From contig JAMCUI010000009.1 of the NCBI GenBank assembly GCA_023379265.1, positions 252,908-316,907 on the forward strand: DNA of 64,000 nucleotides, written 5' to 3'. Numbering within the stretch: the stretch's first letter is position 1; each line of letters begins with the position of its first letter. Origin of the DNA: Patescibacteria group bacterium (GTDB taxonomy: Bacteria > Patescibacteriota > Microgenomatia > 2-02-FULL-39-11). This document shows, one piece after another, positions 1-64,000 of the stretch. Both the position numbers and the translations under genes were made by a program. Below the pieces are notes generated by a model. The model was not told where the DNA came from and made no database searches. It was given only the letters and a program-made list of their open reading frames with translations.

Positions 1-1
1 A

Positions 2-769
2 GCAAAATCTTTTTCAGTCAGGCTTTTCAAACACGCATATACCGGTTTTGTGGAACCGGCCCGCAATTTCGCCATCTCCAAAGCCAAAGGCGATTGGGTT
101 TTGATACTTGATGCAGATGAGGAAATTCCCAAAACATTGGCAGATTACATTAAGGATATTGTACTGGGCAAGAAAGTTGATTTCTGCCGTATACCACGTA
201 AGAATATCATTTTTGACAAGTGGATAACGCATGCAGGATGGTGGCCGGATTACCAGATCAGATTTTTCAAAAAAGGCATGGTGACATGGACCGATAAGAT
301 TCATGGGATTCCTTTGACCCGGGGGAACGGTTTGGACTTTCCTGCTGAAGAGTCTTTAAGCATCGTCCATCATAATTATCAGACTATCGAGCAGTTTATT
401 GAAAGGCTGAATCGCTACTCGGGTATTGCTGCCAAGGAAATGTATCTTGCCGACAAGAGGTTTAAACCTGAATGTCTTTTTGACCTGCCTGTACGTGAGT
501 TTGTCCAAAGGTATTTTGTTCAGGAGGGTTATAAGGATGGAGTGCACGGTTTGGGTTTGTCTCTTTTGCAGTCTTTTTCGGAGATCTCTGTGTATCTGAA
601 GCTTTGGGAACTGGAAAACTTCAAAGAGGAAAAAATATCCGTTGAGGACGTACGGTCTATGATAGAAAATGAATACAGGCACAAAAGATATTGGCTATAC
701 GATCTTTTTCTTTCCAAGCCCCATTCCATCCTTGAGTCCTTAATCTGGCGCATAAAAAGAAAATTATGA
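2..769 (+). CDS. Family 2 glycosyltransferase (GT-A fold), 5'-truncated by the window edge
   Basis: The reading frame is open from nt 2 with no upstream stop, so the gene starts before the window. DXD-type motif 'GDWVLILDADEEI'. The C-terminal half is paralogous to ORFs 1671-2444 and 24229-25032 (shared 'W-PDY-R-F/Y-KG' and 'YLKLWE' segments). Confidence 0.7.
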   Translation, partial: AKSFSVRLFKHAYTGFVEPARNFAISKAKGDWVLILDADEEIPKTLADYIKDIVLGKKVDFCRIPRKNIIFDKWITHAGWWPDYQIRFFKKGMVTWTDKIHGIPLTRGNGLDFPAEESLSIVHHNYQTIEQFIERLNRYSGIAAKEMYLADKRFKPECLFDLPVREFVQRYFVQEGYKDGVHGLGLSLLQSFSEISVYLKLWELENFKEEKISVEDVRSMIENEYRHKRYWLYDLFLSKPHSILESLIWRIKRKL

Positions 770-1674
770 TTTCCAAAACAGCCGTAATTATACTTCACTA
801 CAAGAGTTGGAAGGATACAGCCGTATGTCTGTCTTCTATTTATTCGAGAGGATCCGATTTGGGGAATAAAAAGGTATATATTGTTTCCAATTCGGGAGAC
901 TTTGGAATTCCTTCTGAAATTGATAAACGGTATAAGGGAATAGAGCTTATTATTAATGATTCTAATATCGGTTACTCAGCTGCCAACAATGTGGGTTTGA
1001 GGAAAGCCTTACAGGATGGTTATAAATATTTCATATTACTGAACAATGATACTTTGGTATCTGCAAAATCATTAGACAACTTAGCCGCTTTTGGCTTTAA
1101 AAACCCCCAGGTAGGTCTTGTCTCTCCAAAGATTTATTTTGCCTCTGGCAGCGAATACCATTCACAAAGGTACACAGGGGATGAAAAGGGCCGTGTCATA
1201 TGGTATGCGGGAGGCCTTATAGACTGGAAAAACATTTATGCTTCGCACAGGGGAGTGGATGAGGTGGATACAGGTCAATATGATGAAATTTGCGATACCG
1301 GTTTTTCCACAGGCTGCTGTATGTTTATAAGTGGAAACGTTATAGATAAAATAGGTTTTCTTGATGAGAAGTATTTTCTCTATTTTGAGGATGTGGATTT
1401 TTCACTGAGGGCAAAAAGAGCAGGATTTGAAATAAAATATTATCCGGGGGTTTCCATATGGCACAAAAATGCAGAGACTTCAGGAAAACCGGGTTCAAAA
1501 CTGCACATTTATTACCAGCTTCGCAACAGGCTATATTTTGGCATCCGGTATGCTCCGCTTAGGGCAAAAAAATCCCTTCTTCTGGAAAGCTTCAGAGATT
1601 TATTTAAAGGAAACATCTTCAGACAGGCAGTAGCTGATTTTTATAAAGGTAAGATGGGTAAGGGAAAATTATGA
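766..1674 (+). CDS. Family 2 glycosyltransferase, rhamnosyl/galactosyltransferase-like
   Basis: 'VIILHYKS' N-terminal strand, 'NIGYSAANNVG' and 'LLNNDT' (DXD) motifs, and 'EKYFLYFEDVDFSLRAKRAGFEI' C-terminal GT2 signature. The start overlaps the upstream stop (ATGA). Confidence 0.75.
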   Translation: MISKTAVIILHYKSWKDTAVCLSSIYSRGSDLGNKKVYIVSNSGDFGIPSEIDKRYKGIELIINDSNIGYSAANNVGLRKALQDGYKYFILLNNDTLVSAKSLDNLAAFGFKNPQVGLVSPKIYFASGSEYHSQRYTGDEKGRVIWYAGGLIDWKNIYASHRGVDEVDTGQYDEICDTGFSTGCCMFISGNVIDKIGFLDEKYFLYFEDVDFSLRAKRAGFEIKYYPGVSIWHKNAETSGKPGSKLHIYYQLRNRLYFGIRYAPLRAKKSLLLESFRDLFKGNIFRQAVADFYKGKMGKGKL

Positions 1675-2444
1675 AAAACGCAGATATAAGCGCCATCATT
1701 ATAACCAAAAACGAAGAAAAAGACATAGAAGGTTGCATAAAAACATTGCCCTTTGCAAAAGAAATTATTGTTGTTGATAATGGTTCAACTGATAAGACAG
1801 TCGATAAGGCAAAATCTTTGGATGCAAAAGTGGTTGTAAGCGGTACTCTTGATTTTTCCTATCTGCGCAATCTGGGCCGCGAAAAGGCCGAACATGAATG
1901 GCTTTTTTATATTGATGCTGACGAAAGAGTGACGCCGCACCTCAAGGAAAGTCTTGTAAAAGCAGCAAAAAATATAAGGGGAAAATACTGTGCCTATGCT
2001 GTCAGGCGGAAAAATTATTACCTGGGAGTGGAATGGCCAAATGAGGAAAAGATGGTCAGACTGGTTAGGAAAAAGGATCTTCTGGGTTGGTACGGATCAC
2101 TGCACGAGACGCCCCAGGTGCTTGGTAAGGTAGACGATATAAAAGAGGGTATTTTACTCCATTTTGCTCATAACGACATTTCCGAGATGGTGGAAAAGAC
2201 AAATCAATGGTCCAACCTTGAGGCACAATTGCGCTACAAGAACAACCATCCTAATATGACTCCGTGGCGGTTTTTTAGGGTGATGTCGACTGCTTTTATG
2301 AAATCATATGTTACCGACGGAGGTTATAAAGCTGGCACTACCGGTCTTATAGAGAGTGTTTATCAGTCATTTAGCATGTTTATCACCTATGCTAAATTGT
2401 GGGAAAAGCAAAATGGCGATAAGTTGTATGATGAAGAAAAATAA
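1671..2444 (+). CDS. Family 2 glycosyltransferase
   Basis: 'ISAIIITKNEEKDIEGCIKTL...IIVVDNGSTDKT' and 'YIDADE' motifs. Paralog of ORFs 2-769 and 24229-25032. ATGA overlap with the upstream gene. Confidence 0.75.
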   Translation: MKNADISAIIITKNEEKDIEGCIKTLPFAKEIIVVDNGSTDKTVDKAKSLDAKVVVSGTLDFSYLRNLGREKAEHEWLFYIDADERVTPHLKESLVKAAKNIRGKYCAYAVRRKNYYLGVEWPNEEKMVRLVRKKDLLGWYGSLHETPQVLGKVDDIKEGILLHFAHNDISEMVEKTNQWSNLEAQLRYKNNHPNMTPWRFFRVMSTAFMKSYVTDGGYKAGTTGLIESVYQSFSMFITYAKLWEKQNGDKLYDEEK

Positions 2445-2457
2445 AGAGACCAAAAAG

Positions 2458-3528
2458 ATGAAAATAGGGATATACAGTCCTTATCTGGATACATTGGGGG
2501 GAGGGGAAAGGTATATATTGTCTATTGCCCGGTATTTGAAAAGCCAAAAAGACTATGCCGTCTATATCTATGGGGATGTGCGTCTGCGGGAGAAAATTGA
2601 ATCAATGTTAAGTATTGATCTTTCCGGTGTCTATTTTTTGCCTCAATCACAGATAATAAAAACTGGCCCTCTTTCCAAAATCATAAGACCTCGGATGTAT
2701 GACATTTTTTTTTACATGACGGACGGTAGCCTTTTTTTTCCGATTGCCAAGAGGAATTTTCTAATAATGCAATCACCTATTCATCTGACTAAAAAGTCAC
2801 TACTGAATAAAGTGAAATTGCATAATTGGGAAATTTTGTGCTATTCGGAATTTATGGCGGGTGTGATTTTTGACAGGTTGGGACTTGAAGCCACCGTTTT
2901 ATCCCCTCCGGTTGAGACTGAAAAGTTGCAATATAGTGGAGAAAAAAAACAAAATATAATTTTGTCTGTTGGCCGATTTTTTATAAATCCCCACAACAAG
3001 AAGCAGGAATTCCTTATAGACGTTTTCCGACGAAGCTATAAAAAATATTTTTCAGGATGGAAACTAATTCTTGCTGGAGGCTTCCTACCAAGTAAAAAAA
3101 CAAATATTGAAATGAACAGGTTGAAAGAGACAATCGGGAGCTTTCCTATAGAGTTCTATACAAACGTTAATTTCCACGAATTGGTAAGACTTTATAGAAA
3201 ATCAAAAATATATTGGCATGCGACTGGTTACGGTGAAGACTTACAGTTATATCCTGAAAGGGCGGAACACTTTGGTATTACTACTTTGGAGGCGATGTCA
3301 GCCCAGTGCGTACCGGTTGTTTTTAATGGCGGCGGTCAGGTGGATATAATAAATGACGGTATAGACGGTTATTTCTGGAAAAGCGAGAAGGAGTTGTTGT
3401 ATAAAACAACCATTTTAATGAAGGATGAAAGGCTCAGGAAAAAGATGTCTTTGGAATCAGTAAAAAGAGCAGCAGATTTCGGACCTAAAAAATTCTATGA
3501 AAAGATTGACCAAATTCTTTCAGAATAA
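2458..3528 (+). CDS. GT4-family (GT-B fold) glycosyltransferase
   Basis: 'MKIGIYSPYLDTLGGGERY' N-terminus and 'EHFGITTLEAMSAQCVPVVFNGGGQVDII' (glycos_transf_1 E-x7-E region). I prefer the ATG at 2458, just after the upstream stop (2444), over the extended track start at 2356. Confidence 0.75.
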   Translation: MKIGIYSPYLDTLGGGERYILSIARYLKSQKDYAVYIYGDVRLREKIESMLSIDLSGVYFLPQSQIIKTGPLSKIIRPRMYDIFFYMTDGSLFFPIAKRNFLIMQSPIHLTKKSLLNKVKLHNWEILCYSEFMAGVIFDRLGLEATVLSPPVETEKLQYSGEKKQNIILSVGRFFINPHNKKQEFLIDVFRRSYKKYFSGWKLILAGGFLPSKKTNIEMNRLKETIGSFPIEFYTNVNFHELVRLYRKSKIYWHATGYGEDLQLYPERAEHFGITTLEAMSAQCVPVVFNGGGQVDIINDGIDGYFWKSEKELLYKTTILMKDERLRKKMSLESVKRAADFGPKKFYEKIDQILSE

Positions 3529-5809
3529 TTTTTTCCCGCTTCTTATACTGTTATTGGTAATCATTTTTTTTTACCCGGTCTTTTTGCAGGGTAAACTTCC
3601 CATTCCTGCCGATACCATAACAGGTATGTATTATCCTTTTAAGGATGTGTCTTTTGCCGGCTATCCGTCAGGTGTGCCATACAAAAACTTTCTGACGACA
3701 GATCCTGTAAGACAACAATATGTCTGGCGGTATGCGGCAATGTCACAAATGGCAAAGGGTGAACTACCTCTTTGGAATCCTTACTCATTTTCCGGTACTC
3801 CTCTTTTGGCCAATTTCCAATCAGCACCTTTTTATCCCCTGAATGTCTTATTTATATTTCTGCCCTTTGATGTCGCCTGGACAATTCTTGTTATTGTTCA
3901 ACCTCTTCTTGCCGGTATATTTTTATATTTTTATTTGAAGGAAATCGGAACAGGAAAGATGGGTGCTTTCATAGGATCCATAGCGTTTGCCTTTTCAGGT
4001 TTCAGCATTGCCTGGTTGGAATGGAATACGGTTATACAAACCGCACTCTGGCTTCCATTATTATTGTTATCGATTGAGAGAATTATTCAGACTATCGGCA
4101 ATTTTCAAAATTCAAAACTGCAGGTAAGAAAAAGGAAGATAATTATTTGGGTGGGGATTTTTACTTTTTCCTTAATCTTCTCTTTTTTTGCCGGACATTT
4201 GCAAGTTCTCTTTTATGAGTTTCTAGTCACTAATTTTTATTTAACGATCAAAATTGTACTGGCGAGGAAAAATAAACTAAAGATTATTTTGCTCTTCGCA
4301 TTTAGTTATTTATTATTTGTTGTTTTGACGTCAATTCAATGGTTGCCTTTACTGCGCTTCATCATGCTTTCAGCCAGGAATGTCGATCAGGGAAACTATA
4401 CGCATGTTGCCGGCTGGTTTCTCCCTTGGCAAAACCTTGTTCAATTTATTGCTCCTGACTTTTTCGGTAATCCATCAACGAATAACTATTGGGGGATATG
4501 GAATTACGGTGAATTTATCGGTTTCATAGGTATTTTACCTCTTATTCTTGCTTTGTATGCGCTTGTATTTCGTTATAGCAAGAAGGCCCTTTTTTTCTCG
4601 ACCGTTTTTTTCCTAAGTCTTATTTTTTCCCTGCCAAATGTCTTTTCAATGCTGCCTTTCAGTTTGCATCTTCCTCTTCTTTCTTCAAGTCAGCCCACAA
4701 GATTGATGTTTCTTGTGGATTTTTCGCTCTCTATTCTGGCGGCATTTGGTTTTGATAATCTCTCATCAGATAAAAATATAAGGAAAATATTGTGGGTTTT
4801 AATTCCTGTTGCTGTCGTTTTTATTCTTCTTTGGATATTTGTTTTGAAGTTTCCCCTTTTTAATCTGAATATCTCTGCGGCGGACATTTCTGTTTCCAAA
4901 AGAAATCTTTTTTTGCCGAGTATAGTATATTTGTTTTCTGCGATATTATTGCTGGGGATAGCGTCAATGAAAATGAATAATAAAATCCCTCTATTTTTTT
5001 TGCTGATTATCATTTTTATTGCAGAGATTTTCAGGTTTGGCTGGAAATTTACCCCATTTTCCAAAAGCGAATTCCTTTATCCTCCAACAACTATCACTAA
5101 TTTTATAAAAAAAGACAAAAATAATTTTAGAATGATGACTACGGATAGACGAATAATGCCTTCGAATTTTTCTGTCTACTACGAATTGCAGGATGTAGCA
5201 GGATATGATCCTTTATATCTTCTGTCGTACAATCGGTTTGCGGCTTCGTGGGGAAGGGGAAAGACGGATATAGATGCCGCTTCCTTCAACAGGATTGTAA
5301 CTCCTTCAAATTACGACAGTTTCTTTTCAGATTTATTGGGGGTAAAGTATATAATGAGTTTCGGACCGCTAAAATCAGCAAAGTTAAAGCATATTATGAC
5401 TGAAGGAAATACTTATCTTTATGAAAATAAGAAAGTTTTCCCGAGAGCCTTTTTTGTAGGAAATATTGTCTTTGCATCAAATCCCCAGGAAGAGATGGAC
5501 AAGATGTATTCACTTGCCGATAATTTGCGAAATACCGCTGTGTTGAATAAGAATGTGAAAATCAAACCTCAGAAGAAAGGATTAGAAGATGATAAAGCAG
5601 AGATTGTTCATTATGAGGCAAATGATGTCCAGATTAAGGTTGTTACAACTGCAGAGAGATTGATGGTTTTGACTGATATTTATTATCCGTCGTGGAAGGC
5701 CTCAATCGATGGGAGACCTGCGGAAATTCTCAAGGCTGATTTCCTTTTGCGTGCGATTGTCGTACCAAAAGGCGAACACACAATAATGTTTTATACAAGC
5801 TTGATTTGA
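3497..5809 (+). CDS. YfhO-like polytopic membrane protein (GT-C-related, lipid-linked sugar transferase candidate)
   Basis: 770 aa with many hydrophobic segments. N-terminal 'FYPVFLQGKLPIPADTITGMYYPF' and 'LPLWNPYSFSGTPLLAN' resemble the YfhO family start. C-terminal soluble domain 'IYYPSWKASIDGRPAEI...KGEHTIMFY', shared with ORF 22580-24232. Confidence 0.55.
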   Translation: MKRLTKFFQNNFFPLLILLLVIIFFYPVFLQGKLPIPADTITGMYYPFKDVSFAGYPSGVPYKNFLTTDPVRQQYVWRYAAMSQMAKGELPLWNPYSFSGTPLLANFQSAPFYPLNVLFIFLPFDVAWTILVIVQPLLAGIFLYFYLKEIGTGKMGAFIGSIAFAFSGFSIAWLEWNTVIQTALWLPLLLLSIERIIQTIGNFQNSKLQVRKRKIIIWVGIFTFSLIFSFFAGHLQVLFYEFLVTNFYLTIKIVLARKNKLKIILLFAFSYLLFVVLTSIQWLPLLRFIMLSARNVDQGNYTHVAGWFLPWQNLVQFIAPDFFGNPSTNNYWGIWNYGEFIGFIGILPLILALYALVFRYSKKALFFSTVFFLSLIFSLPNVFSMLPFSLHLPLLSSSQPTRLMFLVDFSLSILAAFGFDNLSSDKNIRKILWVLIPVAVVFILLWIFVLKFPLFNLNISAADISVSKRNLFLPSIVYLFSAILLLGIASMKMNNKIPLFFLLIIIFIAEIFRFGWKFTPFSKSEFLYPPTTITNFIKKDKNNFRMMTTDRRIMPSNFSVYYELQDVAGYDPLYLLSYNRFAASWGRGKTDIDAASFNRIVTPSNYDSFFSDLLGVKYIMSFGPLKSAKLKHIMTEGNTYLYENKKVFPRAFFVGNIVFASNPQEEMDKMYSLADNLRNTAVLNKNVKIKPQKKGLEDDKAEIVHYEANDVQIKVVTTAERLMVLTDIYYPSWKASIDGRPAEILKADFLLRAIVVPKGEHTIMFYTSLI

Positions 5810-5824
5810 TATGAGAAGTTTAAT

Positions 5825-6748
5825 ATGAATAAAAAAATAAGCATTGTTATACCAAACTATAATGGCAGGAATTTGTTTATGAAAAACTTGCCTGAGGTTT
5901 TAAAAGCTGCGAGAGGTGCAGAGATTATAGTTGTGGATGATGCTTCAGAAGATGACAGCGTGGCAATGCTCCGAAAGAATTTTCCCCATATAAACGTTTT
6001 ACAAAGTGAAACCAATCGGGGATTTTCCACTGCGGTAAATAAGGGCGTGATGGCGGCAAAAGGAGAATTAGTGCTTCTTCTTAATAGCGATGTCTATCCA
6101 GAAACTGACTTTTTGGAATATCTTCTGCCCCATTTTGTCGATAATAAAGTTTTTGCAGTAGGATGCCTTCAGAAAAGCGAAGAAGAGAAAAACAGGACCG
6201 TACAGCGAGGCAGAGGTATTGGTGAATTTAAAAATGGATTTCTCATTCACTCAAAAGGAAAGCCCGATAAGAAAAATACTCTTTGGGTTTCAGGAGGAGC
6301 TGGGATTTTCAGAAAAGACTTGTGGAATGATCTGGGGGGGTTGCGGGAAATATATGACCCCTTTTATTGGGAGGATATAGACCTGTCTTACAGAGCGCTG
6401 AAAGCCGGATATAAAGTGGCATTTGAACCAAAAAGCACAGTTTGGCACAAACAAAGTACGGGGGCTATCCGAAACAAATATGACAGCAGTCGAATAAAGG
6501 CAATTTCATATAGGAATCAGATTCTTTTTGTCTGGATGAATATTACTGATTTTGGATTGCTGATTAATCATCTTTTATATTTGGTCTATATTACATCCAA
6601 ATCCATAATTAAGATTGATAAGTCTTTTATATCAGGGCTTTTACAGGCAATAGTAAGATTGCCCCAGGCGATGGTAGAGCGTTTCAAATTTAAGTCAATG
6701 ATTAAAATTAAAGACGAACAGATATTTCTCTTATTTAAGAAAGACTGA
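5825..6748 (+). CDS. Family 2 glycosyltransferase
   Basis: 'ISIVIPNYNGRNL', 'IIVVDDASEDDS', 'LLLNSDV' and 'FYWEDIDLSYRALKAGYKV' motifs. Confidence 0.75.
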   Translation: MNKKISIVIPNYNGRNLFMKNLPEVLKAARGAEIIVVDDASEDDSVAMLRKNFPHINVLQSETNRGFSTAVNKGVMAAKGELVLLLNSDVYPETDFLEYLLPHFVDNKVFAVGCLQKSEEEKNRTVQRGRGIGEFKNGFLIHSKGKPDKKNTLWVSGGAGIFRKDLWNDLGGLREIYDPFYWEDIDLSYRALKAGYKVAFEPKSTVWHKQSTGAIRNKYDSSRIKAISYRNQILFVWMNITDFGLLINHLLYLVYITSKSIIKIDKSFISGLLQAIVRLPQAMVERFKFKSMIKIKDEQIFLLFKKD

Positions 6749-6767
6749 GACGTAAGGCAAGCTGCTT

Positions 6768-6797
6768 TATTTGTTCAGCTTCATTTTGTGCTAAAAT
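6768..6797 (+). promoter_or_regulatory. Candidate promoter upstream of the GT-C array
   Basis: TTGTTC (6771-6776), a 15-nt spacer, then TAAAAT (6792-6797), inside the 82-nt gap before the ATG at 6831. The spacing is suboptimal. Confidence 0.25.
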
Positions 6798-6830
6798 ACT
6801 TGATATTTTGATTAGGTGTTTAGAGTAAAA

Positions 6831-8510
6831 ATGAGACGTCACATTTTTCTATTGGTATCGATTTTTATACTGGCATGTATTTTGCGGCTCTATCAGCTTG
6901 GCAAGACACCTATATCTCTAGAGTGGGATGAGGTAGCCATAGGCTATGACGCTTATTCAATACTGCATACGGGTCGGGATCAATTCGGCACGCTTTTGCC
7001 TTTGACATTCAGGTCTCTTGATGATTACAAGCCTCCAATTTATGAATATATTACAGTTCCTTCAGTGGCTATATTTGGACTAAACTCATTCGGAGTGAGA
7101 TTTCCCTCGGCATTTTTCGGGATACTGACAGTTATTGCCACCTATTTTCTGATCTTTACAATTATGTCGAAGGTGCCCAGGTTGGCAAAAGGAGCCTCAT
7201 ATATAGCTTTTCTTGCGGCATTTCTTCTTTCAGTGTCACCCTGGCATCTGCAGTTTTCCCGGGCGGCTTTTGAAGTAAATGTGTCCGTGTTTATTACAGT
7301 TGTGGCAGTGTATCTTTTTATTGCAGGTTTGGAAAAGTCGCGGCTTTTTGTACTGTCAGCTTTATTTTTCGGCCTTGATCTGTTTTCATATCACAGCACA
7401 AGAGTGGTTGCACCTCTTCTTCTGGTTTCACTTTTTCTTCTATTCAACCGATTGCTGCCGAAAAGAAAATATGTTGTCAGATTTAGTCTTATCTTTGCTG
7501 TATTTTTTGCCGGATTCATATCAATACTCCTTACGCCTGGGTCAGAGATTAGGTTTCAGGCAACAAACATATTCAACGCCGGCGCTAGGTATCTTAACGA
7601 GAAGGATCTTGAGAAAATATTTCTAGACCAGAGACTATTGGATGCGAAAGCGGGCTTTGCCCAGGCCGGAAAAATATTCCATAATCAGAGATTTATTTAT
7701 TCTGATTACGATACTTTGGTAAAAGCATTTAACCATTACCTGTCCAATTTCGGTTTTGAATTTCTGTTTATACGGGGTGATGCACCTTTGCACCATGCTC
7801 CTGGATTCGGACTCATATATGTTTGGGAGTTGCCATTTATACTATTGGGTATTTTGTATATTCTGAAAAACGGGTTAAACCGTTATTCTCTTATATTGCC
7901 CCTTTGGTTTCTTTTCGTGCCCATACCGGACGCCGTTACTCGTGAGGCTCCTCACGCGGTCAGGTCCGAGCTTTTTTTGCCTCTGTGGCAGACATTTGCC
8001 GCAATTGGATTATTTGTAGCCTTTGATTTTGTCAGGAAGGAGTCCCGCTGGGTGGTGGTATTTTCTGTGCTTTTTGCCTTGTCAACTTTTATGGTTGATA
8101 ACAGCTATTATCTGCACCAGTATTATGTGCATACCAATTACGAACTTTCAAAGAATTGGCTATACGGGAGAAAGCAGGCGGTGGAGTATACGGAGAACGT
8201 AAAAGGCAGTTATGATCACGTCTTGGTTTCTATGCATGTTGACATGCCATATATTTTCTGGCTTTTTTACTCCAAATACCCTCCGGCAAAATATCTGGCT
8301 GCGGGAGGTACGGTTTCCGGCGGTTTTGCTGATCAAAGAAATCATTTTGATAAGTATGAATTCAAAAATTTCAATTACAACAATCTGCCGACAAATGAAA
8401 CGTTGCTCTTGGTTGGTGTACCGGGAGATTTTCCGCCAGATGCAAGGATACTCAAAACCATAAGATATATTGACGGTACAAAGGCATTGGAAATAGTTGA
8501 GAATCGGTAG
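6831..8510 (+). CDS. GT-C fold glycosyltransferase, ArnT/PMT-like (GT39/GT83-type), array copy 1
   Basis: Polytopic membrane protein. First-loop 'SLEWDEVAIGYDAYSILHTGRDQFG', 'SVSPWHLQFSRAAFEVNV', 'APHAVRSELFLP', and C-terminal periplasmic domain 'GRKQAVEY...MPYIFWLFYSKYPPAKY'. The ATG at 6831 is preferred over the GTG at 6816. Confidence 0.7.
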   Translation: MRRHIFLLVSIFILACILRLYQLGKTPISLEWDEVAIGYDAYSILHTGRDQFGTLLPLTFRSLDDYKPPIYEYITVPSVAIFGLNSFGVRFPSAFFGILTVIATYFLIFTIMSKVPRLAKGASYIAFLAAFLLSVSPWHLQFSRAAFEVNVSVFITVVAVYLFIAGLEKSRLFVLSALFFGLDLFSYHSTRVVAPLLLVSLFLLFNRLLPKRKYVVRFSLIFAVFFAGFISILLTPGSEIRFQATNIFNAGARYLNEKDLEKIFLDQRLLDAKAGFAQAGKIFHNQRFIYSDYDTLVKAFNHYLSNFGFEFLFIRGDAPLHHAPGFGLIYVWELPFILLGILYILKNGLNRYSLILPLWFLFVPIPDAVTREAPHAVRSELFLPLWQTFAAIGLFVAFDFVRKESRWVVVFSVLFALSTFMVDNSYYLHQYYVHTNYELSKNWLYGRKQAVEYTENVKGSYDHVLVSMHVDMPYIFWLFYSKYPPAKYLAAGGTVSGGFADQRNHFDKYEFKNFNYNNLPTNETLLLVGVPGDFPPDARILKTIRYIDGTKALEIVENR

Positions 8511-8515
8511 ACAGT

Positions 8516-9385
8516 ATGAAAAAGATTTTTTTTCTGGTGCTGATTTTACTTAACACAGTTTTCTTGAGGATATATAAGATCGGGTTGGTTCCACCCCTAA
8601 AGTCACAAGCGGATTTGGATTTACGCTATTTATCTTCAATACTTGGGATACTTTCAGTTTTTTTAATATATTTTTATGTCAAAAAGATATTTCAAGAAAA
8701 CGTAAGGATGGGACTTTTGGGTGCCTGGGTATTCAGTTTGCTGCCTTGGACAATAGAACAAAACCGTATTATTTCCCAGCCGACGTATGCACTTTTCATA
8801 TTAATTATTGCTCTGTTAATTTCGTTGGTAAACAAAAATAAAATAATAAAATATGGAGTTTTTTTTGTTTTTGCCCTAATATTGTATTTTGTCTATCCCC
8901 AGTTCTGGCTTTTCAGACATTTTGCTCATCTTCCGGGGATAAAGGATGTTGCGGATAATGTTTTTATATTGGTTTCGCCTGATCTCCTTTTTTTCAAAAA
9001 TATTACTTTCTGGTGGGGCGGGGTAAGAGACTACGGAATTTTGCTTTTGGGTTTTTTGCCGTTTCTTCTTGTAGGATTTTACCGGGTTGTAGTTTCCCAA
9101 AAAAAGGAAATCCTTCTACCCTTTTTTTTGCTTCTAATGATTTCTGCTTTGAGCCCCTTTTTTCCTGAAAGCCGGGAATATTACCTTACATTACCTTTTA
9201 TTACGGTATTTATATCTGTAGGAATCTGGAATATTTTCCGTAATAAATATTTTTTAAGTAATGTTTTATCGGTTTTTCTTTTTCTTTTTTTAATATATGA
9301 TTTTGCCGGATTTCTTCATTTTTACCAAATACATTACCCGCAATTTATTATAGGTAACCTACACAATATACATGTACCATATTAA
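8516..9385 (+). CDS. Degenerate/truncated paralog of the GT-C array (possible gene remnant or non-catalytic subunit)
   Basis: 289 aa, hydrophobic. The N-terminus aligns with array paralogs ('FLRIYKIGLVPPLKSQADLDLRY' against 'VLRVWNTNYAPPGLNRDEAAIGY'), but the DE pair is replaced and the ~50-aa 'NAYSIL-TGKDEYG' loop is missing. 'SLLPWTIEQNRI' corresponds to the 'ISPWHI-FSR' motif. The conserved C-terminal domain is absent. Confidence 0.45.
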   Translation: MKKIFFLVLILLNTVFLRIYKIGLVPPLKSQADLDLRYLSSILGILSVFLIYFYVKKIFQENVRMGLLGAWVFSLLPWTIEQNRIISQPTYALFILIIALLISLVNKNKIIKYGVFFVFALILYFVYPQFWLFRHFAHLPGIKDVADNVFILVSPDLLFFKNITFWWGGVRDYGILLLGFLPFLLVGFYRVVVSQKKEILLPFFLLLMISALSPFFPESREYYLTLPFITVFISVGIWNIFRNKYFLSNVLSVFLFLFLIYDFAGFLHFYQIHYPQFIIGNLHNIHVPY

Positions 9386-11030
9386 ATTAAAAGCAGGAAT
9401 ATTACTTCTTGCAATCATAATTTTTTCCGCAGTTTTGCGTATTGTCTGGCTTGGTAACTTTCCTGCTTCTTTATATACGGATGAAGCTGACCAAGGATAT
9501 AATGCATATTCTATACTTTTGACGGGAAGAGACGAACATGGTGTATTTCTACCAGTATCGATGAGATCTTTTGGAGATTGGAAGCCGCCCCTACCGACCT
9601 ACCTTATGATTCCATTTATATATTTCTCAGACTTAAATAGTGTCGCCATCAGGATGCCTTCTGCTCTCTCGGGTGTAGGGACTATTGTTCTTACTTATTT
9701 ACTGGTTGTTGAACTTTTCTCCCGCCAAAAATATAAGACAAAAATTGCTCTTTTATCCGCATTTTTTTTATCAATCTCACCTTGGCATATTTTGCAAAGC
9801 CGATCGGCGATGCTTGTTGTCATAAGCCTTTTTTTTCTTGAAGCGGGAGTACTTTTTTTCCTTTGGTATAGGAAAAAGGCTTCAATGTTAATTTTTTCGG
9901 CTATCTTTTTTTCCTTATCAATTTACGCATATTACGGAATGCGTGTAATTACGCCTCTCGTAATCTTGCTTATGTATTTAAGAGAGAGGAAGAATATTGT
10001 TTTGCTATCTAAAGAGGTGATAGTCGGATTTCTGGCGGGAATAATCATTCTTATTCCTCTTTTTGCCGGCATTGTCAAAAATAAGGATGTTCTTTTGGGT
10101 CGCGCGCAGACCGTCAGTGTTTTTTACGACCAAGGTGTAAAACTTTTGCAGTGGGAATATATAGCCCAGGACGGGGTGAAGCAAGTTTCACCTACCATTA
10201 CAAGGTTATTTCATAACAACGTTACTATGTATGTACAGAATATAATCAGACGGTATCTTTCACATTTTGACGGTGATTACCTTTTCTTCACTGGTGACAA
10301 AGCAGAGCCTTTTGAAATACCCAATATGGGAATTTTATATATTCCCGACGGAATATTTATTCTGGCAGGAATAATATTATTGATAAAACGAGGATATAAA
10401 GGTATAGACTTACTGTTGGGATTTTTACTTATATCGTTCATACCTGCTGCATTTACATTTATGACTCCGTCAACTAATCGGACATTCAATGCCGTTGTGC
10501 CTTTGGTTATATTTTCGTCTGGGTGCGCTGTATATTTATCAAGCCTGATGAATAAAAGTATAATACCGGGTCTCGCAATAAGTTTGGTTTATACGGTTTT
10601 ATTTGCATATTTTATGCAGCAGTATTTTCTTGTCCTGCCCAAAAAACATTCCGATTGGTGGAATTGGGGTTGGAAGCAAGTGGTGAATTATGTCAGCGGA
10701 GTGGATAGTAGATACAATAATGTGATCGTTGCTGATGTGAATGGCATGCCGTATATATATTTTCTTTTCTATACTAAATATAATCCCGCGCTTTATCAAA
10801 AGCAAGCAGTAAGGCCATATGTGCCGGATCGATTTGGTTTCGAACATGTCGAAGGGTTCGGGAAATTCTGGTTCCCTAAAAATTTTGAATGGAAGTATGT
10901 AAAAAATGATCTGCAAAAGGATACTTTATACGTTGTGCCGGCAGATCAGGCTCCCGGGAATGACGGCTATATCAAAGAAATAGACAATCCTGCCGGTAAA
11001 CCGTTATTTAAAATTTTCAGCAGTTTATAA
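9372..11030 (+). CDS. GT-C fold glycosyltransferase, ArnT/PMT-like, array copy 2
   Basis: 'YTDEADQGYNAYSILLTGRDEHG', 'SISPWHILQSRSAM', and C-terminal 'GWKQVVNYV...MPYIYFLFYTKYNPALYQK'. Confidence 0.7.
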   Translation: MYHIKLKAGILLLAIIIFSAVLRIVWLGNFPASLYTDEADQGYNAYSILLTGRDEHGVFLPVSMRSFGDWKPPLPTYLMIPFIYFSDLNSVAIRMPSALSGVGTIVLTYLLVVELFSRQKYKTKIALLSAFFLSISPWHILQSRSAMLVVISLFFLEAGVLFFLWYRKKASMLIFSAIFFSLSIYAYYGMRVITPLVILLMYLRERKNIVLLSKEVIVGFLAGIIILIPLFAGIVKNKDVLLGRAQTVSVFYDQGVKLLQWEYIAQDGVKQVSPTITRLFHNNVTMYVQNIIRRYLSHFDGDYLFFTGDKAEPFEIPNMGILYIPDGIFILAGIILLIKRGYKGIDLLLGFLLISFIPAAFTFMTPSTNRTFNAVVPLVIFSSGCAVYLSSLMNKSIIPGLAISLVYTVLFAYFMQQYFLVLPKKHSDWWNWGWKQVVNYVSGVDSRYNNVIVADVNGMPYIYFLFYTKYNPALYQKQAVRPYVPDRFGFEHVEGFGKFWFPKNFEWKYVKNDLQKDTLYVVPADQAPGNDGYIKEIDNPAGKPLFKIFSSL

Positions 11031-12790
11031 TGAAAAGGAAATATCTTCTTATATTTCTTATCCTTATTTTGGGGTTTGTGCTCAGGGTGTGGAATACAAA
11101 TTATGCTCCTCCTGGTTTAAATCGTGATGAAGCCGCGATAGGTTACAATGCTTATTCAATACTGAGAACGGGAAAGGATGAATACGGGAAGTTTCTTCCT
11201 TTATCGTTCAAGTCTTTTGGTGACTGGAAGTTGCCATTCTATATTTATTTGGATGTTATTCCAGTAAAACTTTTTTCGCTGACGCCTTTTTCAGTCCGCC
11301 TTCCTTCTATATTTTTAGGCACTGCTACAATCCTGACTGTATATTTTTTGGTTAAGGAACTCTTAAGAAATAAAAGAAAATCAGATATTATTGCACTTTT
11401 GTCAGCATTTTTTATATCAATTTCTCCCTGGCATATACATTTTTCCCGGGTTGCCGCAGAAGCAAACGTAGCCGTATTTTTTGTCGTTTTGGGGTTGTAT
11501 TTCTTTATAAAAGGAATTAAAACACCAATTTACCTTTTATACTCGTCAACGAGTTTTGGTCTAAGCATGTATACTTATCACGGCAATCATGTATTTACTC
11601 CTCTTCTACTTTTGGCTCTTTTTGTTTATATCCTAAAATCCCATAGAGGGTTAAAAACTGTTTTCATGTTTATTTTGCCCGTATTTTTGTTGGGTTCAGT
11701 TGTATTTGCTAATACACTTTTGGGAGCGGACAGGACAAAAATTTCCGGCTTGACGCCCCTGTCGGATGTATCACTGGTATACCAGAAAGTAGCGTTACCG
11801 AGATTTGACCATACAAATCCGTATTCCAAACTGACTCTTGCCTACCATAATAAAATAACTTTTCTGATTGGAAGGTTTCTACAAGGGTATTATATGGGTT
11901 TTTCACCAGAATTTCTGTTCATAAAGGGAGGAAATAACCTGCAGCACAATATACCGGATTTCGGTAACCTTTATATGTGGGATGCGCCATTTTTTCTTTT
12001 GGGATTATTTTATATTTTAAGGGATAGATTGAGATGGCGCTATATATTGCTATTTTGGTTGCTGATTTCTCCGGTTGCAGCAGCCATTACTAAGGATGCA
12101 CCGCATTCAGCCAGGATGATTGCCTTTTTACCGTTACCGTATATTTTATCGGCAGTAGGATTTCTAGTATTGTCTAAGAGTATCAGGAAACGGGTATTAC
12201 AAGATATATTTTTGTTTGGGTCAGGAGTACTTCTCATCATCAATTTTACTTTTTACCTTGATCGGTATTTTATTCATTTCCCAAAATTATTGGAAGCACA
12301 GTGGGGAGGAGGGTACAAACAATTGGTTGAGGATGTAGATAGTTTATCTCCCAGATATAAGAATATAGTTATTGATAATCCTGACAATTCACCTTATATT
12401 TATTTTCTTTTTTATAAAAGAACTGACCCGAAACTATATCAGAAAAATGTCGTAAGATACCCTACAGATATAGAAGGATTCCAAAATGTCAAAAGTTTCG
12501 GAGGTATCACTTATAAGAAAATAGATTGGGCTGATGATTTGGTTATCCCCAACAGATTATTAATTTCCTGGGTTGATTCAACCCCGGCAGGTGCAACAGG
12601 AAGTGCTGTTCTTGTGACAAATAAACTTCTTTCACATGTTGAAGAAAAGTTCGGCGGCAGAAATTTTAATCTGGCAGTGGGGGATAAGGTGACAAGTAAA
12701 ATTCTCAAAACGATCAGACTTAAAAATGGAATTTCCCAGTTTTATATATTAGATATTGAGCGAACACCGGCTGCATTAATAAATAAATAA
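11030..12790 (+). CDS. GT-C fold glycosyltransferase, ArnT/PMT-like, array copy 3
   Basis: 'NRDEAAIGYNAYSILRTGKDEYG', 'SISPWHIHFSRVAAEANV', 'DAPHSARMIAFLP' and 'SPYIYFLFYKRTDPKLYQKN'. TAATG overlap with copy 2. Confidence 0.7.
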   Translation: MKRKYLLIFLILILGFVLRVWNTNYAPPGLNRDEAAIGYNAYSILRTGKDEYGKFLPLSFKSFGDWKLPFYIYLDVIPVKLFSLTPFSVRLPSIFLGTATILTVYFLVKELLRNKRKSDIIALLSAFFISISPWHIHFSRVAAEANVAVFFVVLGLYFFIKGIKTPIYLLYSSTSFGLSMYTYHGNHVFTPLLLLALFVYILKSHRGLKTVFMFILPVFLLGSVVFANTLLGADRTKISGLTPLSDVSLVYQKVALPRFDHTNPYSKLTLAYHNKITFLIGRFLQGYYMGFSPEFLFIKGGNNLQHNIPDFGNLYMWDAPFFLLGLFYILRDRLRWRYILLFWLLISPVAAAITKDAPHSARMIAFLPLPYILSAVGFLVLSKSIRKRVLQDIFLFGSGVLLIINFTFYLDRYFIHFPKLLEAQWGGGYKQLVEDVDSLSPRYKNIVIDNPDNSPYIYFLFYKRTDPKLYQKNVVRYPTDIEGFQNVKSFGGITYKKIDWADDLVIPNRLLISWVDSTPAGATGSAVLVTNKLLSHVEEKFGGRNFNLAVGDKVTSKILKTIRLKNGISQFYILDIERTPAALINK

Positions 12791-12794
12791 TATA

Positions 12795-14423
12795 ATGAAT
12801 AAGAAAAAAGTTTTATTTGTTCTGATACTTATCTTATCTGTCTTTCTTAGGTTCTATAAGATCTCGACAGTTCCCACGGGATTATACAGTGATGAAGCGG
12901 CGTATGGTTATAATGCCTATTCCATCCTGCTGACGGGTAAGGATGAATATGGTACCCATTTTCCTTTGGCATTCAAGTCCTTTGGTGACTACAAGACTCC
13001 TCTTTATATATATTTTATGGTTCCGTTTGTAAGAGTATTTGGACTGACTATAGAAGCAGTCAGATATTCCTCAGTATTTTTGGGTTTGGCTCTTATCGTT
13101 ATTGTTTATCTTCTCTCAGGCCGTATGTTCCAGAGATCCTCGGTTTCTCTTCTGAGTGCTTTTTTTGTTTCGGTATTTCCCTTCGGTCTACAATTCAACC
13201 GTATGGCGCATGAGAATAATTTGTCAGTCGTGCTTCTTTCTCTTGGGGTTTTGCTATTTTTATATTCTTTCGAGTACAAAAAGCTGATAATACTATCTTT
13301 TATTGCATTTGCCATGTCTATGTATGCGTATCATGACACCCGTGTTATTGTTCCGTGCCTTCTTGCAAGCCTTCTTATTATATTCAGAAGTCAGTTATAT
13401 GATATGAAAAAACAGATTGGAGTAGCAGTAGTTTCCGGCATAATCTTGTTGCTTCCGTTTGTGGATATTGTGAGATCTCCCGATTTCTGGTCAAGGCCTA
13501 GTTTCACCGCAGTTACAACAGACGCGGGTATAAGGAATGAAATTAATCAGGAAAGAGGCGAAGATAAACTATACGGCTTTTTACTTCCAGCCTTCTTTCA
13601 CAATAAACCTTTGTCATACGCATTTACTTTCTTAGATAATTATTTCAAACATTTTTCAGCAGATTTTTTCTTTTTCAGAGGGGATACTGTAACAATATAC
13701 AGAACTTTAGGAAACGGCGTGCTTTATATAGCAGTCCTGCCATTTCTTGTTTTCGGAGCATATTTTCTTGTAAGAAAGAAAAGTGTCTATAATCAGGTAA
13801 TTATTGCCTGGATGATAATTTCTCCGATTCCGGCAGCACTAACCAGATTTGTCCCATCAGCAAGCAGAACATTATCTCTATTACCTATTCTAAGTATCAT
13901 TGTTGCAATAGGAATTGTTTCACTAATTGATAACAAAAAATATTCAAATATTAATCGAGTAATTTATTTACTCATAACAGTGGTTATATCATTTAATGTG
14001 GCGTATTATTTACATATGTACTATTTCAACTCTCCTGTCAGATATGCAAAGGATTGGCATTTCGGGATGCAAACGGTTATAAATGAGGTTGTTAACCTTC
14101 AGTCTAAATATAAACAGGTTTGGTTTAGTCGTAATGCATGGGGATATATTTATCCGCTTTTCTATATGAAATACCCGCCAAGCGAATATCAAAAAGAAGC
14201 AAAATTAAGCAATCTGAACGAATACGGATTTGGCTGGGTTGACGGATTTGGCAAATACAAATTCGGGGATTTCCCTCCAAAATTTGAAAACATGAGAGAT
14301 ACGCTATTTGTTGGAACGCCAAATGACTTTCCTAAGTTAAATAATGCAATATATACAGAATATTATCCTGATAAAAGTAAAGCTTTTATATTGGCTGATT
14401 ACGATTCTCTTCACACAAAATGA
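12795..14423 (+). CDS. GT-C fold glycosyltransferase, ArnT/PMT-like, array copy 4
   Basis: 'YSDEAAYGYNAYSILLTGKDEYG', 'YHDTRVIVP' and 'GYIYPLFYMKYPPSEYQKE'. The 'SPWH' motif has diverged to 'FPFGLQFNR'. Confidence 0.65.
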   Translation: MNKKKVLFVLILILSVFLRFYKISTVPTGLYSDEAAYGYNAYSILLTGKDEYGTHFPLAFKSFGDYKTPLYIYFMVPFVRVFGLTIEAVRYSSVFLGLALIVIVYLLSGRMFQRSSVSLLSAFFVSVFPFGLQFNRMAHENNLSVVLLSLGVLLFLYSFEYKKLIILSFIAFAMSMYAYHDTRVIVPCLLASLLIIFRSQLYDMKKQIGVAVVSGIILLLPFVDIVRSPDFWSRPSFTAVTTDAGIRNEINQERGEDKLYGFLLPAFFHNKPLSYAFTFLDNYFKHFSADFFFFRGDTVTIYRTLGNGVLYIAVLPFLVFGAYFLVRKKSVYNQVIIAWMIISPIPAALTRFVPSASRTLSLLPILSIIVAIGIVSLIDNKKYSNINRVIYLLITVVISFNVAYYLHMYYFNSPVRYAKDWHFGMQTVINEVVNLQSKYKQVWFSRNAWGYIYPLFYMKYPPSEYQKEAKLSNLNEYGFGWVDGFGKYKFGDFPPKFENMRDTLFVGTPNDFPKLNNAIYTEYYPDKSKAFILADYDSLHTK

Positions 14424-16084
14424 AGATAAATTTTTTGATTGTTTTGATACTGATATTAAGCATTTTTCTGCGTTTTTGGCATCTTAATGAGTTCCCTGCA
14501 ACACTTTATGGAGATGAACAAGCTTTTGCCTGGAATGCTTACAATATCCTTTTGACCGGCAAGGATGAGTATGGGAAGCCCTTTCCTCTAGAATTCAGGT
14601 CGTTTGACGACTACAAAGCTCCAATCCCAGTATATATACTTGTGCCATTTTTCAAGGTGATGGGGATGAATATGTTTTCCATAAGGCTTCCAGTAGCAAT
14701 TTCTTCCGTAATAACGGTTTATGCAGTATATCTTCTTTCAGGATTATTTTTCAGGAAGAAAGCTTCGCTAATAATTACTTTTCTTATGGCAATTTCTCCA
14801 TGGCATATACATCTGTCCAGGGGTTATTTTGAGGCAACGATGAGTCTGTTGTTTTTTATACTGGGTATTTATTTCTATTTTGCCAGTAAGAATAGGTTGA
14901 AGATTATGTTTTTTGGGATATTTTTTTTCGCCCTATCGCTTTACACGTATTTCACCCCAAGAATTCTTGTACCCATTTTTCTTCTGTTTCTTTTTATTTA
15001 CAGCTATAAATATCGAGACCGGTTAGTAACAGCTAAAGAAATGTTGAAGAAGTTTACAGTCAGTTTCATATTTTTTATCATACTTATTTCTCCCCTTATT
15101 AAAGTAACATTTTTCGGAGAAGGATTATCACGTTTCAACAAACTTACTGGTTCGCTAGAATTAGAAGCAGTCCAAACTGTTGTTAAAGAAAGAAACACTT
15201 CAAATTTATCAGCCAGATGGAAACCTTTGTTTCATAATAGATATTTAGCAACGGTAAGATTGGTTGCCGATAATTATCTAGAGCTTTTGTCTCCAAACTT
15301 CTGGTACATTTATGGAGACAGTTCCTTGCGGTATTTTACCGGCAATATGGGTATGTTCTACCTTCTGGAGTTTCCGTTTTTTATTGTCGGAGCATATCTG
15401 CTGTTTGTTAAAAAAAGAAAAGTCGCCTTATTTTTCTTTGTGTGGATCCTCTTGGCGCCTATTCCAGCAGCTTTAGTAGGAAAACCATATGCAGTGCGGA
15501 CTCTGGCAATCCTTCCGGCGCCATTTATTTTTGTCGGATATGGAATATATAAAAGCTTTGATATGGTAAAGTATATGTTTGGCAGACGTATTCTTACAGT
15601 ATCATTGGTTTTACTTTTTACCCTCTCTCTTTTTACACTTCTAATAAGGTATTACATGGAATATCCGGTTTATGCTGCAACTTGGTGGGGGTGGGAAAAT
15701 AAAGCGGCTATAGATTATGCAATGGCACGGTCGACAAAATATAAGGATATATTCATTTCAAATTTTTACAGCGGCGCTACATTGGCTTTTGCCGTCTATA
15801 ATCATTATGATCCAATACAATACAGATATGCCATAAATCATCCTGTCACTATGGCTGACGGAAGACATCTTGTAAAACTGGGAAAGTATTATTTTGGTTC
15901 CTTGGATCTTAATAAAAATAGGTTAGAAGAGAAGATAATTCCTACCGACAGCCTTTATATAGGACGTCCCGAAGAACCAAGGGGAGAAGACCAAATAGTT
16001 GCTCCTGACGACGGAAGGCTAATTTTTGTCGTGCATGATACATTGCGTAAAAAATGTTATATTTATGCGAAAATTCCCTGCTGA
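14420..16084 (+). CDS. GT-C fold glycosyltransferase, ArnT/PMT-like, array copy 5
   Basis: 'YGDEQAFAWNAYNILLTGKDEYG', 'AISPWHIHLSRGYFEA' and 'KPYAVRTLAILP'. ATGA overlap with copy 4. Confidence 0.7.
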   Translation: MKINFLIVLILILSIFLRFWHLNEFPATLYGDEQAFAWNAYNILLTGKDEYGKPFPLEFRSFDDYKAPIPVYILVPFFKVMGMNMFSIRLPVAISSVITVYAVYLLSGLFFRKKASLIITFLMAISPWHIHLSRGYFEATMSLLFFILGIYFYFASKNRLKIMFFGIFFFALSLYTYFTPRILVPIFLLFLFIYSYKYRDRLVTAKEMLKKFTVSFIFFIILISPLIKVTFFGEGLSRFNKLTGSLELEAVQTVVKERNTSNLSARWKPLFHNRYLATVRLVADNYLELLSPNFWYIYGDSSLRYFTGNMGMFYLLEFPFFIVGAYLLFVKKRKVALFFFVWILLAPIPAALVGKPYAVRTLAILPAPFIFVGYGIYKSFDMVKYMFGRRILTVSLVLLFTLSLFTLLIRYYMEYPVYAATWWGWENKAAIDYAMARSTKYKDIFISNFYSGATLAFAVYNHYDPIQYRYAINHPVTMADGRHLVKLGKYYFGSLDLNKNRLEEKIIPTDSLYIGRPEEPRGEDQIVAPDDGRLIFVVHDTLRKKCYIYAKIPC

Positions 16085-16086
16085 AC

Positions 16087-17706
16087 ATGATTAAAAAAAA
16101 TATTGCAATTATATTTATAATTCTGTTATTGTCCGCAATGCTCAGGTTGTACAGGATAAACATAAATCCGCCATCACTTTCATGGGATGAAGCTTCACTC
16201 GGGTATAATGCATTTCTTATTGGGTCATCTCTTCATGATGAGCATGGGGAATACATTCCTTTGGCACGTTTTATTGCCTTTGGAGATTATAAACCTCCAG
16301 GATATATATATGCGGACGTTCTGCCCGTCCGTCTTTTAGGGCTGAATGAGTTTTCCGTCAGATTTCCGTCTGCTGTTTCCGGAATATTGATGGTTTTAGT
16401 GACATATCTTTTAGTAAAGGAATTATTCGGAAGCAAGAGAATCGCTCTACTAGCGTCTTTATTTATTGGTATCTCGCCATGGTCACTGCAACTTTCGCGG
16501 GCGGCATACGAGGCAAATATGGCGGCCTTTTTGAATTTGTCGGGAGTTTATTTTTTCCTCCTGTCACGGAAGAGGAAATGGTTTTTAGCTCTATCGGTAG
16601 TGTTATTCATTGCTTCATTTTATACTTTCAATGCCAACAGGATAATCGCACCGTTTCTTCTATTATTCCTATCAGTCTATTTTTGGAGGGATATGCTTTC
16701 AAATAAGAAGTGGGTCATTATTTCAGTGCTTATGGGTATGGTGTTAGTTTCTCCTAGCATACAGTATCTCTTAAGCCGTGAAAGCAAGCTTCGTTTGCAA
16801 GAAGTATCCATTTTCAATAATCTTGCTCCCTTAAAACAATCAAATGAAATGATAGCATATGATAAAGGAGCTTGGTGGGCAAAAATAATTCATAACAGAA
16901 GAGTGCTTTATGGAATGGATTTCCTGAAGCACTATTTTGACAATTTTACCGGTAGGTTTCTCTTTGTCGAAGGCGATGCAAATCCCAGGTTGTCAGTGCA
17001 AAACATGGGGGAACTTTATGTTTTTGATCTATTTTTTCTCATTGCTGGGGGATTCTGGTTATTTAAAAAGAAAAAAGATGTCTTCTGGCCTCTTATTTTT
17101 TGGATGATTATAGTACCAATTCCTTCAGCCTTGGCAAAGGAAACTCCACATGCTTTGAGGATTGTATCAATACTGCCAGTATACCAGATTATTATCGCCT
17201 ATGGGGTCTATATGACTTTTAATAAATTAAAAGTAAGATTACCTTTCAATATATTTCAAACCGCATTGGTTATGATTGTATTAGTTCTTACTGCCTGCGT
17301 CTATTATTATTTGCACAATTATTATATTCATTATCCAATTGACTGGAGTGGTGAATGGCAATACGGGTATAAACAGATGGTTTCCTATGTGACGCCGCTT
17401 GAAAGCAAGTATGACCATATTTTTGTGACAGAGTCTTATGGTAGGCCCTATATATATTTTGCTTTTTACAACAGGTATACGGAGGGTAAACTTCTTAAAA
17501 TAAAGAAAGGTTCCAGGGACTGGTTTGGTTTTTGGCACGTATCGGATCTGGGTAAGATACATTTCGGTTTTGACAATCTGCAAAAATCCAAAGGGAAAAT
17601 ACTGATTGTGACAACATCCGGTAATATGCCCGGAGGTTATAAAGAGATAAAGGAAATACCAAATCTTAAGGGCGACACTGTATTTATCATCGGAAAGAAA
17701 TTATGA
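16087..17706 (+). CDS. GT-C fold glycosyltransferase, ArnT/PMT-like, array copy 6
   Basis: 'SWDEASLGYNAFLIG', 'GISPWSLQLSRAAYEANM', 'ETPHALRIVSILP' and 'GYKQMVSYV...RPYIYFAFYNRY'. I chose the ATG at 16087 (MIKKNIAIIF), right after the upstream stop. Confidence 0.7.
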   Translation: MIKKNIAIIFIILLLSAMLRLYRININPPSLSWDEASLGYNAFLIGSSLHDEHGEYIPLARFIAFGDYKPPGYIYADVLPVRLLGLNEFSVRFPSAVSGILMVLVTYLLVKELFGSKRIALLASLFIGISPWSLQLSRAAYEANMAAFLNLSGVYFFLLSRKRKWFLALSVVLFIASFYTFNANRIIAPFLLLFLSVYFWRDMLSNKKWVIISVLMGMVLVSPSIQYLLSRESKLRLQEVSIFNNLAPLKQSNEMIAYDKGAWWAKIIHNRRVLYGMDFLKHYFDNFTGRFLFVEGDANPRLSVQNMGELYVFDLFFLIAGGFWLFKKKKDVFWPLIFWMIIVPIPSALAKETPHALRIVSILPVYQIIIAYGVYMTFNKLKVRLPFNIFQTALVMIVLVLTACVYYYLHNYYIHYPIDWSGEWQYGYKQMVSYVTPLESKYDHIFVTESYGRPYIYFAFYNRYTEGKLLKIKKGSRDWFGFWHVSDLGKIHFGFDNLQKSKGKILIVTTSGNMPGGYKEIKEIPNLKGDTVFIIGKKL

Positions 17707-19316
17707 AATATAAAATAGCCCTGATTTCAATTATTGCTCTTGCCTTTTTTCTCAGATTTTGGCAGTTGGGAGCCAATCCTGCGTCTTTGGATTGGGACGA
17801 GGCTTCATTGGGATACAATGCCTATTCGATATTGAAAACAGGACGTGATGAATATGGTAGGTTTTTGCCTTTATCGATAAAATCATTCGGAGATTATAAG
17901 CCGCCATTATATTCTTATTTGACTATAATTCCTGTGGCAATCCTTGGGCTGACTGAATTTTCGACACGGTTTACATCGGCATTCTTCGGATTCTTAGCTG
18001 TTATTGTAGCGTATTTCCTTATAAAGGAGCTTTTTCCAAAAAGAAGTCGCCGGTTTTATCTTTTTTTCACTTTTCTTTTCTCTATTTCTCCCTGGCAGAT
18101 ACAGTTTTCCCGCGTGGCTTTTGAAGCAAACCTAGGCCTTTTCTTTTTCATGGGAGGAGTATTATTTTTCCTCAAAGGCTTAAGAAAGAAATTGTGGTAT
18201 CTTTTTTCTGCATTTTTCTTTGCTTTATCAATTTATGCCTATCACAGCCCTAGGCTCATAAGCCCACTGATGCTTTTGGGACTTTTGTTTATTTTTAGAA
18301 AGTACGTTGTAAAAAATCTAAAATGGCTTGTGGTAAGTATTGTCGTTTTGGGTTTTCTTGTGGCGCCGGTTTATATAGAAATGAGAACTACAGGCGCAAG
18401 ACTTGGTTCGGTCACAATAATGAATGATCAGGAGAGGTTGGGTAACAGTATCGGCAAAATAGAATTTGATCGCGGGAGAAGTGATCTTTTGGGTGTTTTG
18501 ACACACAACAGACGTGTAGTATACGGATTTGATATTCTAGCTGGATATCTTGACCACTTTAACTTTGATTTTCTTTTCCTCTATGGTGATGCGCCTGGCC
18601 GCCACCATGCCCTGAATATGGGAATGCTTTATCTCTGGACTCTGCCGTTTATACTTTTTGGATTTTATTACATGTTAAACCATAGGGATGAAAGAGCATG
18701 CGTTATATTTCTGTGGTTTCTTCTGGCACCTGCCGCAGCCTCAATAACAACTGGTACTCCTCATGCGGTGCGCTCATTGGAGTTTATCCCTACTTACCAG
18801 ATTTTTACAGCTGTTGGATTTTTTGAACTTCTATATATTCTGAGGGAGAAAATAAGACCGGAATTTTATAAGTCTTTTGTATCCTTGGCTGTATTTCTAC
18901 TACTAGTAAACTTTTTTTATTATATGCAAATGTATTGGGTTCATACGCCGGTTATGGATTCCCAATCCTGGCAGTATGGATATAAACAGGCTGTTACTGT
19001 CGTAGATAAATATGCATCAAATTACAAAAGAATAATTGTAACTTATAGGTATGACCAGCCGTATGTATTTTTCCTTTTTTACAATAAAACTGATCCTGTT
19101 TGGTACCAAAAAAACTGGGGAAGTGGACAGATTCAGCGGGCAAACAGGTCGTTTGGCAAATATGAGTTTCGCAATATCGATTGGGCAATAGATTCAAAGT
19201 TGAGTGACACACTTCTAGTGGGTACTCCTGATGAAATTCCGCCCGGCGCAGGCAAGCTTCTATCTGAGATTCATTTTTTGGATGGCAGTGTTGCCTTCAG
19301 GATAGTGGGAAGGTAA
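17703..19316 (+). CDS. GT-C fold glycosyltransferase, ArnT/PMT-like, array copy 7
   Basis: 'DWDEASLGYNAYSILKTGRDEYG', 'SISPWQIQFSRVAFEANL', 'GTPHAVRSLEFIP' and 'GYKQAVTVV...QPYVFFLFYNKTDPVWYQKN'. ATGA overlap with copy 6. Confidence 0.7.
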   Translation: MKYKIALISIIALAFFLRFWQLGANPASLDWDEASLGYNAYSILKTGRDEYGRFLPLSIKSFGDYKPPLYSYLTIIPVAILGLTEFSTRFTSAFFGFLAVIVAYFLIKELFPKRSRRFYLFFTFLFSISPWQIQFSRVAFEANLGLFFFMGGVLFFLKGLRKKLWYLFSAFFFALSIYAYHSPRLISPLMLLGLLFIFRKYVVKNLKWLVVSIVVLGFLVAPVYIEMRTTGARLGSVTIMNDQERLGNSIGKIEFDRGRSDLLGVLTHNRRVVYGFDILAGYLDHFNFDFLFLYGDAPGRHHALNMGMLYLWTLPFILFGFYYMLNHRDERACVIFLWFLLAPAAASITTGTPHAVRSLEFIPTYQIFTAVGFFELLYILREKIRPEFYKSFVSLAVFLLLVNFFYYMQMYWVHTPVMDSQSWQYGYKQAVTVVDKYASNYKRIIVTYRYDQPYVFFLFYNKTDPVWYQKNWGSGQIQRANRSFGKYEFRNIDWAIDSKLSDTLLVGTPDEIPPGAGKLLSEIHFLDGSVAFRIVGR

Positions 19317-19317
19317 A

Positions 19318-19350
19318 CCCATCTTACTTTTCGTAGAAATGTTAGATGGG
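19318..19350 (+). terminator. Stem-loop immediately after the GT-C array stop (candidate terminator, no U-tract)
   Basis: CCCATCT (19318-19324) pairs with AGATGGG (19344-19350). An inner TTTTC/GAAA stem flanks a GTA loop. It lies 2 nt after the TAA of ORF 17703-19316. Confidence 0.3.
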
Positions 19351-19369
19351 TATATACTGAGTAACCAAG

Positions 19370-19397
19370 TTGCAGACCTGAGTTAAAGAAGTATAAA
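19370..19397 (+). promoter_or_regulatory. Candidate sigma70-like promoter for the galE-glf operon
   Basis: TTGCAG (19370-19375), a 16-nt spacer, then TATAAA (19392-19397). The ATG at 19408 is only ~4-10 nt from the predicted TSS, so the leader is short. Confidence 0.3.
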
Positions 19398-19407
19398 ATA
19401 TCAGAAT

Positions 19408-20337
19408 ATGAAAATCTTAGTTACTGGCGGAGCAGGATTTATTGCGTCACATATAGTTGATGCTTTTATAGCCAAAGGGTATGAAGTCTGTGTGGTTGAT
19501 AATTTATCCACAGGGCATAGGGACTTTGTAAATAAGAATGCGGTATTTTATGAGGCTGATATAAGAGACAGGAAAGCAATCGAAAAGATTTTTCAGAGAG
19601 AGAAACCAGATATTATAGATCATCATGCGGCACAAATAAGCGTACGTAATTCTGTTGATGATCCTATAAATGATGCGCAGGTAAATCTTCTTGGGCTCTT
19701 AAATCTTTTGGAGACAGGTAGAAAAACAGGTATAAAAAAAGTGATATTTGCTTCATCTGGCGGGGTCGTCTATGGCGAAGCAAAAAAGGTGCCAACGCCT
19801 GAAAGTTATAAACCGTTGCAGCCGTTGTCGCCGTATGGAGTCTCCAAATTGGCTTCCGAGTATTATCTCCATTTTTATCATAAGACCTACGGTATACCAT
19901 TTGTGGCCTTAAGATATTCCAATGTTTATGGACCCAGACAAAATCCGCATGGGGAAGCTGGAGTTGTTGCTATATTCAGTCTCAAGCTATTGTATGGGCA
20001 GGTACCTGTTATAAACGGCGATGGCAGGCAAACTAGGGATTATGTGTATGTAGCTGATGTGGTAAAGGCAAATGTTTTGGCTGCAAAAAAGTCTGTCGTT
20101 GGAGCTTTTAATATCGGGACGGGCAAAGAGACAGATGTGGTGAAAATTTATGAGAAAATCAGAAAATCTACCGATAGTCAGATAGTCGCAAAACACGGCC
20201 CAGCCAAGGATGGGGAGCAGAAGAGGAGTTGTTTAGATGCCTCAATGGCGGATGAAAAATTGGGTTGGGAACCGCAGGTAGATTTATCCAAAGGATTGGA
20301 CTTAACAGTGGCATATTTCAAAAATCTCAGACAATAA
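19408..20337 (+). CDS. NAD-dependent sugar-nucleotide 4-epimerase (UDP-glucose 4-epimerase GalE-like, short form)
   Basis: '[18 protein letters not shown]' Rossmann motif, 'YGVSKLASEYY' (YxxxK) and 'NVYGPRQNP'. The 'SSGGVVYG' pattern fits an epimerase rather than a 4,6-dehydratase. Confidence 0.7.
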   Translation: MKILVTGGAGFIASHIVDAFIAKGYEVCVVDNLSTGHRDFVNKNAVFYEADIRDRKAIEKIFQREKPDIIDHHAAQISVRNSVDDPINDAQVNLLGLLNLLETGRKTGIKKVIFASSGGVVYGEAKKVPTPESYKPLQPLSPYGVSKLASEYYLHFYHKTYGIPFVALRYSNVYGPRQNPHGEAGVVAIFSLKLLYGQVPVINGDGRQTRDYVYVADVVKANVLAAKKSVVGAFNIGTGKETDVVKIYEKIRKSTDSQIVAKHGPAKDGEQKRSCLDASMADEKLGWEPQVDLSKGLDLTVAYFKNLRQ

Positions 20338-20349
20338 AATTATTCTGCA

Positions 20350-21816
20350 ATGATAAAAAATTCAAAAAAAGTCGTAATTCTAGGAGCAGGATTGGCTGGT
20401 TTGGCCGCCGGATATGAATTGTCCAAAAAAGGGATAAACGTGGAGATCGTGGAAAAATGGGATGATGTGGGTGGTTTGGCTCGTACCATAAATGTAAATG
20501 ACTTTCAGTTTGATACTGGCCCGCACCGTTGGTATACCAAAAGCAATATGGTTAACCGGTGGATGTTGAAACTTCTTGGTAACGAGGTAATAAAAGTCCC
20601 AAGACTGACAAGGATATATTTTGACGGGAAATTCTTCTATTATCCCATAAAACTTATGAACGCCCTTTCGGGAATTGGTATATGGAAAGCCATAAAAGCC
20701 GTAATTGATTATATTTACGCCAGAATCCGCGCAAGGATTTTCCAGCCGAAACTATTAACCATGGAAGATGGCTATATTAATCAATTCGGCAAAACTCTGT
20801 ATGAACTTTTTTTCAAGCGTTATAGTGAGAAATTGTGGGGAGCGGACTGTCGAACTATTTCCATTGATTGGGTGGGACAGCGGACCCGCGGGCTGAATAT
20901 TTTTACCCTTATTAGAGAGACGTTGTTTAAGAGCAAAAGTGTAGTGTCTCTTGTGGATGAATTCTCTTACCCCAAAAAAGGAGTGGGTAGGCTAGCCCAG
21001 AAAATGGCTGAAGAAATAAAGAAAAAGGGAGGGAGAATATACTTGAGTGCTGAAGTGATCGGTATTTCCTGTGAAAAAAACAGCATTAAGTCAGTTGAAG
21101 TATCCTTTAAGAGTAAAAAGAAAACCAGACTTTTAGCTGATTATTTTATTTCAAGCATTCCCCTAAATGAATTGGTCAGCCGGATGACCCCACGCCTAGA
21201 CATTAAATATCTGAATTTAGCTTCAAAGCTCACCTACAGAGATGAATTACAGGTTGCGCTATTTGTAAAAAAAACGCATATTACTCCAGATACATGGATT
21301 TATGTCCATCCAAAGGAGATTCCATTTATGAGAGTGATGGAAATGGATAATTGGAGTGATGAATTATCTCCTGAAGGGACAACTACTTTAGTTTTTGAGG
21401 TGGCCTGTACGATGGGAGATGCCGTGTGGCGTAAAAATGATAAAAATGTCATTGATATGGTATCAAATTCTTATATAAAGGAGTTTAAGCTTATTAAAAA
21501 AAGCGATATATTGGGAGGATATGTCCACCGAGTACCCAAAGAATATCCTGTCTATCATGTTAATTATGATGACGATGTCTTAAAGATTAAAGATTTATTG
21601 AAACAATTTTCCAATCTTCAGATTATCGGCAGGAACGGTACTTTCCGTTATAACAATATGGATCATTCAATTGAGATGGGATTGTATGCCGCTTGGAATA
21701 TTATTGCTGGTCGGAAAAAATATGACATAGAGTCGGTAAATATTGAAAGAGAATATCTAGAGGAGAAAAAAATTGAGAATTTAGAGGATGAGACAGTTGA
21801 GACTGAAGATGAGTAA
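20350..21816 (+). CDS. Glf-family flavoenzyme (NDP-sugar pyranose/furanose mutase, UDP-galactopyranose mutase-like, long form with acidic C-tail)
   Basis: 'VVILGAGLAGLAAGYEL...GG' FAD dinucleotide fold, 'GPHRWYT' and 'FDGKFFYYPI', and 'LYELFFKRYSEKLWG', which closely matches the Glf 'LYEKFFRGYTEKQWG' region. 488 aa, with a C-terminal 'EDETVETEDE' tail. Confidence 0.6.
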   Translation: MIKNSKKVVILGAGLAGLAAGYELSKKGINVEIVEKWDDVGGLARTINVNDFQFDTGPHRWYTKSNMVNRWMLKLLGNEVIKVPRLTRIYFDGKFFYYPIKLMNALSGIGIWKAIKAVIDYIYARIRARIFQPKLLTMEDGYINQFGKTLYELFFKRYSEKLWGADCRTISIDWVGQRTRGLNIFTLIRETLFKSKSVVSLVDEFSYPKKGVGRLAQKMAEEIKKKGGRIYLSAEVIGISCEKNSIKSVEVSFKSKKKTRLLADYFISSIPLNELVSRMTPRLDIKYLNLASKLTYRDELQVALFVKKTHITPDTWIYVHPKEIPFMRVMEMDNWSDELSPEGTTTLVFEVACTMGDAVWRKNDKNVIDMVSNSYIKEFKLIKKSDILGGYVHRVPKEYPVYHVNYDDDVLKIKDLLKQFSNLQIIGRNGTFRYNNMDHSIEMGLYAAWNIIAGRKKYDIESVNIEREYLEEKKIENLEDETVETEDE

Positions 21817-21822
21817 ACATAT

Positions 21823-22593
21823 ATGACAAAAAATACCAAAGAAAAGAAAGTTGTAGTTGTTATGCCGGCATACAATGCCGAAAAGACAATAAAAAAAACC
21901 TACAATGATATCCCCCAAGACGCAGTAGACGAAGTGATAGTTGTAGATGATGATAGCGCTGACAGTACTGTGAAAATTGCCAAAAAGTTGAAACTTGCCG
22001 TATTTGTTCACGATAAAAATTTGGGATACGGAGGGAATCAGAAGACGTGTTATAGGGAGGCTTTGAGGAAAAATGCCGATATAATAGTGATGATTCATCC
22101 TGATTATCAGTATGATGCCACTTTGACTAAATATCTTGTACAACCAATCATTGACGGAAAGTTTGATATCATGTTAGGAAGCAGGATAAGAAGCAGAAAA
22201 GAGGCTCTTTCAGGAGGCATGCCTTTGTATAAATACATAAGCAACAGGGTTCTTACACTTTTTGAGAATATCATTCTTGATCTGAATCTTTCCGAATACC
22301 ATACAGGTTTTCGTGCTTTTAGCAGTAATGTTCTGAAGAGGTTGCCTTTAGATAAATTTTCAGATGACTTTGTTTTTGACCAGGAAATTCTAGTTAGTGC
22401 CCATGCTGCTGGTTTTACCATTGGAGAAATTGCAGTACCCGTGCGCTATTTTCCTGAAGCATCTTCAATAAATTTTATCCGTTCTACTAGATATGGAATA
22501 ATGATATTGTATACGCTGGTGAAGTATTTACTTAAAGATTACGGCATGGATTTTCCAATATTCCATTTTAAGGGAAAAAGTGAAAAAAACTGA
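21823..22593 (+). CDS. Polyprenyl-phosphate glycosyltransferase, GT2 Dpm1/GtrB/CsbB-like
   Basis: 'VVVVMPAYNAEKTI', 'VIVVDDDSADST' and 'GSRIRSRKEALSGGMPLYKYISNRVLTLFEN...YHTGFRAF' (the ArnC/GtrB-type R-x-R...S/T region). Immediately followed by a YfhO-like membrane protein. Confidence 0.65.
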   Translation: MTKNTKEKKVVVVMPAYNAEKTIKKTYNDIPQDAVDEVIVVDDDSADSTVKIAKKLKLAVFVHDKNLGYGGNQKTCYREALRKNADIIVMIHPDYQYDATLTKYLVQPIIDGKFDIMLGSRIRSRKEALSGGMPLYKYISNRVLTLFENIILDLNLSEYHTGFRAFSSNVLKRLPLDKFSDDFVFDQEILVSAHAAGFTIGEIAVPVRYFPEASSINFIRSTRYGIMILYTLVKYLLKDYGMDFPIFHFKGKSEKN

Positions 22594-24232
22594 CTTTATA
22601 GTTATTGCCTTAATTATCCTTTTTTCTGTACTTACCCTAAAGGATCTTTTTATTCCGGGATTTTATACAAGTCATGATGGCATTCACCAGATAGTCAGAC
22701 TGTATTATTTTGATAAACTCATGCATGATGGACAGTTTCCACCGCGTTATGTCGGAAACCTGTTGTACGGTTTTGGTTATCCTCTTTTCAGTTTTTCTTA
22801 CCAAATGCCGTGGTTTTTCGGGGAGCCTCTTCATTTTGCTGGATTGTCGGTAATTGATAGTGTAAAGATGACTTTTCTAGTCACTTATGTTCTTTCAGGA
22901 ATTGCTATGTTTATCTTCCAAAAAAAAGTATTTGGTACTTTACCAGCTATTGTAGGTACTGTTGTATACCAATATGCTCCCTACAGATTTTCCAATATTT
23001 TTGTCAGGGCGGCAATCGGGGATGCGACGTCGTTTATTTTTCCTCCACTTTTTTTCTTGGCCATTTATATGATTAAAAAAGGCAAAAAAATTAGTGGAAA
23101 ATGGATTTCACTCTCGGCATTATCCATTGCCGGCCTATTACTTTCCCATGCAATGGTATTTTTCTTATTTATTATTTGTATAGGTATCTATTTTATTTTG
23201 TCATATCTTTTTGTCCCAAATAAAAAACTATTCCTTGTATCTTTTATTTCCATCGGATTTCTAGCATCGGGTCTATCCGCTTATTATTTTTTTCCCTCTC
23301 TAATTGAAAGAAACTATACTGTATTTGCTTCTATATTTGGTCCTGAATTTGTCGGAAATACATTTTTGTCTATTAAAGACTTGATCTACTCTCCTTGGGG
23401 GTACGGTATGATGAACGCGAAAGAAGGAGCAATGTCTCTTCAGGTGGGAATTGGTCAATGGTTATCTGTTATTGCAGGTTTTATAGGATTGATTTGGCTT
23501 TCTTTGCGTCGCAATCTAAGTAATAAAGAAAAACTACTTAGAGGGGAAGCGTTTATTTTTCTTGTCATTTTTATTTTTTCTGTCTTTCTAATGCTTCCTT
23601 TATCGCTATTTTTATGGAAACTTATAAGCCGCTTCGCCATAGTTGATTTTACGTGGAGAGTATTGCCTGTGACAGTGTTAGCAGCATCATATCTGGCCGG
23701 ATTTTTATCATCTGTTGTTCACGGCAGAGAGTTTTTTGCGTTTTTATTAGTACTTATCACGTTATACGCGGTGAGAAATGATACTAGAATAAACCAGGTG
23801 CAGAACTGGTCGATGCCGTTTTACCTTAGTCTAGAATCGACTACTAATCAGAATGATGAATATACACCGCAGTGGGTTAGATCAGATCTGTTGAAACCCG
23901 GCTTACCCAAAGTAGAATTTTCCGGAAATAATGCCGTGATAGATATAAAAGACATGAAATCAAATTATATAAGTTTGGCGGAAAATGCTTCACAATCAGG
24001 CATTTTGCAGATAAACAGAGTTTATTATCCCGGGTGGGTGGCTTATGTCAACGGCCGGCAAGCTCAAATAAATTACAAAGATAACGGTTTTATGAAATTG
24101 CGCGTTGCCGCAGGAAGAAATCTTGTTGAGGCAAAGTTTATGGAGACGCCGCTTAGAAAGATAAGTGATATTCTATCGATCATCTCGCTTTTGGTCGCAT
24201 CATATCTCATAATTAGATACAGGAAAACATGA
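22580..24232 (+). CDS. Polytopic membrane protein, YfhO/GT-C-like (candidate lipid-linked sugar transferase partner of the upstream GT2)
   Basis: 550 aa. First-loop 'FYTSHDGIHQIVRLYYFDKLMHDGQFPPRYV...GFGYPLFSFSYQMPW'. Its C-terminal soluble domain 'VYYPGWVAYVNGRQAQI' shares a motif with the C-terminus of ORF 3497-5809. Confidence 0.45.
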   Translation: MKKTDFIVIALIILFSVLTLKDLFIPGFYTSHDGIHQIVRLYYFDKLMHDGQFPPRYVGNLLYGFGYPLFSFSYQMPWFFGEPLHFAGLSVIDSVKMTFLVTYVLSGIAMFIFQKKVFGTLPAIVGTVVYQYAPYRFSNIFVRAAIGDATSFIFPPLFFLAIYMIKKGKKISGKWISLSALSIAGLLLSHAMVFFLFIICIGIYFILSYLFVPNKKLFLVSFISIGFLASGLSAYYFFPSLIERNYTVFASIFGPEFVGNTFLSIKDLIYSPWGYGMMNAKEGAMSLQVGIGQWLSVIAGFIGLIWLSLRRNLSNKEKLLRGEAFIFLVIFIFSVFLMLPLSLFLWKLISRFAIVDFTWRVLPVTVLAASYLAGFLSSVVHGREFFAFLLVLITLYAVRNDTRINQVQNWSMPFYLSLESTTNQNDEYTPQWVRSDLLKPGLPKVEFSGNNAVIDIKDMKSNYISLAENASQSGILQINRVYYPGWVAYVNGRQAQINYKDNGFMKLRVAAGRNLVEAKFMETPLRKISDILSIISLLVASYLIIRYRKT

Positions 24233-25032
24233 ACAAAATATCCGTCGCCATAGCTACATATAATGAAGGGAAAAACATCAGCAAATGCTTGGAAAGTGTG
24301 AAAAGTTGGGTGGATGAGATTGTGATTGTGGATGGTACATCAACAGATGACACTGTTAAAATAGCCAAAGAGTTTGGCGCGAGTGTAATTTCTGCAGATA
24401 ATCCTGACATGTTTCATATAAACAAGCAGAAAGCCATAGACGCATGTAAATCTGGAAATTGGATACTCCAACTTGATGCAGACGAAGTAGTGTCAACCGA
24501 TTTGAAAAAAGAAATTATAGTTGCTATTAATAACCAACAACCAATAACTCATAGCTTACAATCAATCAATGGTTTCTGGCTTCCACGCAAGAATTTTTTC
24601 TTGGGAAGATTTTTTGAAAAAGGAGGACAGTATCCTGACTATACTTTGAGGTTATACCGTAAGGGAAAGGGCAAGTTGCCCTGTAAAAGCGTCCATGAAC
24701 AGGCGGTTGTAGAAGGAGAGACTGCATATCTTAAAAACCCTCTTTTGCACTACCCATATCCAAATTTCGCGCATTATTTAGAACATTTCAATAAATATAC
24801 CGATATATTTGCCGACGAGTTGATAGACAAGAAAATTTCAATTTCTTTTTCTTCTATAGTTTCTTTTATGTTTATAAAACCATTTTTATGGTTTCTTTTG
24901 ACTTTTGTAAGGCATAAAGGCTTCGTAGACGGTTTTCCCGGATTTGTTTTTTCCTTCTTTTCTGCTTTGCGATATCCTGTTTCCTATATTAAATATTGGG
25001 AAAAGAAGAAACTAGGAAATATTTCCAAGTAA
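24229..25032 (+). CDS. Family 2 glycosyltransferase with C-terminal membrane segment
   Basis: 'ISVAIATYNEGKNI', 'IVIVDGTSTDDT', 'QLDADE' and 'YPDYTLRLYRKGKG'. Paralog of ORFs 2-769 and 1671-2444. Hydrophobic C-terminus. Confidence 0.7.
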   Translation: MNKISVAIATYNEGKNISKCLESVKSWVDEIVIVDGTSTDDTVKIAKEFGASVISADNPDMFHINKQKAIDACKSGNWILQLDADEVVSTDLKKEIIVAINNQQPITHSLQSINGFWLPRKNFFLGRFFEKGGQYPDYTLRLYRKGKGKLPCKSVHEQAVVEGETAYLKNPLLHYPYPNFAHYLEHFNKYTDIFADELIDKKISISFSSIVSFMFIKPFLWFLLTFVRHKGFVDGFPGFVFSFFSALRYPVSYIKYWEKKKLGNISK

Positions 25033-25033
25033 A

Positions 25034-26095
25034 ATGATAAAAGGAAGAAAACTCAAAGTTGCAATTGTTGTTCCTCCGATTGCAGGCCACAAGATGCGCG
25101 GAACCGGCAATTACACTCAAAATCTATATACGGCTTTGAATAAGATTCAAGATGTTGAAGTAAGTTTAAAGACGATCGATGAAATTAGATATTGCACTGC
25201 CGATGTTATCCATTTTCCTTATTTTGACCCTTTTTTTTTGACTCTTCCCTTCATAAAGTCAAAGCCTACAGTAGTCACGGTTCATGATCTTATCCCTCTT
25301 CGTTACCCGAGTCATTTTCCATCCGGTTTAAAGGGTTTTCTAAAATGGAATCTGCAGAAAATTTCTCTTTGGAGCGTCGACGCAGTCATTACTGACTCTG
25401 TTTCATCACAGAATGATATTGAAGGATTTGCCGATATTAAAAAGGAGAAAATACATGTGATCTATCTGGGGGTAACACCGGAATTTAGCAAAGCATACTC
25501 CAAAGATTATAAAGAAAAAGTAATAAAAAGTTTGTCGCTTCCCCAAAAGTTCGTACTAAATGTGGGGGATATCAATTACAATAAAAACATCCCTGGGTTA
25601 TTGAAGGCTTTTTCAGTTTTAGTTTCAAGGAATTCTGGATTGAAATTAATCTTAGTAGGTGAAGGATTTACGCGGCCATCGACAGAATTGGTTCAGATGA
25701 CGGAGTTGATGAGAGAGATGGAAATAGAAGATAAGGTATTGAGAGTTAGTTCATTGGATGTACTCGAATTGGCAGTTGTATATCAACTAGCACAAGTGTA
25801 TGTGCAGCCATCATTTGCTGAGGGATTTGGTCTTCCCGTTCTTGAGGCTTTTGCTGCCGGGTGTCCAGTGGTAGTTGCAAACACCACCAGTCTCCCCGAG
25901 GTGGTAGGTAGTGCCGCCGTTATGTTTAACCCACAGAATACGGATACGCTTGTAAAGTCAATTTCCCTCCTCTTAAAAGACAAGGGTAAAAGAGATTACT
26001 TTATATCCCAGGGAAAGAAGAGAGCAAAATTATTTACTTGGGAAAAATGTGCCAGAGAGACAGCGGAAATTTACAGAAAATTTATCCATAATTAA
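25034..26095 (+). CDS. GT4-family glycosyltransferase
   Basis: 'SFAEGFGLPVLEAFAAGCPVVVANTTSLPEVVG' (glycos_transf_1 signature). Confidence 0.75.
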   Translation: MIKGRKLKVAIVVPPIAGHKMRGTGNYTQNLYTALNKIQDVEVSLKTIDEIRYCTADVIHFPYFDPFFLTLPFIKSKPTVVTVHDLIPLRYPSHFPSGLKGFLKWNLQKISLWSVDAVITDSVSSQNDIEGFADIKKEKIHVIYLGVTPEFSKAYSKDYKEKVIKSLSLPQKFVLNVGDINYNKNIPGLLKAFSVLVSRNSGLKLILVGEGFTRPSTELVQMTELMREMEIEDKVLRVSSLDVLELAVVYQLAQVYVQPSFAEGFGLPVLEAFAAGCPVVVANTTSLPEVVGSAAVMFNPQNTDTLVKSISLLLKDKGKRDYFISQGKKRAKLFTWEKCARETAEIYRKFIHN

Positions 26096-26202
26096 ATAGG
26101 AGCTACGCATTCCAATATCATGCTGAATTTGTTTGTGATTCCGAGACTAGTTCGGGATGACAATCTAAACTACGATTTATTGCGTAACTCCTGATTAAAA
26201 TA

Positions 26203-27399
26203 ATGTTTATTTTTATTACTTTTTTAATCTGGAGAGTAGGTTTATTTTCATTGGCCGCTTTAGGTTCAAATTTATTGCCTTTCGCGCCCCGTTTTCCTTA
26301 TGCGGATATGCTTCTTATTCCCTCAGGTCTTCCGTCATGGTTTTGGTCGTTTGCCAATTTTGATGGAGTACATTATCTGACTATTGCCAAAGAAGGTTAT
26401 AGTGCCCAATATACTCAAGTGTTTTTTCCATTTTTTCCTCTAGTATTGAGATTTTTTCAAAATTTGATCTTTTTTGCTAGTCCTGTTTTTGTTGGAATAA
26501 CTTTATCAAGCCTTATATTTCTGGCGTCTTTATATGTTTTGGGAAAGTTAATGTCGCTTGATTATAAAAAAAGTGAAGTGAAATGGATAATTCTTTTTTT
26601 TGTTTTTTTTCCAACATCATTTTTTTTTGGTAGCCTTTATACCGAAGGTATTTTTCTTTTATTTATGCTCAGTGCATTTTATGAGGCTAGAAGAAAACAT
26701 TTCAGACTGGCGGCAGTTTTGGGTACTCTTGCTTCAGCGACGAGACTTGTTGGCATATTTCTCATTCTTGCCTTATGGTGGGAAGAAATTATTGCAAAGA
26801 GGGAGAAGATGGGCCCAAAAGGTTCAAAAACAATTAAATTAGAGACAAAGTACACGGGATATTTTGAAGTTATAATCAATTATTTGAATTATATCGTTCA
26901 CTCTCCAATAACATATATTCTTCCCATAGGACTTCTGGCCTATATGATTTTTCTACAGTGGCAATATGGGGATTTTCTATATTTCTGGCATGCACAGCCG
27001 GTTTTTGGCGCCCAGAGAAGCGGAGCAGGCATAATACTTTTGCCACAGGTAGTTTGGAGATATTTCAAGATTTTTTCAAATTTAAGTCCGCTTAAAGAAC
27101 CTTTTATTATTGCGTTTACTGAATTTGTAGCAACGATATTATCAATAGTTCTCTTAATTATTGCTTATTTGAAGAAAGTTCGGCTTTCATATCTTATCTT
27201 TTCTTGTTTGACGATATTGGTACCAACGCTTACCGGAACCTTTTCTAGTATGCCTCGATATATATTGGTAGCGTTCCCCCTTTTTATAGTTCTTGGGCTT
27301 ATTAAGAACAAATGGTTGAAGATAGTATTGTTGACGATTTTTATCGTACTTCTTTCTTTTTACACAATACTTTTTACAAGAGGTCACTGGGTAAGCTGA
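26203..27399 (+). CDS. GT-C fold mannosyltransferase-like membrane protein, PIG-V/Gpi18 (GT76)-like
   Basis: 'FANFDGVHYLTIAKEGYSAQYTQVFFPFFPL' matches the PIG-V 'WD--HFL-IAEHGY--EH--AFFPGFPL' signature. 398 aa, polytopic. Confidence 0.55.
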   Translation: MFIFITFLIWRVGLFSLAALGSNLLPFAPRFPYADMLLIPSGLPSWFWSFANFDGVHYLTIAKEGYSAQYTQVFFPFFPLVLRFFQNLIFFASPVFVGITLSSLIFLASLYVLGKLMSLDYKKSEVKWIILFFVFFPTSFFFGSLYTEGIFLLFMLSAFYEARRKHFRLAAVLGTLASATRLVGIFLILALWWEEIIAKREKMGPKGSKTIKLETKYTGYFEVIINYLNYIVHSPITYILPIGLLAYMIFLQWQYGDFLYFWHAQPVFGAQRSGAGIILLPQVVWRYFKIFSNLSPLKEPFIIAFTEFVATILSIVLLIIAYLKKVRLSYLIFSCLTILVPTLTGTFSSMPRYILVAFPLFIVLGLIKNKWLKIVLLTIFIVLLSFYTILFTRGHWVS

Positions 27400-27434
27400 T
27401 TGAATACATCTTAATTCTCCTATAAAATTAAGCA

Positions 27435-28115
27435 ATGAGACTTTTGATAGGGATACCTGCCTATAATGAAGAAAAAATGATTGGGGTTGTTATTTCATCT
27501 TTGCCTAAAAGACTTACGGGAGTTGATAAGGTTGATATAGTGGTGGTTGACGATGGGTCTGAAGATAGAACTGGAGAAATTGCCCAATCTAAAAGGGTTA
27601 CAGTTCTGCGTCATATCATAAACAGAGGATTGGGTGGAGCGTTAAAAACTATATTTGCATTTGCATTAGAGAGAAATTATGATATTTTAGTGACTTTTGA
27701 CGCTGATGGACAACATGAGTCAAAATATATATCTGATGTTATTAAACCTATTCTTTCACAAAAATCAGATGTGGTTATAGGTACCAGATGGAAAAGTAAG
27801 GCACATGTACCCTTTTCCCGAAGATTGATAAACCAATTAGCAAACGTAATAACTTTTATTCTTTACCATGTTTGGACTTCTGATTCTCAATCGGGATTTC
27901 GGGCATTTAATAAAAACTCAATAAACAAAATTAAATTGCAGACTGACGGAATGGAAGTTTCTAGTGAATTTTTTAAGGAGATAAAAAGTAATAATCTGAG
28001 ATTTTCTGAAATATCCATAATTCCTGTTTATTCTGATTATTCATTAGAGAAAGGCCAAAGATTGAGTAATGCTCCTTCAGTAATGATAAATTTACTTTTG
28101 AGGCTATTAAGATAG
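27435..28115 (+). CDS. Polyprenyl-phosphate glycosyltransferase, GT2 Dpm1/GtrB-like (soluble form)
   Basis: 'LLIGIPAYNEEKMI', 'VVVDDGSEDRT', 'FDADGQHE' and 'GTRWKSKAHVPFSRRLINQLANVI...SGFRAF'. Confidence 0.65.
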   Translation: MRLLIGIPAYNEEKMIGVVISSLPKRLTGVDKVDIVVVDDGSEDRTGEIAQSKRVTVLRHIINRGLGGALKTIFAFALERNYDILVTFDADGQHESKYISDVIKPILSQKSDVVIGTRWKSKAHVPFSRRLINQLANVITFILYHVWTSDSQSGFRAFNKNSINKIKLQTDGMEVSSEFFKEIKSNNLRFSEISIIPVYSDYSLEKGQRLSNAPSVMINLLLRLLR

Positions 28116-28119
28116 ATCT

Positions 28120-28485
28120 ATGCATTTAGTATTTACACAAGTTGTCTTAAGTATTTTTATTGTATTTGCTCTATCGCGTGTTTTTTTGCGGTTCAAAAGC
28201 GGAGAAGTGACATTTTTGGGATTCCTATTTTGGATTTTGCTTTTCGGATCTGCTTTGGCAATTATCATTTATCCGCCCATTTCTGGGGGTATCGCCAGAA
28301 TATTGGGTATAGGCCGTGGAGTAGATCTTGTTATTTATACTTCAATCGTACTTCTTTTTTATCTTGTTTTTAGACTTTATGTCTATCTTCAAGATATGCG
28401 TCATGAACTGACGAAATTGGTACAGAAGCTGGCTATGAAGGAGTTGGATGAAAAAAATGAAAAAAAACCCTCTTCCCAAAATTAG
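28120..28485 (+). CDS. Small 4-TM membrane protein, DUF2304-like (commonly paired with Dpm1-like GT2)
   Basis: 121 aa. 'GIGRGVDLVIYTSIVLLFYLVFRLYVYLQD' followed by a charged C-terminal tail. Directly downstream of the GT2. Confidence 0.4.
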   Translation: MHLVFTQVVLSIFIVFALSRVFLRFKSGEVTFLGFLFWILLFGSALAIIIYPPISGGIARILGIGRGVDLVIYTSIVLLFYLVFRLYVYLQDMRHELTKLVQKLAMKELDEKNEKKPSSQN

Positions 28486-29233
28486 TGTAATTACCCCCTC
28501 ATTCAATCAGGGTAACTTTATTGCAGAAACTATAGACTCGGTTCTTTCCCAGGGATATAAGAATTTGGAGTATTGGATAATTGATGGAGGTTCAACAGAT
28601 GATACAATTTCGGTACTAAAAAGATACGGTAAGAAAATCCAATGGATGTCCAAAAAAGATAAAGGTCAAACAGATGCGATAAATAAAGGGATGGAAAAAG
28701 TGAGTGGGGATATAGTTACTTATCTTAACTCAGATGATATTTTATTACCGGGAAGTATAGAAAAAATTGCTGACTTTTTTTCTGTAAATCCGGATATATT
28801 CTGGATTACTGGGAAATGCAAGATAATAGATGAAAAAGGTAATGAAATAAGGAAACTGGTTACATTATACAAAAACTTCTGGCTGAAATATTCCAGAAAT
28901 CCAATATTTCTCTCTATTTTGAATTTCATTTCCCAGCCTGCGACTTTCTGGAGAGCAGAAGTAATAAAATCAGTCGGTTTATTTGACGCCAGTCTTTATT
29001 ACACTATGGACTATGATTATTGGTTAAGAATGAGTAGAATATATAAACTGGGTTTTATCGATGATTATCTAGCATCATTCAGGTTTCATGATAAATCAAA
29101 AAGCTCAAAAAATGTTAAGAAATTGATTGAAGAAGGTTATAAGGTGGTCAAAGGACATGATAAGGGAATGTTGCCGACAATACACAGGTTACACGATATT
29201 TTCACTCTAACCGCTTACTCTATTATTAAATAA
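28448..29233 (+). CDS. Family 2 glycosyltransferase
   Basis: 'ISVITPSFNQGNFIAETIDSVLSQ', 'YWIIDGGSTDDT' and 'YLNSDD'. The start could instead be 28457; it overlaps the upstream ORF. Confidence 0.75.
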   Translation: MKKMKKNPLPKISVITPSFNQGNFIAETIDSVLSQGYKNLEYWIIDGGSTDDTISVLKRYGKKIQWMSKKDKGQTDAINKGMEKVSGDIVTYLNSDDILLPGSIEKIADFFSVNPDIFWITGKCKIIDEKGNEIRKLVTLYKNFWLKYSRNPIFLSILNFISQPATFWRAEVIKSVGLFDASLYYTMDYDYWLRMSRIYKLGFIDDYLASFRFHDKSKSSKNVKKLIEEGYKVVKGHDKGMLPTIHRLHDIFTLTAYSIIK

Positions 29234-30187
<954 letters not shown>

Positions 30188-30199
30188 AATTTTGTATTT

Positions 30200-31222
30200 A
30201 TGGTTAGCAAGAGATTCTGGAAAAAGAAAAAAGTACTCGTAACAGGTGCTTCATTTATAGGGTCACATCTTATAGATAGACTGGTGGATATGGGAACGAA
30301 GGTAAGAGTAGTAAATATAAGTAAAAAACATCTACCCTTTTTTTCTAAACTAGTGAGAAGTGGCAGCGTTGAATTCATATCTAGAGATCTTCGTAATTTA
30401 GAAAATGCGCAAAAAAGTGTAAGAGGAATTGATATTGTTTTTCACCTTGCCTGTAATTACGGAGGTAGAGGATACATAGATTTACATCAGGGTTCTACCT
30501 CATCTAATTTGCTTCTTGATGGATCTGTATTTTTGGCTTCACTAAATGAAAGAGTGGAGAAAGTGGTTTTTGCCTCTTCAGGTTGTGTTTATCCAAATTT
30601 TTTACAGACTGATCCGAATAAAACAATATATCTCAAGGAAGAAATGGTGAAACCTCCATATGATGTAGATAATATGTACGGATGGGCAAAACTTATGGGT
30701 GAGATGACTTTGCGTGCATATTATAGAGATTTCGGATTAAAGTCCGTTTCATGCAGGTATTTTTCCGTCTATGGAGAAAGAGAGGCAGAGAACCATGCGG
30801 TGATCGCCATGATTGCCAAAGCCTTCATTAGACAAAATCCTTATGAAATCTGGGGTACGGGAGAACAGATAAGAAATTGGACTTATGTAGCCGATACTGT
30901 GGAAGGTACGCTTTTAGCTGCAGAAAAGATAAATGACGCAACATCGGTAAATCTTGGAACTACTGAGAGAACAAAAGTAATTGATGCGGCTCGGGAGATT
31001 TTACGTTGTACGGGATCTAATGCTAAAATAAAAGTTTTACCATCCATGCCTACAGGACCTTACAATAGGGTAGCCGATAACCGGCTGGCAAAAAAGCTTT
31101 TAGGTTGGGAGCCTCAGGTGAAGTTTATGGATGGGTTACATAGGACAATAGAATGGTATTTTGCCAACAAAAATGAAAATCAGATCAGAAATTGCTTAAA
31201 AAAGATTCTTTTAGGGAGCTAA
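30200..31222 (+). CDS. NAD-dependent epimerase/dehydratase family protein, diverged paralog of fcl
   Basis: The N-terminus '[21 protein letters not shown]' parallels fcl '[22 protein letters not shown]' but lacks one Gly of the Rossmann motif. 'YGWAKL' supplies YxxxK. 340 aa. Confidence 0.6.
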   Translation: MVSKRFWKKKKVLVTGASFIGSHLIDRLVDMGTKVRVVNISKKHLPFFSKLVRSGSVEFISRDLRNLENAQKSVRGIDIVFHLACNYGGRGYIDLHQGSTSSNLLLDGSVFLASLNERVEKVVFASSGCVYPNFLQTDPNKTIYLKEEMVKPPYDVDNMYGWAKLMGEMTLRAYYRDFGLKSVSCRYFSVYGEREAENHAVIAMIAKAFIRQNPYEIWGTGEQIRNWTYVADTVEGTLLAAEKINDATSVNLGTTERTKVIDAAREILRCTGSNAKIKVLPSMPTGPYNRVADNRLAKKLLGWEPQVKFMDGLHRTIEWYFANKNENQIRNCLKKILLGS

Positions 31223-31231
31223 CTTTCCCCT

Positions 31232-31259
31232 TTTACACGACCACCGGTTTTTATATACT
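31232..31259 (+). promoter_or_regulatory. Candidate sigma70-like promoter
   Basis: TTTACA (31232-31237), a 16-nt spacer, then TATACT (31254-31259), in the gap between the stop at 31222 and the ATG at 31279. Confidence 0.35.
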
Positions 31260-31278
31260 TACGTTATTCCATTTGCAT

Positions 31279-32934
31279 ATGTTACGAATGTTTTCCTCAA
31301 CAATAAAAAAACATACTCCACTTTTTTTTATAATTTTTGCTTATATACTTCTTATTTACCGATATTCCGGTTTCGTGCCACTTTGGGATTCTTTCGAGTA
31401 TGTCAATACTCATATGTACAAAGCCGTGATTTCACAATTTAGCCTGCTGAATTTTAACTTTGCCGAGCATGTTTCTTTTGCCTGGACACTACTTACCAGC
31501 TGGCCTCAGTATTTAAGCTTTGGAAATATGACTCTTCTTCATTTTACTGTAGCCTTTTTTACTGTTCTTTCAATTATTTCATTTTACGGTATATTAAAAC
31601 ACCTTTTTTCCGGCAATAAGCATAATATTGAAGTAAATCTATTGACATTCCTATACGCTTTCTATCCTCCTTTTGTAGCAAATGCCCTGCAATATAGTCC
31701 TGATTACGGAGTTTTGGTTTTCTATACAATTTTTCTTTATTTTTTGATTACTAAACATAAAAAACTTACCATTTTGTCGGGTCTATGTCTCGTATTTACA
31801 AAAGAAACAGGTATTGTCTTATACATAATAAGCATATTTATACTCCATCTTTTTACTATATTTGAACAAAGACTGAATAGAAAAAATATACAAAATTTCA
31901 TATGGAATTTTTCAGCATACATATTGCCTTTTTTATTCTATGTTTTTTTTCAGTTTATTAAGGTTTTGAATTTTAGGCAAGAAGTTTTACCTTGGTATTT
32001 AGATCCAATGTCAGGAAAATTGCAAATGCCGTTATTTCCGGCAAGTGTTGTCCAAAAAATCCCCTTTTCTTATTTTTTGGGGATTTTTGTAATAAATTTT
32101 AATTGGATCTTATCTACGTTCCTCATAATAGGATTGGTACTCAGTTTATTCCATTTTTTCTCTCAAAATAGCATGAAATCCGGAAAAACTTGGGGCATAA
32201 ATAAGTCAATTTCCTATTTATATATAGTTTTTCTTAGTGCAACGGCTATTTTCAGCCTTTATAAAATCTTTACCAATCTGAGATATTTTTTGCCGCTTTA
32301 TGTTTTTATGATTATATTATTTTATTTTGGTTTGAAATCTGTTTTTCGAAAAAGGCGTATTGTAATTTTCATATTATCGATTATAGTTATAGTTTTTTTT
32401 ATATCCTGTTTTAGGACTGTAGATCCGGTTTCAAGGAAAATTTACGGTACTTTCAAATTCGGAAATCACGACATTCTGGATATGACGTCGATTACAGGAG
32501 AATGTTGCGGATATGGACGTGATCAACTCGTATATAATCTTGAGTATACTCATTTACACTACCTTTTAAATGATTTGCTCCATAATATTCGTCCTCCCAA
32601 CGAAGATGCTTTTGCCTATAATCTTCATGCAGGACCATTTCTATTTCCAGTTTGGGATAAAAGCAATTTTTCCAGAACTGTAAGCCATAAGAATGTACAC
32701 CCGGTATATATAATCAACTGGTATAGTTATCTTTATAATAAGCCTAAAATAATCTATTATATTGAAATGCCCAATACTGACAATACAAATTATCTCCAGT
32801 GGTATGAGACCAGAATGTATAGCCCGACTTTGAAATTACATTATGCTTTAGTGAAAGAAATGAGTTTTGATGATGACGGATACGCCCTTAAAGTATATAA
32901 GTTGAAATATAAAAGTGAGACACCTACCAGATAG
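31279..32934 (+). CDS. Polytopic membrane protein of unknown family (possible GT-C-like transferase or polymerase)
   Basis: At least 12 hydrophobic segments and a soluble C-terminal ~150 aa. 'VPLWDSFEYVNTHMY' acidic/aromatic first loop. Start chosen at the first ATG after the upstream stop; the track ORF begins at 31192. Confidence 0.35.
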   Translation: MLRMFSSTIKKHTPLFFIIFAYILLIYRYSGFVPLWDSFEYVNTHMYKAVISQFSLLNFNFAEHVSFAWTLLTSWPQYLSFGNMTLLHFTVAFFTVLSIISFYGILKHLFSGNKHNIEVNLLTFLYAFYPPFVANALQYSPDYGVLVFYTIFLYFLITKHKKLTILSGLCLVFTKETGIVLYIISIFILHLFTIFEQRLNRKNIQNFIWNFSAYILPFLFYVFFQFIKVLNFRQEVLPWYLDPMSGKLQMPLFPASVVQKIPFSYFLGIFVINFNWILSTFLIIGLVLSLFHFFSQNSMKSGKTWGINKSISYLYIVFLSATAIFSLYKIFTNLRYFLPLYVFMIILFYFGLKSVFRKRRIVIFILSIIVIVFFISCFRTVDPVSRKIYGTFKFGNHDILDMTSITGECCGYGRDQLVYNLEYTHLHYLLNDLLHNIRPPNEDAFAYNLHAGPFLFPVWDKSNFSRTVSHKNVHPVYIINWYSYLYNKPKIIYYIEMPNTDNTNYLQWYETRMYSPTLKLHYALVKEMSFDDDGYALKVYKLKYKSETPTR

Positions 32935-32955
32935 TTATATCCGGAGGAGGAGATA

Positions 32956-34236
32956 TCAGAATCTTTTAAGAAATCTTTCTATCATCCTTTTGGTATATTC
33001 GATCATATCAGAGTTTATTCCTGGAAAAACTCCCAACCAGAAAGCTCGCGCCATCACTTCGTCGGCATTTACTATTTTTCCTGCAGTTTTATATTTTATT
33101 TTCAGGTACGCCGGATGCCGCAGAAGGTTTCCTGAAAAGACATTTCTGGTACCTATTCTTTCTTTTTCCAGATATTCAGTAAGCTGATTTCTGGTAAACG
33201 GTGCTTCCTTTCTGACAAGAAGTGGAAATCCAAACCAGCAAGGATCTTCTTTATCTGTTGGAGTAAGAAGTTCGAAGAATTTGATATATTTACTGAAGAA
33301 TTTATATAACTTTTTATAATTCTCTTTCCTTATTTTTATAAAATACGGCAGTTTTGAGAGTTGAGCCAAGCCAATGGCGGCTTGGAAATCCGTAAGTTTC
33401 AGATTGAAACCTATTTGTGAATAGATATATTTATGGTCGTAGCCTGCCGGCAACTCTCCCATCTTCCAGCCAAACCTCTTGCCGCATGTATCATCTTTTC
33501 CCGTATCACACCAGCAGTCCCTGCCCCAGTCGCGAAATTGCCTGATTGAGCGGTGGATAAGGGGGTTATTGGTAACTACCGCTCCTCCTTCACCCATTGT
33601 AATCTGATGAGCAGGATAAAAGGAGAATGTGGATATATCGCCATATGTTCCCACCATTTTCCCGTCATAACGGCTTCCCAAGGCATCGCAGCAGTCCTCA
33701 ATCAACCATAGATGGTATTTTTTGGCTAGTGCCACTATTTTATCCAGATTATAGGGATTACCAAGGGTGTGAGCGACCATTATCAGTTTTGTCTTTTTGG
33801 TTATCGCTTTTTCGATTTTGTCCGTGTCGATGTTAAGAGAAGAAAGTTCGGCGTCCACAAAGACAGGCGTCATGCCAAAGATGATGCCGGGGTTGACGGT
33901 CGTGGGGAAGGCGACAGCGCCGGTAATGAACTCATCACCTTTTTGTAAACGCCTTTCACCAAAAACTTTTGATGTAAGGGAAAAAAAGGCAGCCAGATTG
34001 GCAGAAGAGCCTGAGTTTACCAATGAAACATAACGTACTCCAAGGAAACGCGCGAATTCCCTTTCAAACTCTTTGGCAAATCGTCCTTCTGTCCACCAAC
34101 CATCTTTTGCTGCTGAGACGGCATTTTCTATTTCGTTTTCGTCAAATACTTTTCCAGAAGCTGGAATATAAGTCTTTCCCGGTATAAATGTTGTATCGTA
34201 AGGCATAGAGTATATTAACTTTGTATTATAATACAT
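32956..34236 (-). CDS. ddhC: CDP-6-deoxy-D-xylo-4-hexulose 3-dehydrase (E1; PMP-dependent Fe-S enzyme, DegT/DnrJ/EryC1 superfamily)
   Basis: Collinear with Salmonella RfbH: 'PASGKVF', 'GSSANL', 'AFPTTVNP', 'LIMVAHTLGN' (His in place of the PLP lysine), 'LIEDCCDALG', 'FYPAHQITMGEGGAV' and 'RDWGRDCWCDTGKDDTCGKRFG' (Fe-S cysteine cluster). Confidence 0.85.
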   Translation of the reverse strand: MYYNTKLIYSMPYDTTFIPGKTYIPASGKVFDENEIENAVSAAKDGWWTEGRFAKEFEREFARFLGVRYVSLVNSGSSANLAAFFSLTSKVFGERRLQKGDEFITGAVAFPTTVNPGIIFGMTPVFVDAELSSLNIDTDKIEKAITKKTKLIMVAHTLGNPYNLDKIVALAKKYHLWLIEDCCDALGSRYDGKMVGTYGDISTFSFYPAHQITMGEGGAVVTNNPLIHRSIRQFRDWGRDCWCDTGKDDTCGKRFGWKMGELPAGYDHKYIYSQIGFNLKLTDFQAAIGLAQLSKLPYFIKIRKENYKKLYKFFSKYIKFFELLTPTDKEDPCWFGFPLLVRKEAPFTRNQLTEYLEKERIGTRNVFSGNLLRHPAYLKIKYKTAGKIVNADEVMARAFWLGVFPGINSDMIEYTKRMIERFLKRF

Positions 34237-34265
34237 GGCAATTACTTATAGAAATTAATTTCCAG

Positions 34266-34973
34266 ATGGGAACTGCTTCACTATCAATAATTTTGCCGGT
34301 ATTCAATGAAAAAGAAGTTATAGAATATGTCCTTTCGGAATGGAAAACGCTTCTCGAAAAAAACAAAATCCCTTTCAATTTCGTCATTTGTGAGGATGGC
34401 TCAACTGATGGAACAAAAGAATTATTAAAAAGACTAAAATTGAATTATCCTATTATCCTCAATCAGAAAAGGAAAAGGAGAGGTTACGGTAATGCAGTAC
34501 TTGATGGTATAAAGTCTGCATTGTCAGAGTTTTTACTTTGTGTCGATTCTGACGGTCAATGTGATCCAGAAGATTTTCTTAAGTTTTGGAAGGAGAGAAT
34601 GTCGGCAGACATACTGATTGGGAGGAGACGGGAAAGGTCCGATCCTCTACAAAGAAAAGTATTTTCTAATTTATTTAGAATAGTCCATAAAACACTTTTT
34701 ACAACGTCTATACATGATCCATCTACTCCCTTTGTCTTATTTAGAAAGAAGGTAGTTACTCCCTATATAAATTATTTGACTTACTTAAACGAAGGATTTT
34801 GGTGGGGTTTTATAGCTATGGCTGTTAAGGCTAAATTATCCGTAAATGAAATACCGATTAACCATCGTAAAACACTATGTAGTGTCAAGACAAAGGTCTA
34901 TACACTAGATAAAATTCCGTCTATTGCTTTCAGAAATCTGTTAGGACTTTTTCGTTTATACTTTACAAAATAA
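34266..34973 (+). CDS. Polyprenyl-phosphate glycosyltransferase, GT2 Dpm1/GtrB-like
   Basis: 'SLSIILPVFNEKEVI', 'FVICEDGSTDGT', 'VDSDGQCDPED' and 'GRRRERSDPLQRKVFSNLFRIV...DPSTPFVLFRKKVV' (ArnC/GtrB-type). The track ORF starts at a TTG at 34221; the ATG at 34266 is preferred. Confidence 0.6.
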   Translation: MGTASLSIILPVFNEKEVIEYVLSEWKTLLEKNKIPFNFVICEDGSTDGTKELLKRLKLNYPIILNQKRKRRGYGNAVLDGIKSALSEFLLCVDSDGQCDPEDFLKFWKERMSADILIGRRRERSDPLQRKVFSNLFRIVHKTLFTTSIHDPSTPFVLFRKKVVTPYINYLTYLNEGFWWGFIAMAVKAKLSVNEIPINHRKTLCSVKTKVYTLDKIPSIAFRNLLGLFRLYFTK

Positions 34974-34986
34974 ACGCTTATTGATT

Positions 34987-36045
34987 TCAAAAAGTAATTA
35001 TTTTATTTTTTAAGCCAAGTTTTTTTATATCTTTTAGAATTTCCTTCTTAAAGCGGAATGAGGAGACGAGTATCGGTTCTTTGTAATTCTCTAGATTTTC
35101 TGGCGGGATTATATCAATTCCTTTTAATTTTTTTCCTTGAAGATTTGTATTCCTATCTGCTAATTTAATAGTTTTTTGGGCAAGATTAGTGGTTGAAAGT
35201 AAGCGTTCGGTAAGAGATCCTGCACCCCAAACAATTATTCTTTCAGGAGCGGCATCAATAACCCGGTTTATCCTATCCATTTTTGATTGTGATAATTGGA
35301 TATACTTGACCATAGAATTTCTTACGCCTCCATCTTTTTGCCACACTGAATAGATAGCCTTCCCGTCTGAAGATACATACAACGGAAAAAATTCATACAT
35401 TAGAGAATGAAGTGAGGATTTGCCAAAAAAATTGATATGTTCCAGTGAAAATTCTCCAAAAGGTTCTTCGAAATTTCTGTAAAAATTATCTGCATCAGGT
35501 ACGCATATGAATATTTTCCCTCCATCATTTATAAGACTGCCCAGTATGTGTATGGCTAAAGTGACTTTATCCAGATGTTCAAGAACGGCCGAAAGAATAA
35601 GGAAGTCATATTTTTTAGTGCCTGATTTCAGGTTGAACAGATCATTTGTTTCTACAGTAATGCCGTATTTCTTTTTTGCCATTTCTTTGCAGCGGGGAGC
35701 GGGGTCGACTCCGGAAAGGTTTTTGAAACCGTCTGTTTTGAGGAGATAAAGGAGATGTCCGGTTGAGCAGCCTATGTCCATGATGCGGTCTGATTTGTTT
35801 ATAAATTGTTCAATTATTTTAACGCAGTCTTTATGCAACTGGAAGTCCCGCGTGTCTTCATATTTTGACATTTTTTCATAATATTTGGCATAGTAAGTCT
35901 GTCTTGGGGAATTATTTACAAAAACAAATCCGCACCTGTTACATAAGGCAATATTATGTATTAGACCACCAACAAATTTCTGCGTAAACAATACGGTATT
36001 ATTTCTGCTGGTACAGATAGGACATGGTCTAACAGTCTGTCTCAT
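34987..36045 (-). CDS. NDP-hexose C-methyltransferase family protein (TylC3/EvaC-like): Zn-ribbon + class I SAM MTase + C-methyltransferase C-terminal domain
   Basis: N-terminal 'CPIC...CNRCGF' four-Cys ribbon. 'IMDIGCSTGHLLYLL...LSGVDPAPRCKEMAKKKYGI' SAM fold. C-terminal 'IIVWGAGSLTERLL...ADRNTNLQGKKLKGIDIIPPENL' resembles the Methyltransf_14 domain. Confidence 0.6.
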   Translation of the reverse strand: MRQTVRPCPICTSRNNTVLFTQKFVGGLIHNIALCNRCGFVFVNNSPRQTYYAKYYEKMSKYEDTRDFQLHKDCVKIIEQFINKSDRIMDIGCSTGHLLYLLKTDGFKNLSGVDPAPRCKEMAKKKYGITVETNDLFNLKSGTKKYDFLILSAVLEHLDKVTLAIHILGSLINDGGKIFICVPDADNFYRNFEEPFGEFSLEHINFFGKSSLHSLMYEFFPLYVSSDGKAIYSVWQKDGGVRNSMVKYIQLSQSKMDRINRVIDAAPERIIVWGAGSLTERLLSTTNLAQKTIKLADRNTNLQGKKLKGIDIIPPENLENYKEPILVSSFRFKKEILKDIKKLGLKNKIITF

Positions 36046-36977
36046 TTATTCTTGTTTCCAATAATTTTATCGATGATATAAGTCGGCCTGGCTTTGGTTT
36101 CTTCCACTATTACCTGTATATATTTGCCTATTATACTGATGGCCAAAAGCTGTATTCCTCCAAAAAAGACGATTGAAACTAATATGGTGACAGCACCCTT
36201 TATTGGGTTGCCGTAAATAATACTTATGAGGATATATAAGATAATAAAAAGAAATGACAAGATTACCAATATGAATCCGAAATAAGCCATCAGATCCAAT
36301 AGTAGGTATGAAAATCCAAATACACCCCTTTCAGCATGCTTAAAGTAATCGAGTATGTTATAAGAACTTTTACCTTTTTTTCTTTTGGGCCGGTCGTACA
36401 AGACATAAGCCGTATCAAATCCTACCCATGCCCTGAGTCCTCTGAAAAATCTGTATTTTTCTGGTAATGATTTGATAGCCTGCTGCACCTTTTTATCCAT
36501 AAGTCCATATCCGCTGGCGTTTACCGGAATTTCGATATTTGATATGAGCTTAAAAATTTTGTAGAAAAGCTTTCTGAAAAATATGGTGATAAAATAGTCA
36601 TCAATCTTTTTATACACTCCAACAACAACCTGGTAACCTTTTTCCCATCTTTTAATAAATTCCTTGATGAGATCCGGAGGGTCTTGAAGGTCTGCAGCAA
36701 AGCCGATTATTGCCTCACCTGTAGCCTGATCATATCCCGCCTGAGCAGAAGCTTCCGCGCCGAAATTTCGTGAAAGGAATATTCCTGTAACCCTTCTATC
36801 TTTTCTGACTATTTTGGAGATTATGTCCCTGGAGTTGTCGCTGCTGCCATTATCCACAAAAACAAATTCATAAGAATATTTGGGAATCTGCTTTGTTACT
36901 CTCAATAGGGTTTTATAAGCATTTTCCAAATTTAATTCTTCGTTGAAGCAGGGGATGACAAAAGAAATTTTCTTCAT
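36042..36977 (-). CDS. Membrane-anchored polyprenyl-phosphate glycosyltransferase (GtrB/ArnC-like GT2 with two C-terminal TM helices)
   Basis: 'ISFVIPCFNEELNL', 'FVFVDNGSSDNS', 'FAADLQDPPDLI' and two C-terminal hydrophobic helices ('FILVILSFLFIILYILISII' and 'VTILVSIVFFGGIQLLAISIIG'). Confidence 0.7.
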   Translation of the reverse strand: MKKISFVIPCFNEELNLENAYKTLLRVTKQIPKYSYEFVFVDNGSSDNSRDIISKIVRKDRRVTGIFLSRNFGAEASAQAGYDQATGEAIIGFAADLQDPPDLIKEFIKRWEKGYQVVVGVYKKIDDYFITIFFRKLFYKIFKLISNIEIPVNASGYGLMDKKVQQAIKSLPEKYRFFRGLRAWVGFDTAYVLYDRPKRKKGKSSYNILDYFKHAERGVFGFSYLLLDLMAYFGFILVILSFLFIILYILISIIYGNPIKGAVTILVSIVFFGGIQLLAISIIGKYIQVIVEETKARPTYIIDKIIGNKNK

Positions 36978-36990
36978 ACGAGGTAAAAAT

Positions 36991-37809
36991 TTATTTTATG
37001 AGATTTCGGATTCTTTTTACTGCCGTCTTAAAACCAGCAAAACCGTCCGTATATCCAAGCCAGATTTCAGGGACGATCATTCCTTTATATTTTTTTAATT
37101 TCTCAAAGATTGGTTTGAAATTTATTTCCCCATCGCCAATTTGCACACCCTCGCCATCCTCACCTGTTGCATCTGCGATGTGAAGATGAGCCATATTCTG
37201 GATAAAAATCTCAAATTGAGCCATAAAATCCTTTTTTGCATAATTACAATACAATTTGGAGTGAGAAATGTCGTAGCAGATTTTTCTTTTTGTAGTTTTG
37301 CAAAACTCACCGATTTCCTCACCATCCATAAATATATTCGAGTTCCATTGCCCACCGAAATACCAGGGAAGAGGAGGCAGATTTTCTACCAGAATTTCAG
37401 AATTTTCGGTTCGTAAGAGAGATAGACTCTTTATGAGCGTTTCCATCCTGTAAATGTTATTCTTGGGTATATCTTTTTCATATGACATGCCTCCGGGATG
37501 CAAGATAAAAATATTTCTTTCATTAGTGAAATAGCTGAAAAATTTTTCGCTTTTAGAAATTATATTTTGCAGAATATCAAGTGATTCATTTAGAGGTAAT
37601 ACCTGATTCTCCGGTTTAATGTTTGAGATGTCTATCAAGTGTCCGCTCCAAAATTCGGGGAGATGGATTATGGCAGGAATAGGATATTTTATTTTTGGGG
37701 AAAAAGGGTAATCTGCATCTTTGTCAGAGAATTGGAATTCCACAAATTCTGGATCAAGTTCCATGACTTGGTCAAAATCTGAAAATCTGGTTTTCAAACC
37801 TATTTTCAT
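36991..37809 (-). CDS. Xylose isomerase-like TIM-barrel protein (sugar phosphate isomerase/epimerase family)
   Basis: 'NMAHLHIADATGEDGEG' (metal-binding H-x-H-x-x-D type) and 'MIVPEIWLGY'. 272 aa. Confidence 0.5.
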   Translation of the reverse strand: MKIGLKTRFSDFDQVMELDPEFVEFQFSDKDADYPFSPKIKYPIPAIIHLPEFWSGHLIDISNIKPENQVLPLNESLDILQNIISKSEKFFSYFTNERNIFILHPGGMSYEKDIPKNNIYRMETLIKSLSLLRTENSEILVENLPPLPWYFGGQWNSNIFMDGEEIGEFCKTTKRKICYDISHSKLYCNYAKKDFMAQFEIFIQNMAHLHIADATGEDGEGVQIGDGEINFKPIFEKLKKYKGMIVPEIWLGYTDGFAGFKTAVKRIRNLIK

Positions 37810-37815
37810 ATCTAA

Positions 37816-38862
37816 TCATTGAATATCGCTATGGATGAAATAATCATTTTTAGCTATATTTCTTTTTGTTTTTTTACCTATAAGCTTATCAATGAGCTGG
37901 GGACTGAGACCTTTACCCGGGCTTTTTACATCAATCATTCTGTGAGTAATTACTTCTCCTGCCTTTATTGGGACTGCGGCCACCAGACTTTTGCCAAAGA
38001 CTTCCCTAGTCAATATTTCCCCTCTGGCTATAGTTCTTATGCCGTTTCCTATTGCCACTTCTGCGACTCGAATTCTGTCCACCATTTTCTTTAACCCTTC
38101 GGGCATGATAGATAAATTATGATCGGGTCCGTCCATAGAGCGGTCAAGCGTAAAATGCTTCTCAATAATGTTTGCTCCCAATGCTACTGCACAGACTGCA
38201 ACAGTGATTCCTCTTTCATGTCCAGAGTAACCTACCGGTACTTTATACGTTTCTTTTAAGACATTAATCATCTTTAAGTTAACATCCTTGAAATTGGCCG
38301 GGTAAGTACTTACGCAATGCATAAGTGCGAATTTAGCTTTGTTTTTGTTGAGAAATTTTACCGTATAGTCTATTTCTGACGGATTTGACATACCTGTTGA
38401 AAGTATTATAGGTTTTTTAGTTTTAATAATTCGATGAATTAATGGTATATTTGTTAGATCTCCAGAGGCGATTTTATATAGAGGAACTTGAAGGGATTCT
38501 AAAAATTCTACGCTTTCCAAATCAAATGGTGTCGCAAAAAAAATAATCCCTATTTCGTCACAGTACTTTTTCAATTCTATATATTCACTTTTATCAAGTT
38601 CATATTTCTTAAATATGGAAAATAGATATACTGTTGATTGACTATCCTGGTTGGGATCGTTGTATACATCTTCTTTGTATATCGCCTTCAAATCCCTTTT
38701 TTGAAACTTTACCGCATCAGCGCCGCTGTCTTTAGCCAGTTTTATCATTTTCTTAGCCAGCGAAAGATTACCGTTATGGTTTAAGCCTATTTCTGCCACT
38801 ACAAATGTAGGATGCCCTTCACCTATCAGTCTTCCGTTTATATTCAGAGTACGGTCATTCAT
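37816..38862 (-). CDS. NeuB-family nonulosonic acid (sialic/pseudaminic/legionaminic-type) synthase with C-terminal SAF domain
   Basis: 'GHPTFVVAEIGLNHNGNLSLAKKMIKLAKDSGADAVKFQKR', 'LMHCVSTYPA' and 'GYSGHERG', plus a C-terminal antifreeze-like domain 'VAAVPIKAGEVIT'. Confidence 0.8.
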   Translation of the reverse strand: MNDRTLNINGRLIGEGHPTFVVAEIGLNHNGNLSLAKKMIKLAKDSGADAVKFQKRDLKAIYKEDVYNDPNQDSQSTVYLFSIFKKYELDKSEYIELKKYCDEIGIIFFATPFDLESVEFLESLQVPLYKIASGDLTNIPLIHRIIKTKKPIILSTGMSNPSEIDYTVKFLNKNKAKFALMHCVSTYPANFKDVNLKMINVLKETYKVPVGYSGHERGITVAVCAVALGANIIEKHFTLDRSMDGPDHNLSIMPEGLKKMVDRIRVAEVAIGNGIRTIARGEILTREVFGKSLVAAVPIKAGEVITHRMIDVKSPGKGLSPQLIDKLIGKKTKRNIAKNDYFIHSDIQ

Positions 38863-38940
38863 AAAAAGTTATTATACATTTTATTTTTTCTTATGACCAG
38901 CTGGCTAATTAAAAACCGATTGTACTGTTACTCTTACACT

Positions 38941-39828
38941 TTATGGATTAAGGTTCTTTTTTTTGAAAATAGATTTGTTATCTAAATAATAACGGTACAG
39001 TTGATCAATTGCTGATGTGAAAGGAGTAAATTTGAAACCTGATAATTCAGACAGTAATCTCTGATTATTACATGTATATTCCATATTATATCCCTGTTTT
39101 AAAATCTTTATGGGATGAGGATTATGTGTAGTTTTTTTAACTATCTCAGCCAGCGAGATTAAATCAATTTTTTCGCCTTTTCCGGCATTGTAGTGAGTAT
39201 ATTTCATGTTGTGAATAAGACAATATTCCACAATTTTTACCAGATCGTCAATGTAAATATAATCGAAAAAGACATTCTGTCTTATAACAACTGGTAAACC
39301 CAGAATTGACCGGCAGATAGCCTGGGAAATAAATCTTCTGGTATAATCCTCGTATTTTCCATAAACTCCAAAAAGTCTCAATACTACCGCATTGTCTGTT
39401 TTCTTCATAATTCTGGAAATGGTATATTTCAGTAGTCCATAATCATCTTTTGGAAGCGATAGACCGCTTTCCTTTTCAGATACATTGATAATTGGTTTTG
39501 ATTTATCGTATTCCGCTCCTGATCCGAAAACTATCACTTTGGTATCAGGATGCCTTTGTTCAAGAAGATTGTAGAAAATAGTCAAATTTTTTCCCAACAT
39601 ATCAGAAGAAAATACTCTTTTATCAGATCCTACATATAAGGCTGCATGAATTATGGCGTCGGGATTGTGTTCTTTCAAATATTCTTTGACTTTTTTCCTG
39701 TCAAGAAGATCTAGTTGCGAGTGTGATGGCGATATGGTGGAGAATTTATGTTTCAATTGTTCTGCAAGGTTATGCCCGATAAAGCCGTTTGCGCCCGTAA
39801 TCAGAATTTTTAAGTTTCTTTTATTCAT
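38941..39828 (-). CDS. NAD(P)-dependent sugar-nucleotide epimerase/reductase (RfbJ/RfbS-size; possible CDP-4-keto-dideoxyhexose reductase)
   Basis: 'KILITGANGFIGHNLAEQL' Rossmann motif. 295 aa. 'HAALYVGS'. Confidence 0.55.
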   Translation of the reverse strand: MNKRNLKILITGANGFIGHNLAEQLKHKFSTISPSHSQLDLLDRKKVKEYLKEHNPDAIIHAALYVGSDKRVFSSDMLGKNLTIFYNLLEQRHPDTKVIVFGSGAEYDKSKPIINVSEKESGLSLPKDDYGLLKYTISRIMKKTDNAVVLRLFGVYGKYEDYTRRFISQAICRSILGLPVVIRQNVFFDYIYIDDLVKIVEYCLIHNMKYTHYNAGKGEKIDLISLAEIVKKTTHNPHPIKILKQGYNMEYTCNNQRLLSELSGFKFTPFTSAIDQLYRYYLDNKSIFKKKNLNP

Positions 39829-39831
39829 ATC

Positions 39832-41013
39832 TCAGACGGCAATGCAGATGGTATCTACAAGTTCATTTGAATAATGTCTAACAAAAAGTTTATATGAAGG
39901 ATTAAGTTTTTTAATAAGAAGTATAAGTTTCCAAAGATCAGCGGCATGGTGGTAAATGGAAATAATAAGTTTAGGTTTTGTTTGTCTGATTATTTTTTTT
40001 GCACCTAACAGCGCTTCCCTTTCAACTCCTTCTATATCCATTTTAATAATAGTAGGTTTTGGTTTATCTCGGAAGAAAAAATCTAATGATGATAGTCTAA
40101 TAGACTTTGTTTTTCCGGCGTTTCCCGCAGCGTGATTATTTGATAAATTTTTCTTAATAATTCGTGAGTCAACTGATGAATTCTCACTAAAATCTATTGT
40201 GCCTTCTTTATAAAACACACCTCTTTTTATTGGAATTATTCTTTTGTGATCAATTTTCCTGGAAATTTTTTGAAGTTTTATATAGTTTGCAGTATCAGGC
40301 TCAAAGGAGTAAATTTTCATGAATTTGTTTTTTACTGTTTTACAAAAACTAAGAACGGTATCACCGTCAAAGGCACCGCAGTCAGCCAGAATTTCCTGAG
40401 AATTTAATTTTAATATACTTTCGTCAAAATAAGTCTTTTTTGACGATTGTGCTAACTTTATATATTTTTTATCCAGTGATAACCTGAATTTGATTAGATT
40501 CTCAAAAATTTTCTTTGAGTTGCTTTCCGTCAGTATTTGTTCAGTTTGCAATATGTCTATTAAGTTTCGCTTGGAAAATAAAGAGTTAAACGTATTTTCA
40601 TATTCTGATGAGATAAATATATCAGGATACAGAATATTTAGATAACCCAGAGGATAAATATACTTAAAACCTGCCTTTTTAAGAAGAGAATAAATTTCAG
40701 ATTCATACATCAGGCTGGCAACAAGAATCGGTGTGGCAAGATACAGTTTTTTGGCTGTGACAAACGAAATGATTTTTGCTTCGCCAATTTTCCTGTCATG
40801 GAGTTTTGGATTGTTATCGACTATCGCTGAAACCTTGATATTTTTTGCCTGGAGATTTTCTACAAATATTTTTCCCATTCTGGCTGCACCAAACACGACA
40901 CAGGGGATATTCCTATTGCATATTAATTCCCTTGGAGGAAAGTGTTCTTGAAGCTGTGAAAGATAGTAATTTTTATTCTTTTCCAATAAATATTTAAGGC
41001 TATTTTTTGTCAT
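39832..41013 (-). CDS. FkbM-family SAM-dependent methyltransferase with N-terminal Rossmann-like domain
   Basis: 'ILADCGAFDGDTVLSF', 'YSFEPDTANY' and 'TIIKMDIEGVEREALLGAKKII' FkbM signature. The N-terminal 'PCVVFGAARMGKI' domain is extra. Confidence 0.65.
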   Translation of the reverse strand: MTKNSLKYLLEKNKNYYLSQLQEHFPPRELICNRNIPCVVFGAARMGKIFVENLQAKNIKVSAIVDNNPKLHDRKIGEAKIISFVTAKKLYLATPILVASLMYESEIYSLLKKAGFKYIYPLGYLNILYPDIFISSEYENTFNSLFSKRNLIDILQTEQILTESNSKKIFENLIKFRLSLDKKYIKLAQSSKKTYFDESILKLNSQEILADCGAFDGDTVLSFCKTVKNKFMKIYSFEPDTANYIKLQKISRKIDHKRIIPIKRGVFYKEGTIDFSENSSVDSRIIKKNLSNNHAAGNAGKTKSIRLSSLDFFFRDKPKPTIIKMDIEGVEREALLGAKKIIRQTKPKLIISIYHHAADLWKLILLIKKLNPSYKLFVRHYSNELVDTICIAV

Positions 41014-42814
41014 AAGAAAGTGGCTTGGCTATCATATTTTTGAAAAAAATTTCCCTTGGCAGATAAGGATACATATCCTCAAGCGGTTTTGAAATCATAC
41101 TGCCGTCTGGTAAAACTTCAGAACCGATTCTGGGTATAATTTCAACAGAAGGCGCCATGTTTACACGGCAAAGTACCGGACCTTTGTGTTCTAGAACTTT
41201 TTTTATACCTCTATGTAAATCGTTATGATTTTTTATTTCGATAAAGTGCATTCCGTAAGCGTAAGCAATTTTTGAAAGGTTAGGTATAACTACTCCTGAG
41301 TTGGCATCTGAGGCAAAAAACCTCTGGCCTGCAAATTTTTTTTGAGTATTTCTTATGGATAAATAACCCTTATTGTCATAAACAAAAATCTTTAGTGGTA
41401 GTTCGTAAGTGATGAGAGTCTGGAGTTCATGAATATTAAACTGTAGTGAACCGTCACCCACAATCACAATAACTGGTTTTTTACCGGAGGCGATACTGGC
41501 GCCGATACCTGAAGGTAGTTCATAACCCATCGGGCCGCAGCCGATATTGGCTAGGAATCTTTGGTTTTTTTTCAGTCTAGCCATAAGGAAGGCGGTGGCT
41601 GAAGTGACACCGCTGCAGGTAGTTAAAATATCTCCTTCCTTAAAATAAGAAGATAGTGTATGCATAAAAAAGTAGGGGTTGACATATTTATCGCCATCTT
41701 TTAGGTATTGCGGAAGAATTTTTGGAAAGAGCGTTGTCCACCTTTTACACTTGGTTACCCAAACATCATACTCTGGTAATTTTGATTTTTCAGATTGTTG
41801 GATTAATTCTTCGATAAAAACTTTTGCATCCGCTTCTACTTTCATATATGGATTGACTGTTTTTTTATTCAGTTCATTTGCATCAATATTTACAAAAATA
41901 ATCTTTGCTTCTCTAGCAAAAGCCTGATAATTAAAACCGGTGGTTTTGAAGTTTAACCTGGCGCCAATACTGAGAACTAAATCACTATTTTGAATTATAA
42001 AATTTGCGGTTCTGTCCCCGATTATGCCGGGGTTTCCGAAATACAAAGGATATTCTTCATACATCAGGTCATTGGCGCACGAGGCCGTCAATACCGGTAT
42101 TTTTAGTATATTTACCAATTTTAGAAATGACTTGTAAGCTCCAGAAATCCTAATTCCGTTTCCAGCCAGGATGACTGGCCGGTTGGATTTTTGGAGTAAT
42201 TTTAATATTTCGTTGATAGAGTCAGAGATACTTTTTGAAGTGGTTCGATTAGTCTCTAATTCTTCAGGATCAAATTTTACCATCGATTTTTCCTCTATCT
42301 GGTGCGCCTGGATATCCAACGGAACATCAATCCAAACGGGTCCTGGGCGGCCTGTTGTGGCAAGATAAATTGCTTTTTCCAGATGATAGCGGATGCTTTG
42401 CGGATCTGTAATTCTTACAGCATATTTTGTAACGGGTTTCACGATATCAGTGATATTCAGTTCCTGTTCACCAAGCTGGCGCAAATCTGAGCCTTCCGCG
42501 GAAATTTCTGTCCTGACCTGACCGGATATATAAAGTGCCGGGACTGAATCCTGCCATTGGCAGACGATTCCAGTAAGTGAGTTACTGCCTCCGGGACCTC
42601 CCGTGACTACACAGACACCCAGTTTTCCTGTAATCTTGGAGTAAGCTTCAGCAGCCATGGCAGCTGCCTGTTCGTGGAAGGTGCAATAGTATTTTATTTT
42701 TTTACTTCTGCCGAATGAATCATTCAGATGCATTGCCAAACCGCCGGAGATCATAAAAATATCTCTGACGCCGTAATTTTCCAGGAATCGGACAATATAG
42801 TCACTGAGTTTCAT
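41000..42814 (-). CDS. ThDP-dependent acetolactate-synthase-like enzyme (YerE-like sugar-nucleotide C-branching carboligase candidate)
   Basis: 604 aa. N-terminal Pyr domain 'GGLAMHL...HEQAAAMAAEAY...GVCVVTGGPGGSNSLTG'. C-terminal ThDP-binding 'VIVIVGDGSLQFNIHELQTLITYELPLKIFVYDNKGY' (GDG...N motif). Adjacent to the ddh genes and an SDR. ThDP-enzyme family confidence is about 0.85; the specific role about 0.5. Confidence 0.6.
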   Translation of the reverse strand: MKLSDYIVRFLENYGVRDIFMISGGLAMHLNDSFGRSKKIKYYCTFHEQAAAMAAEAYSKITGKLGVCVVTGGPGGSNSLTGIVCQWQDSVPALYISGQVRTEISAEGSDLRQLGEQELNITDIVKPVTKYAVRITDPQSIRYHLEKAIYLATTGRPGPVWIDVPLDIQAHQIEEKSMVKFDPEELETNRTTSKSISDSINEILKLLQKSNRPVILAGNGIRISGAYKSFLKLVNILKIPVLTASCANDLMYEEYPLYFGNPGIIGDRTANFIIQNSDLVLSIGARLNFKTTGFNYQAFAREAKIIFVNIDANELNKKTVNPYMKVEADAKVFIEELIQQSEKSKLPEYDVWVTKCKRWTTLFPKILPQYLKDGDKYVNPYFFMHTLSSYFKEGDILTTCSGVTSATAFLMARLKKNQRFLANIGCGPMGYELPSGIGASIASGKKPVIVIVGDGSLQFNIHELQTLITYELPLKIFVYDNKGYLSIRNTQKKFAGQRFFASDANSGVVIPNLSKIAYAYGMHFIEIKNHNDLHRGIKKVLEHKGPVLCRVNMAPSVEIIPRIGSEVLPDGSMISKPLEDMYPYLPREIFFKNMIAKPLSYDKK

Positions 42815-42898
42815 AGTATATAGAACTTATTTCAAAACCCTAGCTCGCCGGATTTGAGTTATTATCCGTTAGTAAACGGTTTAGTTTTACAACAGCTA

Positions 42899-43696
42899 CT
42901 AGTGGATAGTCCAGCCGCCGTCAACAAGAAGATTGTGTCCGGTAATGTATCCCGAGATGTCCGAAGCCAAGAATAGAGTTGGTCCGACTAAATCATCTGG
43001 ACTTGCCATTCTACCCAATGGAGTAAGTTTTTCATAATTTTTGATAAAGTCGGGATTTTGATTGGCTTTTACTCCGCCAGGACTTATACAATTGACTCTG
43101 ATGTCGTATTTCCCAAAATATGAAGCGAAATATTTTGTCATCATATTTACTCCACCTTTGATAAGAGCATAAGGGGAAGGTGAGGTCATTTCCGTATTGT
43201 TATAAATGGAGAATGTCGGTGCTACCGTACCATATATGGAACTGAAATTTATAATGTTTCCTCCTTGTGGAGATTTATTTTTCATATAAACGGCAATTTT
43301 TTGAGTACAGTGGTAATAACCGCCCAGATGCATGGCAAGATTTTTCTCTACAGATGAGTAGGGCATTTCTTCAACGTTTTTTGACCAATCCTCGGTTTTG
43401 GGCCAGCTGCAGTTGATAAAAACCTCAATTTTTCCCATTTTCTGGCAGGAAAATTCAATTAATTCATCAATTGATTTTTCTTTGGTCGTATCGAATTTAT
43501 AAAATATCACTTTATTTTTTGAAGATGTATTCACCTTTTCCAGAAATTTCTGATCAGTATTTACGTCGGCAATGATAAGTTTAGATCCAGAAGAGGAAAA
43601 TCCTTTAGCGAGAACTTTACCGATAAGTCCCATTCCGCCCACAATGAGTATAGGTTTATCCTGCAGATCTGAGAAATTATATTTATTTTTATCCAT
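42899..43696 (-). CDS. Short-chain dehydrogenase/reductase (SDR), YerF-like reductase candidate
   Basis: 'ILIVGGMGLIGKVLAKGF' (TGxxxGxG-like), 'NFSSIYG' and 'SPYALIKGG' (YxxxK). 265 aa. Confidence 0.7.
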   Translation of the reverse strand: MDKNKYNFSDLQDKPILIVGGMGLIGKVLAKGFSSSGSKLIIADVNTDQKFLEKVNTSSKNKVIFYKFDTTKEKSIDELIEFSCQKMGKIEVFINCSWPKTEDWSKNVEEMPYSSVEKNLAMHLGGYYHCTQKIAVYMKNKSPQGGNIINFSSIYGTVAPTFSIYNNTEMTSPSPYALIKGGVNMMTKYFASYFGKYDIRVNCISPGGVKANQNPDFIKNYEKLTPLGRMASPDDLVGPTLFLASDISGYITGHNLLVDGGWTIH

Positions 43697-43733
43697 AAAT
43701 ATTTGATTTACATTCTATTTAATTATAATCTAT

Positions 43734-44744
43734 TCAAACTATTACACTATCCATATCGATTATTCTTTTATACTTAATCGAATCATGTGTTGCTAAAAGA
43801 AGTCTCAAGTTGGCAATTCCATCTTCAAGAGATATGGATGGATGCTTTTTATTTTTGACCTTATCAATAAATTCTTTCACTTCATCATAAAACATATTAT
43901 TTCTATTAAAACCTTTTGAATAGTCGATTACTTGTTTTCTTGGCTGATCTTCTTTTTTGTTTTTGTTGAAAATATATAATTTATTGGCAAAAAAATCTAG
44001 TTCTATACGGCCCTTATCTCCAACTATTTCCCAATATCTTTTAGGCGGGTCAAGAATATAGTCAAGATGTATTTCGGCGAGAGTGTTACTACTATATTTC
44101 ATAAGTATTTCGACATTGTCTTCAGTATTTACTCCTGTAAGTGATTTTTTACCGTTCAGAGCAATTACACACGTGGGTAGACCGAAATACCAATAAAGTA
44201 TATCCAGATCATGACAGAGAGTGTTAATCGGACCTCCGCCCAATTCTTTATTTGCCGCATAGCTTTTCTTGTAATTTTCCCAAGGATGCCAGTTTGGTAG
44301 AAACTCGCCCCAGATTACGCGTGAATATACGGGATTTCCTATAATTTTATTCTTAAGAATTTTTTTGATTCTTATAAAGGCCGGGTGATAACGGTGCATA
44401 AAGCCAATTTGGACAATTAGTTCTTTTTGTCTGACAATTTCCTGCAGTTTTTTTACTCCTTCTGTGCTATCTGATAAAGGTTTTTCTATAAAAAGGTGAC
44501 AATCTGCCTGGGCCAGTTTATTTGCCAGGTCTATATGGAGTGAGGAAGGGTTAGTGATAAAAGCAACGTCGGGTTTTTGCTTTATAGCATCTCCGAAATC
44601 CGAAAAGGTTTTAATCTCTTGTCTGACAAATCTTAACGGTTGGGTAGTGGTGCGGTAGGCGATAATATCCTTTTCGCCCATTTTTAATAGATTGTTTAAA
44701 TGTTGTTGTCCGATTGATCCTAGACCGCAAAAAAGAAATTTCAT
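43734..44744 (-). CDS. Gfo/Idh/MocA-family NAD(P)-dependent oxidoreductase
   Basis: 'MKFLFCGLGSIGQQHLNNL' and 'LFIEKPLSDSTEGVKKL' (EKP motif). 336 aa. Confidence 0.7.
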   Translation of the reverse strand: MKFLFCGLGSIGQQHLNNLLKMGEKDIIAYRTTTQPLRFVRQEIKTFSDFGDAIKQKPDVAFITNPSSLHIDLANKLAQADCHLFIEKPLSDSTEGVKKLQEIVRQKELIVQIGFMHRYHPAFIRIKKILKNKIIGNPVYSRVIWGEFLPNWHPWENYKKSYAANKELGGGPINTLCHDLDILYWYFGLPTCVIALNGKKSLTGVNTEDNVEILMKYSSNTLAEIHLDYILDPPKRYWEIVGDKGRIELDFFANKLYIFNKNKKEDQPRKQVIDYSKGFNRNNMFYDEVKEFIDKVKNKKHPSISLEDGIANLRLLLATHDSIKYKRIIDMDSVIV

Positions 44745-45716
44745 TTATTTTGAGTAATAATTGGTATACCAGTTATAGATATTTTTCATGGTATTTTTGA
44801 TCGTATACTCCGGTTTCCAGCCGACTGTTTTTCTGATTTTAGTCCAATCAAGCGACTGGTAAGGAATCTCGTTTTTGGCAGTATTTATAATCTTATATTT
44901 TATCTTCATATCCAAAACTTTTTCCAAAAGTCCAATGAGATCTAACACTGAAAACGAATCATCTGAGCCGAAATTGTAGGCTTCGCCTTTGGTCTTTGCT
45001 ATATTTTGCGCCAAAAGCAGATAGCCCCTGACGACATCTTTAACATATAAATAATCCCTTATATATTTGCCATTGCTTCTAATAAGAAATGTTTGTTTCT
45101 TAACTATTGCTTCCATTATTCCGGGAATTATCCTGGAAAAATGCATATCTCCCTCACCGTAAATATTGCCAAAGCGAGTGATTGTTGTTGGTAAACCGTA
45201 TGTTTTGTAATAAGAATAGGAGATCAGGTCCGCAGATGATTTTGAAACCTCATAGGGATGGTCGCCACGGAGGGGATCGGATTCAGAATATTTTAATTGA
45301 GAATTGAGAATTTTACCGTATGCCTTGTCGGAAGACGCAACGATAATAGCATGAGTTTTACCAAATAGCCTTGTTGCTTCAAGGAGATTTATTGTACCGA
45401 CTATGTTTGAGTAAAGTGTGGTTTTGGGGTTTTTATAAGCGATATCTACTAAAGGTTGGGCGGCTAGATGAAAGATGCAGTCTGGTTTGACATTGAAAAC
45501 CATTTTTTCTACTGCTTTATAACCTGACAGTTCAATCCTGATGATCTTTGTTTTTCGTTCAAGACCCTGAGTAGCAAAATAGGAATTGGTTGGTATATTA
45601 TGGTGAGTGGTGACGGTGATGTCTGCTTTTGTTTTTGCCAATTCTTCAGCTAGATGCGATCCGACAAATCCAGTCGCTCCGGTTATAAGTATGTTTTTAT
45701 AGTTGAAATTTGTCAT
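44745..45716 (-). CDS. ddhB: CDP-glucose 4,6-dehydratase
   Basis: 'KNILITGATGFVGSHL', 'FHLAAQPLVDIAYKNPKTTLYSNIVGTINLLEA', 'SSDKAYG' and 'PYEVSKSSADL' parallel RfbG. The ATG at 45716 is 1 nt after the ddhA stop; the track ORF extends further. Confidence 0.8.
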   Translation of the reverse strand: MTNFNYKNILITGATGFVGSHLAEELAKTKADITVTTHHNIPTNSYFATQGLERKTKIIRIELSGYKAVEKMVFNVKPDCIFHLAAQPLVDIAYKNPKTTLYSNIVGTINLLEATRLFGKTHAIIVASSDKAYGKILNSQLKYSESDPLRGDHPYEVSKSSADLISYSYYKTYGLPTTITRFGNIYGEGDMHFSRIIPGIMEAIVKKQTFLIRSNGKYIRDYLYVKDVVRGYLLLAQNIAKTKGEAYNFGSDDSFSVLDLIGLLEKVLDMKIKYKIINTAKNEIPYQSLDWTKIRKTVGWKPEYTIKNTMKNIYNWYTNYYSK

Positions 45717-45717
45717 C

Positions 45718-46497
45718 TCACTTCCATACCTTCCACGGCGGATTTTCGCTGTTCCAGATGCCGTTGAGCTCGTCATATTCCTTGTTAGTGTCGACAGCAT
45801 ACCAGAAGCCGGTATGCTTGTAGATGGAAAGCTGAGAAATTTTGGCCAGTCGGGTGAGGGCCGCATGTTCCAACTCTGCCGGTTTCTGGTACTTAAAATA
45901 ATCCCTCTTGAAGACCATATATCCGCCGTTTGCCCAGTCGGACATATAAGGTTTTTCCTTAAACTCCACGATTTTGCTGTCGTTTCCTACTTTTACCACT
46001 CCAAACTTAAATTTTGGATGGATTCCAGTGATGGTTCCTATCGTGTTTTGTTTCTTATGGAACTGCACCAGTTTTCCGATATCAAGGTTCGTCACCCCGT
46101 CTCCATAAGTCACCATAAAATTTTTATCACTTTTAGGGATATAACTTTCACAAAGAAGAATCCTTTCTCCCGGAAGGGTATCCATACCCGTATCTACAAA
46201 AGTGATTTTGAAATCGTCTATTTCTTTTCTGTGTTCCCAGTGATAGGCGGTTTTGTGGGTTTTTGTCTCGAGTGTAAAATCTGTGGTAAAAGCTTTCTGG
46301 TTGAGGAAAAAATCCTTGATATAGTTGGCCTTATAACCTAAAGCCAAAATAAATTCGTTAAAGCCGTAATGGGCGTATATTTTCATAATATGCCAGATTA
46401 TTGGTTTTCCGCCAATATTTATCATCGGTTTTGGTTTGTATTCAGTTTCCTCTTTGAGTCTGGTACCTGTACCACCGCATAAAATTATTGTTTTCAT
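45718..46497 (-). CDS. ddhA: Glucose-1-phosphate cytidylyltransferase
   Basis: 'MKTIILCGGTGTRLKEETEYKPKPMINIGGKPIIWHIMKIYAHYGFNEFILALGYK' is near-identical in pattern to RfbF '[42 protein letters not shown]'. Confidence 0.85.
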   Translation of the reverse strand: MKTIILCGGTGTRLKEETEYKPKPMINIGGKPIIWHIMKIYAHYGFNEFILALGYKANYIKDFFLNQKAFTTDFTLETKTHKTAYHWEHRKEIDDFKITFVDTGMDTLPGERILLCESYIPKSDKNFMVTYGDGVTNLDIGKLVQFHKKQNTIGTITGIHPKFKFGVVKVGNDSKIVEFKEKPYMSDWANGGYMVFKRDYFKYQKPAELEHAALTRLAKISQLSIYKHTGFWYAVDTNKEYDELNGIWNSENPPWKVWK

Positions 46498-46659
46498 ACA
46501 GCCTGGATTATAGCAGAACTGGTTGTAAGTTGTTAGTTTTGGGTTGTGAGTGGAGAATGGCTAAATTTTATTATTTAAGAATTAGTAAATTTGTTCATTG
46601 ATCAAAAATTAGAAATTATAATTGAAAATTATACTTGGGCATTATGAGTAGTTCTATAG

Positions 46660-46665
46660 TATAAT
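46660..46665 (+). promoter_or_regulatory. Candidate -10 element (TATAAT) in the divergent intergenic region
   Basis: TATAAT at 46660-46665 within 'tctatagtataattatg', 12 nt upstream of the ATG at 46678. The 180-nt AT-rich spacer separates the minus-strand ddhA start from the plus-strand carbamoyltransferase start. Confidence 0.3.
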
Positions 46666-46677
46666 TATGAAGTTTTT

Positions 46678-48393
46678 ATGGGTACTGACGGTAAAATGCA
46701 TATTACTGTTTTGGGCATCCATGACGGGCACAATAGTGGAGCTGCTTTAGTGCGAGACGGTAAGGTTCTCTCGGCCATATCGGAGGAGAGACTGAATAAT
46801 ATAAAGAATTATTCCGGAGTGCCAGTACTTTCCATTGCCAAGGTTTTTGAAATTGCCGAAATACCTCCTGAGGAAACCGATCTTATCGCAATAGGATGTT
46901 TCGTCCGTGTGGGGCCACCCTATGCTGATATAAATTGGTTAGGTAGAATTCAGGTAGAATTGGCACCATATCTTCATTCACACTTATTTGCTAAAACATA
47001 TGTGAAATTGCTGCACAAATTCAGACAAACAGGTCGATTGAAGGATTTATTTGAAAGTTTGGGAATAGGGGATAAAAAAATCATATTTATAGAACACCAT
47101 CTAAGTCATGCAGCATGTGCTTATTACGGGTCAGGTTTCAAGGATGAGACACTGATTCTCACTCTTGACGGGTCAGGGGATGGGCTATCAGCGACTGTCT
47201 CAGTAGGAAAAGACTGTAGAATCAAAAGGATTGCCGAGACGACATTCTATGACAGTTTGTCAAACAATATATACAGTGAAATCACAGGGTACTTGGGGAT
47301 GAAGAGGTGGGAACATGAATACAAGGTGATGGGTCTTGCTCCATATGGTAGAGATGACGGTTTGGTAGATGAATTTAAAAAAATTGTCAGGATAAATCCG
47401 GCAAAAACTCTGGAGTTTCAGAATATTTTCGGCGCCTATTTATACGATGTTACCAAAAACTTGGTTCCAATTTTAGCCGGGCGGCGATTTGACAATATTG
47501 CTTGGGCGACTCAGAAATATTTTGAAGATTTGGTTTCCCAGTGGGTAAAAAATGCGATAGATCAGACCGGTGTTCATAATGTAGTCTGTAGTGGCGGGTC
47601 ATTTCTGAACGTTAAGGCGAATAAGGTGATAAGGGAATTGCCTGAAGTGAAAAAAGTCTTTTTTTACCCGGCCGCTGATGATGGCGGGACTCCGGCGGGG
47701 GCTGCCATTGAAGGGTATGTCAGGTTGTGCAGGGAAAAGAAAATAAAACCGGTGGTTGAGCCGATTGGTGATTTATATTTTGGTCAGCAATATTCTGACG
47801 AAAAGATAAGCGCTATTTTGAAAAAATCAAATTGGAAAAAAAAGGCAGTAAATTTAGGAAAAGGGATAGCAAAAGAGGTTGCTAGATTACTAGGTAAAGG
47901 AAAGATTGTCGCCAGGTTTGCCGGACGGGATGAGTGGGGTCCAAGAGCATTGGGAAATCATAGTATATTGGCAGATCCCCGCGATCTGCGTGTAATTTCA
48001 AAACTGAATTTTGCTATCAAACAGAGAGATTTCTGGATGCCTTTTGCCGCGTCCATTCTGGAGGAGGATGCTGGAGAATATTTGAAGGATTATAGGGGAC
48101 AAGCAAGATATATGATTGAAGCTTTCGATACAAAAGAAAAAGCAGCTGAAATTACGGCAGCTCTCCATCCTTACGACCTGACATGCCGGCCTCAGACAGT
48201 AAACGATTGGAATCCCGGTTACAGAAGTATATTGACGGAATTTAAAAAACTGACGGGAGTCTCAGGAATTCTAAATACTTCATTTAACCTGCACGGGTTT
48301 CCAATGGTGGGTACTCCTGACGTTGCTCTTTCCACTTTTGAAAATTCAGGATTGGATGCGCTTATTCTTGAAAATTTCTTAATTACTAGATGA
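46678..48393 (+). CDS. NodU/CmcH-family carbamoyltransferase
   Basis: 'ITVLGIHDGHNSGAALVRDGKVLSAISEERLNNIK' N-terminal signature. 571 aa; 'EHHLSHAACAYY'. Confidence 0.7.
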   Translation: MGTDGKMHITVLGIHDGHNSGAALVRDGKVLSAISEERLNNIKNYSGVPVLSIAKVFEIAEIPPEETDLIAIGCFVRVGPPYADINWLGRIQVELAPYLHSHLFAKTYVKLLHKFRQTGRLKDLFESLGIGDKKIIFIEHHLSHAACAYYGSGFKDETLILTLDGSGDGLSATVSVGKDCRIKRIAETTFYDSLSNNIYSEITGYLGMKRWEHEYKVMGLAPYGRDDGLVDEFKKIVRINPAKTLEFQNIFGAYLYDVTKNLVPILAGRRFDNIAWATQKYFEDLVSQWVKNAIDQTGVHNVVCSGGSFLNVKANKVIRELPEVKKVFFYPAADDGGTPAGAAIEGYVRLCREKKIKPVVEPIGDLYFGQQYSDEKISAILKKSNWKKKAVNLGKGIAKEVARLLGKGKIVARFAGRDEWGPRALGNHSILADPRDLRVISKLNFAIKQRDFWMPFAASILEEDAGEYLKDYRGQARYMIEAFDTKEKAAEITAALHPYDLTCRPQTVNDWNPGYRSILTEFKKLTGVSGILNTSFNLHGFPMVGTPDVALSTFENSGLDALILENFLITR

Positions 48394-49577
48394 AAATTCT
48401 TCAATTAGTCCCCTACTTTTATCCAGCTCTTTCAGTTGGAGGAAGCGCGACAGCGGTCTATAGTCTCTCCGGAGAGTTGGTCAAGCGTGGTCACAAAGTA
48501 ACCGTATATACGACTGATGTTAACCATAGCATGCCGGAAAAGAAAATGCTGGTAAATAAAAGAGTCAGGATTGGTGGTTTTGATGTTTATTATTTCAGAA
48601 ATATATCAAATAGTCTTGCGTTTAGAAACCATATTTTTTTCCCTCCCTATTTTTTCACTGAGATAATCAGACACATTACCGATTTTGATATTGTCCATAT
48701 GCATGAAATTTACACCCTTATGCATCTCTGGACAGCTTTTTTGGCAAGAAAACAGGGGATTCCGTATATTTTGACAGGACACGGTACGGCAGTGTTGGGT
48801 GAAAAAGAAGGTAATATGGGAAGAAAAAAGTTGTTTTACTCTTTTGGAGGAAAAAAACTTCTATTGGGTGCATCAAGGATTGTCGCTTTGACTGAGAAGG
48901 AAAAAAGGTCTTACCTTAAACTGGGAGTGGAAGAAAAAAATATTAGGGTTATCCCAAACGGTATAAACCCAGAATTATTCCACAAACTGCCTAAAAAAGA
49001 AGTGTTTAGAAATAAAATGCGACTAGTGAAGGATGATTGTGTCATACTTTATCTAGGAAGACTTCATGCAAAAAAAGGAATTGAGCTTTTGATAAAATCC
49101 TTAAAACTCCTAAAGAATGAGCATTTGTTAGTAAAGTTGGTGATTGCGGGCCCAGTGGAGCAGGAGGATTATCTTAAAAGGCTAAAAACCATTATAGAGA
49201 AAGAAGGTCTTTCCCAAAACGTGATTTTTACAGGCAACCTGACAGGAAAAGAAAAAATGGAAGCTTATTCCAGTGCGGATATATTTGCTCTGACATCGTA
49301 CTCCGAAGGACTGCCCGTTTCGGTTCTGGAGGCCGCTGTCTGCGGACTTCCACTTCTTTTATCCGAAAATTCAGGGGTGCCGATGATAGAAAAATATAAC
49401 GCCGGGGTATTAGTGAAAAATGATTTAGACAGTATTGTAAAAGGTCTGGAAAGAATTTTGAAAAAGGATAATTTCCGCAGATATTACGGAGATAATGCCA
49501 AAAAGATGGCGCAAAAAGAATATTCTATTTCCCGGACAGCTTTTATGATTGAAAAAGTTTATAAAGAGTTTGTGTAA
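48390..49577 (+). CDS. GT4-family glycosyltransferase
   Basis: 'MKILQLVPYFYPALSVGGSATAVYSLSGEL' and 'SYSEGLPVSVLEAAVCGLPLLLSENSG'. ATGA overlap. Confidence 0.75.
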   Translation: MKILQLVPYFYPALSVGGSATAVYSLSGELVKRGHKVTVYTTDVNHSMPEKKMLVNKRVRIGGFDVYYFRNISNSLAFRNHIFFPPYFFTEIIRHITDFDIVHMHEIYTLMHLWTAFLARKQGIPYILTGHGTAVLGEKEGNMGRKKLFYSFGGKKLLLGASRIVALTEKEKRSYLKLGVEEKNIRVIPNGINPELFHKLPKKEVFRNKMRLVKDDCVILYLGRLHAKKGIELLIKSLKLLKNEHLLVKLVIAGPVEQEDYLKRLKTIIEKEGLSQNVIFTGNLTGKEKMEAYSSADIFALTSYSEGLPVSVLEAAVCGLPLLLSENSGVPMIEKYNAGVLVKNDLDSIVKGLERILKKDNFRRYYGDNAKKMAQKEYSISRTAFMIEKVYKEFV

Positions 49578-49579
49578 TT

Positions 49580-51532
49580 ATGTGCGGAATTGCAGGAATC
49601 TATAATTTCGATAAAAGAAGTGTTGAGTCTTATGTTATTCACAGGATGAACAATGTCATGGTGCATAGAGGTCCTGATGGTCAAGGTGAACATTTGGAAG
49701 AAAATATCGGCTTGGCAAACCGCAGGCTGGCAATTATTGATCCTACAACAGCCGGAAACCAACCCATGGCGACCGCTGATGGGACACTCTGGATTACGTT
49801 TAATGGAGAGATATTTAATTTCGAAAAGCTGAAAAAAGATTTAATAGGTAGGGGTTATCATTTCAGATCACACACTGATACTGAGGTAGTATTAAACGGA
49901 TACAGGGAATACGGACACATGTTTGTAAAAAAACTTATCGGCCAGTTTGCCTTTTGCATCTGGGACAGGAGACAATCAAGGTTTATACTGGCCCGTGACC
50001 AGTTGGGCGTAAATCCTCTCTACTGGACCAGAATAGGTAACGCTTTTATTTTTGCCTCAGAATTGAAGGCAATATTGGCGTCAGGGCTGGTCAAAAAGGA
50101 GATAAACCCCGAGGCTTTACATCATTATCTTTCTATATTTTCCATCCCCAGTCCCATGACGATAATAAAAGGTGTAAATAGTCTTTTGCCGGGTAGAGTG
50201 ATGACGGTGGATAAAGGAGGCGTCAGGATAGAAAAGTACTGGGAACTCCCCGTTGGTTTATGGCAGAATAAAAACATTTCGGAAGGAGAGGAGATAGAGG
50301 AATTAAAAAGTCAACTGGTATCTGCAGTATCCTATGCCAAGGTATCAGATGTGCCGGTAGGCGCGTATCTCTCAGGTGGCGTGGATTCCTCGACAGTTGT
50401 TGCGCTTCTTTCCATGTCGCAAACCAAGCCCGTAAGGACATATTCTCTCTGGTCAGAGGGTGGTGAGGCTTATGATGAAAGAAAATACGCCAGCCTCGTT
50501 GCAAAACGTTACGGGACTGTTCATACAGAGTTTACGGTATCTCAAAGTGATTTAATAAGCAGCCTTCCTGAAATTATCTATTACTTTGATCAGCCAACAG
50601 GTGGATCACTCGAGACTTATTTTATCTCCCGATTGGCAGCCAAAGACGTAAAAGTTGCATTATCTGGACTCGGGGGCGATGAACTTTTTGCCGGATATCA
50701 TAGTGAACTATACAATACCAAGTCTATAGGAGACATATACAACCATATTCCTCCGGCTCTCCGTTCACTCCTTTTTTTACTGATGAAAAGAATTGCTTTC
50801 CGGTCAGACTGGAAAAAAGTTTTGTCAGTATCACAGGATTTTTTTAACCTGCCGACTCTGGTACGGCGTAGCCTTTATCTTTATTTTGCTTATCAGGAGG
50901 AAGAGAAAAAAAATCTTTATAGCAAGTCTTATCTTTCGCTGCAAAAGGGGAGTTACAGTACTCAAAGTTACTTCGAAGGACTTTATCAGAAAATAAAAGG
51001 CTGGCATCCGGTAGATCAACTAAACTATATTGACCTGAAAAGCTATACCAGAGACGATTTGCTTTTGGGTATGAATATGATGAGTATGGCAAATTCTCTC
51101 GAGGCAAGAGTGCCCCTTCTTGACCCCAGACTGGTTGAGTTTTCCGCCAGAATCCACCCTTCCCGTAAATATAGAGATGGAATTTCCAAATATATTCTCA
51201 AGAAAGCCGTAGCGGACTGGTTGCCAAAGGAAGTGGTAAATCACAAAAAAACCGGTTTTGCCATTCCTAGAGTGATTTATATGAAAGGAATATTGAAACC
51301 TTATATAAAATCAGTTTTGAGCCCAGAGTCCTTAAAGAACAGAGGAATATTCAATGATAAATATATTACCGAAGTGGTGAATAAATTTTATGGTTCAAAA
51401 CAGGGCAAGATGCTCTGGAGTGAGCATTTGCGCGTCTGGATACTTTTTGTATTTGAGCTCTGGTGCCGGATCTATCTGGATAATACAAAAATCGCCAAAC
51501 CGGCAGTCACGTTGGATGATCTTGCCATATGA
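49580..51532 (+). CDS. Asparagine synthase (glutamine-hydrolysing)-like amidotransferase (AsnB/WbpS type)
   Basis: 'MCGIAGIYNF' Ntn Cys nucleophile, 'HRGPDGQG', 'RRLAIIDP', and 'YLSGGVDSS' PP-loop ATP pyrophosphatase motif. Confidence 0.8.
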   Translation: MCGIAGIYNFDKRSVESYVIHRMNNVMVHRGPDGQGEHLEENIGLANRRLAIIDPTTAGNQPMATADGTLWITFNGEIFNFEKLKKDLIGRGYHFRSHTDTEVVLNGYREYGHMFVKKLIGQFAFCIWDRRQSRFILARDQLGVNPLYWTRIGNAFIFASELKAILASGLVKKEINPEALHHYLSIFSIPSPMTIIKGVNSLLPGRVMTVDKGGVRIEKYWELPVGLWQNKNISEGEEIEELKSQLVSAVSYAKVSDVPVGAYLSGGVDSSTVVALLSMSQTKPVRTYSLWSEGGEAYDERKYASLVAKRYGTVHTEFTVSQSDLISSLPEIIYYFDQPTGGSLETYFISRLAAKDVKVALSGLGGDELFAGYHSELYNTKSIGDIYNHIPPALRSLLFLLMKRIAFRSDWKKVLSVSQDFFNLPTLVRRSLYLYFAYQEEEKKNLYSKSYLSLQKGSYSTQSYFEGLYQKIKGWHPVDQLNYIDLKSYTRDDLLLGMNMMSMANSLEARVPLLDPRLVEFSARIHPSRKYRDGISKYILKKAVADWLPKEVVNHKKTGFAIPRVIYMKGILKPYIKSVLSPESLKNRGIFNDKYITEVVNKFYGSKQGKMLWSEHLRVWILFVFELWCRIYLDNTKIAKPAVTLDDLAI

Positions 51533-52689
51533 AAATTGTTCACCTTATTGATTATTTCCAGCCCCAAGTAGGTTACCAGGAGACATTTTTGGCAAAAGAG
51601 CATAGAAAAGCAGGGCATGACGTATGTGTGGTAACGTCAGACAGGTATTTCCCTTTTGAAGGATACAGATCATCATATTTTTCTCTTTTGGGTGAGAGAT
51701 ATGTGGGGGAGGGAGAAAGAAATGAGAATGGGATAAGGACTGTGAGATTAAAGAATATTGAATTTCCCGGGACAAATCTGATTTATCTCTTGAAATTAAA
51801 AAGGACATTAGCAGATATTTCACCTGACGCAGTTTTTTGTCATGGGATGTATTCTATTACGTCTTATTTTGCAGCCAAAATCAAAAATGAGTTGGGATAT
51901 AAGCTGGTTTATGATACTCATGCGGCGGGATTTAATACACAATTTGGTACTTTTTTGAAAAAGGCTTACCGTTTTTTCTTTCGAAAATTTGCCGTGCCCC
52001 TCATCAAAGATCAGGCTGACAGTATTTTTGCCATAGGCGAAGCGGAGCAGGATTTTATCTGCACTGAATTCGGGTTAAATCGGAATCACGTTTCAATAAT
52101 AAGGCTTGGGGTGGATACCGAATTATTTACGGCAAGTGTGGTTAAAAGAAAGGAAATAAGGAAAAAAATGGGAGTTGCGGCTGACGGTGTTGTCTGTATT
52201 TTCTCAGGGAAAATCAGTCCCAGAAAAGATATTGAGACTCTACTTCTGGCGGTTAAAAAAATAAATGATACTAAAATCAAGGTACTTCTGGTGGGAGGCG
52301 GTAAAACGAATCATGTATCAGACCTGAAAAAGATTCTTGACGCAAAAGAGCTGATTGTTGAACATTTTGTAAGCAATGATAAATTACCCGATTATTACAG
52401 CGCCGCCGATATTGCGGTCTGGCCGGGAGACCCGTCACAGGGGATGCTTGAAGCAATGTCCTCTTCACTGCCGCTTATAGTTCCTGAATGGTACGGTTCT
52501 GAATTTTTGCAAAAAAGCGGGGGCGTACTTTTTTTCAAAAGAAAAGATATTCGTGGTTTAGCACAAAAAATAGCCAAATTATCGTATAATAAGAACAAAA
52601 GAAAGGAAATCGGAATGAATGCCCGATATTATATCGGGAGGTATTTCAGTTGGAAAGAAATTGCACGGCAGACTTTATCTCTCTTGTGA
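51529..52689 (+). CDS. GT4-like (GT-B fold) glycosyltransferase
   Basis: 'MKIVHLIDYFQPQVGYQE...GHDVCVVT' and 'DPSQGMLEAMSSSLPLIVPEW'. Confidence 0.65.
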   Translation: MKIVHLIDYFQPQVGYQETFLAKEHRKAGHDVCVVTSDRYFPFEGYRSSYFSLLGERYVGEGERNENGIRTVRLKNIEFPGTNLIYLLKLKRTLADISPDAVFCHGMYSITSYFAAKIKNELGYKLVYDTHAAGFNTQFGTFLKKAYRFFFRKFAVPLIKDQADSIFAIGEAEQDFICTEFGLNRNHVSIIRLGVDTELFTASVVKRKEIRKKMGVAADGVVCIFSGKISPRKDIETLLLAVKKINDTKIKVLLVGGGKTNHVSDLKKILDAKELIVEHFVSNDKLPDYYSAADIAVWPGDPSQGMLEAMSSSLPLIVPEWYGSEFLQKSGGVLFFKRKDIRGLAQKIAKLSYNKNKRKEIGMNARYYIGRYFSWKEIARQTLSLL

Positions 52690-52699
52690 AAAGGAAAAG

Positions 52700-53524
52700 A
52701 TGGATACTAAAGAAATTGTCATCAGGCCCAAATCATCATGGAATTTTATCGATTTTGCAGAGCTTTGGCGGTTCCGGGAGCTTTTCTATGTTTTTGCATG
52801 GAGGGATATAAAAGTCCGTTATAAACAGACTTTGTTGGGAATACTATGGGTAGTTTTCCAGCCTTTGGTGAGCACATTCATTTTTACCGTCTTTTTCGGC
52901 AACCTGGCCAAAATTTCTTCAGGCAAACTGCCTTATGCGCTTTTTGTGCTGGCTGGTCTGGTTTTCTGGAACTTTTTCTCCAGCGCACTCTCCCACGCTG
53001 CGACCAGTATGGTAGGAAGCGCCAATATTTTTCAAAAAGTATATTTCCCCAAAATGATTCTGCCCCTGTCAGCCATTTTGACCAGTTTTGTCGATTTTCT
53101 TATAAATTTAGCTATGCTACTTCTGGCGGCTATTGTGTTGGGGTATTACCCCAGTCTATCAGCGCTGATAATTTTTCCCATGGCGGTTGTAGTGACCGCC
53201 ATTACTGCAGCCGGTCTGGGACTTCTATTGACCTCCATAAACATCAAATATAGGGATGTGGGGTACATTTTGCCTTATTTTATACAGCTTCTTTTGTTTC
53301 TGACTCCGGTCATTTATCCCATTACAATTCTTTCCCAAAGCCACAGGTTTATTATGGCCTTAAACCCCATGACTTCCGTCATTGAGGCTTCCCGGACAGT
53401 TTTTTCCGGAGCAACTTACGATCCTGTTTATATGGTGGTTTCATTTATATCTGCCCTGGTAATCCTGTCCGTAGGGATTTTGTATTTTAATAAAACTGAA
53501 CAGTTTTTTGCAGATATTGTTTAA
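52700..53524 (+). CDS. wzm: ABC-2 type polysaccharide exporter permease (Wzm/TagG/KpsM-like)
   Basis: 'WRDIKVRYKQTLLGILWVVFQPLVSTFIFTVFFG' and six hydrophobic segments. ATG at 52700 with an AAGGAAAAGA RBS, right after the upstream stop. Confidence 0.75.
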   Translation: MDTKEIVIRPKSSWNFIDFAELWRFRELFYVFAWRDIKVRYKQTLLGILWVVFQPLVSTFIFTVFFGNLAKISSGKLPYALFVLAGLVFWNFFSSALSHAATSMVGSANIFQKVYFPKMILPLSAILTSFVDFLINLAMLLLAAIVLGYYPSLSALIIFPMAVVVTAITAAGLGLLLTSINIKYRDVGYILPYFIQLLLFLTPVIYPITILSQSHRFIMALNPMTSVIEASRTVFSGATYDPVYMVVSFISALVILSVGILYFNKTEQFFADIV

Positions 53525-53527
53525 GAT

Positions 53528-54817
53528 ATGGAAACAATGATCAAAGTCAATAAATTGTCTAAAAAATACAGGTTCGGGCAAAACCAGCCGTACAATACTT
53601 TGCGCGATACTCTGGTTGGTCTGGTGCATAACCCCAAAAATATTTTCGGAAAAAGGAAGCATGAGGAAGGACAGTTGGCCGAAAATGAATTCTGGGCCCT
53701 CAAAAACATTTCCTTTGATGTTGGCGAAGGGGAAGTGTTGGGGATAATAGGAAAAAACGGTGCGGGCAAAAGTACTCTTCTTAAGGTTCTTAGCCGCATT
53801 ACCCCTCCAACAGAAGGTGAAATTAGGCTAAGGGGAAGAGTGTCAAGTCTGCTTGAGGTGGGTACGGGTTTTTCGGGAGAATTAAGCGGTAGGGAGAATA
53901 TATATCTAAACGGAGCCATATTAGGAATGACTAGGAATGAAATTAGGCGCAAGTTTTCCCAAATTGTGGATTTTGCCGAAGTGGGAAAATTTATCGATAC
54001 GCCGGTAAAATATTATTCTTCAGGCATGTATGTCAGGCTGGCATTTGCGGTGGCGGCACACCTTGAACCGGAAATACTTCTGGTGGATGAAGTGTTGGCG
54101 GTGGGAGATGTTGGTTTTAGGAAAAAAAGCATGGGGAAGATGAGGGAGATATCCAAATCATCGGGGCGTACTATACTTTTTGTCAGTCATGATATGTCTT
54201 CAATCCAAAATATATGTTCACGGGCAATTTTGCTAAGAGACGGAAAATTAGCATACAGCGGTTATGCCGATGAGACTATAAAAAAATATCTTGAGGAAAG
54301 CGGGGGAGAGACTGCCGATAAATGGTTGGAATGGAAACCCGAAGCTTCAGGAAGATATCCTTACGGTGAAATTATAAAACTTAAAAAGTTTTATATTAGC
54401 GATGTTGCCGGGAAGACGGTAAAAGGCAGATTGTTTAATAGCAAGCAGTATTTCGTCAATATTGACGCTGATTTTAAAAAAAGGGACTCGCGTCTGGTTT
54501 TTGCCGTTGCCTTTTATGATGAAAAGCAGACAGTACTTTTTGCCTCAGATATAAACGATAACGGTTTAGTTGATTTTGGAACTATAAAACCGGGTCATAT
54601 CAAACTTCAATTCCTCCTGCCGGTCGAATTACTTTCAAATGAAACATACGAAATTGAGTTGTTGTGCGCTTTGCATCACGTCGGTTGGATATTTCCGCCC
54701 AACAACGACTGCCGTCTGAAGTTTAGTTTTTTCCGGGACAAGGATGACAATCCTTATTCCAGTGATACGCGAATGGGGCTTTTGGCACCGGTATTAAAAT
54801 GGTCGGTTATTACCTGA
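53528..54817 (+). CDS. wzt: ABC exporter ATPase (Wzt/TagH-like) with ~170-aa C-terminal carbohydrate-binding-type extension
   Basis: Walker A 'GIIGKNGAGKST', signature 'YSSGMYVRLAF' and Walker B 'ILLVDEVLAVGD'. The C-terminal tail beyond the ~250-aa NBD is predicted beta-rich ('KLQFLLPVELLSNETYEIELLC'). Confidence 0.8.
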   Translation: METMIKVNKLSKKYRFGQNQPYNTLRDTLVGLVHNPKNIFGKRKHEEGQLAENEFWALKNISFDVGEGEVLGIIGKNGAGKSTLLKVLSRITPPTEGEIRLRGRVSSLLEVGTGFSGELSGRENIYLNGAILGMTRNEIRRKFSQIVDFAEVGKFIDTPVKYYSSGMYVRLAFAVAAHLEPEILLVDEVLAVGDVGFRKKSMGKMREISKSSGRTILFVSHDMSSIQNICSRAILLRDGKLAYSGYADETIKKYLEESGGETADKWLEWKPEASGRYPYGEIIKLKKFYISDVAGKTVKGRLFNSKQYFVNIDADFKKRDSRLVFAVAFYDEKQTVLFASDINDNGLVDFGTIKPGHIKLQFLLPVELLSNETYEIELLCALHHVGWIFPPNNDCRLKFSFFRDKDDNPYSSDTRMGLLAPVLKWSVIT

Positions 54818-54824
54818 GAATTTT

Positions 54825-55685
54825 ATGGCTGATAGTGTTTCCAAAAAGAGTGATTATTCAATAGGGGTTGTAACCTTTCTTGATAGATACGAAGAGACTT
54901 TCAAAAAACTGGCAATAGATTTGGCCAGGTATTTCCCTGATGTGGAAAAAAACGTTATACTGAACGGTTTTCCCGACAAAAACAGGCAGCTTAAGTATCT
55001 TAAAGAAGCCACAGGTTTTCTTTCCGGTCTTGGTTTTAACCATGTTTTAACATTTGAAACGCACCAGTCTTTAGCCAGAGGTTGGAATCTGCTTGTTATA
55101 TTATCCTCAAAATCCAAGGTTCTCATATTAAATGATGATTGCCTGATGGGGCCTGGTTTTCGTAAGGAGTTTGAGACACAAAAGGGAAATAGAGATTGGA
55201 TTTTTATAAACGAGTCATACAGCCATTTTATGACTTCCAAAAACGTGGTTAGGAAAGTGGGTTGGTTTGACGAAAGGTTCAAAGGGATAGGCCACGAGGA
55301 TGGGGATTTTTCCAGACGTTGTGCTCTGGCCGGTTATCCATACGATGTAGGAATTGATTGTCCCACCCTGAAAAATCTTAAAGTAGAAAGCAGAGAAGTA
55401 AGCTATTTGGAAACAGATAACAATAACAAGAAAGGATTTCTAGGAAAAGTCAGGAATTATCTAAATAGAGAAAAGTCCGGCAGAAGCGGAAATTACTCCA
55501 CCTATAATGAATATTTTTTCAGAAAAAAGTGGAAACATGCCGACAGGCCGTTACCCGGCTATACGCTAATTCCCATCCGCCATCTGAAGAAATACCGCGG
55601 TATCAAGCCGGGCGCAGGCGCTTATTGCAAGCTGGCTCCCGGTATGGAAACACCGCTTTTTTATCCTCTTGATATTCTTAATTAA
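54825..55685 (+). CDS. GT-A fold glycosyltransferase (GT2-like)
   Basis: 'IGVVTFLDRY', 'LILNDDC' (DXD) and 'GWFDERFKGIGHEDGDFSRRCALAGY', which parallels the GT2 'G-FDE-F--Y-ED-D---R---AG' block. Confidence 0.5.
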   Translation: MADSVSKKSDYSIGVVTFLDRYEETFKKLAIDLARYFPDVEKNVILNGFPDKNRQLKYLKEATGFLSGLGFNHVLTFETHQSLARGWNLLVILSSKSKVLILNDDCLMGPGFRKEFETQKGNRDWIFINESYSHFMTSKNVVRKVGWFDERFKGIGHEDGDFSRRCALAGYPYDVGIDCPTLKNLKVESREVSYLETDNNNKKGFLGKVRNYLNREKSGRSGNYSTYNEYFFRKKWKHADRPLPGYTLIPIRHLKKYRGIKPGAGAYCKLAPGMETPLFYPLDILN

Positions 55686-55693
55686 AGCCGCCT

Positions 55694-56647
55694 ATGCAAA
55701 AAACCAAACTAGTTATCTATATTCCTTCCTACAACAGAGGACAAGTGTTGTCAGAACAGCTGGAAAGGATAGTAAACCAGTGGGGAAAATACAGGGATAG
55801 GATTCGTCTGGTAATCAGCGATAACTTTTCCAGTGATCCGGTATATAAAACATTGTCAGCTAAATTTATCCAAAAGAACATATCTTTCAGGCGAAACATC
55901 TCCAATATAGGTGGCAATGAGAATATTATGCAAGGGTTCCTTACTGCCGGGGAGGATGATTATCTATGGATACTTTCGGATGATGATATGCTGACTTCTT
56001 CTGCTCTTGAAGAGATTTTCTGGGGAATAGATAAGAATACAGATATTATACATATTGGTGAGACCGAAAGGATAATCCAAACAGAGTTAAGCCTGAATAA
56101 TGTTTTTACAATAACAAAAGGGGCAGGGTTTGGATTGACCAGCGTGGTAATTTTCAGCGTGAACTTCATAAAAGATTTTATATACTACGGCTTTGAGTAT
56201 ATGGATTCTTCTTTTCCCCATTTTGCCATACTTCTTTCTTCCCTGAGGGAACATAAAAAAGCCAAATTGACTATAGTCAGGCATAAATACGTTTTTACCA
56301 AAGAAACGGTTGCGACACACGGTTCCGGGGATTATTTTTTGAGCGCAGTGGGTTTTGGTTATTTGTCTGATTTTCTTGAGAAACCTAACCAGCGGAAATT
56401 TCTTTGGGATTGGATTACATCTACCTGGCCGCTATATTTTGCTGCCAGAAGACATTATCCTGCCGCTTTCCACAAATCTGAAGGTTATCTAAGGTCATTT
56501 GGATTACGATTTTTCTTTTTCCTTTTTTTTGCGGGAATACTTTACGGTTTGCAATCCGCGCAGAAAAAAATTCTTATGGCAGCTGTAGTTGAGGCAAAAA
56601 AATCCTCTTTTGGCCGAAGTATAATAGAGAGTTTGAAAAAACTTTAA
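55694..56647 (+). CDS. Family 2-like glycosyltransferase
   Basis: 'LVIYIPSYNRGQVL', 'LVISDNFSSD' and 'WILSDDDM'. Confidence 0.55.
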   Translation: MQKTKLVIYIPSYNRGQVLSEQLERIVNQWGKYRDRIRLVISDNFSSDPVYKTLSAKFIQKNISFRRNISNIGGNENIMQGFLTAGEDDYLWILSDDDMLTSSALEEIFWGIDKNTDIIHIGETERIIQTELSLNNVFTITKGAGFGLTSVVIFSVNFIKDFIYYGFEYMDSSFPHFAILLSSLREHKKAKLTIVRHKYVFTKETVATHGSGDYFLSAVGFGYLSDFLEKPNQRKFLWDWITSTWPLYFAARRHYPAAFHKSEGYLRSFGLRFFFFLFFAGILYGLQSAQKKILMAAVVEAKKSSFGRSIIESLKKL

Positions 56648-56845
56648 TAGTGATTAATCAATAAATAAGAAATTATTATTGTTTGGGCATAAAAATCAGT
56701 ATTTAAAAAGTGAAATCCTTACTTTTGAATATGTAATAAACATTAGTTTGTTTAAAAATTAATAAGTAAAGCGGTTTGTCTCAAGAAAAGGATTAAAAGT
56801 CCCAAAATAGTCAGCATACATACAATAGATTAAATTTCCGTTAAT

Positions 56846-57547
56846 ATGGTTAGAAAATACATCAATTCAGTTATAAGAATAATAGACAATTTATGGCAAA
56901 AAAATGATGATCTGCGACAGTTAATCTTTAGGCGAATGAAAAGATCTTACAGCCAATATTTCGAAGATTTAGAACTGGATAAAGCTTTTAAAAATAAAAC
57001 TCTTGGTTTTTATGTAGATGTTGGGGCAAACGACCCAAGAATTCTTTCCAATACGTATCATTTCTACTTAAAAGGATGGAGAGGAATAAACATAGAGCCT
57101 GATACAGATTTGTTTACAAAGTTGGAAAAATATAGAAAAGAAGATATAAATTTGAATATAGGAATAGCAAGAAGAAGAGGAAAAAGAAAATTCTTTAATA
57201 TTTCGGCTCCTACACTTTCTACTTTCTCCGAAATAACTGCAATAAGGTCAGAATCGGAAGGCTATAAGATAAACGAAATTAAATATATAGACGTAATTCC
57301 ACTGTCACAAATATTAGATAAGTATTTGGTTAATGGAAAGGTGGATTTTTTTTCTATAGATGTAGAAGGATATGAATCTGAAGTGCTTAGAAGTAATAAT
57401 TGGCGAAAATACAGACCTGAATTTATTATTATCGAAATAAACAGAAGTGGAAAGGAGATAAAATCATTCTTAGAATCAAAAATGTACAGACAGATTTTCG
57501 AAAATGGTACTAACGCAATATTTAGAGATAATAATCTTAAAAATTAA
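56846..57547 (+). CDS. FkbM-family SAM-dependent methyltransferase
   Basis: 'GFYVDVGANDPRILSN', 'NIEPDTDLF' and 'VDFFSIDVEGYESEVL'. Visibly lower GC than the neighbours and flanked by ~200-nt and ~115-nt AT-rich spacers. Confidence 0.65.
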   Translation: MVRKYINSVIRIIDNLWQKNDDLRQLIFRRMKRSYSQYFEDLELDKAFKNKTLGFYVDVGANDPRILSNTYHFYLKGWRGINIEPDTDLFTKLEKYRKEDINLNIGIARRRGKRKFFNISAPTLSTFSEITAIRSESEGYKINEIKYIDVIPLSQILDKYLVNGKVDFFSIDVEGYESEVLRSNNWRKYRPEFIIIEINRSGKEIKSFLESKMYRQIFENGTNAIFRDNNLKN

Positions 57548-57661
57548 GATTGCTAATACAAAGAAATTATTTATGAAATGTACGGTGCTAATGAAGTAAA
57601 AATCTGACAGGAAAAGATATAGTCATTCTTGAAAATTTTGGAGGAAGGTTAATACAAACTG

Positions 57662-58792
57662 ATGAATTTTATTCTAGCAATTTGCGTAGATATTCAGGCA
57701 TTCTATAAAAATAAAATTTTGGATGGTAATTATGCCCGTAAGTTTCCAGGCGCAGGTTGGGTATCAGAATTTCTTCCTTTAGCCAAAAAACGAGACGTCG
57801 ATGTAGCGACTGGAGACATTGCTTTAGAGATGGTACATGCCGGGAAATGGAAAGCTAAGGATATATTTGTAATTTCGGAACTTGATGCCAGCCAGGCAAA
57901 AGAACTGATTGGGCTCGGCGCCCGGCCATTTATACTTTCTGCTTTCGAATCACCCCTTATTGCCTATAATTTTTACGATAAACTGAAAGATTTATCGGTA
58001 AAGTTTCCTTATAGACTTCTTTTCCCGGGAGCTTTCGGGTTAGCAGCGGGAGATGGCAAAAACATGAGGGCGTATTTTCCGAATTTTGACCCGTCTGAAA
58101 TAAAAAGGCCTGTCGCGTGGGACAAAAGGAAATTTATTTGTATGGTGGCGGCAAATAAATTCTGGCGGGAAAAATTCGTTTTCCCTTTATATTTGTCACC
58201 TTTAAGGTACGCCAAGTGGCTGGCGTTTCAGCGGGAAAAAGTAACTTCTCCAACAAGAAGGTACGCAATAAAAAATGAGTTGCAGTCAAAGAGGTTTGAA
58301 GCAATTGAGTATTTCGGGAAAAGAAAAGAATTGGATTTATTTGGTTACGGTTGGAAGGATAGGGAGAGATTACCTGACGGTTTTAGAGAAAGATTAGATC
58401 CAATTCTTGATAAGATTAAACCAAATTCGTGTAAGGATAAAAATAGAACTATTTCGGGATATAAATATGCCGTCTGTTTCGAAAATACCGCATATCCGGG
58501 GTATATTACGGAGAAAATTATCGACTGTTTTACGGCAGGGGTGATACCGGTATACCTGGGAGCGCCGGATGTGGAAAAGTATATACCTCCTGAAACATTT
58601 GTCGATATGCGCAAATTTGATTCATGGGAGAAACTTGAGAGGAAATTAAAACGCATAAACGAACAAGAGGCTAAAAGGATGATTGAGGCAGGCAGAAAAT
58701 TCTTGATGGGCAAAGAGGGTATAAAATACAGCTTTTCCGGTTTTGCTAAAGATATTGATGATTTAGTTCAGAAAGAAATAAACAATCTATGA
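57662..58792 (+). CDS. GT10-family alpha-1,3(/4)-fucosyltransferase
   Basis: 'YKYAVCFENTAYPGYITEKIIDCFTAGVIPVYLGAPDVEKYIPPETFVDMRKFDSW' matches the FucT alpha-1,3 motif (compare Helicobacter FutA 'FHLCFENSQGYGYVTEKIIDAYFSHTIPIYWGSPSV'). A GGAGGAAGG sequence lies upstream. Confidence 0.8.
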   Translation: MNFILAICVDIQAFYKNKILDGNYARKFPGAGWVSEFLPLAKKRDVDVATGDIALEMVHAGKWKAKDIFVISELDASQAKELIGLGARPFILSAFESPLIAYNFYDKLKDLSVKFPYRLLFPGAFGLAAGDGKNMRAYFPNFDPSEIKRPVAWDKRKFICMVAANKFWREKFVFPLYLSPLRYAKWLAFQREKVTSPTRRYAIKNELQSKRFEAIEYFGKRKELDLFGYGWKDRERLPDGFRERLDPILDKIKPNSCKDKNRTISGYKYAVCFENTAYPGYITEKIIDCFTAGVIPVYLGAPDVEKYIPPETFVDMRKFDSWEKLERKLKRINEQEAKRMIEAGRKFLMGKEGIKYSFSGFAKDIDDLVQKEINNL

Positions 58793-59721
58793 AATATTCA
58801 AACGAAGATTTAGGAGTATTTATTCTTACTTATAATAGGCCGCGGTTATTGGAGCAGACGTTATTGAGCTTTGTTCACCAGACTATTAAGGGATTTAAAC
58901 TAACAGTGATTGATAATGGATCAACAGATAGAGAAATGAAGCAAATGAAAAAGAAAATTATTAATTGGGGATATAACTATATGAGACTCAGGAAAAATTT
59001 AAACCCAAGTCTGATCTTGGAACCAATAAAGCCGAAAATGAAAACAAAATTATTTATGCTTTTTCATGATGATGATTTAATACACCCTGATTACTTAAGA
59101 CAAGCAATAAATTTGTTCAACCGTTACCCTGAGACAATATTTATCGGCTCCGCAATGTCTTTTGACAGTCAGCCTGAAAAGTTATCTTGGCCTAATTTTA
59201 CTGGTGAGTTTGAGGTGTTTGATACAGTAAATGACTTTGCTGCATTTATTTATAAAGGATTTCCGCTTCATTTTGCTTCCGTCGTTTACGTAACTAGATA
59301 TTTCAAAGAGGCATGCAATCCTTTTGACGTGTATGGCAAAATAGCTGACAGACCTTTTTTATTTGATATGGCTGGAAATAAAAAGAGAGAGATAATTGTA
59401 CTAACGGAATGTTATATCAGATATCGTACTCACTATAACCAGGATTCGCAGAATGTAAATACCGGTCCTTTCAAGGATCAGCTTTTTGCACTGCACAGAA
59501 GATATCGCGAGCTTTTGGGTGATAATATTTTGACCGCAAACGGTAGGATTTTTGTCAGAAAAAATTACGAGTATTTATATTTAGAAGCGTTAAAATTAAA
59601 AAAAACCACATCCCCGGAAGAATATATTATAGAAGCTTTGGAAAAAGGCGCGACGACCCGGTTGGCTATAAATTACGGCAGACTGCATTTATATCTAAAA
59701 AGATTGCTAGGATATGGGTAA
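58789..59721 (+). CDS. Family 2 glycosyltransferase
   Basis: 'LGVFILTYNRPRLLEQTL', 'LTVIDNGSTD' and 'LFHDDDL'. ATGA overlap. Confidence 0.65.
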   Translation: MKYSNEDLGVFILTYNRPRLLEQTLLSFVHQTIKGFKLTVIDNGSTDREMKQMKKKIINWGYNYMRLRKNLNPSLILEPIKPKMKTKLFMLFHDDDLIHPDYLRQAINLFNRYPETIFIGSAMSFDSQPEKLSWPNFTGEFEVFDTVNDFAAFIYKGFPLHFASVVYVTRYFKEACNPFDVYGKIADRPFLFDMAGNKKREIIVLTECYIRYRTHYNQDSQNVNTGPFKDQLFALHRRYRELLGDNILTANGRIFVRKNYEYLYLEALKLKKTTSPEEYIIEALEKGATTRLAINYGRLHLYLKRLLGYG

Positions 59722-60715
59722 GAAAAAGAATATTAACATAATCTCAGAATCTGCAAAGTCTGGCAAAATTACGGGTCCGTATAAGGTATTCCTTAATACT
59801 TGCAAAGGGTTTGGCCAAATCGGCCAGCCATATACGGTTAATCACAATATTTATAGTTGCGAAAGGAATTGGATACACGATTCGGTCGGCGGATTTATGG
59901 AGATGGCAGTATCAGGTTTGCCGGGAGTGGTTGGACCCAACATATTTATTTTGCCAGATGATATTCCAAAGTATCGGCCCAAACTCAAAAACTGCATTTA
60001 TGTCCATCCAAGTGTTTGGCCGATAAGATTGTGGGAGAGATTAGGGTTTGATGAGTGTAAATTAGAAATATGGTCAGCAGGCATTGATATAGATTATTTT
60101 ATTCCGGAAAAAAAAGAAAAATCAAAACAGGTAATGGTATATTTTAAGGAACGTGAGGCCAAATTACTGGATAAAGTTTTGGAAGTTTTATCCTCAGAAA
60201 AAATTGAACCGGCTGTCATAAATTACGGTAATTACAAAGAAGACTATTATTTGGATACATTACAAAACTCAATTTTCGGAATTTGGCTGGGACGACACGA
60301 AAGCCAGGGTATAGCGATGCTAGAGGCGCTTTCGGCAGGATTGCCGCTTTTGGTGATTGACGTGAACTCTCTTTTTGAGGTATCCGCAGAAAACCATTAC
60401 AGGTTTCCTCCGGGTCTGAAGAATTTCCGTGTAACTAGCGCGCCATACTTCAGTGACAGATGCGGAATTATCATAAAGGATATAGGCAGATTGGAAGGGA
60501 CAGTTAGACAAATGACGGAAAACTACAAGAAATATAACCCTCGACAGTACATATTGGAAAATTTATCTCTAAGAAAATCAGCCCAAAGAATAGTAGGCCT
60601 GTTTGATAAATTGGAGAATGACGGATTTTTGCAAAAGTTTACAGGGTCGGTTGACAAAGAATTTCAATTAAGCGTCAGGTCAAAATTGTTACTCAAAATA
60701 AATAAATTTTTATGA
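59714..60715 (+). CDS. GT-B fold (GT4-like) glycosyltransferase
   Basis: 'GRHESQGIAMLEALSAGLPLLVIDVNSL' C-terminal GT-B motif. Confidence 0.55.
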   Translation: MGKKKNINIISESAKSGKITGPYKVFLNTCKGFGQIGQPYTVNHNIYSCERNWIHDSVGGFMEMAVSGLPGVVGPNIFILPDDIPKYRPKLKNCIYVHPSVWPIRLWERLGFDECKLEIWSAGIDIDYFIPEKKEKSKQVMVYFKEREAKLLDKVLEVLSSEKIEPAVINYGNYKEDYYLDTLQNSIFGIWLGRHESQGIAMLEALSAGLPLLVIDVNSLFEVSAENHYRFPPGLKNFRVTSAPYFSDRCGIIIKDIGRLEGTVRQMTENYKKYNPRQYILENLSLRKSAQRIVGLFDKLENDGFLQKFTGSVDKEFQLSVRSKLLLKINKFL

Positions 60716-61389
60716 GAGAAAATGTAAAAATCACAAATGTCCGGAAACTGCACCTGGGTTGCGGGGAAATATACCTGCCCGGTTATATAAACATAGATTT
60801 TCCCCAAAGCAAGCATACTGTCCAGGAAAATGCGAAAGTCGATCTTTATGCTGATATAAATAAGCTTAAATATAAGCCAAATTCAATAGGTGAGATAAGG
60901 TTGCACCATGTATTTGAGCATTTTGAGAGACCGGTAGCCTGCGCGCTTTTGGTTTCGTGGCGATCCTGGTTGACTGTAGGAGGAAGACTAAGAATTGAAG
61001 TGCCTGATTTTGACAGGACCGCATTGAATGTAATCAATCCCTTCACTAGTTTCCGGACGAAAACCGTGGCACTGAGGCATATTTTCGGCTCAAATGAAGC
61101 TTTGTGGGCGGTACACTTTGAAGGATGGTCAAAAAATCGGTTAACGGAAATTCTTGAGACGATCGGATTCAGATTGGTTAAAACGAGAAAGAATTCCTGG
61201 AAAGGAACATATAATATTGATATTACCGCAGTTAAGACGGAATCTGTTTTAAGTGTGGCAGATTATTATCGTCAGGTAAGGGATTATCTCGGTAATTTTA
61301 CCCTGGATGAGTCGGAAGGGGAAAAGCGCATACTGATGGTCTGGATGCAGAAATATAATAGACAGATTAAGTTATCATTTGCCAAATGA
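60712..61389 (+). CDS. Class I SAM-dependent methyltransferase
   Basis: 'KLHLGCGEIYLPGYINID' (motif I), 'LHHVFEHF' and 'GGRLRIEVPDF'. Confidence 0.6.
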   Translation: MRENVKITNVRKLHLGCGEIYLPGYINIDFPQSKHTVQENAKVDLYADINKLKYKPNSIGEIRLHHVFEHFERPVACALLVSWRSWLTVGGRLRIEVPDFDRTALNVINPFTSFRTKTVALRHIFGSNEALWAVHFEGWSKNRLTEILETIGFRLVKTRKNSWKGTYNIDITAVKTESVLSVADYYRQVRDYLGNFTLDESEGEKRILMVWMQKYNRQIKLSFAK

Positions 61390-62192
61390 AAAAAATAAGC
61401 GTAATTATTCCGACTTTCAACAGATCAAAAAGTTTGATCCGTGCAGTAAAAAGTGTAATTGGTCAAACGGTCAAACCTTTTGAGATTATTGTTTCTGACG
61501 ACGGGTCAAATGATGGTAGTGAAAAAATCGTAGGCAGGATTGGTGATCCGATAGTAAAATGGATAAGCGCAAAACATACAGGACTTCCGGCCGCCGTGCG
61601 AAACAAAGGCATAAAAAAATCCAGGGGAGACTGGCTTGCATTTCTGGACAGTGATGATAAGTGGGAAGAAAACAAGTTGGAAGAACAAATAGAGATTATT
61701 GATAAGTATAAATGCGGAGCTGTTTGTGCCAACTCTTCAAGAGTAACTAATAATGCTAGTAAAGCAGGTTTTGTTTCCCCTTTTTCCGGCAGAATTATCC
61801 GCTTAACTGATTTGTTAAAAGAAAATTATGTCGTCACCAGTTCTGTTTTGATAAGGAAAGATTTGATTCAAAGGACAGGAGGTTTTCCTGAAGATAAGAA
61901 TTTATTGGTGGGTGAGGATTATGCCTTGTGGCTTAGGGTTGCTGCCGAGACAGATTTTTACTTTATTAATAAACCTCTTTTAAGGTATACCGATAACCCT
62001 AAAAGCAGTATAAGAAAGCTTGGCAAAGATGATTTTTTACAAAGGGTGGAAGTATTGGAAAATTTCAGCCGTTATCTGGCCGAAAAAAAATACCCATTTG
62101 GTATGAGACTAAAAACACATATATATAAGACATTATTGTATTACTTTTTTTACACTAACCTACTGATAAGGAAAACTAAATATTTGATATGA
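61386..62192 (+). CDS. Family 2 glycosyltransferase
   Basis: 'ISVIIPTFNRSKSL', 'IIVSDDGSNDGS' and 'FLDSDDKW'. Confidence 0.75.
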   Translation: MKKISVIIPTFNRSKSLIRAVKSVIGQTVKPFEIIVSDDGSNDGSEKIVGRIGDPIVKWISAKHTGLPAAVRNKGIKKSRGDWLAFLDSDDKWEENKLEEQIEIIDKYKCGAVCANSSRVTNNASKAGFVSPFSGRIIRLTDLLKENYVVTSSVLIRKDLIQRTGGFPEDKNLLVGEDYALWLRVAAETDFYFINKPLLRYTDNPKSSIRKLGKDDFLQRVEVLENFSRYLAEKKYPFGMRLKTHIYKTLLYYFFYTNLLIRKTKYLI

Positions 62193-63367
62193 AAATACTA
62201 CATGCAGTCCAGTTCTATTTTCCCGCTACCGGAGGGATGCAGGAAGCAGTCAGGCAAATTTCCGAGAACCTCGCCCGACTTGGACATGACGTGACGGTAG
62301 TTACCTCAAAAGATACTAAGAGGAAGAAAGGGATGGTAAACGGGGTCAAAATTGAAGAATTTGATATAACGGGAAATGCGGTAGTAGGGATAAAAGGAGA
62401 GATTGAACGTTTTAGGAAATATCTGACGGATTCCCGCTTTGATATCGTCACAAATTTTGCCGCGACCCAATGGGCGACGGACATAATGCTGCCTATCCTT
62501 TCCAGAGTAAAGGCCAAAAAGGTATTTGTGCCGACCGGTTTTTCCATGCTTTACACGCCTTCCTATTCGCAATATTTCAGGGAGATGAAAAGCTGGATGA
62601 AGGAATATGATATGAATGTTTTTTTATCAGAAAACTATCGGGATATAAATTTTGCCAGGGAAAACGGGATTAAAAAGATACGTATTATCCCAAACGGAGC
62701 CAGCAGGGAAGAGTTTGGAGAAAAAGTGAAAATCGATATAAAAAAAAAGCTGGGAATTCCTAAAAACCATTTACTTATCCTTCATGTTGGTTCTCATACG
62801 GGAGCCAAGGGTCACAGTGAAGGAATCCGCATATTTGACAAAGCGGATATTAATAACGCAACATTTCTCATTATTGGAAACAAAACAACCAAAGGATGTT
62901 ATAGAAGCTGCAAGTTGAGAGAACTGGCATTTGCAATAAAGCCCAAAAACAGGAGAAAAGAAAAAAGGCTGAAAATTATGGAGTTTGACAGAGCTCATAC
63001 AATTGCGGCATACCAGGCTGCCGATCTCTTTCTTTTTCCCTCAAATATAGAGTGTTCTCCTCTTGTGCTTTTTGAGTGTATGGCTTCAAGAACCCCATTT
63101 TTAACGGCTGACACGGGAAACGCCAGGGAGATAATCGATTGGTCACATTCGGGGGTATTATTACCCACCATTATTGACACGCTAGGCTATAGTCATGTTG
63201 ATGAAAAAGAATCCGCGGGTATTTTGGAGAAAATGGTAAACAATAAACCACAGCTTCAAAAAATGGCAGGTAATGGTTTCATAGCCTGGAAAAATAAATT
63301 CACCTGGGAAAAAATTGCAATAAAGTATGAAAATCTTTATAAGGAATTGTTATGCAAAAAAAATTAA
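62189..63367 (+). CDS. GT4-family glycosyltransferase
   Basis: 'MKILHAVQFYFPATGGMQEAV...GHDVTVVTS' and 'NIECSPLVLFECMASRTPFLTADTGNAREII'. Confidence 0.7.
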   Translation: MKILHAVQFYFPATGGMQEAVRQISENLARLGHDVTVVTSKDTKRKKGMVNGVKIEEFDITGNAVVGIKGEIERFRKYLTDSRFDIVTNFAATQWATDIMLPILSRVKAKKVFVPTGFSMLYTPSYSQYFREMKSWMKEYDMNVFLSENYRDINFARENGIKKIRIIPNGASREEFGEKVKIDIKKKLGIPKNHLLILHVGSHTGAKGHSEGIRIFDKADINNATFLIIGNKTTKGCYRSCKLRELAFAIKPKNRRKEKRLKIMEFDRAHTIAAYQAADLFLFPSNIECSPLVLFECMASRTPFLTADTGNAREIIDWSHSGVLLPTIIDTLGYSHVDEKESAGILEKMVNNKPQLQKMAGNGFIAWKNKFTWEKIAIKYENLYKELLCKKN

Positions 63368-64000
63368 TGAATTATTTCCTAAAAGAAGCAGTATCAGCAT
63401 ATCATTTTTTATTCTATTTCTATGAAATTTTCGGCATGCCGCGGCCAACACAGGAATATTATAAAGATATGGGTTATTTTTACAAAAATGATCCTTACAC
63501 CAGACAATACCGTTTTTCAAATTGGGGAAGCAGAAAATGGGAGTACAGATATGCACAGGGAATTCTTGAAGAGATTGGAATAAAAGATAAAAACGTGGTT
63601 GATGTCGGGATCGGCATTCCGTCTGATTATGATTTTTATAAATATTATTTGAAATCTGGTTGCCATCTTTGGGCGTTTGATCCGGATGGCAGGTTGCCAA
63701 AAGTATTAAACTTGTCGGAAAAATGCCGGATTTTCAATAAATCAGCAGAGAAAATCAACATTCCTCCAAAATCATGCGATGTTGTAGTCTGCATATCGGC
63801 TTTTGAGCATTTTCCTTTCAGGATATTTCAAAAAACAGTGAAGGAGGTCTATAGAATATTAAAGAAAAACGGGCATTTTATCATAACTTTGGACTTGACT
63901 CATGATAAAAAGAAATCAGCCAGGTGGGCAATTTTGGAGAAAACACTAAACGGACTGCCAGAATATGAAAATGATATCGGACTGAAAACTCACGACAAAC
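63367..64000 (+). CDS. Class I SAM-dependent methyltransferase, 3'-truncated by the window edge
   Basis: This ORF is not in the supplied track because it has no stop in the window. Translation from the ATG at 63367 (TAATG overlap) gives 'MNYFLKEAV...VVDVGIGIPSDYDF...CDVVVCISAFEHFP...LKKNGHFIITLD', i.e. SAM fold motifs I to III. Confidence 0.55.
   Translation, partial: MNYFLKEAVSAYHFLFYFYEIFGMPRPTQEYYKDMGYFYKNDPYTRQYRFSNWGSRKWEYRYAQGILEEIGIKDKNVVDVGIGIPSDYDFYKYYLKSGCHLWAFDPDGRLPKVLNLSEKCRIFNKSAEKINIPPKSCDVVVCISAFEHFPFRIFQKTVKEVYRILKKNGHFIITLDLTHDKKKSARWAILEKTLNGLPEYENDIGLKTHDK

What the first reader, a model, noticed from the sequence alone, without database searches (positions are those of the whole stretch)
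36991..41013. NeuB-family nonulosonate synthase embedded in the CDP-deoxysugar island without the usual companion genes
ORF 37816-38862 is a clear NeuB/PseI/LegI-type PEP-condensing synthase with a SAF domain. Upstream on the same strand are an FkbM methyltransferase and an RfbJ/RfbS-sized NAD(P) reductase. Downstream are a xylose-isomerase-like TIM-barrel protein and a membrane GtrB/ArnC-like enzyme. The window has no CMP-nonulosonate cytidylyltransferase (NeuA/PseF/LegF), no PseB/PseC/LegB/LegC-type dehydratase or aminotransferase, and no UDP-GlcNAc 2-epimerase. Either those genes lie elsewhere, or this NeuB homolog condenses PEP with a different aldose here, possibly a deoxy or branched sugar made by the adjacent pathway, yielding an unusual higher-carbon sugar acid. 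The 3-nt-spaced TIM-barrel partner is also atypical for nonulosonate clusters.
Basis: partly seen in the sequence, partly recalled or inferred. Interest (0 to 1): 0.6.

Follow-up and report, generated by a model that had tools for sequence, protein, structure and literature searches.

The report
NeuB–TIM module in branched-sugar cluster
A sialic-acid-synthase-like enzyme and its obligate TIM-barrel partner sit inside a gene cluster for a carbon-branched deoxysugar in an uncultured (Patescibacteria-labelled) bacterium, where they probably supply the long keto-acid side chain instead of making a conventional sialic-acid-like sugar.

Summary
On the minus strand lie an FkbM methyltransferase, an SDR reductase, a NeuB+SAF synthase (37816-38862), a xylose-isomerase-like TIM barrel (36991-37809) and a membrane GT2. 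No NeuA or NeuC gene occurs in the 64 kb window or 10 kb beyond it.

Three new points:
- **The TIM barrel marks a NeuB clade.** In 78 of 80 related genomic loci it is fused to NeuB (72) or lies directly downstream (6). All 79 such NeuBs keep the catalytic residues but carry Asp for Glu134 and Gly/Ser for Arg314.
- **It probably replaces a phosphatase.** In three of four sister-clade loci a KdsC/Kdn-9-P-type HAD phosphatase lies just downstream of NeuB (directly after it in two). The TIM barrel also keeps most endonuclease-IV metal ligands.
- **The neighbouring ThDP enzyme is YerE-like.** It scores 416 bits to JanthE. With RfbF/RfbG-like genes, a genuine E1 (RfbH), reductases and methyltransferases, the module matches published acyl-branched-sugar clusters. 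The pyruvate aldolase is missing and NeuB-TIM stands in its place, in 11 independent loci and the window, none with NeuA.

Best reading (about 0.42): NeuB-TIM makes a 3-deoxy-2-ulosonic acid that the YerE-like enzyme grafts onto a CDP-4-keto-dideoxyhexose. The main rival is an ordinary split nonulosonate pathway. I rate it a new variant of a known kind.

The parts
45718..46497 (-). Sugar-1-phosphate nucleotidyltransferase, glucose-1-phosphate cytidylyltransferase-like (RfbF/DdhA-like)
   Evidence: PF00483 E 1.9e-22. Its best NCBIfam model is TIGR02623 G1P_cyt_trans at 256.8 bits, below the 300 cut-off. Present in 9 of 11 related loci.
44745..45716 (-). NDP-hexose 4,6-dehydratase, CDP-glucose 4,6-dehydratase-like (RfbG/DdhB-like)
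   Evidence: GDP_Man_Dehyd/Epimerase domains. Its best NCBIfam model is TIGR02622 CDP_4_6_dhtase at 213 bits, below the 278 cut-off. The mechanical ORF runs to 45866 and overlaps the upstream gene, so the start at 45716 is inferred.
43734..44744 (-). Gfo/Idh/MocA oxidoreductase (PtmF-like companion of ulosonate clusters)
   Evidence: PF01408, PF02894 and PF22725. Homologs sit next to NeuB-TIM or NeuB-HAD in L005, L009, L010, L076, L085, L090 and L092-L097. Its role here is inferred only.
42899..43696 (-). Classical SDR, PtmA-like; candidate side-chain or aldose oxidoreductase
   Evidence: adh_short_C2 E 7.6e-41. NCBIfam PRK09186 scores 250.3 (cut-off 255) and FlagModPtmA 197 (cut-off 350). Conserved in the module.
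41000..42814 (-). YerE-like ThDP-dependent carboligase (C-branching enzyme)
   Evidence: All three TPP_enzyme domains are present. The best solved structure is 8rph (JanthE, a YerE-like enzyme) at 415.9 bits, E 1.8e-123, over the full length, against at most 247 bits for acetolactate synthases. PMC12188165 identifies 8rph as JanthE. In the NJ tree it groups with JanthE and the aldolase-linked YerE-like enzymes, far from E. coli IlvI.
39832..41013 (-). FkbM-family SAM methyltransferase
   Evidence: PF05050 E 7.5e-13; TIGR01444 at 65.6 bits, above its cut-off. Present in 10 of 11 related loci.
38941..39828 (-). Extended SDR, RmlD/GDP-fucose-synthase-like reductase (candidate YerF-type ketoreductase)
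   Evidence: Epimerase E 1.5e-28 and RmlD_sub_bind E 5.5e-14. Present in all 11 related loci. The YerF-like role is inferred.
37816..38862 (-). NeuB-family PEP-condensing 3-deoxy-2-ulosonate synthase with SAF domain; Arg314-less, Asp134 type
   Evidence: PF03102 E 1.4e-91 and SAF E 1.9e-9. It is below the NeuB_NnaB and PseI equivalog cut-offs. PEP, metal and catalytic residues are conserved, while Glu134 is Asp and Arg314 is Ser. It belongs to the TIM-associated clade.
36991..37809 (-). Xylose-isomerase-like TIM barrel of the MJ1311/endonuclease-IV-like kind; proposed metal-dependent ulosonate-phosphate phosphatase
   Evidence: - PF01261 E 6.4e-15.
- AF2 model has pLDDT 92.5.
- Profile search gives MJ1311 at E 8.6e-14.
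- hhalign to E. coli Nfo gives 93% probability with aligned metal ligands.
- It is fused to or adjacent to NeuB in 78 of 80 loci.
- It occupies the position taken by a KdsC-type HAD in the sister clade.
36042..36977 (-). Membrane GT2 of the polyprenyl-phosphate glycosyltransferase type (GtrB/ArnC/PgfS-like)
   Evidence: PF00535 E 1.9e-27. NCBIfam PgfS scores 222.8 and ArnC 131.2, both below their cut-offs. It has C-terminal hydrophobic segments. Present in 7 of 11 related loci.
34987..36045 (-). Class I SAM methyltransferase (Methyltransf_23) with an N-terminal Cys-rich segment
   Evidence: PF13489 E 2.3e-20. Present in 8 of 11 related loci.
32956..34236 (-). RfbH/DdhC: CDP-6-deoxy-4-hexulose 3-dehydrase (E1)
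   Evidence: NCBIfam NF011936 RfbH scores 635.3 bits, above the 423 cut-off. It has His210 in place of the PLP lysine and an exact C-X57-C-X-C-X7-C motif. That these two features are E1 hallmarks comes from my own knowledge of the Liu-lab work.

Best explanation
The NeuB gene and the TIM-barrel gene form one conserved two-part enzyme module.

**NeuB step.** NeuB condenses PEP with an aldose that is not ManNAc or a diacetamido-trideoxyhexose. The aldose is most likely phosphorylated, so the product is a 3-deoxy-2-ulosonic acid phosphate.

**TIM step.** The TIM barrel is a metal-dependent enzyme with an endonuclease-IV/MJ1311-like ligand set. It most likely removes the phosphate, doing the job that a KdsC/Kdn-9-P-type HAD phosphatase does next to the sister NeuB clade.

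**Fate of the acid.** In most lineages the free acid is then CMP-activated by an adjacent NeuA-like enzyme. In the window's lineage that enzyme is absent. The module is instead embedded in a YerE-type acyl-branched-sugar cluster:
1. RfbF-like and RfbG-like enzymes plus a genuine E1 (RfbH) make CDP-4-keto-3,6-dideoxyhexose.
2. The YerE-like ThDP enzyme decarboxylates the NeuB-TIM 2-keto acid and adds the resulting polyhydroxyacyl unit to C-4.
3. SDRs reduce the new ketone, and the FkbM and Methyltransf_23 enzymes methylate.
4. The GtrB-like GT2 loads the CDP-sugar onto polyprenyl phosphate, for transfer by the many GT-C paralogs in the window.

NeuB-TIM thus replaces the pyruvate aldolase of the published scheme.

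**Shown:** gene identities, the obligate NeuB-TIM pairing, the active-site signature, the YerE-like identity, the conserved 12-gene module, and the local absence of NeuA and of any aldolase.

**Inferred:** the phosphorylated substrate, the phosphatase activity, the donor relationship to the ThDP enzyme, and every downstream step.
For: **1. The pairing is obligate.** Of 80 genomic loci found with the TIM profile, 72 encode NeuB-SAF-TIM fusions and 6 have NeuB directly upstream. Most of the best 150 of about 238 family representatives (E<=1e-30) are fusions of about 620-775 aa.

**2. The NeuB clade has its own signature.** In 79 of 79 TIM-associated NeuBs the PEP, metal and catalytic residues are invariant, Glu134 is Asp, and Arg314 is Gly, Ser, Thr or Val. 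Both changes are reported for eukaryotic synthases (Arg to Val), and E134D also for archaeal ones. That paper suggests E134D may relate to use of ManNAc-6-P (PMC8208679).

**3. A phosphatase holds the TIM position in the sister clade.**
- Three of four Arg-less sister-clade NeuB loci carry a 153-161 aa HAD downstream of NeuB. It directly follows NeuB in two loci and lies one gene further in the third. The neighbours are alike: CTP_transf_3, GFO, SDR, DegT, Aminotran_3.
- One such HAD scores 179 bits on the KdsC family model (cut-off 107) and 173.5 on the Kdn-9-P phosphatase model (cut-off 180).
- A KdsC-like HAD occurs in only 1 of about 100 NeuB-TIM loci.

**4. The TIM barrel has Endo-IV-like ligands.** The TIM profile aligns to E. 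coli Nfo at 93% probability. H104, E142, D180, H183, H210 and E248 fall on Nfo H109, E145, D179, H182, H216 and E261. The closest structure is MJ1311.

**5. The ThDP enzyme is YerE-like.** It scores 416 bits to JanthE against at most 247 to acetolactate synthases.

**6. The cluster matches the published scheme.** That scheme needs CDP-4-keto-3,6-dideoxyglucose genes, a YerE-like enzyme, a reductase, an aldolase that makes a 4-hydroxy-2-keto acid donor, and optionally a methyltransferase (PMC9306805). The window has everything except the aldolase: no HMGL-like or HpcH protein appears in any Pfam scan. NeuB makes exactly that class of acid.

**7. A comparator keeps the aldolase.** The more distant YerE-like loci L099-L101 have an HMGL-like aldolase directly upstream of the ThDP gene and no NeuB-TIM.

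**8. The module is conserved.** Eleven distinct loci and the window carry NeuB-TIM. The ten loci long enough to show the region also carry the YerE-like enzyme. None has CTP_transf_3. Gene order is rearranged but content is kept. Their ThDP enzymes form one clade.

**9. RfbH is a true E1**.
Against: - There is no biochemical evidence for any step.
- YerE-like enzymes have been shown to accept 4-hydroxy-2-keto acids of C4-C6 and linear acids up to C8 (PMC9306805). Polyhydroxylated C7-C9 ulosonic acids, which exist mostly as cyclic hemiketals, have not been tested.
- Lack of NeuA nearby is not unique to this lineage. Of 39 other NeuB-TIM loci with at least 5 kb on each side, 17 also lack CTP_transf_3 within 10 kb.
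- The rest of the genome could not be searched.
- Locus L111 has a YerE-like gene, a SAF-less NeuB and CTP_transf_3 together. Mere co-location of the two systems therefore occurs.
- No E3 reductase gene was found, and the RfbF-like and RfbG-like proteins score below their equivalog cut-offs.
- The Endo IV D229/H231 pair is not conserved in register.
- The related loci share ancestry, so their co-occurrence counts are not independent events.
Confidence: 0.42

Rival explanations
1. Ordinary split nonulosonate pathway. NeuB-TIM makes a sialic-acid-like ulosonic acid that a NeuA-type enzyme encoded elsewhere in the genome activates with CMP. The YerE-like enzyme independently makes a yersiniose-like C2-branched sugar from pyruvate. 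The two sugars merely end up in the same glycan.
For: - In 22 of 41 well-flanked NeuB-TIM loci a CTP_transf_3 gene is present, within 3 kb in 19 of them. CMP activation is therefore the usual fate of the product.
- Seventeen non-YerE loci also lack it locally, so split arrangements seem common.
- L111 shows a YerE-like gene, NeuB and CTP_transf_3 side by side.
- YerE itself uses pyruvate (PMC9306805).
- PtmA-like and PtmF-like genes are typical of legionaminic acid clusters.
Against: - No CTP_transf_3 occurs in 74 kb of glycan island, nor in any of the 11 related loci.
- These loci always keep NeuB-TIM together with the YerE-like gene, despite rearrangement.
- No aldolase or other donor-forming gene is present.
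- The NeuB-TIM-linked ThDP enzymes form their own clade.
Confidence: 0.3
2. The TIM barrel is a sugar isomerase or epimerase, as its Pfam family name suggests. It would prepare the aldose for NeuB by ketose-to-aldose isomerisation or 2-epimerisation, analogous to KdsD before KdsA or NeuC before NeuB. This rival concerns the role of the TIM protein only and is compatible with either fate of the product.
For: - The Pfam family is AP_endonuc_2, with weak NCBIfam hits to hydroxypyruvate isomerase and L-ribulose-5-P 3-epimerase.
- The generic Glu-Asp-His-Glu metal quartet is present.
- WecB/NeuC-type 2-epimerases are found in only 1 of 86 loci, so an epimerising step may be needed.
Against: - The positional replacement is by a KdsC-type phosphatase in the sister clade, not by an isomerase.
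- The extra invariant residues H49, H104, H183, D218 and E220 go beyond the epimerase quartet and match Endo IV/MJ1311 positions.
- The NeuB changes at Glu134 and Arg314 match those reported for eukaryotic synthases (E134D also for archaeal ones), which that paper tentatively links to ManNAc-6-P use.
Confidence: 0.3
3. The TIM barrel is an NDP-sugar hydrolase, a functional analog of PseG or LegG. It would free the deoxysugar made by the adjacent CDP pathway, and NeuB would then condense that sugar with PEP into a higher-carbon sugar acid.
For: - An Endo-IV-like metal site would suit phosphodiester cleavage.
- Pelagibacteraceae and Desulfobacterota loci combine NeuB-TIM with a dehydratase-type SDR, a DegT aminotransferase and an acetyltransferase, but have no PseG/LegG/NeuC-type gene.
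- A nucleotidyltransferase and a 4,6-dehydratase are present in nine of the eleven related loci.
Against: - This leaves the YerE-like enzyme without a special donor, and the final acid without any activating enzyme.
- Minimal loci such as that of Desulfofustis glycolicus have NeuB-TIM and CTP_transf_3 but no recognisable NDP-sugar pathway.
- The sister clade uses a sugar-acid phosphate phosphatase.
Confidence: 0.12
4. NeuB adds PEP directly to the C-4 keto group of the CDP-4-keto sugar, giving a shewanellose-like 4-C-(2-oxo-propanoate) branch. The ThDP enzyme then decarboxylates that branch.
For: The support is chemical plausibility only. Shewanellose carries a 3-carbon pyruvate-derived branch at C-4 (from my own memory of the literature). 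An Asn-synthase-like amidotransferase lies nearby at 49580-51532.
Against: - All known NeuB-family enzymes use free open-chain aldoses.
- Most members of this clade sit with CMP-transferases that act on free ulosonic acids.
- No evidence was found that the family binds a nucleotide.
Confidence: 0.03

Closest known systems
NeuB / PseI / LegI nonulosonate synthases (Pfam PF03102 + SAF; N. meningitidis NeuB 1XUZ, C. jejuni PseI 8H2C)
   Same: It has the same two-domain architecture. The PEP-binding, metal-binding and catalytic residues are all conserved (E25, K53, Q55, K129, S132, S154, Y186, S213, H215, E234, H236, D247). Similarity to the NeuB and PseI structures is about equal, at 184-190 bits.
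   Different: - It scores below both NCBIfam equivalog cut-offs.
- It forms a separate clade.
- Arg314, which contacts the aldose from the SAF domain, is Ser, and Glu134 is Asp.
- It has an obligate TIM-barrel partner or fusion.
- No NeuA, NeuC, PseG or LegG gene is nearby.
Sugar-phosphate-dependent ulosonate routes: eukaryotic NANS/NANP and Bacteroides thetaiotaomicron Kdn-9-P synthase with Kdn-9-P phosphatase (KdsC-type HAD)
   Same: The proposed logic is the same: PEP plus an aldose phosphate gives an ulosonate phosphate, then the free acid. The Glu134Asp change and the loss of Arg314 match what PMC8208679 reports for eukaryotic synthases, and E134D also for archaeal ones. The sister clade has the KdsC/Kdn-9-P-type phosphatase next to NeuB.
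   Different: The proposed phosphatase is a xylose-isomerase-like TIM barrel, not a HAD enzyme. Its activity is untested and the aldose is unknown.
Acyl-branched sugar clusters: YerE/YerF (yersiniose), ErwE/F/I/J (erwiniose), MMAR_2331-2333 (caryophyllose), MygE/F/I (gastriose); Steitz et al. 2022, PMC9306805
   Same: The shared parts are the genes for the CDP-4-keto-3,6-dideoxyhexose acceptor (including a true E1), a YerE-like ThDP enzyme, NAD(P)H reductases, SAM methyltransferases and a glycosyltransferase.
   Different: - The donor-forming pyruvate aldolase (BphI/HpaI/citrate-lyase type) is absent, and a PEP-dependent NeuB plus TIM module stands in its place.
- No E3 reductase gene is present.
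- The predicted branch would be longer and more hydroxylated than any described.
- The host is an uncultured Patescibacteria-labelled lineage.
MJ1311 (PDB 3WQO) and endonuclease IV (Nfo)
   Different: MJ1311 has no known function and is not linked to NeuB. In the TIM family the Nfo D229/H231 pair is replaced by an invariant D218/E220 in a shorter loop. Nothing suggests DNA repair.

Membership tests
NeuB family (PF03102) nonulosonate or ulosonate synthases | NeuB TIM-barrel domain followed by a SAF domain | tested here: met
   PF03102 E 1.4e-91 over residues 39-275, and PF08666 E 1.9e-9 over residues 292-341.
NeuB family (PF03102) nonulosonate or ulosonate synthases | Conserved PEP-binding, metal-binding and catalytic residues (N. 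meningitidis E25, K53, Q55, K129, S132, S154, Y186, S213, H215, E234, H236, D247) | tested here: met
   All are identical in the window protein and in 79 of 79 TIM-associated homologs.
N-acetylneuraminate/legionaminate synthase (NCBIfam TIGR03569) and pseudaminate synthase (TIGR03586) equivalogs | Score above the curated equivalog cut-off | tested here: not met
   NeuB_NnaB scores 372.6 against 399.65, and PseI scores 283.3 against 340.25. The same holds for N. maritimus, D. glycolicus and sister-clade homologs.
N-acetylneuraminate/legionaminate synthase (NCBIfam TIGR03569) and pseudaminate synthase (TIGR03586) equivalogs | Arg314 (SAF domain) and Glu134 that contact the N-acetylated aldose | tested here: not met
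   Arg314 is Ser and Glu134 is Asp. Across 79 family members the first position is G/S/T/V and the second is Asp.
Canonical nonulosonate gene cluster (NAB-1/2/3: NeuA, NeuB, NeuC or PseG/LegG) | CMP-ulosonate synthetase (PF02348) and a hydrolysing 2-epimerase or NDP-sugar hydrolase near the synthase | tested here: not met
   No PF02348 or PF02350 appears in any window ORF. The HMM and WecB six-frame searches are empty. The 10 kb beyond the window has none. The rest of the genome was not testable.
YerE-type acyl-branched sugar biosynthetic cluster (Steitz et al. 2022) | YerE-like ThDP-dependent carboligase | tested here: met
   415.9 bits over the full length to JanthE (8rph), against at most 247 bits to acetolactate synthases. 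It clusters with JanthE and aldolase-linked YerE-like enzymes. No direct comparison with YerE or ErwE was possible, because those sequences are not held.
YerE-type acyl-branched sugar biosynthetic cluster (Steitz et al. 2022) | Genes for CDP-4-keto-3,6-dideoxy-D-glucose (DdhA-D) | tested here: inconclusive
   RfbH/DdhC is above its cut-off and has the E1 His and Fe-S motif. The DdhA-like and DdhB-like proteins best match their models but fall below the cut-offs. No DdhD/E3 reductase was found.
YerE-type acyl-branched sugar biosynthetic cluster (Steitz et al. 2022) | Pyruvate aldolase that makes the 4-hydroxy-2-keto acid donor | tested here: not met
   No HMGL-like, HpcH or DHDPS protein occurs in the window. 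The comparator loci L099-L101 do have an HMGL-like aldolase next to the ThDP gene. NeuB is the only enzyme in the module that forms a keto acid.
YerE-type acyl-branched sugar biosynthetic cluster (Steitz et al. 2022) | NAD(P)H reductase for the acyl branch, plus a glycosyltransferase | tested here: met
   SDRs at 38941-39828 and 42899-43696 and a GT2 at 36042-36977 are present. Which SDR acts on the branch is inferred.
YerE-type acyl-branched sugar biosynthetic cluster (Steitz et al. 2022) | A C-4 acyl- or hydroxyalkyl-branched 3,6-dideoxyhexose in the glycan | not testable with these tools
   This needs chemical analysis of the glycan or of the nucleotide-sugar pool.
Xylose-isomerase-like TIM barrel (PF01261) / endonuclease IV-like metalloenzymes | Fold and the Glu-Asp-His-Glu metal quartet | tested here: met
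Xylose-isomerase-like TIM barrel (PF01261) / endonuclease IV-like metalloenzymes | All nine Endo IV zinc ligands | tested here: inconclusive
   Six align in register (H109, E145, D179, H182, H216, E261). H69 probably corresponds to H49, just outside the aligned region. D229 and H231 are not conserved in register.
KdsC / Kdn-9-P phosphatase (HAD type C0) | HAD fold with the DxD motif | tested here: not met
   The partner protein is a TIM barrel. The claim is functional analogy only, based on positional replacement.

The most novel reading that the evidence does not exclude
Two linked novelties remain possible.

1. A widespread NeuB clade, found in SAR11, Nitrosopumilus, Desulfobacterota, Saccharibacteria and other candidate-phyla bacteria, is permanently coupled to an endonuclease-IV-like TIM barrel. 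That barrel would be a new, non-HAD class of sugar-acid phosphate phosphatase, and the clade's ulosonic acid product is still unknown.

2. In one Patescibacteria-labelled lineage the module no longer feeds a CMP-transferase. It would instead supply a polyhydroxylated C7-C9 2-keto acid to a YerE-like ThDP enzyme. The product would be a CDP-3,6-dideoxyhexose with an unprecedentedly long C-4 branch (about 13-15 carbons in all), displayed through a polyprenyl-phosphate and GT-C route.
Probability: 0.3. Interest if true: 0.75.

Novelty: new variant of a known kind. Interest (0 to 1): 0.6.

Why it matters
- **A missing donor source.** The published scheme for long-branched bacterial sugars needs a keto-acid donor and has so far used only pyruvate aldolases to make it. 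A PEP-dependent NeuB-type synthase in that role would widen the range of predictable branched sugars. It would also give biocatalysis a route to polyhydroxylated donors for ThDP carboligases.
- **A correctable annotation.** The NeuB-TIM fusion family is annotated everywhere as 'N-acetylneuraminate synthase'. Its active-site signature and its partner suggest a different, probably phosphorylated, substrate, so predictions of sialic acid in marine and subsurface microbes (SAR11, Nitrosopumilus, sulfate reducers) may be wrong.
- **A possible new phosphatase class.** A TIM-barrel replacement for the KdsC-type phosphatase would be a clear case of non-orthologous displacement and would suggest a function for the orphan MJ1311-like proteins.
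- **An unexpected investment.** Bacteria labelled Patescibacteria, with their small genomes, would be devoting more than 70 kb to an elaborate surface glycan.

Tried and rejected
- **Placement in PseI, LegI or NeuB: rejected.** The protein is below both equivalog cut-offs and lies outside the Arg-bearing clades. No separate LegI model exists in NCBIfam, and no LegI or NANS reference sequences were available, so the tree uses only N. meningitidis NeuB, C. jejuni PseI and Leptospira NeuB sequences transcribed from PDB alignments, plus database homologs.
- **TIM barrel as a chance or atypical neighbour: rejected**.
- **Search for NeuA and NeuC.** A custom HMM and E. coli KdsB and WecB seeds found nothing in the window or in six of the eleven related loci (L001, L003, L007-L010). 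The remaining five were checked for CTP_transf_3 at E<=1e-5 on called ORFs.
- **Literature.** Searches for a NeuB plus xylose-isomerase-like fusion, for MJ1311, and for YerE-like enzymes with NeuB found no prior description. The MJ1311 structure paper and Krug et al. 2024 (an in-silico survey of more than 200 YerE-like clusters) are not held. I therefore cannot exclude that NeuB-type donors were noted there.
- It was rebuilt as A2.
- **Absence of NeuA as a unique mark of this lineage: weakened.** Of 39 other well-flanked NeuB-TIM loci, 17 also lack it.
- **Not pursued.** tRNA search was empty and composition was uniform, so there was no sign of a mobile element or recent transfer.
- **Shewanellose-like direct branching by NeuB.** Considered, and kept only as a low-probability rival.

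Full report
**1. What is in the sequence**

The region lies in a run of minus-strand genes. In order of transcription:

| Coordinates | Product |
|---|---|
| 45718-46497 | nucleotidyltransferase, best model glucose-1-P cytidylyltransferase |
| 44745-45716 | 4,6-dehydratase, best model CDP-glucose 4,6-dehydratase |
| 43734-44744 | Gfo/Idh/MocA oxidoreductase |
| 42899-43696 | classical SDR, PtmA-like |
| 41000-42814 | three-domain ThDP enzyme |
| 39832-41013 | FkbM methyltransferase |
| 38941-39828 | RmlD-like SDR |
| 37816-38862 | NeuB + SAF |
| 36991-37809 | AP_endonuc_2 TIM barrel, 6 nt after the NeuB stop codon |
| 36042-36977 | GtrB/ArnC/PgfS-like membrane GT2 |
| 34987-36045 | Methyltransf_23 methyltransferase |
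| 32956-34236 | RfbH, lying beyond one plus-strand GT2 |

The rest of the window holds only glycosyltransferases, about a dozen GT-C type membrane proteins, a Wzm/Wzt transporter, a carbamoyltransferase and an Asn-synthase-like amidotransferase.

- There is no PF02348 cytidylyltransferase and no PF02350 2-epimerase.
- A purpose-built CTP_transf_3 HMM and E. coli WecB find nothing in six-frame fragments.
- Ten more kb downstream on the same contig contain only glycosyltransferases and methyltransferases.
- The NeuB and TIM proteins are identical to NCBI proteins from a 'Patescibacteria group bacterium' MAG.

**2. The TIM barrel is the hallmark of a NeuB clade**

A profile of TIM homologs retrieved 80 loci from species-representative genomes.
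- In 72 of them the TIM domain is the C-terminal part of a NeuB-SAF-TIM fusion of about 620-660 aa.
- In 6 it lies directly downstream of NeuB, as in the window and in Nitrosopumilus maritimus SCM1. Two loci are truncated.
- Hosts include Desulfobacterota (among them the cultured Desulfofustis glycolicus and Desulfamplus magnetovallimortis), Saccharibacteria and other candidate-phyla bacteria, Pelagibacteraceae, Planctomycetota, Armatimonadota, and Methanosarcinales and Woesearchaeota archaea.
- An exhaustive profile search of 1.84 billion representatives finds 238 clusters at E<=1e-30. Most are fusions, including a class of about 750 aa with an extra CBS-like N-terminal domain.

In a neighbour-joining tree the TIM-associated NeuBs form one clade. 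It is separate from N. meningitidis NeuB, C. jejuni PseI, Leptospira NeuB and Arg-bearing clostridial NeuBs. No support values were computed.

The window protein scores below both NCBIfam equivalog cut-offs. All 79 clade members keep every PEP, metal and catalytic residue, but have Asp for Glu134 and Gly, Ser, Thr or Val for Arg314. A Lys usually follows three residues later. Arg314 is the SAF-domain residue mutated in PDB 4IPI and 4IPJ. Both changes are reported for eukaryotic synthases (Arg to Val) and E134D also for archaeal ones. The authors suggest E134D may relate to ManNAc-6-P use (PMC8208679).

**3. What the TIM barrel probably does**

*Structure.* The AF2 model is confident (pLDDT 92.5).
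- By sequence, the nearest solved protein is MJ1311 (E 8.6e-14 with the profile).
- Structure alone therefore does not decide the chemistry.

*Metal ligands.* A profile comparison with E. coli Nfo (93% probability) places the invariant H104, E142, D180, H183, H210 and E248 on Nfo ligands H109, E145, D179, H182, H216 and E261. The D229/H231 pair is replaced by an invariant D218/E220. From memory, the MJ1311 paper reports all nine Endo IV zinc ligands without a DNA groove. I could not retrieve that paper.

*Comparative evidence, which is stronger.* The sister clade of Arg-less NeuBs carries a 153-161 aa HAD gene just downstream of NeuB in three of four loci examined. It directly follows NeuB in two and lies one gene further in the third.
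- These loci share companions with the TIM clade: CTP_transf_3, Gfo/Idh/MocA, PtmA-like SDR, DegT, Aminotran_3.
- One of these HADs scores 179 bits on the KdsC-family model (cut-off 107) and 173.5 on the Kdn-9-P phosphatase model (cut-off 180).
- Such a HAD occurs in only one of about 100 NeuB-TIM loci.
- WecB/NeuC-type epimerases occur in one of 86 loci.

The simplest reading is non-orthologous displacement. NeuB of this super-clade uses a phosphorylated aldose, and the TIM barrel dephosphorylates the product. An isomerase or epimerase role, or an NDP-sugar hydrolase role, is not excluded.

**4. Why there is no NeuA here**

CTP_transf_3 is present in 22 of 41 well-flanked NeuB-TIM loci, usually within 3 kb. 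CMP activation is thus the common fate of the product.

The window belongs to a sub-lineage (TIM identity 59-91%) with a different constant companion, the ThDP enzyme.
- That enzyme matches JanthE (PDB 8rph) at 416 bits over its full length, against at most 247 bits for acetolactate synthases.
- JanthE is a characterised YerE-like carboligase (PMC12188165 and PMC12247030).

Steitz et al. (PMC9306805) showed that longer-branched sugars such as erwiniose, caryophyllose and gastriose arise in a common way. A YerE-like enzyme decarboxylates a functionalised 4-hydroxy-2-keto acid, made by a cluster-encoded pyruvate aldolase, and adds it to CDP-4-keto-3,6-dideoxyglucose. A reductase and sometimes a methyltransferase follow.

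The window module has each of these parts.
- It has a genuine E1: RfbH scores above its cut-off, has His in place of the PLP lysine, and carries an exact C-X57-C-X-C-X7-C motif.
- It has no aldolase. NeuB is the only enzyme present that makes a 4-hydroxy-2-keto (3-deoxy-2-ulosonic) acid.

Several comparisons support the link.
- Close relatives of the ThDP enzyme from metagenomes (64-68% identity) all carry NeuB, TIM, the GFO, both SDRs and FkbM, with the nucleotidyltransferase, dehydratase and RfbH. The orientation of the NeuB-TIM pair differs between loci.
- Together with the loci found through NeuB and TIM, this makes eleven distinct loci and the window. None has CTP_transf_3.
- Their ThDP enzymes form one clade next to JanthE.
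- The next YerE-like group (43-44% identity, L099-L101) shows the textbook arrangement of nucleotidyltransferase, dehydratase, RfbH, HMGL-like aldolase and ThDP enzyme, and has no NeuB-TIM.

I therefore propose that NeuB-TIM has replaced the aldolase as the donor supplier. This explains why no CMP-transferase is needed: the final sugar is already CDP-activated through its hexose part. The GtrB-like GT2 and the many GT-C paralogs would then move it to an extracytoplasmic acceptor via polyprenyl phosphate. That last step is inferred from the families only.

**5. Weaknesses**

- Nothing here is biochemical.
- Polyhydroxylated C7-C9 ulosonic acids have not been tested as YerE-type donors and are mostly cyclic in solution.
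- Seventeen other NeuB-TIM loci also lack a nearby NeuA. One locus (L111) has a YerE-like gene, a SAF-less NeuB and CTP_transf_3 together.
- The rest of the genome is unsearched.
- E3 is missing, and the first two CDP-pathway enzymes score below their equivalog cut-offs.
- The related loci are not phylogenetically independent, the trees are neighbour-joining without support values, and taxonomic labels of near-identical modules disagree (Patescibacteria versus Gammaproteobacteria MAGs).
- The in-silico survey of YerE-like clusters by Krug et al. 2024 could not be read, so my novelty claim is limited to the literature I could search.

**6. Verdict**

The finding is real and more interesting than a stray NeuB. 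It exposes an uncharacterised, widespread NeuB-TIM enzyme family with a distinctive active site. In this window that family appears to have been recruited into a YerE-type C-branched sugar pathway.

Relative to known systems it is a new variant of a known kind, on two counts: a NeuB-type synthase with a new partner, and an acyl-branched-sugar cluster with a new donor source.

| Reading | Confidence |
|---|---|
| Integrated mechanism (NeuB-TIM feeds the YerE-like enzyme) | 0.42 |
| Split nonulosonate pathway | about 0.3 |

Interest: 0.6.

Noticed in passing
window 3497-5809, 6816-19316, 22580-24232, 26203-27399, 31192-32934: About a dozen GT-C type membrane glycosyltransferase paralogs (PMT_2, PMT, YfhO, PIG-V-like; one has no Pfam hit). 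Eight of them form a head-to-tail array, and several GtrB-like GT2 genes lie among them. This is an unusually large polyprenyl-phosphate-sugar decoration system for a genome labelled Patescibacteria.
   Followed up: partly
L001 1090-6204 (GCA_040960175.1, JBFOMP010000106.1): Next to the NeuB-TIM/YerE-like set lies a second set: a SAF-less NeuB (377 aa), a HAD hydrolase, a 3-dehydroquinate-synthase-like protein and a second YerE-like ThDP enzyme. This suggests another keto-acid-derived, perhaps carbocyclic, branched sugar.
   Followed up: partly
L111 302-6850 (MDTF01003699.1): A YerE-like ThDP gene, an unknown 543 aa protein, a Gfo/Idh/MocA protein, a SAF-less NeuB (284 aa) and CTP_transf_3 lie in one row. 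This is a second, independent association of a YerE-like enzyme with a NeuB-family enzyme, here with a cytidylyltransferase.
   Followed up: partly
L099-L101 (e.g. L099 4596-10614): A textbook acyl-branched sugar cluster: nucleotidyltransferase, 4,6-dehydratase, RfbH, HMGL-like aldolase, then the YerE-like enzyme. A phosphoribosyltransferase-domain protein, a weak CTP_transf_3 protein, an SDR and a HAD follow.
   Followed up: partly
L005 (Nitrosopumilus maritimus SCM1, CP000866.1 130544-151593): The NeuB, TIM, epimerase and CTP_transf_3 genes, with a class III aminotransferase, lie beside PEP mutase, a split phosphonopyruvate decarboxylase, an Fe-ADH, a cupin/HTH protein and sulfatases. From memory, this looks like the methylphosphonate cluster, so the unknown ulosonic acid may belong to the same phosphonate-decorated glycan.
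   Followed up: no
L059 5459-16690 (Desulfofustis glycolicus DSM 9705): The NeuB-SAF-TIM fusion sits with CTP_transf_3 and four proteins without Pfam hits, right beside a FliK-like gene and two PilZ genes. This hints at flagellin glycosylation in a culturable organism that could serve as an experimental model.
   Followed up: no
P0224, P0229, P0246 and about 40 other representatives: A subclass of about 730-775 aa has an N-terminal domain of about 125 aa. It resembles the CBS part of the CBS-GHMP kinase of L004 and precedes NeuB-SAF-TIM.
   Followed up: partly
L007, L010 versus L008, L009, P0001, P0121: Near-identical modules (TIM identity 91% and 60%) are deposited under 'uncultured Gammaproteobacteria' MAG names, while others are labelled Patescibacteria. 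The taxonomic labels of these bins are inconsistent.
   Followed up: no
window 46678-51532: A carbamoyltransferase (NodU-like) and an Asn-synthase-type amidotransferase are transcribed divergently from the module. A carbamoyltransferase also lies between NeuB and the HAD phosphatase in the sister-clade locus L127, so carbamoylation or amidation of the sugar acid is possible.
   Followed up: no
window 44745-45866, 45703-46341 and 34221-34973: Three mechanical ORF artefacts:
- The dehydratase ORF has a 50-residue N-terminal extension that overlaps the upstream gene.
- A 212 aa plus-strand ORF lies antisense to the nucleotidyltransferase gene.
- The TTG start of the plus-strand GT2 overlaps the RfbH start by 16 nt.

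No E3 (DdhD/AscD) reductase gene accompanies the E1.
   Followed up: partly

Follow-up and report, generated by a model that had tools for sequence, protein, structure and literature searches.

The window analysed, a 64-kb stretch of DNA from an uncultured Patescibacteria (CPR) bacterium, is a surface-glycan island, and many GT-C/PMT_2 enzymes are encoded in it. It contains an operon of 11 genes on the minus strand, running from 46497 down to 34987 with rfbF/ddhA as the first gene, followed by a glycosyltransferase gene on the opposite strand and rfbH:

45718..46497, minus strand: rfbF/ddhA-like glucose-1-phosphate cytidylyltransferase, 259 aa (PF00483 (NTP_transferase), TIGR02623)
44745..45716, minus strand: rfbG/ddhB-like CDP-glucose 4,6-dehydratase, 323 aa (extended SDR, TIGR02622)
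43734..44744, minus strand: Gfo/Idh/MocA NAD(P) oxidoreductase, 336 aa (PF01408 and PF02894)
42899..43696, minus strand: classical SDR, PRK09186/PtmA-like, candidate ketoreductase, 265 aa (adh_short_C2)
41000..42814, minus strand: YerE-like (JanthE-like) ThDP-dependent carboligase, 604 aa (TPP_enzyme_N, TPP_enzyme_M and TPP_enzyme_C)
39832..41013, minus strand: FkbM-family methyltransferase, 393 aa (PF05050 and TIGR01444; 14-nt overlap with the ThDP gene)
38941..39828, minus strand: extended SDR of the NAD-dependent epimerase/dehydratase family, 295 aa (PF01370; motifs GANGFIG and YGLLK)
37816..38862, minus strand: NeuB-family PEP-dependent synthase with SAF domain, 348 aa (PF03102 at 306 bits, and SAF)
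36991..37809, minus strand: xylose-isomerase-like TIM-barrel protein, 272 aa (PF01261 at 55.9 bits)
36042..36977, minus strand: GtrB/ArnC-like GT2 polyprenyl-phosphate glycosyltransferase, 311 aa (PF00535; two C-terminal membrane helices)
34987..36045, minus strand: class I SAM methyltransferase with N-terminal Cys4 motif, 352 aa (Methyltransf_23/25/11; last operon gene)
34266..34973, plus strand: GT2 glycosyltransferase between operon and rfbH (PF00535 at 75 bits; 235 aa in the NCBI record)
32956..34206, minus strand: RfbH/DdhC (E1), PMP- and [2Fe-2S]-dependent CDP-4-keto-6-deoxyglucose 3-dehydrase, 416 aa (NF011936)

The preliminary description had placed ddhA, ddhB, a Gfo/Idh/MocA oxidoreductase, an SDR and a ThDP enzyme in this order on the minus strand at 41000-46497, and the ORF coordinates of these operon genes 1-5 (intergenic gaps of 1, 0, 37 and 84 nt) match exactly, including the 1-nt gap between the first two, as rfbG starts 1 nt past the rfbF stop. 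The extent given there holds for these five genes but leaves out the six further operon genes downstream of the ThDP gene, which end at 34987, as well as RfbH at 32956-34206, encoded 6.8 kb downstream of the ThDP gene. Relatives whose ThDP enzyme is 58-64% identical keep the set of about 12 genes with its order shuffled, and the block Gfo-SDR-ThDP-FkbM is kept in loci L088-L090, L093 and L095 (58-67% ThDP identity).

The product of rfbF matches TIGR02623 over its full length with 256.8 bits (E 2e-76; cut-off 300; next family 82 bits) and the best match of the rfbG product is TIGR02622 with 213 bits (cut-off 278), its extended-SDR motifs GATGFVG and YEVSK being present and its length counted from NCBI's ATG (the longest ORF reaches 45866). 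As both proteins score under the equivalog cut-offs, we only infer their CDP specificity. RfbH reaches 635 bits against the RfbH model NF011936 (cut-off 423) and 478 bits against the E1 enzyme of Y. pseudotuberculosis (3BCX/3BB8), and it shows the diagnostic replacement of the Schiff-base lysine by histidine (FYPAHQITMGEGG) as well as the Cys motif CWCDTGKDDTC. For comparison we used 80 related loci drawn from more than 12 phyla, or 81 including that of the window itself; shared ancestry is ignored in all co-occurrence statistics derived from them. By tblastn, the ThDP homologue has rfbF no further than 10 kb away in 44, rfbG in 48 and RfbH in 49 of the 80 loci, and this linkage holds across subclades, also in those entirely without NeuB. 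Both RfbH and the recurring association of rfbF, rfbG, RfbH and the ThDP gene across phyla reinforce the CDP-deoxyhexose context that had been proposed for the ThDP enzyme. No E3/DdhD was detected in the 64-kb window, and a crude motif scan reaching 8 kb from the ThDP gene gave none in the 81 loci either.

Among solved relatives the ThDP enzyme scores highest with JanthE (8RPH, 416 bits), followed by PpYerE (247 bits, 30% identity), AHAS (about 238 bits, 27-29% identity) and E. coli IlvB (223 bits). In a neighbour-joining tree with JanthE and PpYerE as YerE-type references it groups with JanthE at 100% and with JanthE plus PpYerE at 99% bootstrap support, apart from AHAS, Gcl and PoxB, in agreement with the earlier proposal of a YerE-like enzyme. 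Its C-terminal extension (residues 565-596, approximately) aligns with JanthE, whereas the alignments to PpYerE and AHAS end at 563-565. The catalytic glutamic acid is kept (HEQ, E48) and the ThDP motif is intact as described before, only that its spacing is GDG(453-455)-x25-N481 instead of x26; a central TPP_enzyme_M domain is found as well. Neither an ilv gene nor an ACT-type small subunit occurs anywhere in the 64-kb window. These comparisons support placing the 604-aa enzyme among the YerE-like carboligases and neither with AHAS of the ilvB type nor with phosphonopyruvate decarboxylase, and we predict that it takes an acyl unit from a 2-oxoacid and adds it to C-4 of a CDP-4-keto-deoxyhexose. 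JanthE is a characterised YerE-like carboligase and, like PpYerE, accepts ketones (PMC12188165, PMC12247030). An active-site signature predicting the length of the donor was not found in the ThDP enzymes.

Several families of possible tailoring enzymes recur beside the ThDP gene. The 295-aa extended SDR belongs to a family present in 18 of 81 loci, where it often abuts the ThDP gene (e.g. L012, L014, L015, L017, L052 and L063), and is the best candidate for a YerF-like side-chain ketoreductase or, alternatively, for a 4-/5-position epimerase/reductase. The preliminary description had assigned the YerF-like step to the classical SDR; this SDR is indeed present (250.3 bits against PRK09186, cut-off 255; motifs GGMGLIG and YALIK; family in 14/81 loci), but the extended SDR, in many loci a direct neighbour of the ThDP gene, is as likely. 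The best NCBIfam and PDB relatives of the Gfo/Idh/MocA protein are inositol 2-dehydrogenases with just 78-109 bits, and it may act in side-chain or donor-precursor redox chemistry; L008, L031 and L041 likewise have Gfo in the vicinity of the ThDP gene. The FkbM gene lies directly 3' of the ThDP gene in L088-L090 too, its family being near the ThDP gene in 14/81 loci, while the class I methyltransferase, for whose product a C2185-like_N domain is recorded, has family members there in 18/81 loci. The GtrB-like GT2 (241 bits against Synechocystis GtrB, 5EKP; about 100 bits against ArnC) recurs by family in 39/81 loci.

Not mentioned in the preliminary description is the NeuB-family synthase paired with the TIM-barrel protein. 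The synthase scores about equally (170-190 bits) against the solved structures of NeuB, PseI and SpsE and stays under the equivalog cut-offs of both NeuB (372.6 vs 399.65) and PseI (283 vs 340); the only PDB match of the TIM-barrel protein is MJ1311 with 28.6 bits. Of the 81 loci (that of the window included), 34 have a NeuB-like gene no more than 8 kb from the ThDP gene; the distance is 3 kb or less in 29 of the 80 others. These loci are spread over three separate ThDP subclades. No locus combines a NeuB-like gene with an aldolase of the HpcH (12 loci) or HMGL (7 loci) family (hypergeometric P = 4.6e-6, phylogeny ignored), the two families to which donor synthesis has been assigned for MMAR_2332 and ErwE (PMC9306805). 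In the reverse direction, NeuB homologues at 63-67% identity have a ThDP gene nearby in 5/5 loci with enough flanking sequence, relatives at 31-40% identity in 0/3. Of nine metagenomic loci whose NeuB is at least 50% identical, 8 have downstream sequence, and in all 8 the TIM-barrel gene directly follows the NeuB homologue on its 3' side; it also adjoins the NeuB homologue in L088 and L089; none was found in the 80 more distant loci.

Most likely the cluster makes a CDP-linked carbon-branched dideoxy sugar via a YerE-type thiamine enzyme. We regard it as fairly probable that operon and rfbH together constitute a pathway to a CDP-activated 3,6-dideoxy-4-C-branched hexose in which a NeuB-made 4-hydroxy-2-oxoacid is the donor for the ThDP enzyme. 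From the gene identities, the clade membership of the YerE-like enzyme and the conserved co-location, all established by sequence and by comparison between loci, we infer each chemical step as well as donor, order of tailoring and acceptor glycan. RfbF would form CDP-glucose and RfbG CDP-4-keto-6-deoxyglucose, from which RfbH (E1) would remove the 3-hydroxy group to give CDP-4-keto-3,6-dideoxyglucose, with electrons delivered by some reductase as no E3 is present. The NeuB-family enzyme and its TIM-barrel partner, which would supply or isomerise the substrate, could form the 4-hydroxy-2-oxoacid by joining a small aldehyde or aldose to PEP in a condensation. Its decarboxylation by the YerE-like enzyme and transfer of the acyl-anion equivalent to the C-4 ketone would result in a tertiary alcohol carrying an acyl branch, which the extended SDR, the classical SDR and the Gfo/Idh/MocA protein might reduce or adjust in a YerF-like step. 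The FkbM and class I methyltransferases may then methylate the sugar before the GtrB-like GT2 loads it onto polyprenyl phosphate for use by a GT-C/PMT_2 enzyme outside the membrane.

The preliminary description had predicted a yersiniose-like sugar. A YerE-like enzyme among CDP-sugar genes is indeed what we find, but a two-carbon branch from pyruvate is doubtful in view of the conserved NeuB/TIM-barrel pair and tailoring set. YpYerE makes the two-carbon branch of yersiniose from pyruvate and the donors of ErwE and MMAR_2332 have been assigned to HpcH/HMGL aldolases, whereas this operon encodes an additional NeuB-family synthase with a TIM-barrel partner, which we propose to take the place of the aldolases. 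As close NeuB homologues always travel with the ThDP gene, and as NeuB in related loci is never accompanied by the donor aldolases, the branch is probably longer than that of yersiniose and methylated, following a caryophyllose- or erwiniose-like logic; the conservation of the NeuB/TIM-barrel pair, two methyltransferases and three oxidoreductases as a set also points to a longer, modified branch. Possible, though rather unlikely, is a plain yersiniose-type pathway in which pyruvate gives an acetyl branch, an SDR reduces it to hydroxyethyl, and the NeuB/TIM-barrel pair and the other tailoring enzymes serve another sugar of the same glycan. Pyruvate is used by the founding precedent YpYerE and is accepted by JanthE as well (PMC12247030, PMC12188165), neither aldolase nor NeuB occurs in 18 related loci whose ThDP gene is flanked by 6 kb of sequence or more on each side, so that donor-less (pyruvate-type) clusters clearly exist in the family, and a NeuB-like protein with SAF domain and a score near the NeuB cut-off could have a separate role in nonulosonic acid formation. 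Against this, Pfam scans of nearly all large ORFs detected neither NeuA (CMP-NulO synthetase) nor a NeuC-type epimerase in the 64-kb window, NeuB and the known donor aldolases are mutually exclusive, and the close NeuB homologues are always located beside a ThDP gene, even where the latter is of another subclade (41-42% identity) and neither Gfo nor SDR is present.

Quite improbable is that the ThDP enzyme, as a 2-oxoacid decarboxylase or aldehyde-aldehyde carboligase, works on the NeuB product only and yields a deoxy-aldose or acyloin used elsewhere, with the CDP-sugar genes as mere neighbours. Nucleotide-sugar genes in glycan islands are usually of the dTDP, UDP or GDP type; that the rare CDP/E1 set is specifically enriched by the ThDP gene, also in NeuB-less subclades, therefore argues for a functional link. 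The gene order NeuB, KdsC-like phosphatase, ThDP in subclade A loci does resemble a self-contained ulosonic-acid module, and for the predicted YerE-like enzymes MygE, RhopE and SpirE no ketone acceptance has been seen in vitro so far, but the nearest characterised relatives JanthE and PpYerE do accept ketones (PMC12247030). That a bona fide AHAS (ilvB-type) or a phosphonopyruvate/sulfopyruvate decarboxylase lies in the glycan locus by chance is hardly credible: AHAS models top the NCBIfam list by name and some homologues carry an 'acetolactate synthase' label from the NCBI and JGI pipelines, but the enzyme stays far under every AHAS equivalog cut-off (376 vs 538 for TIGR00118, 336 vs 976 for another model) and outside the AHAS clade, no phosphonopyruvate-decarboxylase model is among the 25 NCBIfam matches listed, and two-domain decarboxylases are not known to have the TPP_enzyme_M domain that it carries.

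In contrast to the earlier view that such a pathway is rare outside Yersinia and relatives, YerE-type branched-sugar clusters are common across bacteria: a relative of the ThDP enzyme is encoded in at least 598 species-representative genomes, and 7788 proteins match it at E ≤ 1e-60.

In the preliminary description five consecutive minus-strand genes were placed at 41000-46497, and the ORF listing together with Pfam and NCBIfam scans bears this out, including the gap of 1 nt between rfbF (ddhA) and rfbG (ddhB). The feature is, however, larger than first delimited, as the operon runs on past 41000 with no strand change, and rfbH follows beyond one plus-strand GT2 gene.

Genes of the operon and rfbH, in window positions
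45718-46497, minus: rfbF, nucleotidyltransferase, 259 aa; top model TIGR02623, Glc-1-P cytidylyltransferase, 256.8 bits
44745-45716, minus: rfbG, extended SDR, 323 aa; top model TIGR02622, CDP-glucose 4,6-dehydratase, 213.1 bits
43734-44744, minus: Gfo/Idh/MocA oxidoreductase, 336 aa
42899-43696, minus: classical SDR, 265 aa
41000-42814, minus: ThDP enzyme, 604 aa, with N-terminal, central and C-terminal domains
39832-41013, minus: FkbM methyltransferase, downstream of the ThDP gene
38941-39828, minus: extended SDR, 295 aa
37816-38862, minus: NeuB-family synthase with NeuB TIM barrel and SAF domain
36991-37809, minus: xylose-isomerase-like TIM-barrel protein
36042-36977, minus: GtrB-like GT2
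34987-36045, minus: class I methyltransferase
32956-34206, minus: rfbH, outside the operon

In its longest form (44745-45866, 373 aa) the rfbG ORF extends 149 nt into rfbF, and the start at 45716, giving 323 aa, agrees with the NCBI call. Two shadow ORFs, 45703-46341 (plus strand) and 29689-30378 (minus strand), lie inside real genes on the opposite strand. A promoter scan of 32500-47000 gave a plausible -10/-35 pair at 46536-46507, 5' of rfbF, and over this region neither promoter-like sites (60 against 51±6.5 in shuffled sequence) nor terminator-like sites (8 against 11 expected from shuffling) were in excess. Searches against the PDB with the Gfo protein, the SDR, the extended SDR and the TIM-barrel protein returned generic relatives only (inositol dehydrogenases, unnamed SDRs and MJ1311).

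To the ThDP enzyme all three Pfam domains PF02776, PF00205 and PF02775 match significantly, the catalytic glutamic acid is present (HEQ, E48) and the ThDP motif is intact, with a spacing of GDG-x25-N (GDG453-455, N481) and not the x(26) reported before. Its top PDB match is JanthE from Janthinobacterium sp. HH01 (8RPH; 416 bits, E 1.8e-123, about 34% identity over 592 residues), a YerE-like ketone-accepting carboligase (PMC12188165, PMC12247030), followed by PpYerE (247 bits), plant AHAS (about 238 bits) and E. coli IlvB (223 bits). Both JanthE (8RPH/8RPI/8RPJ) and the window enzyme show the three-domain layout and a C-terminal extension, which can be aligned to about residue 596, whereas the alignments with PpYerE and AHAS end at 563-565; JanthE differs in its unusual CDG in place of the canonical GDG motif. 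In a phylogenetic tree of E. coli IlvB, IlvI, Gcl and PoxB, A. thaliana AHAS, JanthE, PpYerE and 12 homologues, which was calculated by neighbour joining only and with few outgroups, the window family grouped with JanthE at 100% bootstrap support and together with PpYerE (5AHK) at 99%, apart from AHAS, Gcl and PoxB. PpYerE thus shares a side of the tree with the window enzyme, yet the two are only 30% identical, marginally more than the 27-29% found for AHAS, and the bit score of PpYerE is close to that of AHAS as well.

An acetohydroxyacid synthase shares the superfamily and the three-domain architecture with the window enzyme (large subunits IlvB, IlvI and IlvG; plant AHAS) and was weighed as an alternative. 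The enzyme scores 376.4 bits with TIGR00118 (AHAS; cut-off 538.35) and 240-336 bits with the PRK models for AHAS (cut-offs 738-1084), staying below all of them; it belongs to a separate clade, and its gene, with an SDR and an FkbM methyltransferase as neighbours, has neither an ACT-domain small subunit nor an ilv/leu context beside it. We reject this identity. Phosphonopyruvate and sulfopyruvate decarboxylases are two-domain ThDP enzymes in which the central domain is missing; the window enzyme does have a central TPP_enzyme_M domain and the 25 NCBIfam matches listed include no Ppd/ComDE model, which dismisses this second alternative. Since the enzyme groups with JanthE and PpYerE against AHAS, Gcl and PoxB, the clustering with ilvB or phosphonopyruvate decarboxylase that would have spoken against the original assignment was not found. 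In fold, motifs, clade and linkage to acceptor genes the enzyme is a YerE-like carboligase, and its predicted reaction is the ligation of a 2-oxoacid-derived acyl anion to a ketone, which would give a tertiary alcohol. An identical protein is recorded in the Patescibacteria MAG GCA_023487465.1, labelled merely 'thiamine pyrophosphate-binding protein'.

The ThDP gene shares its operon with rfbF and rfbG, and rfbH is 6.8 kb away. For rfbF the score of 256.8 bits with TIGR02623 is below the equivalog cut-off of 300.25, with the runner-up family at 82 bits, and rfbG likewise stays below the cut-off of TIGR02622 (213.1 against 278.45 bits), which is clearly its top model. On sequence grounds the identity of RfbH is unambiguous: it reaches 635 bits with NF011936 (cut-off 423) and 478 bits against the structure of E1 from Yersinia pseudotuberculosis (3BCX), its Schiff-base lysine is replaced by histidine (FYPAHQITMGEGG) and the Fe-S cysteine motif CWCDTGKDDTC is present. 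With RfbH and the rfbF and rfbG candidates in place, the gene set for a 3,6-dideoxy-4-keto acceptor appears complete with the exception of E3 (DdhD). The scanned ORFs of the 64-kb window yielded no Fer2/FNR-type protein, and a crude motif scan within 8 kb of the ThDP gene gave no E3 in any of the 81 loci. A reductase encoded outside the cluster may replace it.

The pathway had initially been regarded as rare outside Yersinia and its relatives, a view that the database does not sustain: 7788 proteins match the ThDP enzyme at E<=1e-60, with at least 598 confirmed relatives when one genome per species is counted. The nearest non-self homologues (50-67% identity) come from Patescibacteria, Margulisbacteria, Elusimicrobia, Syntrophaceae, Actinobacteria and others, and named isolates with relatives include Campylobacter concisus, Victivallis vadensis, Bradyrhizobium canariense and Xylanibacter muris. 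Using the window proteins as tblastn queries against 80 fetched loci, we found RfbH (49/80), rfbG (48/80), rfbF (44/80), the NeuB-like gene (35/80), the 295-aa extended SDR (18/80) and FkbM (14/80) within 10 kb of the ThDP gene. Unbiased clustering of neighbouring ORFs from 81 loci, the window's own included, led to a similar ranking and added a GtrB-like GT2 in 39, GtrA-like proteins in 13 and KdsC-like HAD phosphatases in 8 of them. Among the three oxidoreductases it is the 295-aa extended SDR that flanks the ThDP gene most often. Relatives with 58-64% ThDP identity carry the same set of about 12 genes in shuffled order, with the Gfo-SDR-ThDP-FkbM block and the NeuB/TIM-barrel pair unbroken.

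Further neighbours were seen in individual related loci. In locus L088, whose ThDP enzyme is 64% identical, a split transketolase (Transketolase_N, then Transket_pyr/C; 13878-15628) lies directly downstream of the extended SDR and is a second ThDP enzyme of that sugar cluster. A gene of 136-138 aa with a faint Cupin_2 match, which may encode an RmlC-like sugar epimerase or isomerase, is part of the cluster in L088 (7725-8141) and L089 (15886-16296), and no counterpart of this size was seen in the operon of the window. In 9 of the 81 loci (e.g. L040, 12504-13655) a gene no more than 8 kb from the ThDP gene encodes a protein resembling 3-dehydroquinate synthase, which may be a sugar-phosphate cyclase.

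The question of the donor leads to the NeuB-like gene. Its product has the NeuB TIM barrel and SAF domain of KDN-9-P, Neu5Ac, Pse and Leg synthases. With 372.6 bits for the NeuB model (cut-off 399.65) and 283 for PseI (cut-off 340) it falls below both, and Pfam scans of nearly all large ORFs of the window detected no CTP_transf_3 (NeuA) or NeuC domain; a nonulosonic-acid pathway appears unlikely on these two grounds. A PtmA-like SDR as a sign of legionaminic acid was likewise discarded, with a score of 197 against a cut-off of 350 and NeuA, NeuC, LegC and LegH all missing.

Instead, the NeuB-like gene appears to be part of the branched-sugar clusters. HpcH/HpaI aldolases (12/81 loci) and HMGL-like aldolases (7/81) from the ORF clustering adjoin ThDP homologues (all among L003-L082, for example L061 9614-10408 and L026 12565-14184) and exclude each other as well as the NeuB-like genes: the 34 loci with a NeuB-like gene and the 19 with an aldolase do not overlap in any of the 81 (hypergeometric P = 4.6e-6, uncorrected for phylogeny). 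The window itself has neither an HMGL- nor an HpcH-type aldolase and carries the NeuB-family synthase in their place. The NeuB-like gene directly adjoins the ThDP gene in three separate ThDP subclades, in one of them in the order RfbH, NeuB, KdsC-like phosphatase, ThDP, x, Gfo, SDR. A reverse search starting from the NeuB-like protein yielded nine metagenomic loci with NeuB of at least 50% identity. The TIM-barrel gene was directly downstream of NeuB in all eight loci with downstream sequence, and a ThDP gene was located within 9 kb in all five with enough flank; in three of these five it belonged to another subclade (41-42% identity), with Gfo and SDR missing. Next to NeuB relatives of 31-40% identity no ThDP gene was present (0 of 3 loci with flanking sequence).

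The partner of NeuB differs by lineage, being the TIM-barrel protein in some and a KdsC-like phosphatase in others. A subclade with NeuB, then a KdsC-like HAD phosphatase, then ThDP occurs in Acidobacteriota, Margulisiibacteriota and Verrucomicrobiota (L008 9491-9991, L021 9425-9967, L030 9438-9998, L041 9325-9969 and L073 9543-10004), and its NeuB-like gene is mostly short (about 290-300 aa), too small for a SAF domain. KDN-9-P synthase is paired with a phosphatase, and the NeuB and KdsC-like HAD pairing of the related subclade-A loci mirrors this, whereas in the window the partner is the isomerase-like TIM barrel. By analogy with the KDN-9-P or KDO-8-P pathways, the phosphatase following NeuB hints at a phosphorylated aldose as substrate.

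HpcH- and HMGL/BphI-type pyruvate aldolases have been assigned to the 4-hydroxy-2-oxoacid donors of MMAR_2332 (caryophyllose) and ErwE (erwiniose) (PMC9306805). The mutual exclusion suggests that three alternative donor-supply modules, HpcH/HpaI, HMGL and NeuB-like, serve one enzyme family, and the simplest reading of the gene context is that the NeuB-family enzyme would fill the role of the aldolase. We tentatively propose that NeuB-family PEP-dependent synthases might represent a third, widespread and unreported route to 2-oxoacid donors of YerE-like enzymes beside the HMGL and HpcH aldolases. A link between NeuB and YerE was not mentioned in the accessible literature, and searches on aurantose and on ilvB-like genes with rfbH returned nothing relevant. 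A comparison of the donor pockets of NeuB-, aldolase- and no-donor-associated ThDP enzymes gave no signature, as the discriminating columns follow subclades only; the residue numbers of the JanthE engineering paper do not map onto the chain numbering.

In yersiniose A biosynthesis DdhA, DdhB and DdhC lead to CDP-4-keto-3,6-dideoxyglucose, which is branched at C-4 by the ThDP enzyme and finally ketoreduced (PMC9306805, PMC12247030). The window cluster follows the same logic as that of Y. pseudotuberculosis O:VI (ddhA-D, yerE, yerF), but differs in having no DdhD (E3), in its additional NeuB-like, TIM-barrel and Gfo proteins, two methyltransferases and GtrB-like GT2, and in its CPR host. A unifying scheme has been put forward, in which a C-C-forming enzyme provides a 4-hydroxy-2-oxoacid that a YerE-like enzyme ligates to a CDP-keto sugar, followed by reduction and in some cases methylation (PMC9306805). 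It applies to ErwE/ErwF/ErwI/ErwJ of Pectobacterium atrosepticum (erwiniose), and equally to MMAR_2331/2332 of Mycobacterium marinum (caryophyllose) and MyGE/MygI (gastriose). For each role in the scheme the window holds one candidate. In these long-branch clusters the donor comes from an HMGL/BphI- or HpcH/citrate-lyase-like pyruvate aldolase, while in the window the gene context points to the PEP-dependent NeuB-family enzyme. Two reference features are thus missing in the window cluster, namely the pyruvate aldolase found in long-branch clusters and the E3 known from the ddh pathway, and what appears to be new is the NeuB-type donor supply, the lack of E3, the GtrB-type hand-off and the CPR host.

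From the identities of the parts and their conserved co-location we infer the chemistry of all steps, the nucleotide specificity and the donor, and also the methylation sites, the lipid-carrier route and a YerF-like reductase among the three oxidoreductases. From PEP and an aldehyde the NeuB-family enzyme would form a 4-hydroxy-2-oxoacid by condensation, and this product would serve the ThDP enzyme as donor, with CDP-4-keto-3,6-dideoxyglucose as the proposed acceptor of JanthE-like enzymes. JanthE accepts 2-oxoacids from C3 to at least C6, and its physiological substrates are unknown (PMC12188165); the gene context offers JanthE-like enzymes this concrete acceptor and, in what a NeuB-family enzyme would make, a candidate source of the donor. 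The GT2 at 36042-36977 scores 241 bits with GtrB and about 100 bits with ArnC. A YerE-like branched CDP-sugar pathway, the core of the 'yersiniose-like' proposal, is supported by the clade of the ThDP enzyme and its linkage to rfbF, rfbG and RfbH, but the two-carbon product that went with it is doubtful.

Yersiniose, erwiniose, caryophyllose and other carbon-branched sugars count as rare antigenic determinants, and YerE-like enzymes are sought as biocatalysts for chiral tertiary alcohols. As pathways of this type are well known and in silico mining has covered them before, our finding extends known biology: it ties the JanthE-type subfamily to CDP-dideoxyhexose genes in hundreds of species from many phyla, and it places a defined, elaborate sugar pathway in the large surface-glycan island of a reduced-genome CPR bacterium, a group whose cell-surface chemistry is hardly known. 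If the proposed biosynthesis is true, CDP-3,6-dideoxyhexoses not described so far, with long, polyhydroxylated and methylated branches at C-4, would be produced by many uncultured lineages from more than 12 phyla, CPR/Patescibacteria among them, and the branched sugars would reach the surface via a GtrB-type lipid carrier and GT-C transferases. CPR bacteria are not known to have LPS, and if they lack it the product would not be an O-antigen sugar. Pseudomonas protegens Pf-5 is the source of PpYerE. Motility papers on this strain mention rfbH and rfbG (PMC11004494 and related screens), and some YerE-type sugars might therefore decorate flagellin and not LPS, which could also bear on the acceptor in the CPR host.

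Apart from these genes, the 64-kb window forms a glycan island with many GT2, GT4 and GT10 genes, YfhO, tandem PMT_2/GT-C membrane proteins, a carbamoyltransferase, an AsnB-like amidotransferase and a Wzm/Wzt-type ABC transporter. At 6816-19316 (plus strand) seven consecutive ORFs of 537-586 aa are interrupted once by an unassigned ORF of 289 aa (8516-9385), and the five that were scanned match PMT_2/PMT (GT-C, ArnT-like) at 33-39 bits; more large membrane proteins are encoded nearby at 22580-24232, 26203-27399 and 31192-32934. This array of PMT_2 paralogues is unusually large for a reduced CPR genome, and PMT_2-type proteins are plausible users of polyprenyl-phosphate-linked sugars. Diverging from the operon, 46678-51532 encodes a NodU/CmcH-type carbamoyltransferase, a GT4, the AsnB-like glutamine amidotransferase and a second GT4, and 52619-54817 an ABC-2 membrane protein with a 429-aa ABC ATPase resembling a Wzm/Wzt exporter. 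Probably the glycan carries carbamoyl or amide groups and leaves the cell via an ABC-transporter route. Finally, 29237-31222 and 57662-58792 hold two extended SDRs, the first of which looks by eye like a GDP-fucose synthase, and a GT10-family (fucosyltransferase-like) protein, and these additional extended SDRs together with the GT10 suggest a second deoxyhexose in the glycan.

Follow-up and report, generated by a model that had tools for sequence, protein, structure and literature searches.

A Carbamoyltransferase and AsnB-Like Amidotransferase Cassette Upstream of Wzm/Wzt in a Patescibacterial Locus, with a Putative Role in the Conserved Part of an Exported Surface Glycan

Organization of the Locus

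The window, by which we mean the whole stretch of 64,000 nucleotides that was analysed, derives, according to the database names of MAG proteins, from a tiny-genome bacterium of the Patescibacteria (CPR, Microgenomates-like), and relatives of the locus proteins occur in Gottesmanbacteria. The features considered here are the following (positions within the window):

46498-46677, no strand: divergent intergenic region, 180 bp, with promoter-like sites on both strands (consensus scan)
46678-48393, plus strand: carbamoyltransferase (CT) of the TobZ/NodU/CmcH two-domain type, 571 aa, full-length Pfam match
48390-49577, plus strand: glycosyltransferase GT4a, 395 aa, Pfam Glyco_transf_4 and Glycos_transf_1
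49580-51532, plus strand: AsnB-like glutamine-dependent amidotransferase (AsnBL), 650 aa, Pfam GATase_7 and Asn_synthase
51529-52689, plus strand: glycosyltransferase GT4b, 386 aa, Pfam Glyco_transf_4 and Glycos_transf_1
52700-53524, plus strand: Wzm, ABC-2 permease, 274 aa, Pfam ABC2_membrane
53528-54301, plus strand: Wzt nucleotide-binding domain (NBD), residues 1-258, ABC_tran; end of conserved module A
54302-54817, plus strand: Wzt C-terminal beta domain, residues 259-429, of carbohydrate-binding type; start of variable module B
54825-63367, plus strand: nine genes of variable module B (Pfam)

An earlier note had described the first four ORFs, whose coordinates and lengths (571, 395, 650 and 386 aa) are confirmed, and its domain assignments and operon organization are correct according to Pfam and ORF calls. 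The tight coupling that it claimed behind the divergent intergenic region is also borne out: the CT stop and GT4a start share ATGA at 48390-48393 (4-nt overlap), the TAA of GT4a is followed after 2 nt by the AsnBL ATG at 49580, and the AsnBL stop and GT4b start again share ATGA at 51529-51532 (4-nt overlap). The wzm gene most likely starts at 52700, the position given by gene calls, 10 nt past the GT4b stop, rather than at the longest-ORF start of 52619. Within the intergenic region the consensus scan located a plus-strand promoter-like site for the CT operon (TGGGCA-18-TATAAT, 46636-46665) and a minus-strand one, with TG, for the CDP-sugar operon (CTAACA-18-TATAAT, 46536-46507). Both blocks are kept in the 86%-identical relative L002, the centre of the region having diverged, and they are putative promoters for two divergent operons.

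Carbamoyltransferase

Both Pfam domains of the family are matched by CT over practically their entire length (Carbam_trans_N, 2-346/346, E 2e-35; Carbam_trans_C, 1-170/170, E 4e-52). In common with TobZ, NodU, CmcH, NovN and GdmN it is Kae1-like and YrdC-like over its full length (PDB scores of 160-190 bits) and carries an HHxxH motif, which aligns with that of carbamoyltransferase 7XB6; the top PDB matches are 7XB6 itself (190 bits), NovN, GdmN and TobZ, and these closest solved relatives are all O-carbamoyltransferases. The earlier proposal that a NodU/CmcH-family enzyme here gives rise to an O-carbamoylated sugar is thus the natural reading of the two-domain TobZ/NodU/CmcH-type architecture. 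Precedent for glycan carbamoylation comes from WapO, which carbamoylates the LPS core of Pseudomonas and, like CT, is placed in a glycan cluster (PMC8005017). Scoring 96 bits where the NodU cut-off is 1000, CT is neither an equivalog nor an orthologue of NodU. It is part of a very conserved subfamily, with more than 120 protein clusters at least 59% identical to it, that spans several phyla (CPR, a Pacearchaeota MAG, Dehalococcoidia, Thermodesulfobacteriota and Actinobacteria). Identity to the CTs of the Gottesmanbacteria-type loci L004 and L012 is 69-70%, and some close homologues occur without AsnBL.

The AsnB-Like Amidotransferase and Its Substrate

The assignment of the 650-aa protein as an Ntn-type glutamine amidotransferase with the PP-loop SGGVDSS was confirmed by Pfam (GATase_7, E 5e-43; Asn_synthase, E 2e-84) and by alignment, which also shows the N-terminal Met-Cys2 (MCGIAG); by sequence it is a member of the 'long' AsnB-like group of polysaccharide loci. 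Databases name it asparagine synthase and it passes the cut-off of TIGR01536 (asn_synth_AEB; 454.6 bits against 267), as might be expected if it were the organism's plain asparagine synthetase, placed among glycan genes without functional significance. However, alignment to E. coli AsnB places Leu364 where asparagine synthetases have Glu (Glu348 in E. coli, Glu364 in human), a residue needed for activity, as human ASNS E364A/Q mutants are inactive (PMC6748925), and the LSGLGGDEL motif, Leu included, is invariant across the CPR clade of AsnBL. Because this essential Glu is Leu, the protein would not behave like housekeeping AsnB. AsnBL is moreover start/stop-coupled to GT4 genes in a gene order kept at 52% identity, and its closest solved relative is the hydroxyamidotransferase TsnB9 (7YLZ, 205 bits), not E. 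coli AsnB (144 bits), so that we regard the housekeeping role as extremely improbable. The glutaminase residues, the PP-loop and the equivalents of D351/E352 and K449 are retained; the Arg387 equivalent is probably also lost, in a part where the alignment is gappy. The Leu substitution could mean altered chemistry.

The earlier note had assigned AsnBL to uronamide formation, and several features resemble WbqG of E. coli O121, WbpS of P. aeruginosa O6 and PGN_1234 of P. gingivalis, for which this role is backed genetically (PMC7468200, PMC6025236). They are likewise long (630-650 aa) proteins with an Ntn-glutaminase and a PP-loop, and adjoin stp2-like GT4 genes inside a surface-glycan cluster, AsnBL abutting its own as in the asnB-GT4-GT4 order of E. 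coli O121. Profile scores of AsnBL and WbqG follow the same pattern, with TIGR03108 best but below its cut-off (501.6 and 528.5 bits, respectively) and TIGR01536 alike (454.6 and 459.8 bits), and the CPR clade has the Asp-type/WbqG residue at three other type-discriminating columns. In addition, UDPG_MGDP_dh genes adjoin close CT homologues elsewhere (L175, L176), and the teichuronic-acid transferases TuaC and TuaH are weak matches of GT4a and GT4b. All NCBIfam matches of GT4a are below cut-off (HpsP 193, XYAG1 167, TuaC 100 and stp2 89 bits). The XrtA/PEP-CTERM system offers a further comparison, its amidotransferase profile TIGR03108 being the best for AsnBL and TIGR03088 (stp2) matching both GT4 proteins weakly, but the scores fall far short of the cut-offs (501.6 against 816.9 for AsnBL, 89 and 67.5 against 409 for the GT4s) and no exosortase or PEP-CTERM component was found within the window.

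On these grounds AsnBL may be an enzyme of the WbpS/WbqG type, turning a (HexNAc)uronic acid into a uronamide, with UDP-uronic acid supplied by a dehydrogenase encoded elsewhere in the genome. Against this, the search for a Ugd-family gene was negative in the window (six-frame, E<=10), in the 10 kb beyond either end (about 84 kb in total) or in the three related CPR loci L002, L004 and L012, whereas the E. coli O121 cluster has a Ugd-family gene, for a UDP-GlcNAc 6-dehydrogenase, about 9 kb from wbqG; the AsnBL locus is without a UDP-HexNAc 6-dehydrogenase. AsnBL and WbqG are 32% identical, no closer than AsnBL is to other subtypes, and where the AsnBL clade has Leu364 and AsnB has Glu, WbqG has Asp (LSGDAGDE). 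We surveyed the neighbourhoods of 161 AsnBL homologues, typed as Asp, Leu or Glu by the residue at the AsnB Glu position. Ugd lay within 10 kb of 11 of the 36 Asp-type homologues but of only one of the 81 Leu-type ones (Fisher p 6.5e-6; p 0.005 after Hymenobacter/Rufibacter were collapsed). The AsnBL locus also differs in exporting via Wzm/Wzt, not Wzx/Wzy, in a monoderm CPR host. The Ugd and active-site evidence therefore leaves the uronamide proposal weakened and, as the earlier note framed it, not supported: of the two findings which that note held to count against it, the lack of a uronic acid source was observed locally, whereas a housekeeping-type AsnB was not, the Glu being replaced by Leu. 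With a dehydrogenase encoded elsewhere, we consider the uronamide reading tentative and somewhat short of an even chance.

The Leu-type pocket and missing Ugd leave room for another acid, such as C1 of a NeuB-derived nonulosonic acid or an acidic non-sugar substituent. A NeuB gene lies about 8 kb upstream of the cassette (37816-38862), and in L004 the operon continues after wzt with genes for NeuB, a CMP-sugar synthetase and a NeuC-like epimerase. However, L002 and L012 have no NeuB within 10 kb, just two of the 81 Leu-type loci have one, a CMP-nonulosonate synthetase was looked for in the window and not found, and we know of no precedent for amidation of a nonulosonic acid at C1. A non-uronate carboxylate is unlikely.

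In the loci compared, neither CT nor AsnBL is accompanied by a conserved enzyme that generates a carboxylate, which would suit a scheme where the two enzymes act serially on one group, for example from an N-carbamoyl amino sugar to a guanidino-type product, ATP/Gln-dependent amidation of the ureido carbonyl being analogous to the chemistry of GMP synthetase or argininosuccinate synthetase. A CT gene is found within 10 kb of 12 of the 81 Leu-type homologues and of one of the 56 Asp- or Glu-type ones (p=0.015; 0.045 without the CPR loci), statistics that are weak and phylogenetically non-independent, and it is often one or two genes from a Leu-type homologue in several phyla (L021, L050, L060, L071, L083). 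Serial action is pure inference, though, and CT also has close homologues in loci lacking AsnBL. To our knowledge, characterised enzymes of the CT architecture are all O- (or S-) carbamoyltransferases and AsnB-family enzymes adenylate carboxylates only, and we hold this scheme to be highly improbable.

Conserved Cassette, Variable Module and the Wzt C-Terminal Domain

Comparison of four independent CPR loci, the source locus and L002, L004 and L012, reveals a conserved cassette in the order CT-GT4-AsnBL-GT4-Wzm-Wzt(NBD). AsnBL is 86% identical in L002; in L004/L012 the identities are 52-54% for AsnBL, 35-37% for GT4a, 42-47% for GT4b, 53-56% for Wzm and 59-61% for the Wzt NBD. Recognisable GT4b orthologues (42-67% identity) occur only in these CPR cassette loci, while AsnBL-GT4-Wzm-Wzt is also found in eight Opitutae/Verrucomicrobia loci and one Chloroflexia locus. 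The Wzt NBD (about 215 bits against Aquifex aeolicus Wzt, PDB 6AMX/8DKU) is 58-64% identical across all Wzm/Wzt loci examined, with or without CT/AsnBL.

Module B encodes, in order, an unknown 286-aa protein, a GT2, an FkbM methyltransferase, a GT10, a GT2, an unknown 333-aa protein, a 225-aa probable methyltransferase, a GT2 and a GT4, and runs on past the window with methyltransferases, GT11, GT10 and GT2 (flank gene table). Loci L091, L092 and L093 hold relatives of the Wzt C-terminus and of the downstream glycosyltransferases and are without CT, AsnBL and GT4b. Identities to L091/L092 are 54% for GT10, 42% for GT2, 52% for the 225-aa protein (u225), 42% for GT2_268 and 40-56% for GT4_392, and GT11 is 45% identical to that of L091 and 39% to that of L093. 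The locus is a mosaic: module A is conserved through the Wzt NBD, and variable module B begins with the Wzt C-terminal domain.

Although the Pfam Wzt_C match of this domain is sub-threshold (21 bits), the AF2 model is all-beta (pLDDT about 90) and in Foldseek the whole of Wzt aligns with A. aeolicus WzmWzt (8DNE/8DKU, E 1e-34, 420-427 columns), so that on the model the C-terminal domain is a real beta domain of carbohydrate-binding type. Its presence is one point for the idea that carbamoyl and/or amide groups are non-reducing-end caps recognised by Wzt, as the earlier note suggested. Another comes from Nod factors, whose residue at the non-reducing terminus is carbamoylated by NodU-type enzymes and whose exporter is a related ABC-2 system; classical Wzt-read caps, on the other hand, are methylated termini. 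The cap idea is contradicted because the C-terminal domain co-varies with module B, including GT10/GT11 and methyltransferase genes, in loci with neither CT nor AsnBL within 10 kb (48-50% identity to L091/L092, 31% to L093), and because BLAST finds no similarity (E>10) between it and the C-termini of L004, L012 and the Opitutae loci, which share CT and/or AsnBL with the source locus. We therefore judge such caps quite improbable.

Proposed Role of the Cassette

The best explanation overall, which we favour by a little over an even chance, is that the cassette acts on a surface glycan exported by an ABC transporter, assembling and decorating its conserved part and not its cap. The sequences show which genes are present and how they are coupled, that the cassette is conserved, that the locus is a mosaic and which active-site residues are kept; the chemistry, the substrates and the place of the modified residues along the glycan are what we infer. 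CT-GT4-AsnBL-GT4-Wzm-Wzt(NBD) would build and decorate a part that is not serotype-specific, most likely a primer-proximal adaptor or common backbone, a placement that rests on the mosaic pattern and on analogy with E. coli O8/O9a-type systems. As in those systems and in A. aeolicus WzmWzt, Wzm is paired with a Wzt in which an ATPase at the N-terminus is followed by a carbohydrate-binding beta domain at the C-terminus; also in common, GT4 genes close to the transporter are conserved and the serotype-type genes co-vary with the C-terminal domain. In contrast to those systems, the recombination breakpoint falls inside wzt between ATPase and C-terminal domain, no WbdD-like terminator was recognised, and the host is without outer membrane and LPS.

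At the cytoplasmic face the glycan would be built up on a polyprenol; this carrier and the final acceptor are assumed, since the window shows no recognisable initiating phosphoglycosyl transferase, LCP ligase or O-OTase. CT would convert carbamoyl phosphate and ATP to carbamoyl-AMP and O-carbamoylate a sugar hydroxyl. AsnBL would hydrolyse glutamine at Cys2 and adenylate a carboxylate at the PP-loop site to yield a carboxamide, and would not act as an asparagine synthetase; that carboxylate might be a uronic acid supplied by genes elsewhere in the genome, although the data do not point to one.

CPR bacteria are monoderms (bioRxiv 10.1101/2021.05.31.446380), and because the host belongs to them the O-antigen framing of the earlier note is not supported. 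Wzm/Wzt would instead export the glycan to the surface of a monoderm cell, the Wzt C-terminal domain reading a terminus that the variable genes downstream (methyltransferases, GT10/GT11-type transferases) produce and not carbamoyl or amide groups, and the product would end up not as LPS but as a wall-linked polymer, lipoglycan or S-layer glycan.

Organization of the carbamoyltransferase operon

The four open reading frames of the earlier note were recovered on the plus strand at exactly the coordinates proposed, and Pfam searches upheld the carbamoyltransferase (PF02543 and PF16861) and Asn_synthase assignments of two of them. They lie opposite a minus-strand operon as follows.

32956-46497, minus strand: operon upstream of CT, sugar-pathway genes
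46678-48393, plus strand: carbamoyltransferase (CT), 571 aa, full-length Carbam_trans_N and Carbam_trans_C (Pfam)
48390-49577, plus strand: glycosyltransferase GT4a, 395 aa, GT4 domain pair (Pfam)
49580-51532, plus strand: AsnB-like amidotransferase (AsnBL), 650 aa, GATase_7 and Asn_synthase (Pfam)
51529-52689, plus strand: glycosyltransferase GT4b, 386 aa, GT4 domain pair (Pfam)

An ATGA is shared by the CT stop and GT4a start and again by the AsnBL stop and GT4b start, 2 nt separate the GT4a TAA from the AsnBL ATG, and wzm most probably starts at 52700 after a 10-nt purine-rich spacer; downstream come wzt and then a series of GT2, GT10, GT4 and methyltransferase genes. The 180-bp region between the two operons (46498-46677) holds promoter-like hexamer pairs on both strands, and both pairs fall in blocks conserved with an 86%-identical relative, the centre of the region having diverged.

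The carbamoyltransferase

Both CT domains are complete, the N-terminal Kae1/ASKHA-like domain (Carbam_trans_N, 2-346/346, E 2.2e-35) as well as the C-terminal YrdC-like domain that forms carbamoyl-AMP (Carbam_trans_C, 1-170/170, E 4.2e-52), and TobZ (3VEN) aligns with residues 273-571. The HxxxH motif of the Kae1-like domain is present as HHxxH ('EHHLSHAAC' against 'PHHRAHLAC' in 7XB6), and its histidines are presumably metal ligands, as judged from TobZ. The best solved relatives (7XB6, NovN, GdmN and TobZ, 160-190 bits) are O-carbamoyltransferases, and CT would most likely transfer its carbamoyl group to a sugar hydroxyl. For O-carbamoylation of a glycan, WapO (Pseudomonas LPS core) is a precedent (PMC8005017). 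The NodU equivalog was ruled out, as CT scores 95.9 bits on NF041651, far under the cut-off of 1000. Its subfamily comprises more than 120 protein clusters at 59% identity or above, with names from Gottesmanbacteria, Daviesbacteria, a Pacearchaeota (DPANN archaeon) MAG, Dehalococcoidia, Thermodesulfobacteriota and Actinobacteria. It (P0241-P0360) is far more conserved than the adjoining glycosyltransferases, and this unusual conservation suggests that the acceptor, too, may be conserved across the subfamily. In three loci the closest partners of CT are 6-deoxyhexose genes.

The AsnB-like protein is not a housekeeping asparagine synthetase

AsnBL begins MCGIAG with the Cys2 nucleophile in place, and its glutaminase residues R50, N75, G76, E77 and D99 (Met1 numbering; R49, N74, G75, E76 and D98 in AS-B numbering) are invariant in our alignment A2, as is the K450 column (catalytic Lys449). 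Compared with E. coli AsnB it keeps the glutaminase residues, the PP-loop (SGGVDSS), Asp351/Glu352 and Lys449, but Glu348 is replaced by Leu364 (LSGEGSDE in E. coli, LSGLGGDE(L) in AsnBL), and the leucine is invariant in 20 clade members. Known asparagine synthetases share the corresponding human residue, Glu364, and its replacement (E364A/Q) abolishes activity (PMC6748925). With 297 bits AsnBL falls short of the 499-bit cut-off for E. coli-type asparagine synthetase (NF006949), and among solved structures its closest relative is the hydroxyamidotransferase TsnB9 (205 bits), ahead of E. coli AsnB (144) and human ASNS (99). A housekeeping role was accordingly rejected, which bears out the earlier assignment in this respect.

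The generic TIGR01536 (454.6 bits, cut-off 267) is the sole NCBIfam model that AsnBL passes. Its best-scoring profile is TIGR03108 (501.6 bits, cut-off 816.9), and membership of that XrtA/PEP-CTERM family is not indicated, no exosortase having been found among the scanned window ORFs. Nor could TIGR03108 serve as a subtype marker: homologues with Leu, Asp or Glu at the Glu348 position, and the uronamide enzyme WbqG, all score 437-678 bits, all below 816.9, so that the profile does not separate them. Searching plasmids with AsnBL by tblastn returned only generic 'asnB' or NAGGN-amidotransferase matches at about 34% identity.

A conserved cassette and a mosaic wzt

The order CT-GT4-AsnBL-GT4-Wzm-Wzt recurs in three more loci, L002 (AsnBL 86% identical) and the Gottesmanbacteria-type L004 and L012. 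Identity to the latter two is 69-70% for CT, 52-54% for AsnBL, 53-56% for Wzm, 42-47% for GT4b and 35-37% for GT4a; Wzt is 59-61% identical, its match being confined to the first 60% of the protein. CT is flanked in both by Fcl-like and RmlD-like 6-deoxyhexose genes. The top full-length Wzt homologues (49-59% identity) come instead from L091, L092 and L093, loci without CT, AsnBL and GT4b. We split Wzt at residue 258 and compared each part separately. The ATPase domain is 58-64% identical in all Wzm/Wzt loci. Over the C-terminal 171 residues, identity is 48-50% with L091/L092 and 31% with L093, and BLAST detects no similarity (E>10) between these residues and the C-termini in L004, L012 and the Opitutae loci. 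Likewise, the GT10, two GT2, a probable methyltransferase of 225 aa, GT4_392 and a GT11 past the window end have counterparts at 40-56% identity in L091/L092/L093 and are absent from L004 and L012. The downstream genes thus go with the Wzt C-domain, and the locus accordingly consists of two modules: a conserved module A from CT to the Wzt ATPase domain, and an exchangeable module B made up of the Wzt C-domain and the downstream transferases and methyltransferases.

Within wzt (53528-54817) the recombination breakpoint lies near residue 258, at about 54301; the half encoding the ATPase clusters with the Gottesmanbacteria-type loci that share the cassette, and the C-terminal half with the unrelated L091-L093. 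Further downstream, unusually long spacers (region 56648-57661) flank an FkbM methyltransferase gene (56846-57547), which lies where GC is lowest for the region (0.33). L002, the 86% relative, lacks this gene, its GT2 and GT10 being 20 nt apart; the gene looks like a recent insertion. GT10 and GT11 genes, resembling alpha-1,3/4- and alpha-1,2-fucosyltransferases (57662-58792 in the window; 12926-13759 and 15760-16701 in the flank L006), co-occur with Gmd/Fcl-like genes (29237-31222) and several methyltransferases, a gene content suggesting that the outer glycan of this CPR bacterium may be fucosylated and methylated.

The exporter comprises an ABC-2 permease and a Wzt-type NBD, the latter matching A. 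aeolicus Wzt at about 215 bits. The Pfam Wzt_C match is sub-threshold (21 bits against 30.4) and the C-domain sequence has no match in the PDB even at E<=10, so structure prediction was needed. The AlphaFold model of Wzt, built from 38 sequences with an overall pLDDT of 83, aligns over its full length (420-427 columns) with A. aeolicus WzmWzt (8DNE/8DKU; Foldseek), and its C-domain is all-beta (pLDDT about 90). A C-terminal beta-sandwich carbohydrate-binding domain is thus predicted, which is plausibly a glycan-reading module. The proposal that carbamoyl and amide groups are the caps read by this domain is contradicted, since the C-domain co-varies with the downstream genes of module B and not with CT and AsnBL.

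Does AsnBL form a uronamide?

Uronamide-forming enzymes with experimental support (WbqG, WbpS, PGN_1234 and H. pullorum WbpS) occupy the same profile neighbourhood as AsnBL (PMC7468200, PMC6025236), which had been proposed to belong with them. WbqG is the 630-aa product of asnB in the E. coli O121:H19 O-antigen cluster (NZ_CP022407.1), where two GT4 genes come after asnB and the first of them overlaps it. Its profile pattern (TIGR03108 528.5, TIGR01536 459.8) equals that of AsnBL (501.6/454.6), and both proteins are GT4-adjacent in a glycan cluster. To this extent the WbqG-like reading stands, but the active site and the neighbouring genes argue against it. The two proteins are 32% identical, and at the Glu348 position WbqG, the one uronamide enzyme compared here, has Asp (LSGDAGDE) and AsnBL has Leu (LSGLGGDEL); the nearest relatives of WbqG among 161 sampled homologues are all Asp-type. 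Moreover, the O121 cluster encodes a tviB-like UDP-GlcNAc 6-dehydrogenase and an epimerase, whereas the AsnBL locus lacks such a dehydrogenase: no Ugd-family ORF was found in the window (no phmmer match at E<=10), its 10-kb flanks, L002, L004 or L012. Close CT homologues elsewhere do adjoin Ugd-family genes, but without AsnBL.

We typed 160 homologue loci by the Glu348-position residue and recorded neighbours within 10 kb, 80 loci coming from genomes and 80 from metagenomes (the latter at most 39% identical among the matches listed, with no close CPR relative among these, and a replication set only for the neighbour statistics). Counting loci that are not phylogenetically independent, a Ugd-family neighbour accompanies 1/81 Leu-type and 11/36 Asp-type genes (Fisher p 6.5e-6; p = 0.005 once seven Hymenobacter/Rufibacter loci are collapsed). 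Conversely, the Leu type exceeds the Asp and Glu types together in neighbouring carbamoyltransferases (12/81 against 1/56; Fisher p 0.015), neighbouring Wzm/Wzt (15/81 against 0/56; p 4e-4) and a GT4 directly downstream (28/81 against 6/56; p 0.001). Clustering of neighbour families around Leu-type genes yielded GT4, GT2, WcaF-like acetyltransferase, epimerases and DegT only, and no carboxylate-forming enzyme.

The Leu type is not a single clade. By UPGMA, 60 of 78 Leu-type sequences form one pure cluster, and the CPR AsnBL clade falls outside it, roughly equidistant from Leu and Asp types; its identity to any other homologue, of Leu, Asp or Val type, does not exceed 41%, and at three of the four further discriminating columns its residue is that of the Asp type. 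The neighbour statistics consequently bear on the CPR clade only indirectly. A nonulosonic acid was also considered as the substrate and rejected, NeuB not being conserved with the cassette. AsnBL is likely to amidate some carboxylate; that the product is specifically a uronamide is not indicated by the locus, and we regard this as possible but rather doubtful.

A glycan island in a monoderm host

The window is a single uninterrupted glycan-biosynthesis island. GT2/GT4 and Gmd/Fcl-like genes occur in its first 32 kb, together with genes for two YfhO-like proteins and a series of PMT-type GT-C paralogues. The minus-strand operon contains a glucose-1-phosphate cytidylyltransferase-like gene, a 4,6-dehydratase, GFO/IDH/MocA, an SDR and an acetolactate-synthase-like TPP enzyme, together with an FkbM methyltransferase, an epimerase, NeuB, a TIM-barrel protein, a GT2, a methyltransferase and RfbH (635 bits, over the NCBIfam cut-off of 423). 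Between 32956 and 46497 on that strand a CDP-glucose-type nucleotidyltransferase and 4,6-dehydratase are thus combined with RfbH, the TPP enzyme and the FkbM methyltransferase, and the operon looks like a branched-chain 3,6-dideoxyhexose pathway of the yersiniose-like, YerE type. The NeuB-type nonulosonate synthase (37816-38862; 372.6 bits, slightly under the equivalog cut-off of 399.65) adjoins an AP_endonuc_2 TIM-barrel protein (36991-37809), and no CMP-nonulosonate synthetase was recognised within the window.

About seven tandem PMT/PMT_2-type GT-C paralogues of 540-590 aa occupy 6816-19316 (the domain scan covers those outside 12795-19316, where four lie), and two YfhO-like proteins and a PIG-V-like protein accompany them (also 3497-5809, 22580-24232 and 26203-27399), a set suggestive of numerous extracytoplasmic glycosylation activities. 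For three proteins (580, 286 and 333 aa; 31192-32934, 54825-55685 and 59714-60715) Pfam/NCBIfam matches are absent or sub-threshold. Nowhere in the window was an initiating phosphoglycosyl transferase, LCP ligase or O-antigen-ligase-like gene recognised.

Glycan genes persist for 10 kb past both window ends, and window and flanks (L006/L007) together carry at least 84 kb of them. CPR genomes are typically about 1 Mb, and a related Gottesmanbacteria contig measures 1.12 Mb; this is an extraordinary fraction of CPR coding capacity. Exact sequence matches and homologue names assign the window to the Patescibacteria, its nearest named relatives being Candidatus Gottesmanbacteria. Two cassette-bearing records, L011 and L012 (CAZFNL010000137.1 and CAZJBV010000002.1), are labelled 'uncultured Gammaproteobacteria bacterium'; their proteins are nearest to Patescibacteria/Gottesmanbacteria entries, their GC is 35-39%, and the label is probably wrong. 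As the host belongs to the CPR, a monoderm clade (bioRxiv 10.1101/2021.05.31.446380), an O-antigen frame for the cluster is wrong, and the product must be a surface glycan linked to the wall, the membrane or an S-layer.

Proposed function and significance

Non-carbohydrate tailoring in clusters for ABC-exported glycans is a well-known general idea, and each component described here belongs to a known family; what is new is the CPR host, the conserved cassette, the intragenic wzt mosaic and the split between an Asp (WbqG-like) and a Leu residue. E. coli O8/O9a-type systems have a serotype-specific Wzt C-domain alongside a conserved Wzt ATPase domain and conserved GT4 adaptor transferases, and the CPR locus resembles them in its conserved GT4 enzymes and Wzt ATPase domain and its varying C-domain. 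From this analogy and the mosaic pattern we infer that module A may make the primer-proximal adaptor. At the cytoplasmic face it would build and decorate a conserved part of a glycan carried on polyprenol: the two GT4 enzymes would add sugars, CT would add an O-carbamoyl group from carbamoyl phosphate and ATP via carbamoyl-AMP, and AsnBL, using Gln and ATP, would turn a carboxylate into a carboxamide by way of an acyl-adenylate. The variable, fucosyl-type and methylated outer part would then be added by module B, and the matching Wzt C-domain would read its terminus before export.

Leu-type enzymes recur with GT4, Wzm/Wzt and the highly conserved carbamoyltransferase. A bolder reading, which we consider improbable, is that they (motif LSGLGGDE, more than 600 genome matches) form a distinct cross-phylum class of glycan amidotransferases whose substrate is not a locally made uronic acid, and that in CPR bacteria the cassette modifies the conserved linker region of the main exported surface glycan in an unprecedented, nitrogen-rich way, with either a carboxamide on a non-uronate acid or a carbamoyl-derived group made by CT and AsnBL together.

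A single residue splits the AsnB-like proteins, being Asp in WbqG, Leu in a large group with other genomic partners and Glu in true asparagine synthetases, and 'asparagine synthase' annotations, of which polysaccharide loci have thousands, may mask at least two activities, for which the Glu348-position residue is a simple, testable marker. The wzt mosaic means that modules for transporter specificity and for glycan tailoring are shuffled independently of each other. CPR/Patescibacteria live attached to hosts, and since such a genome of about 1 Mb spends more than 84 kb on surface glycans, the exporter-adjacent cassette is a candidate determinant of cell-surface identity.
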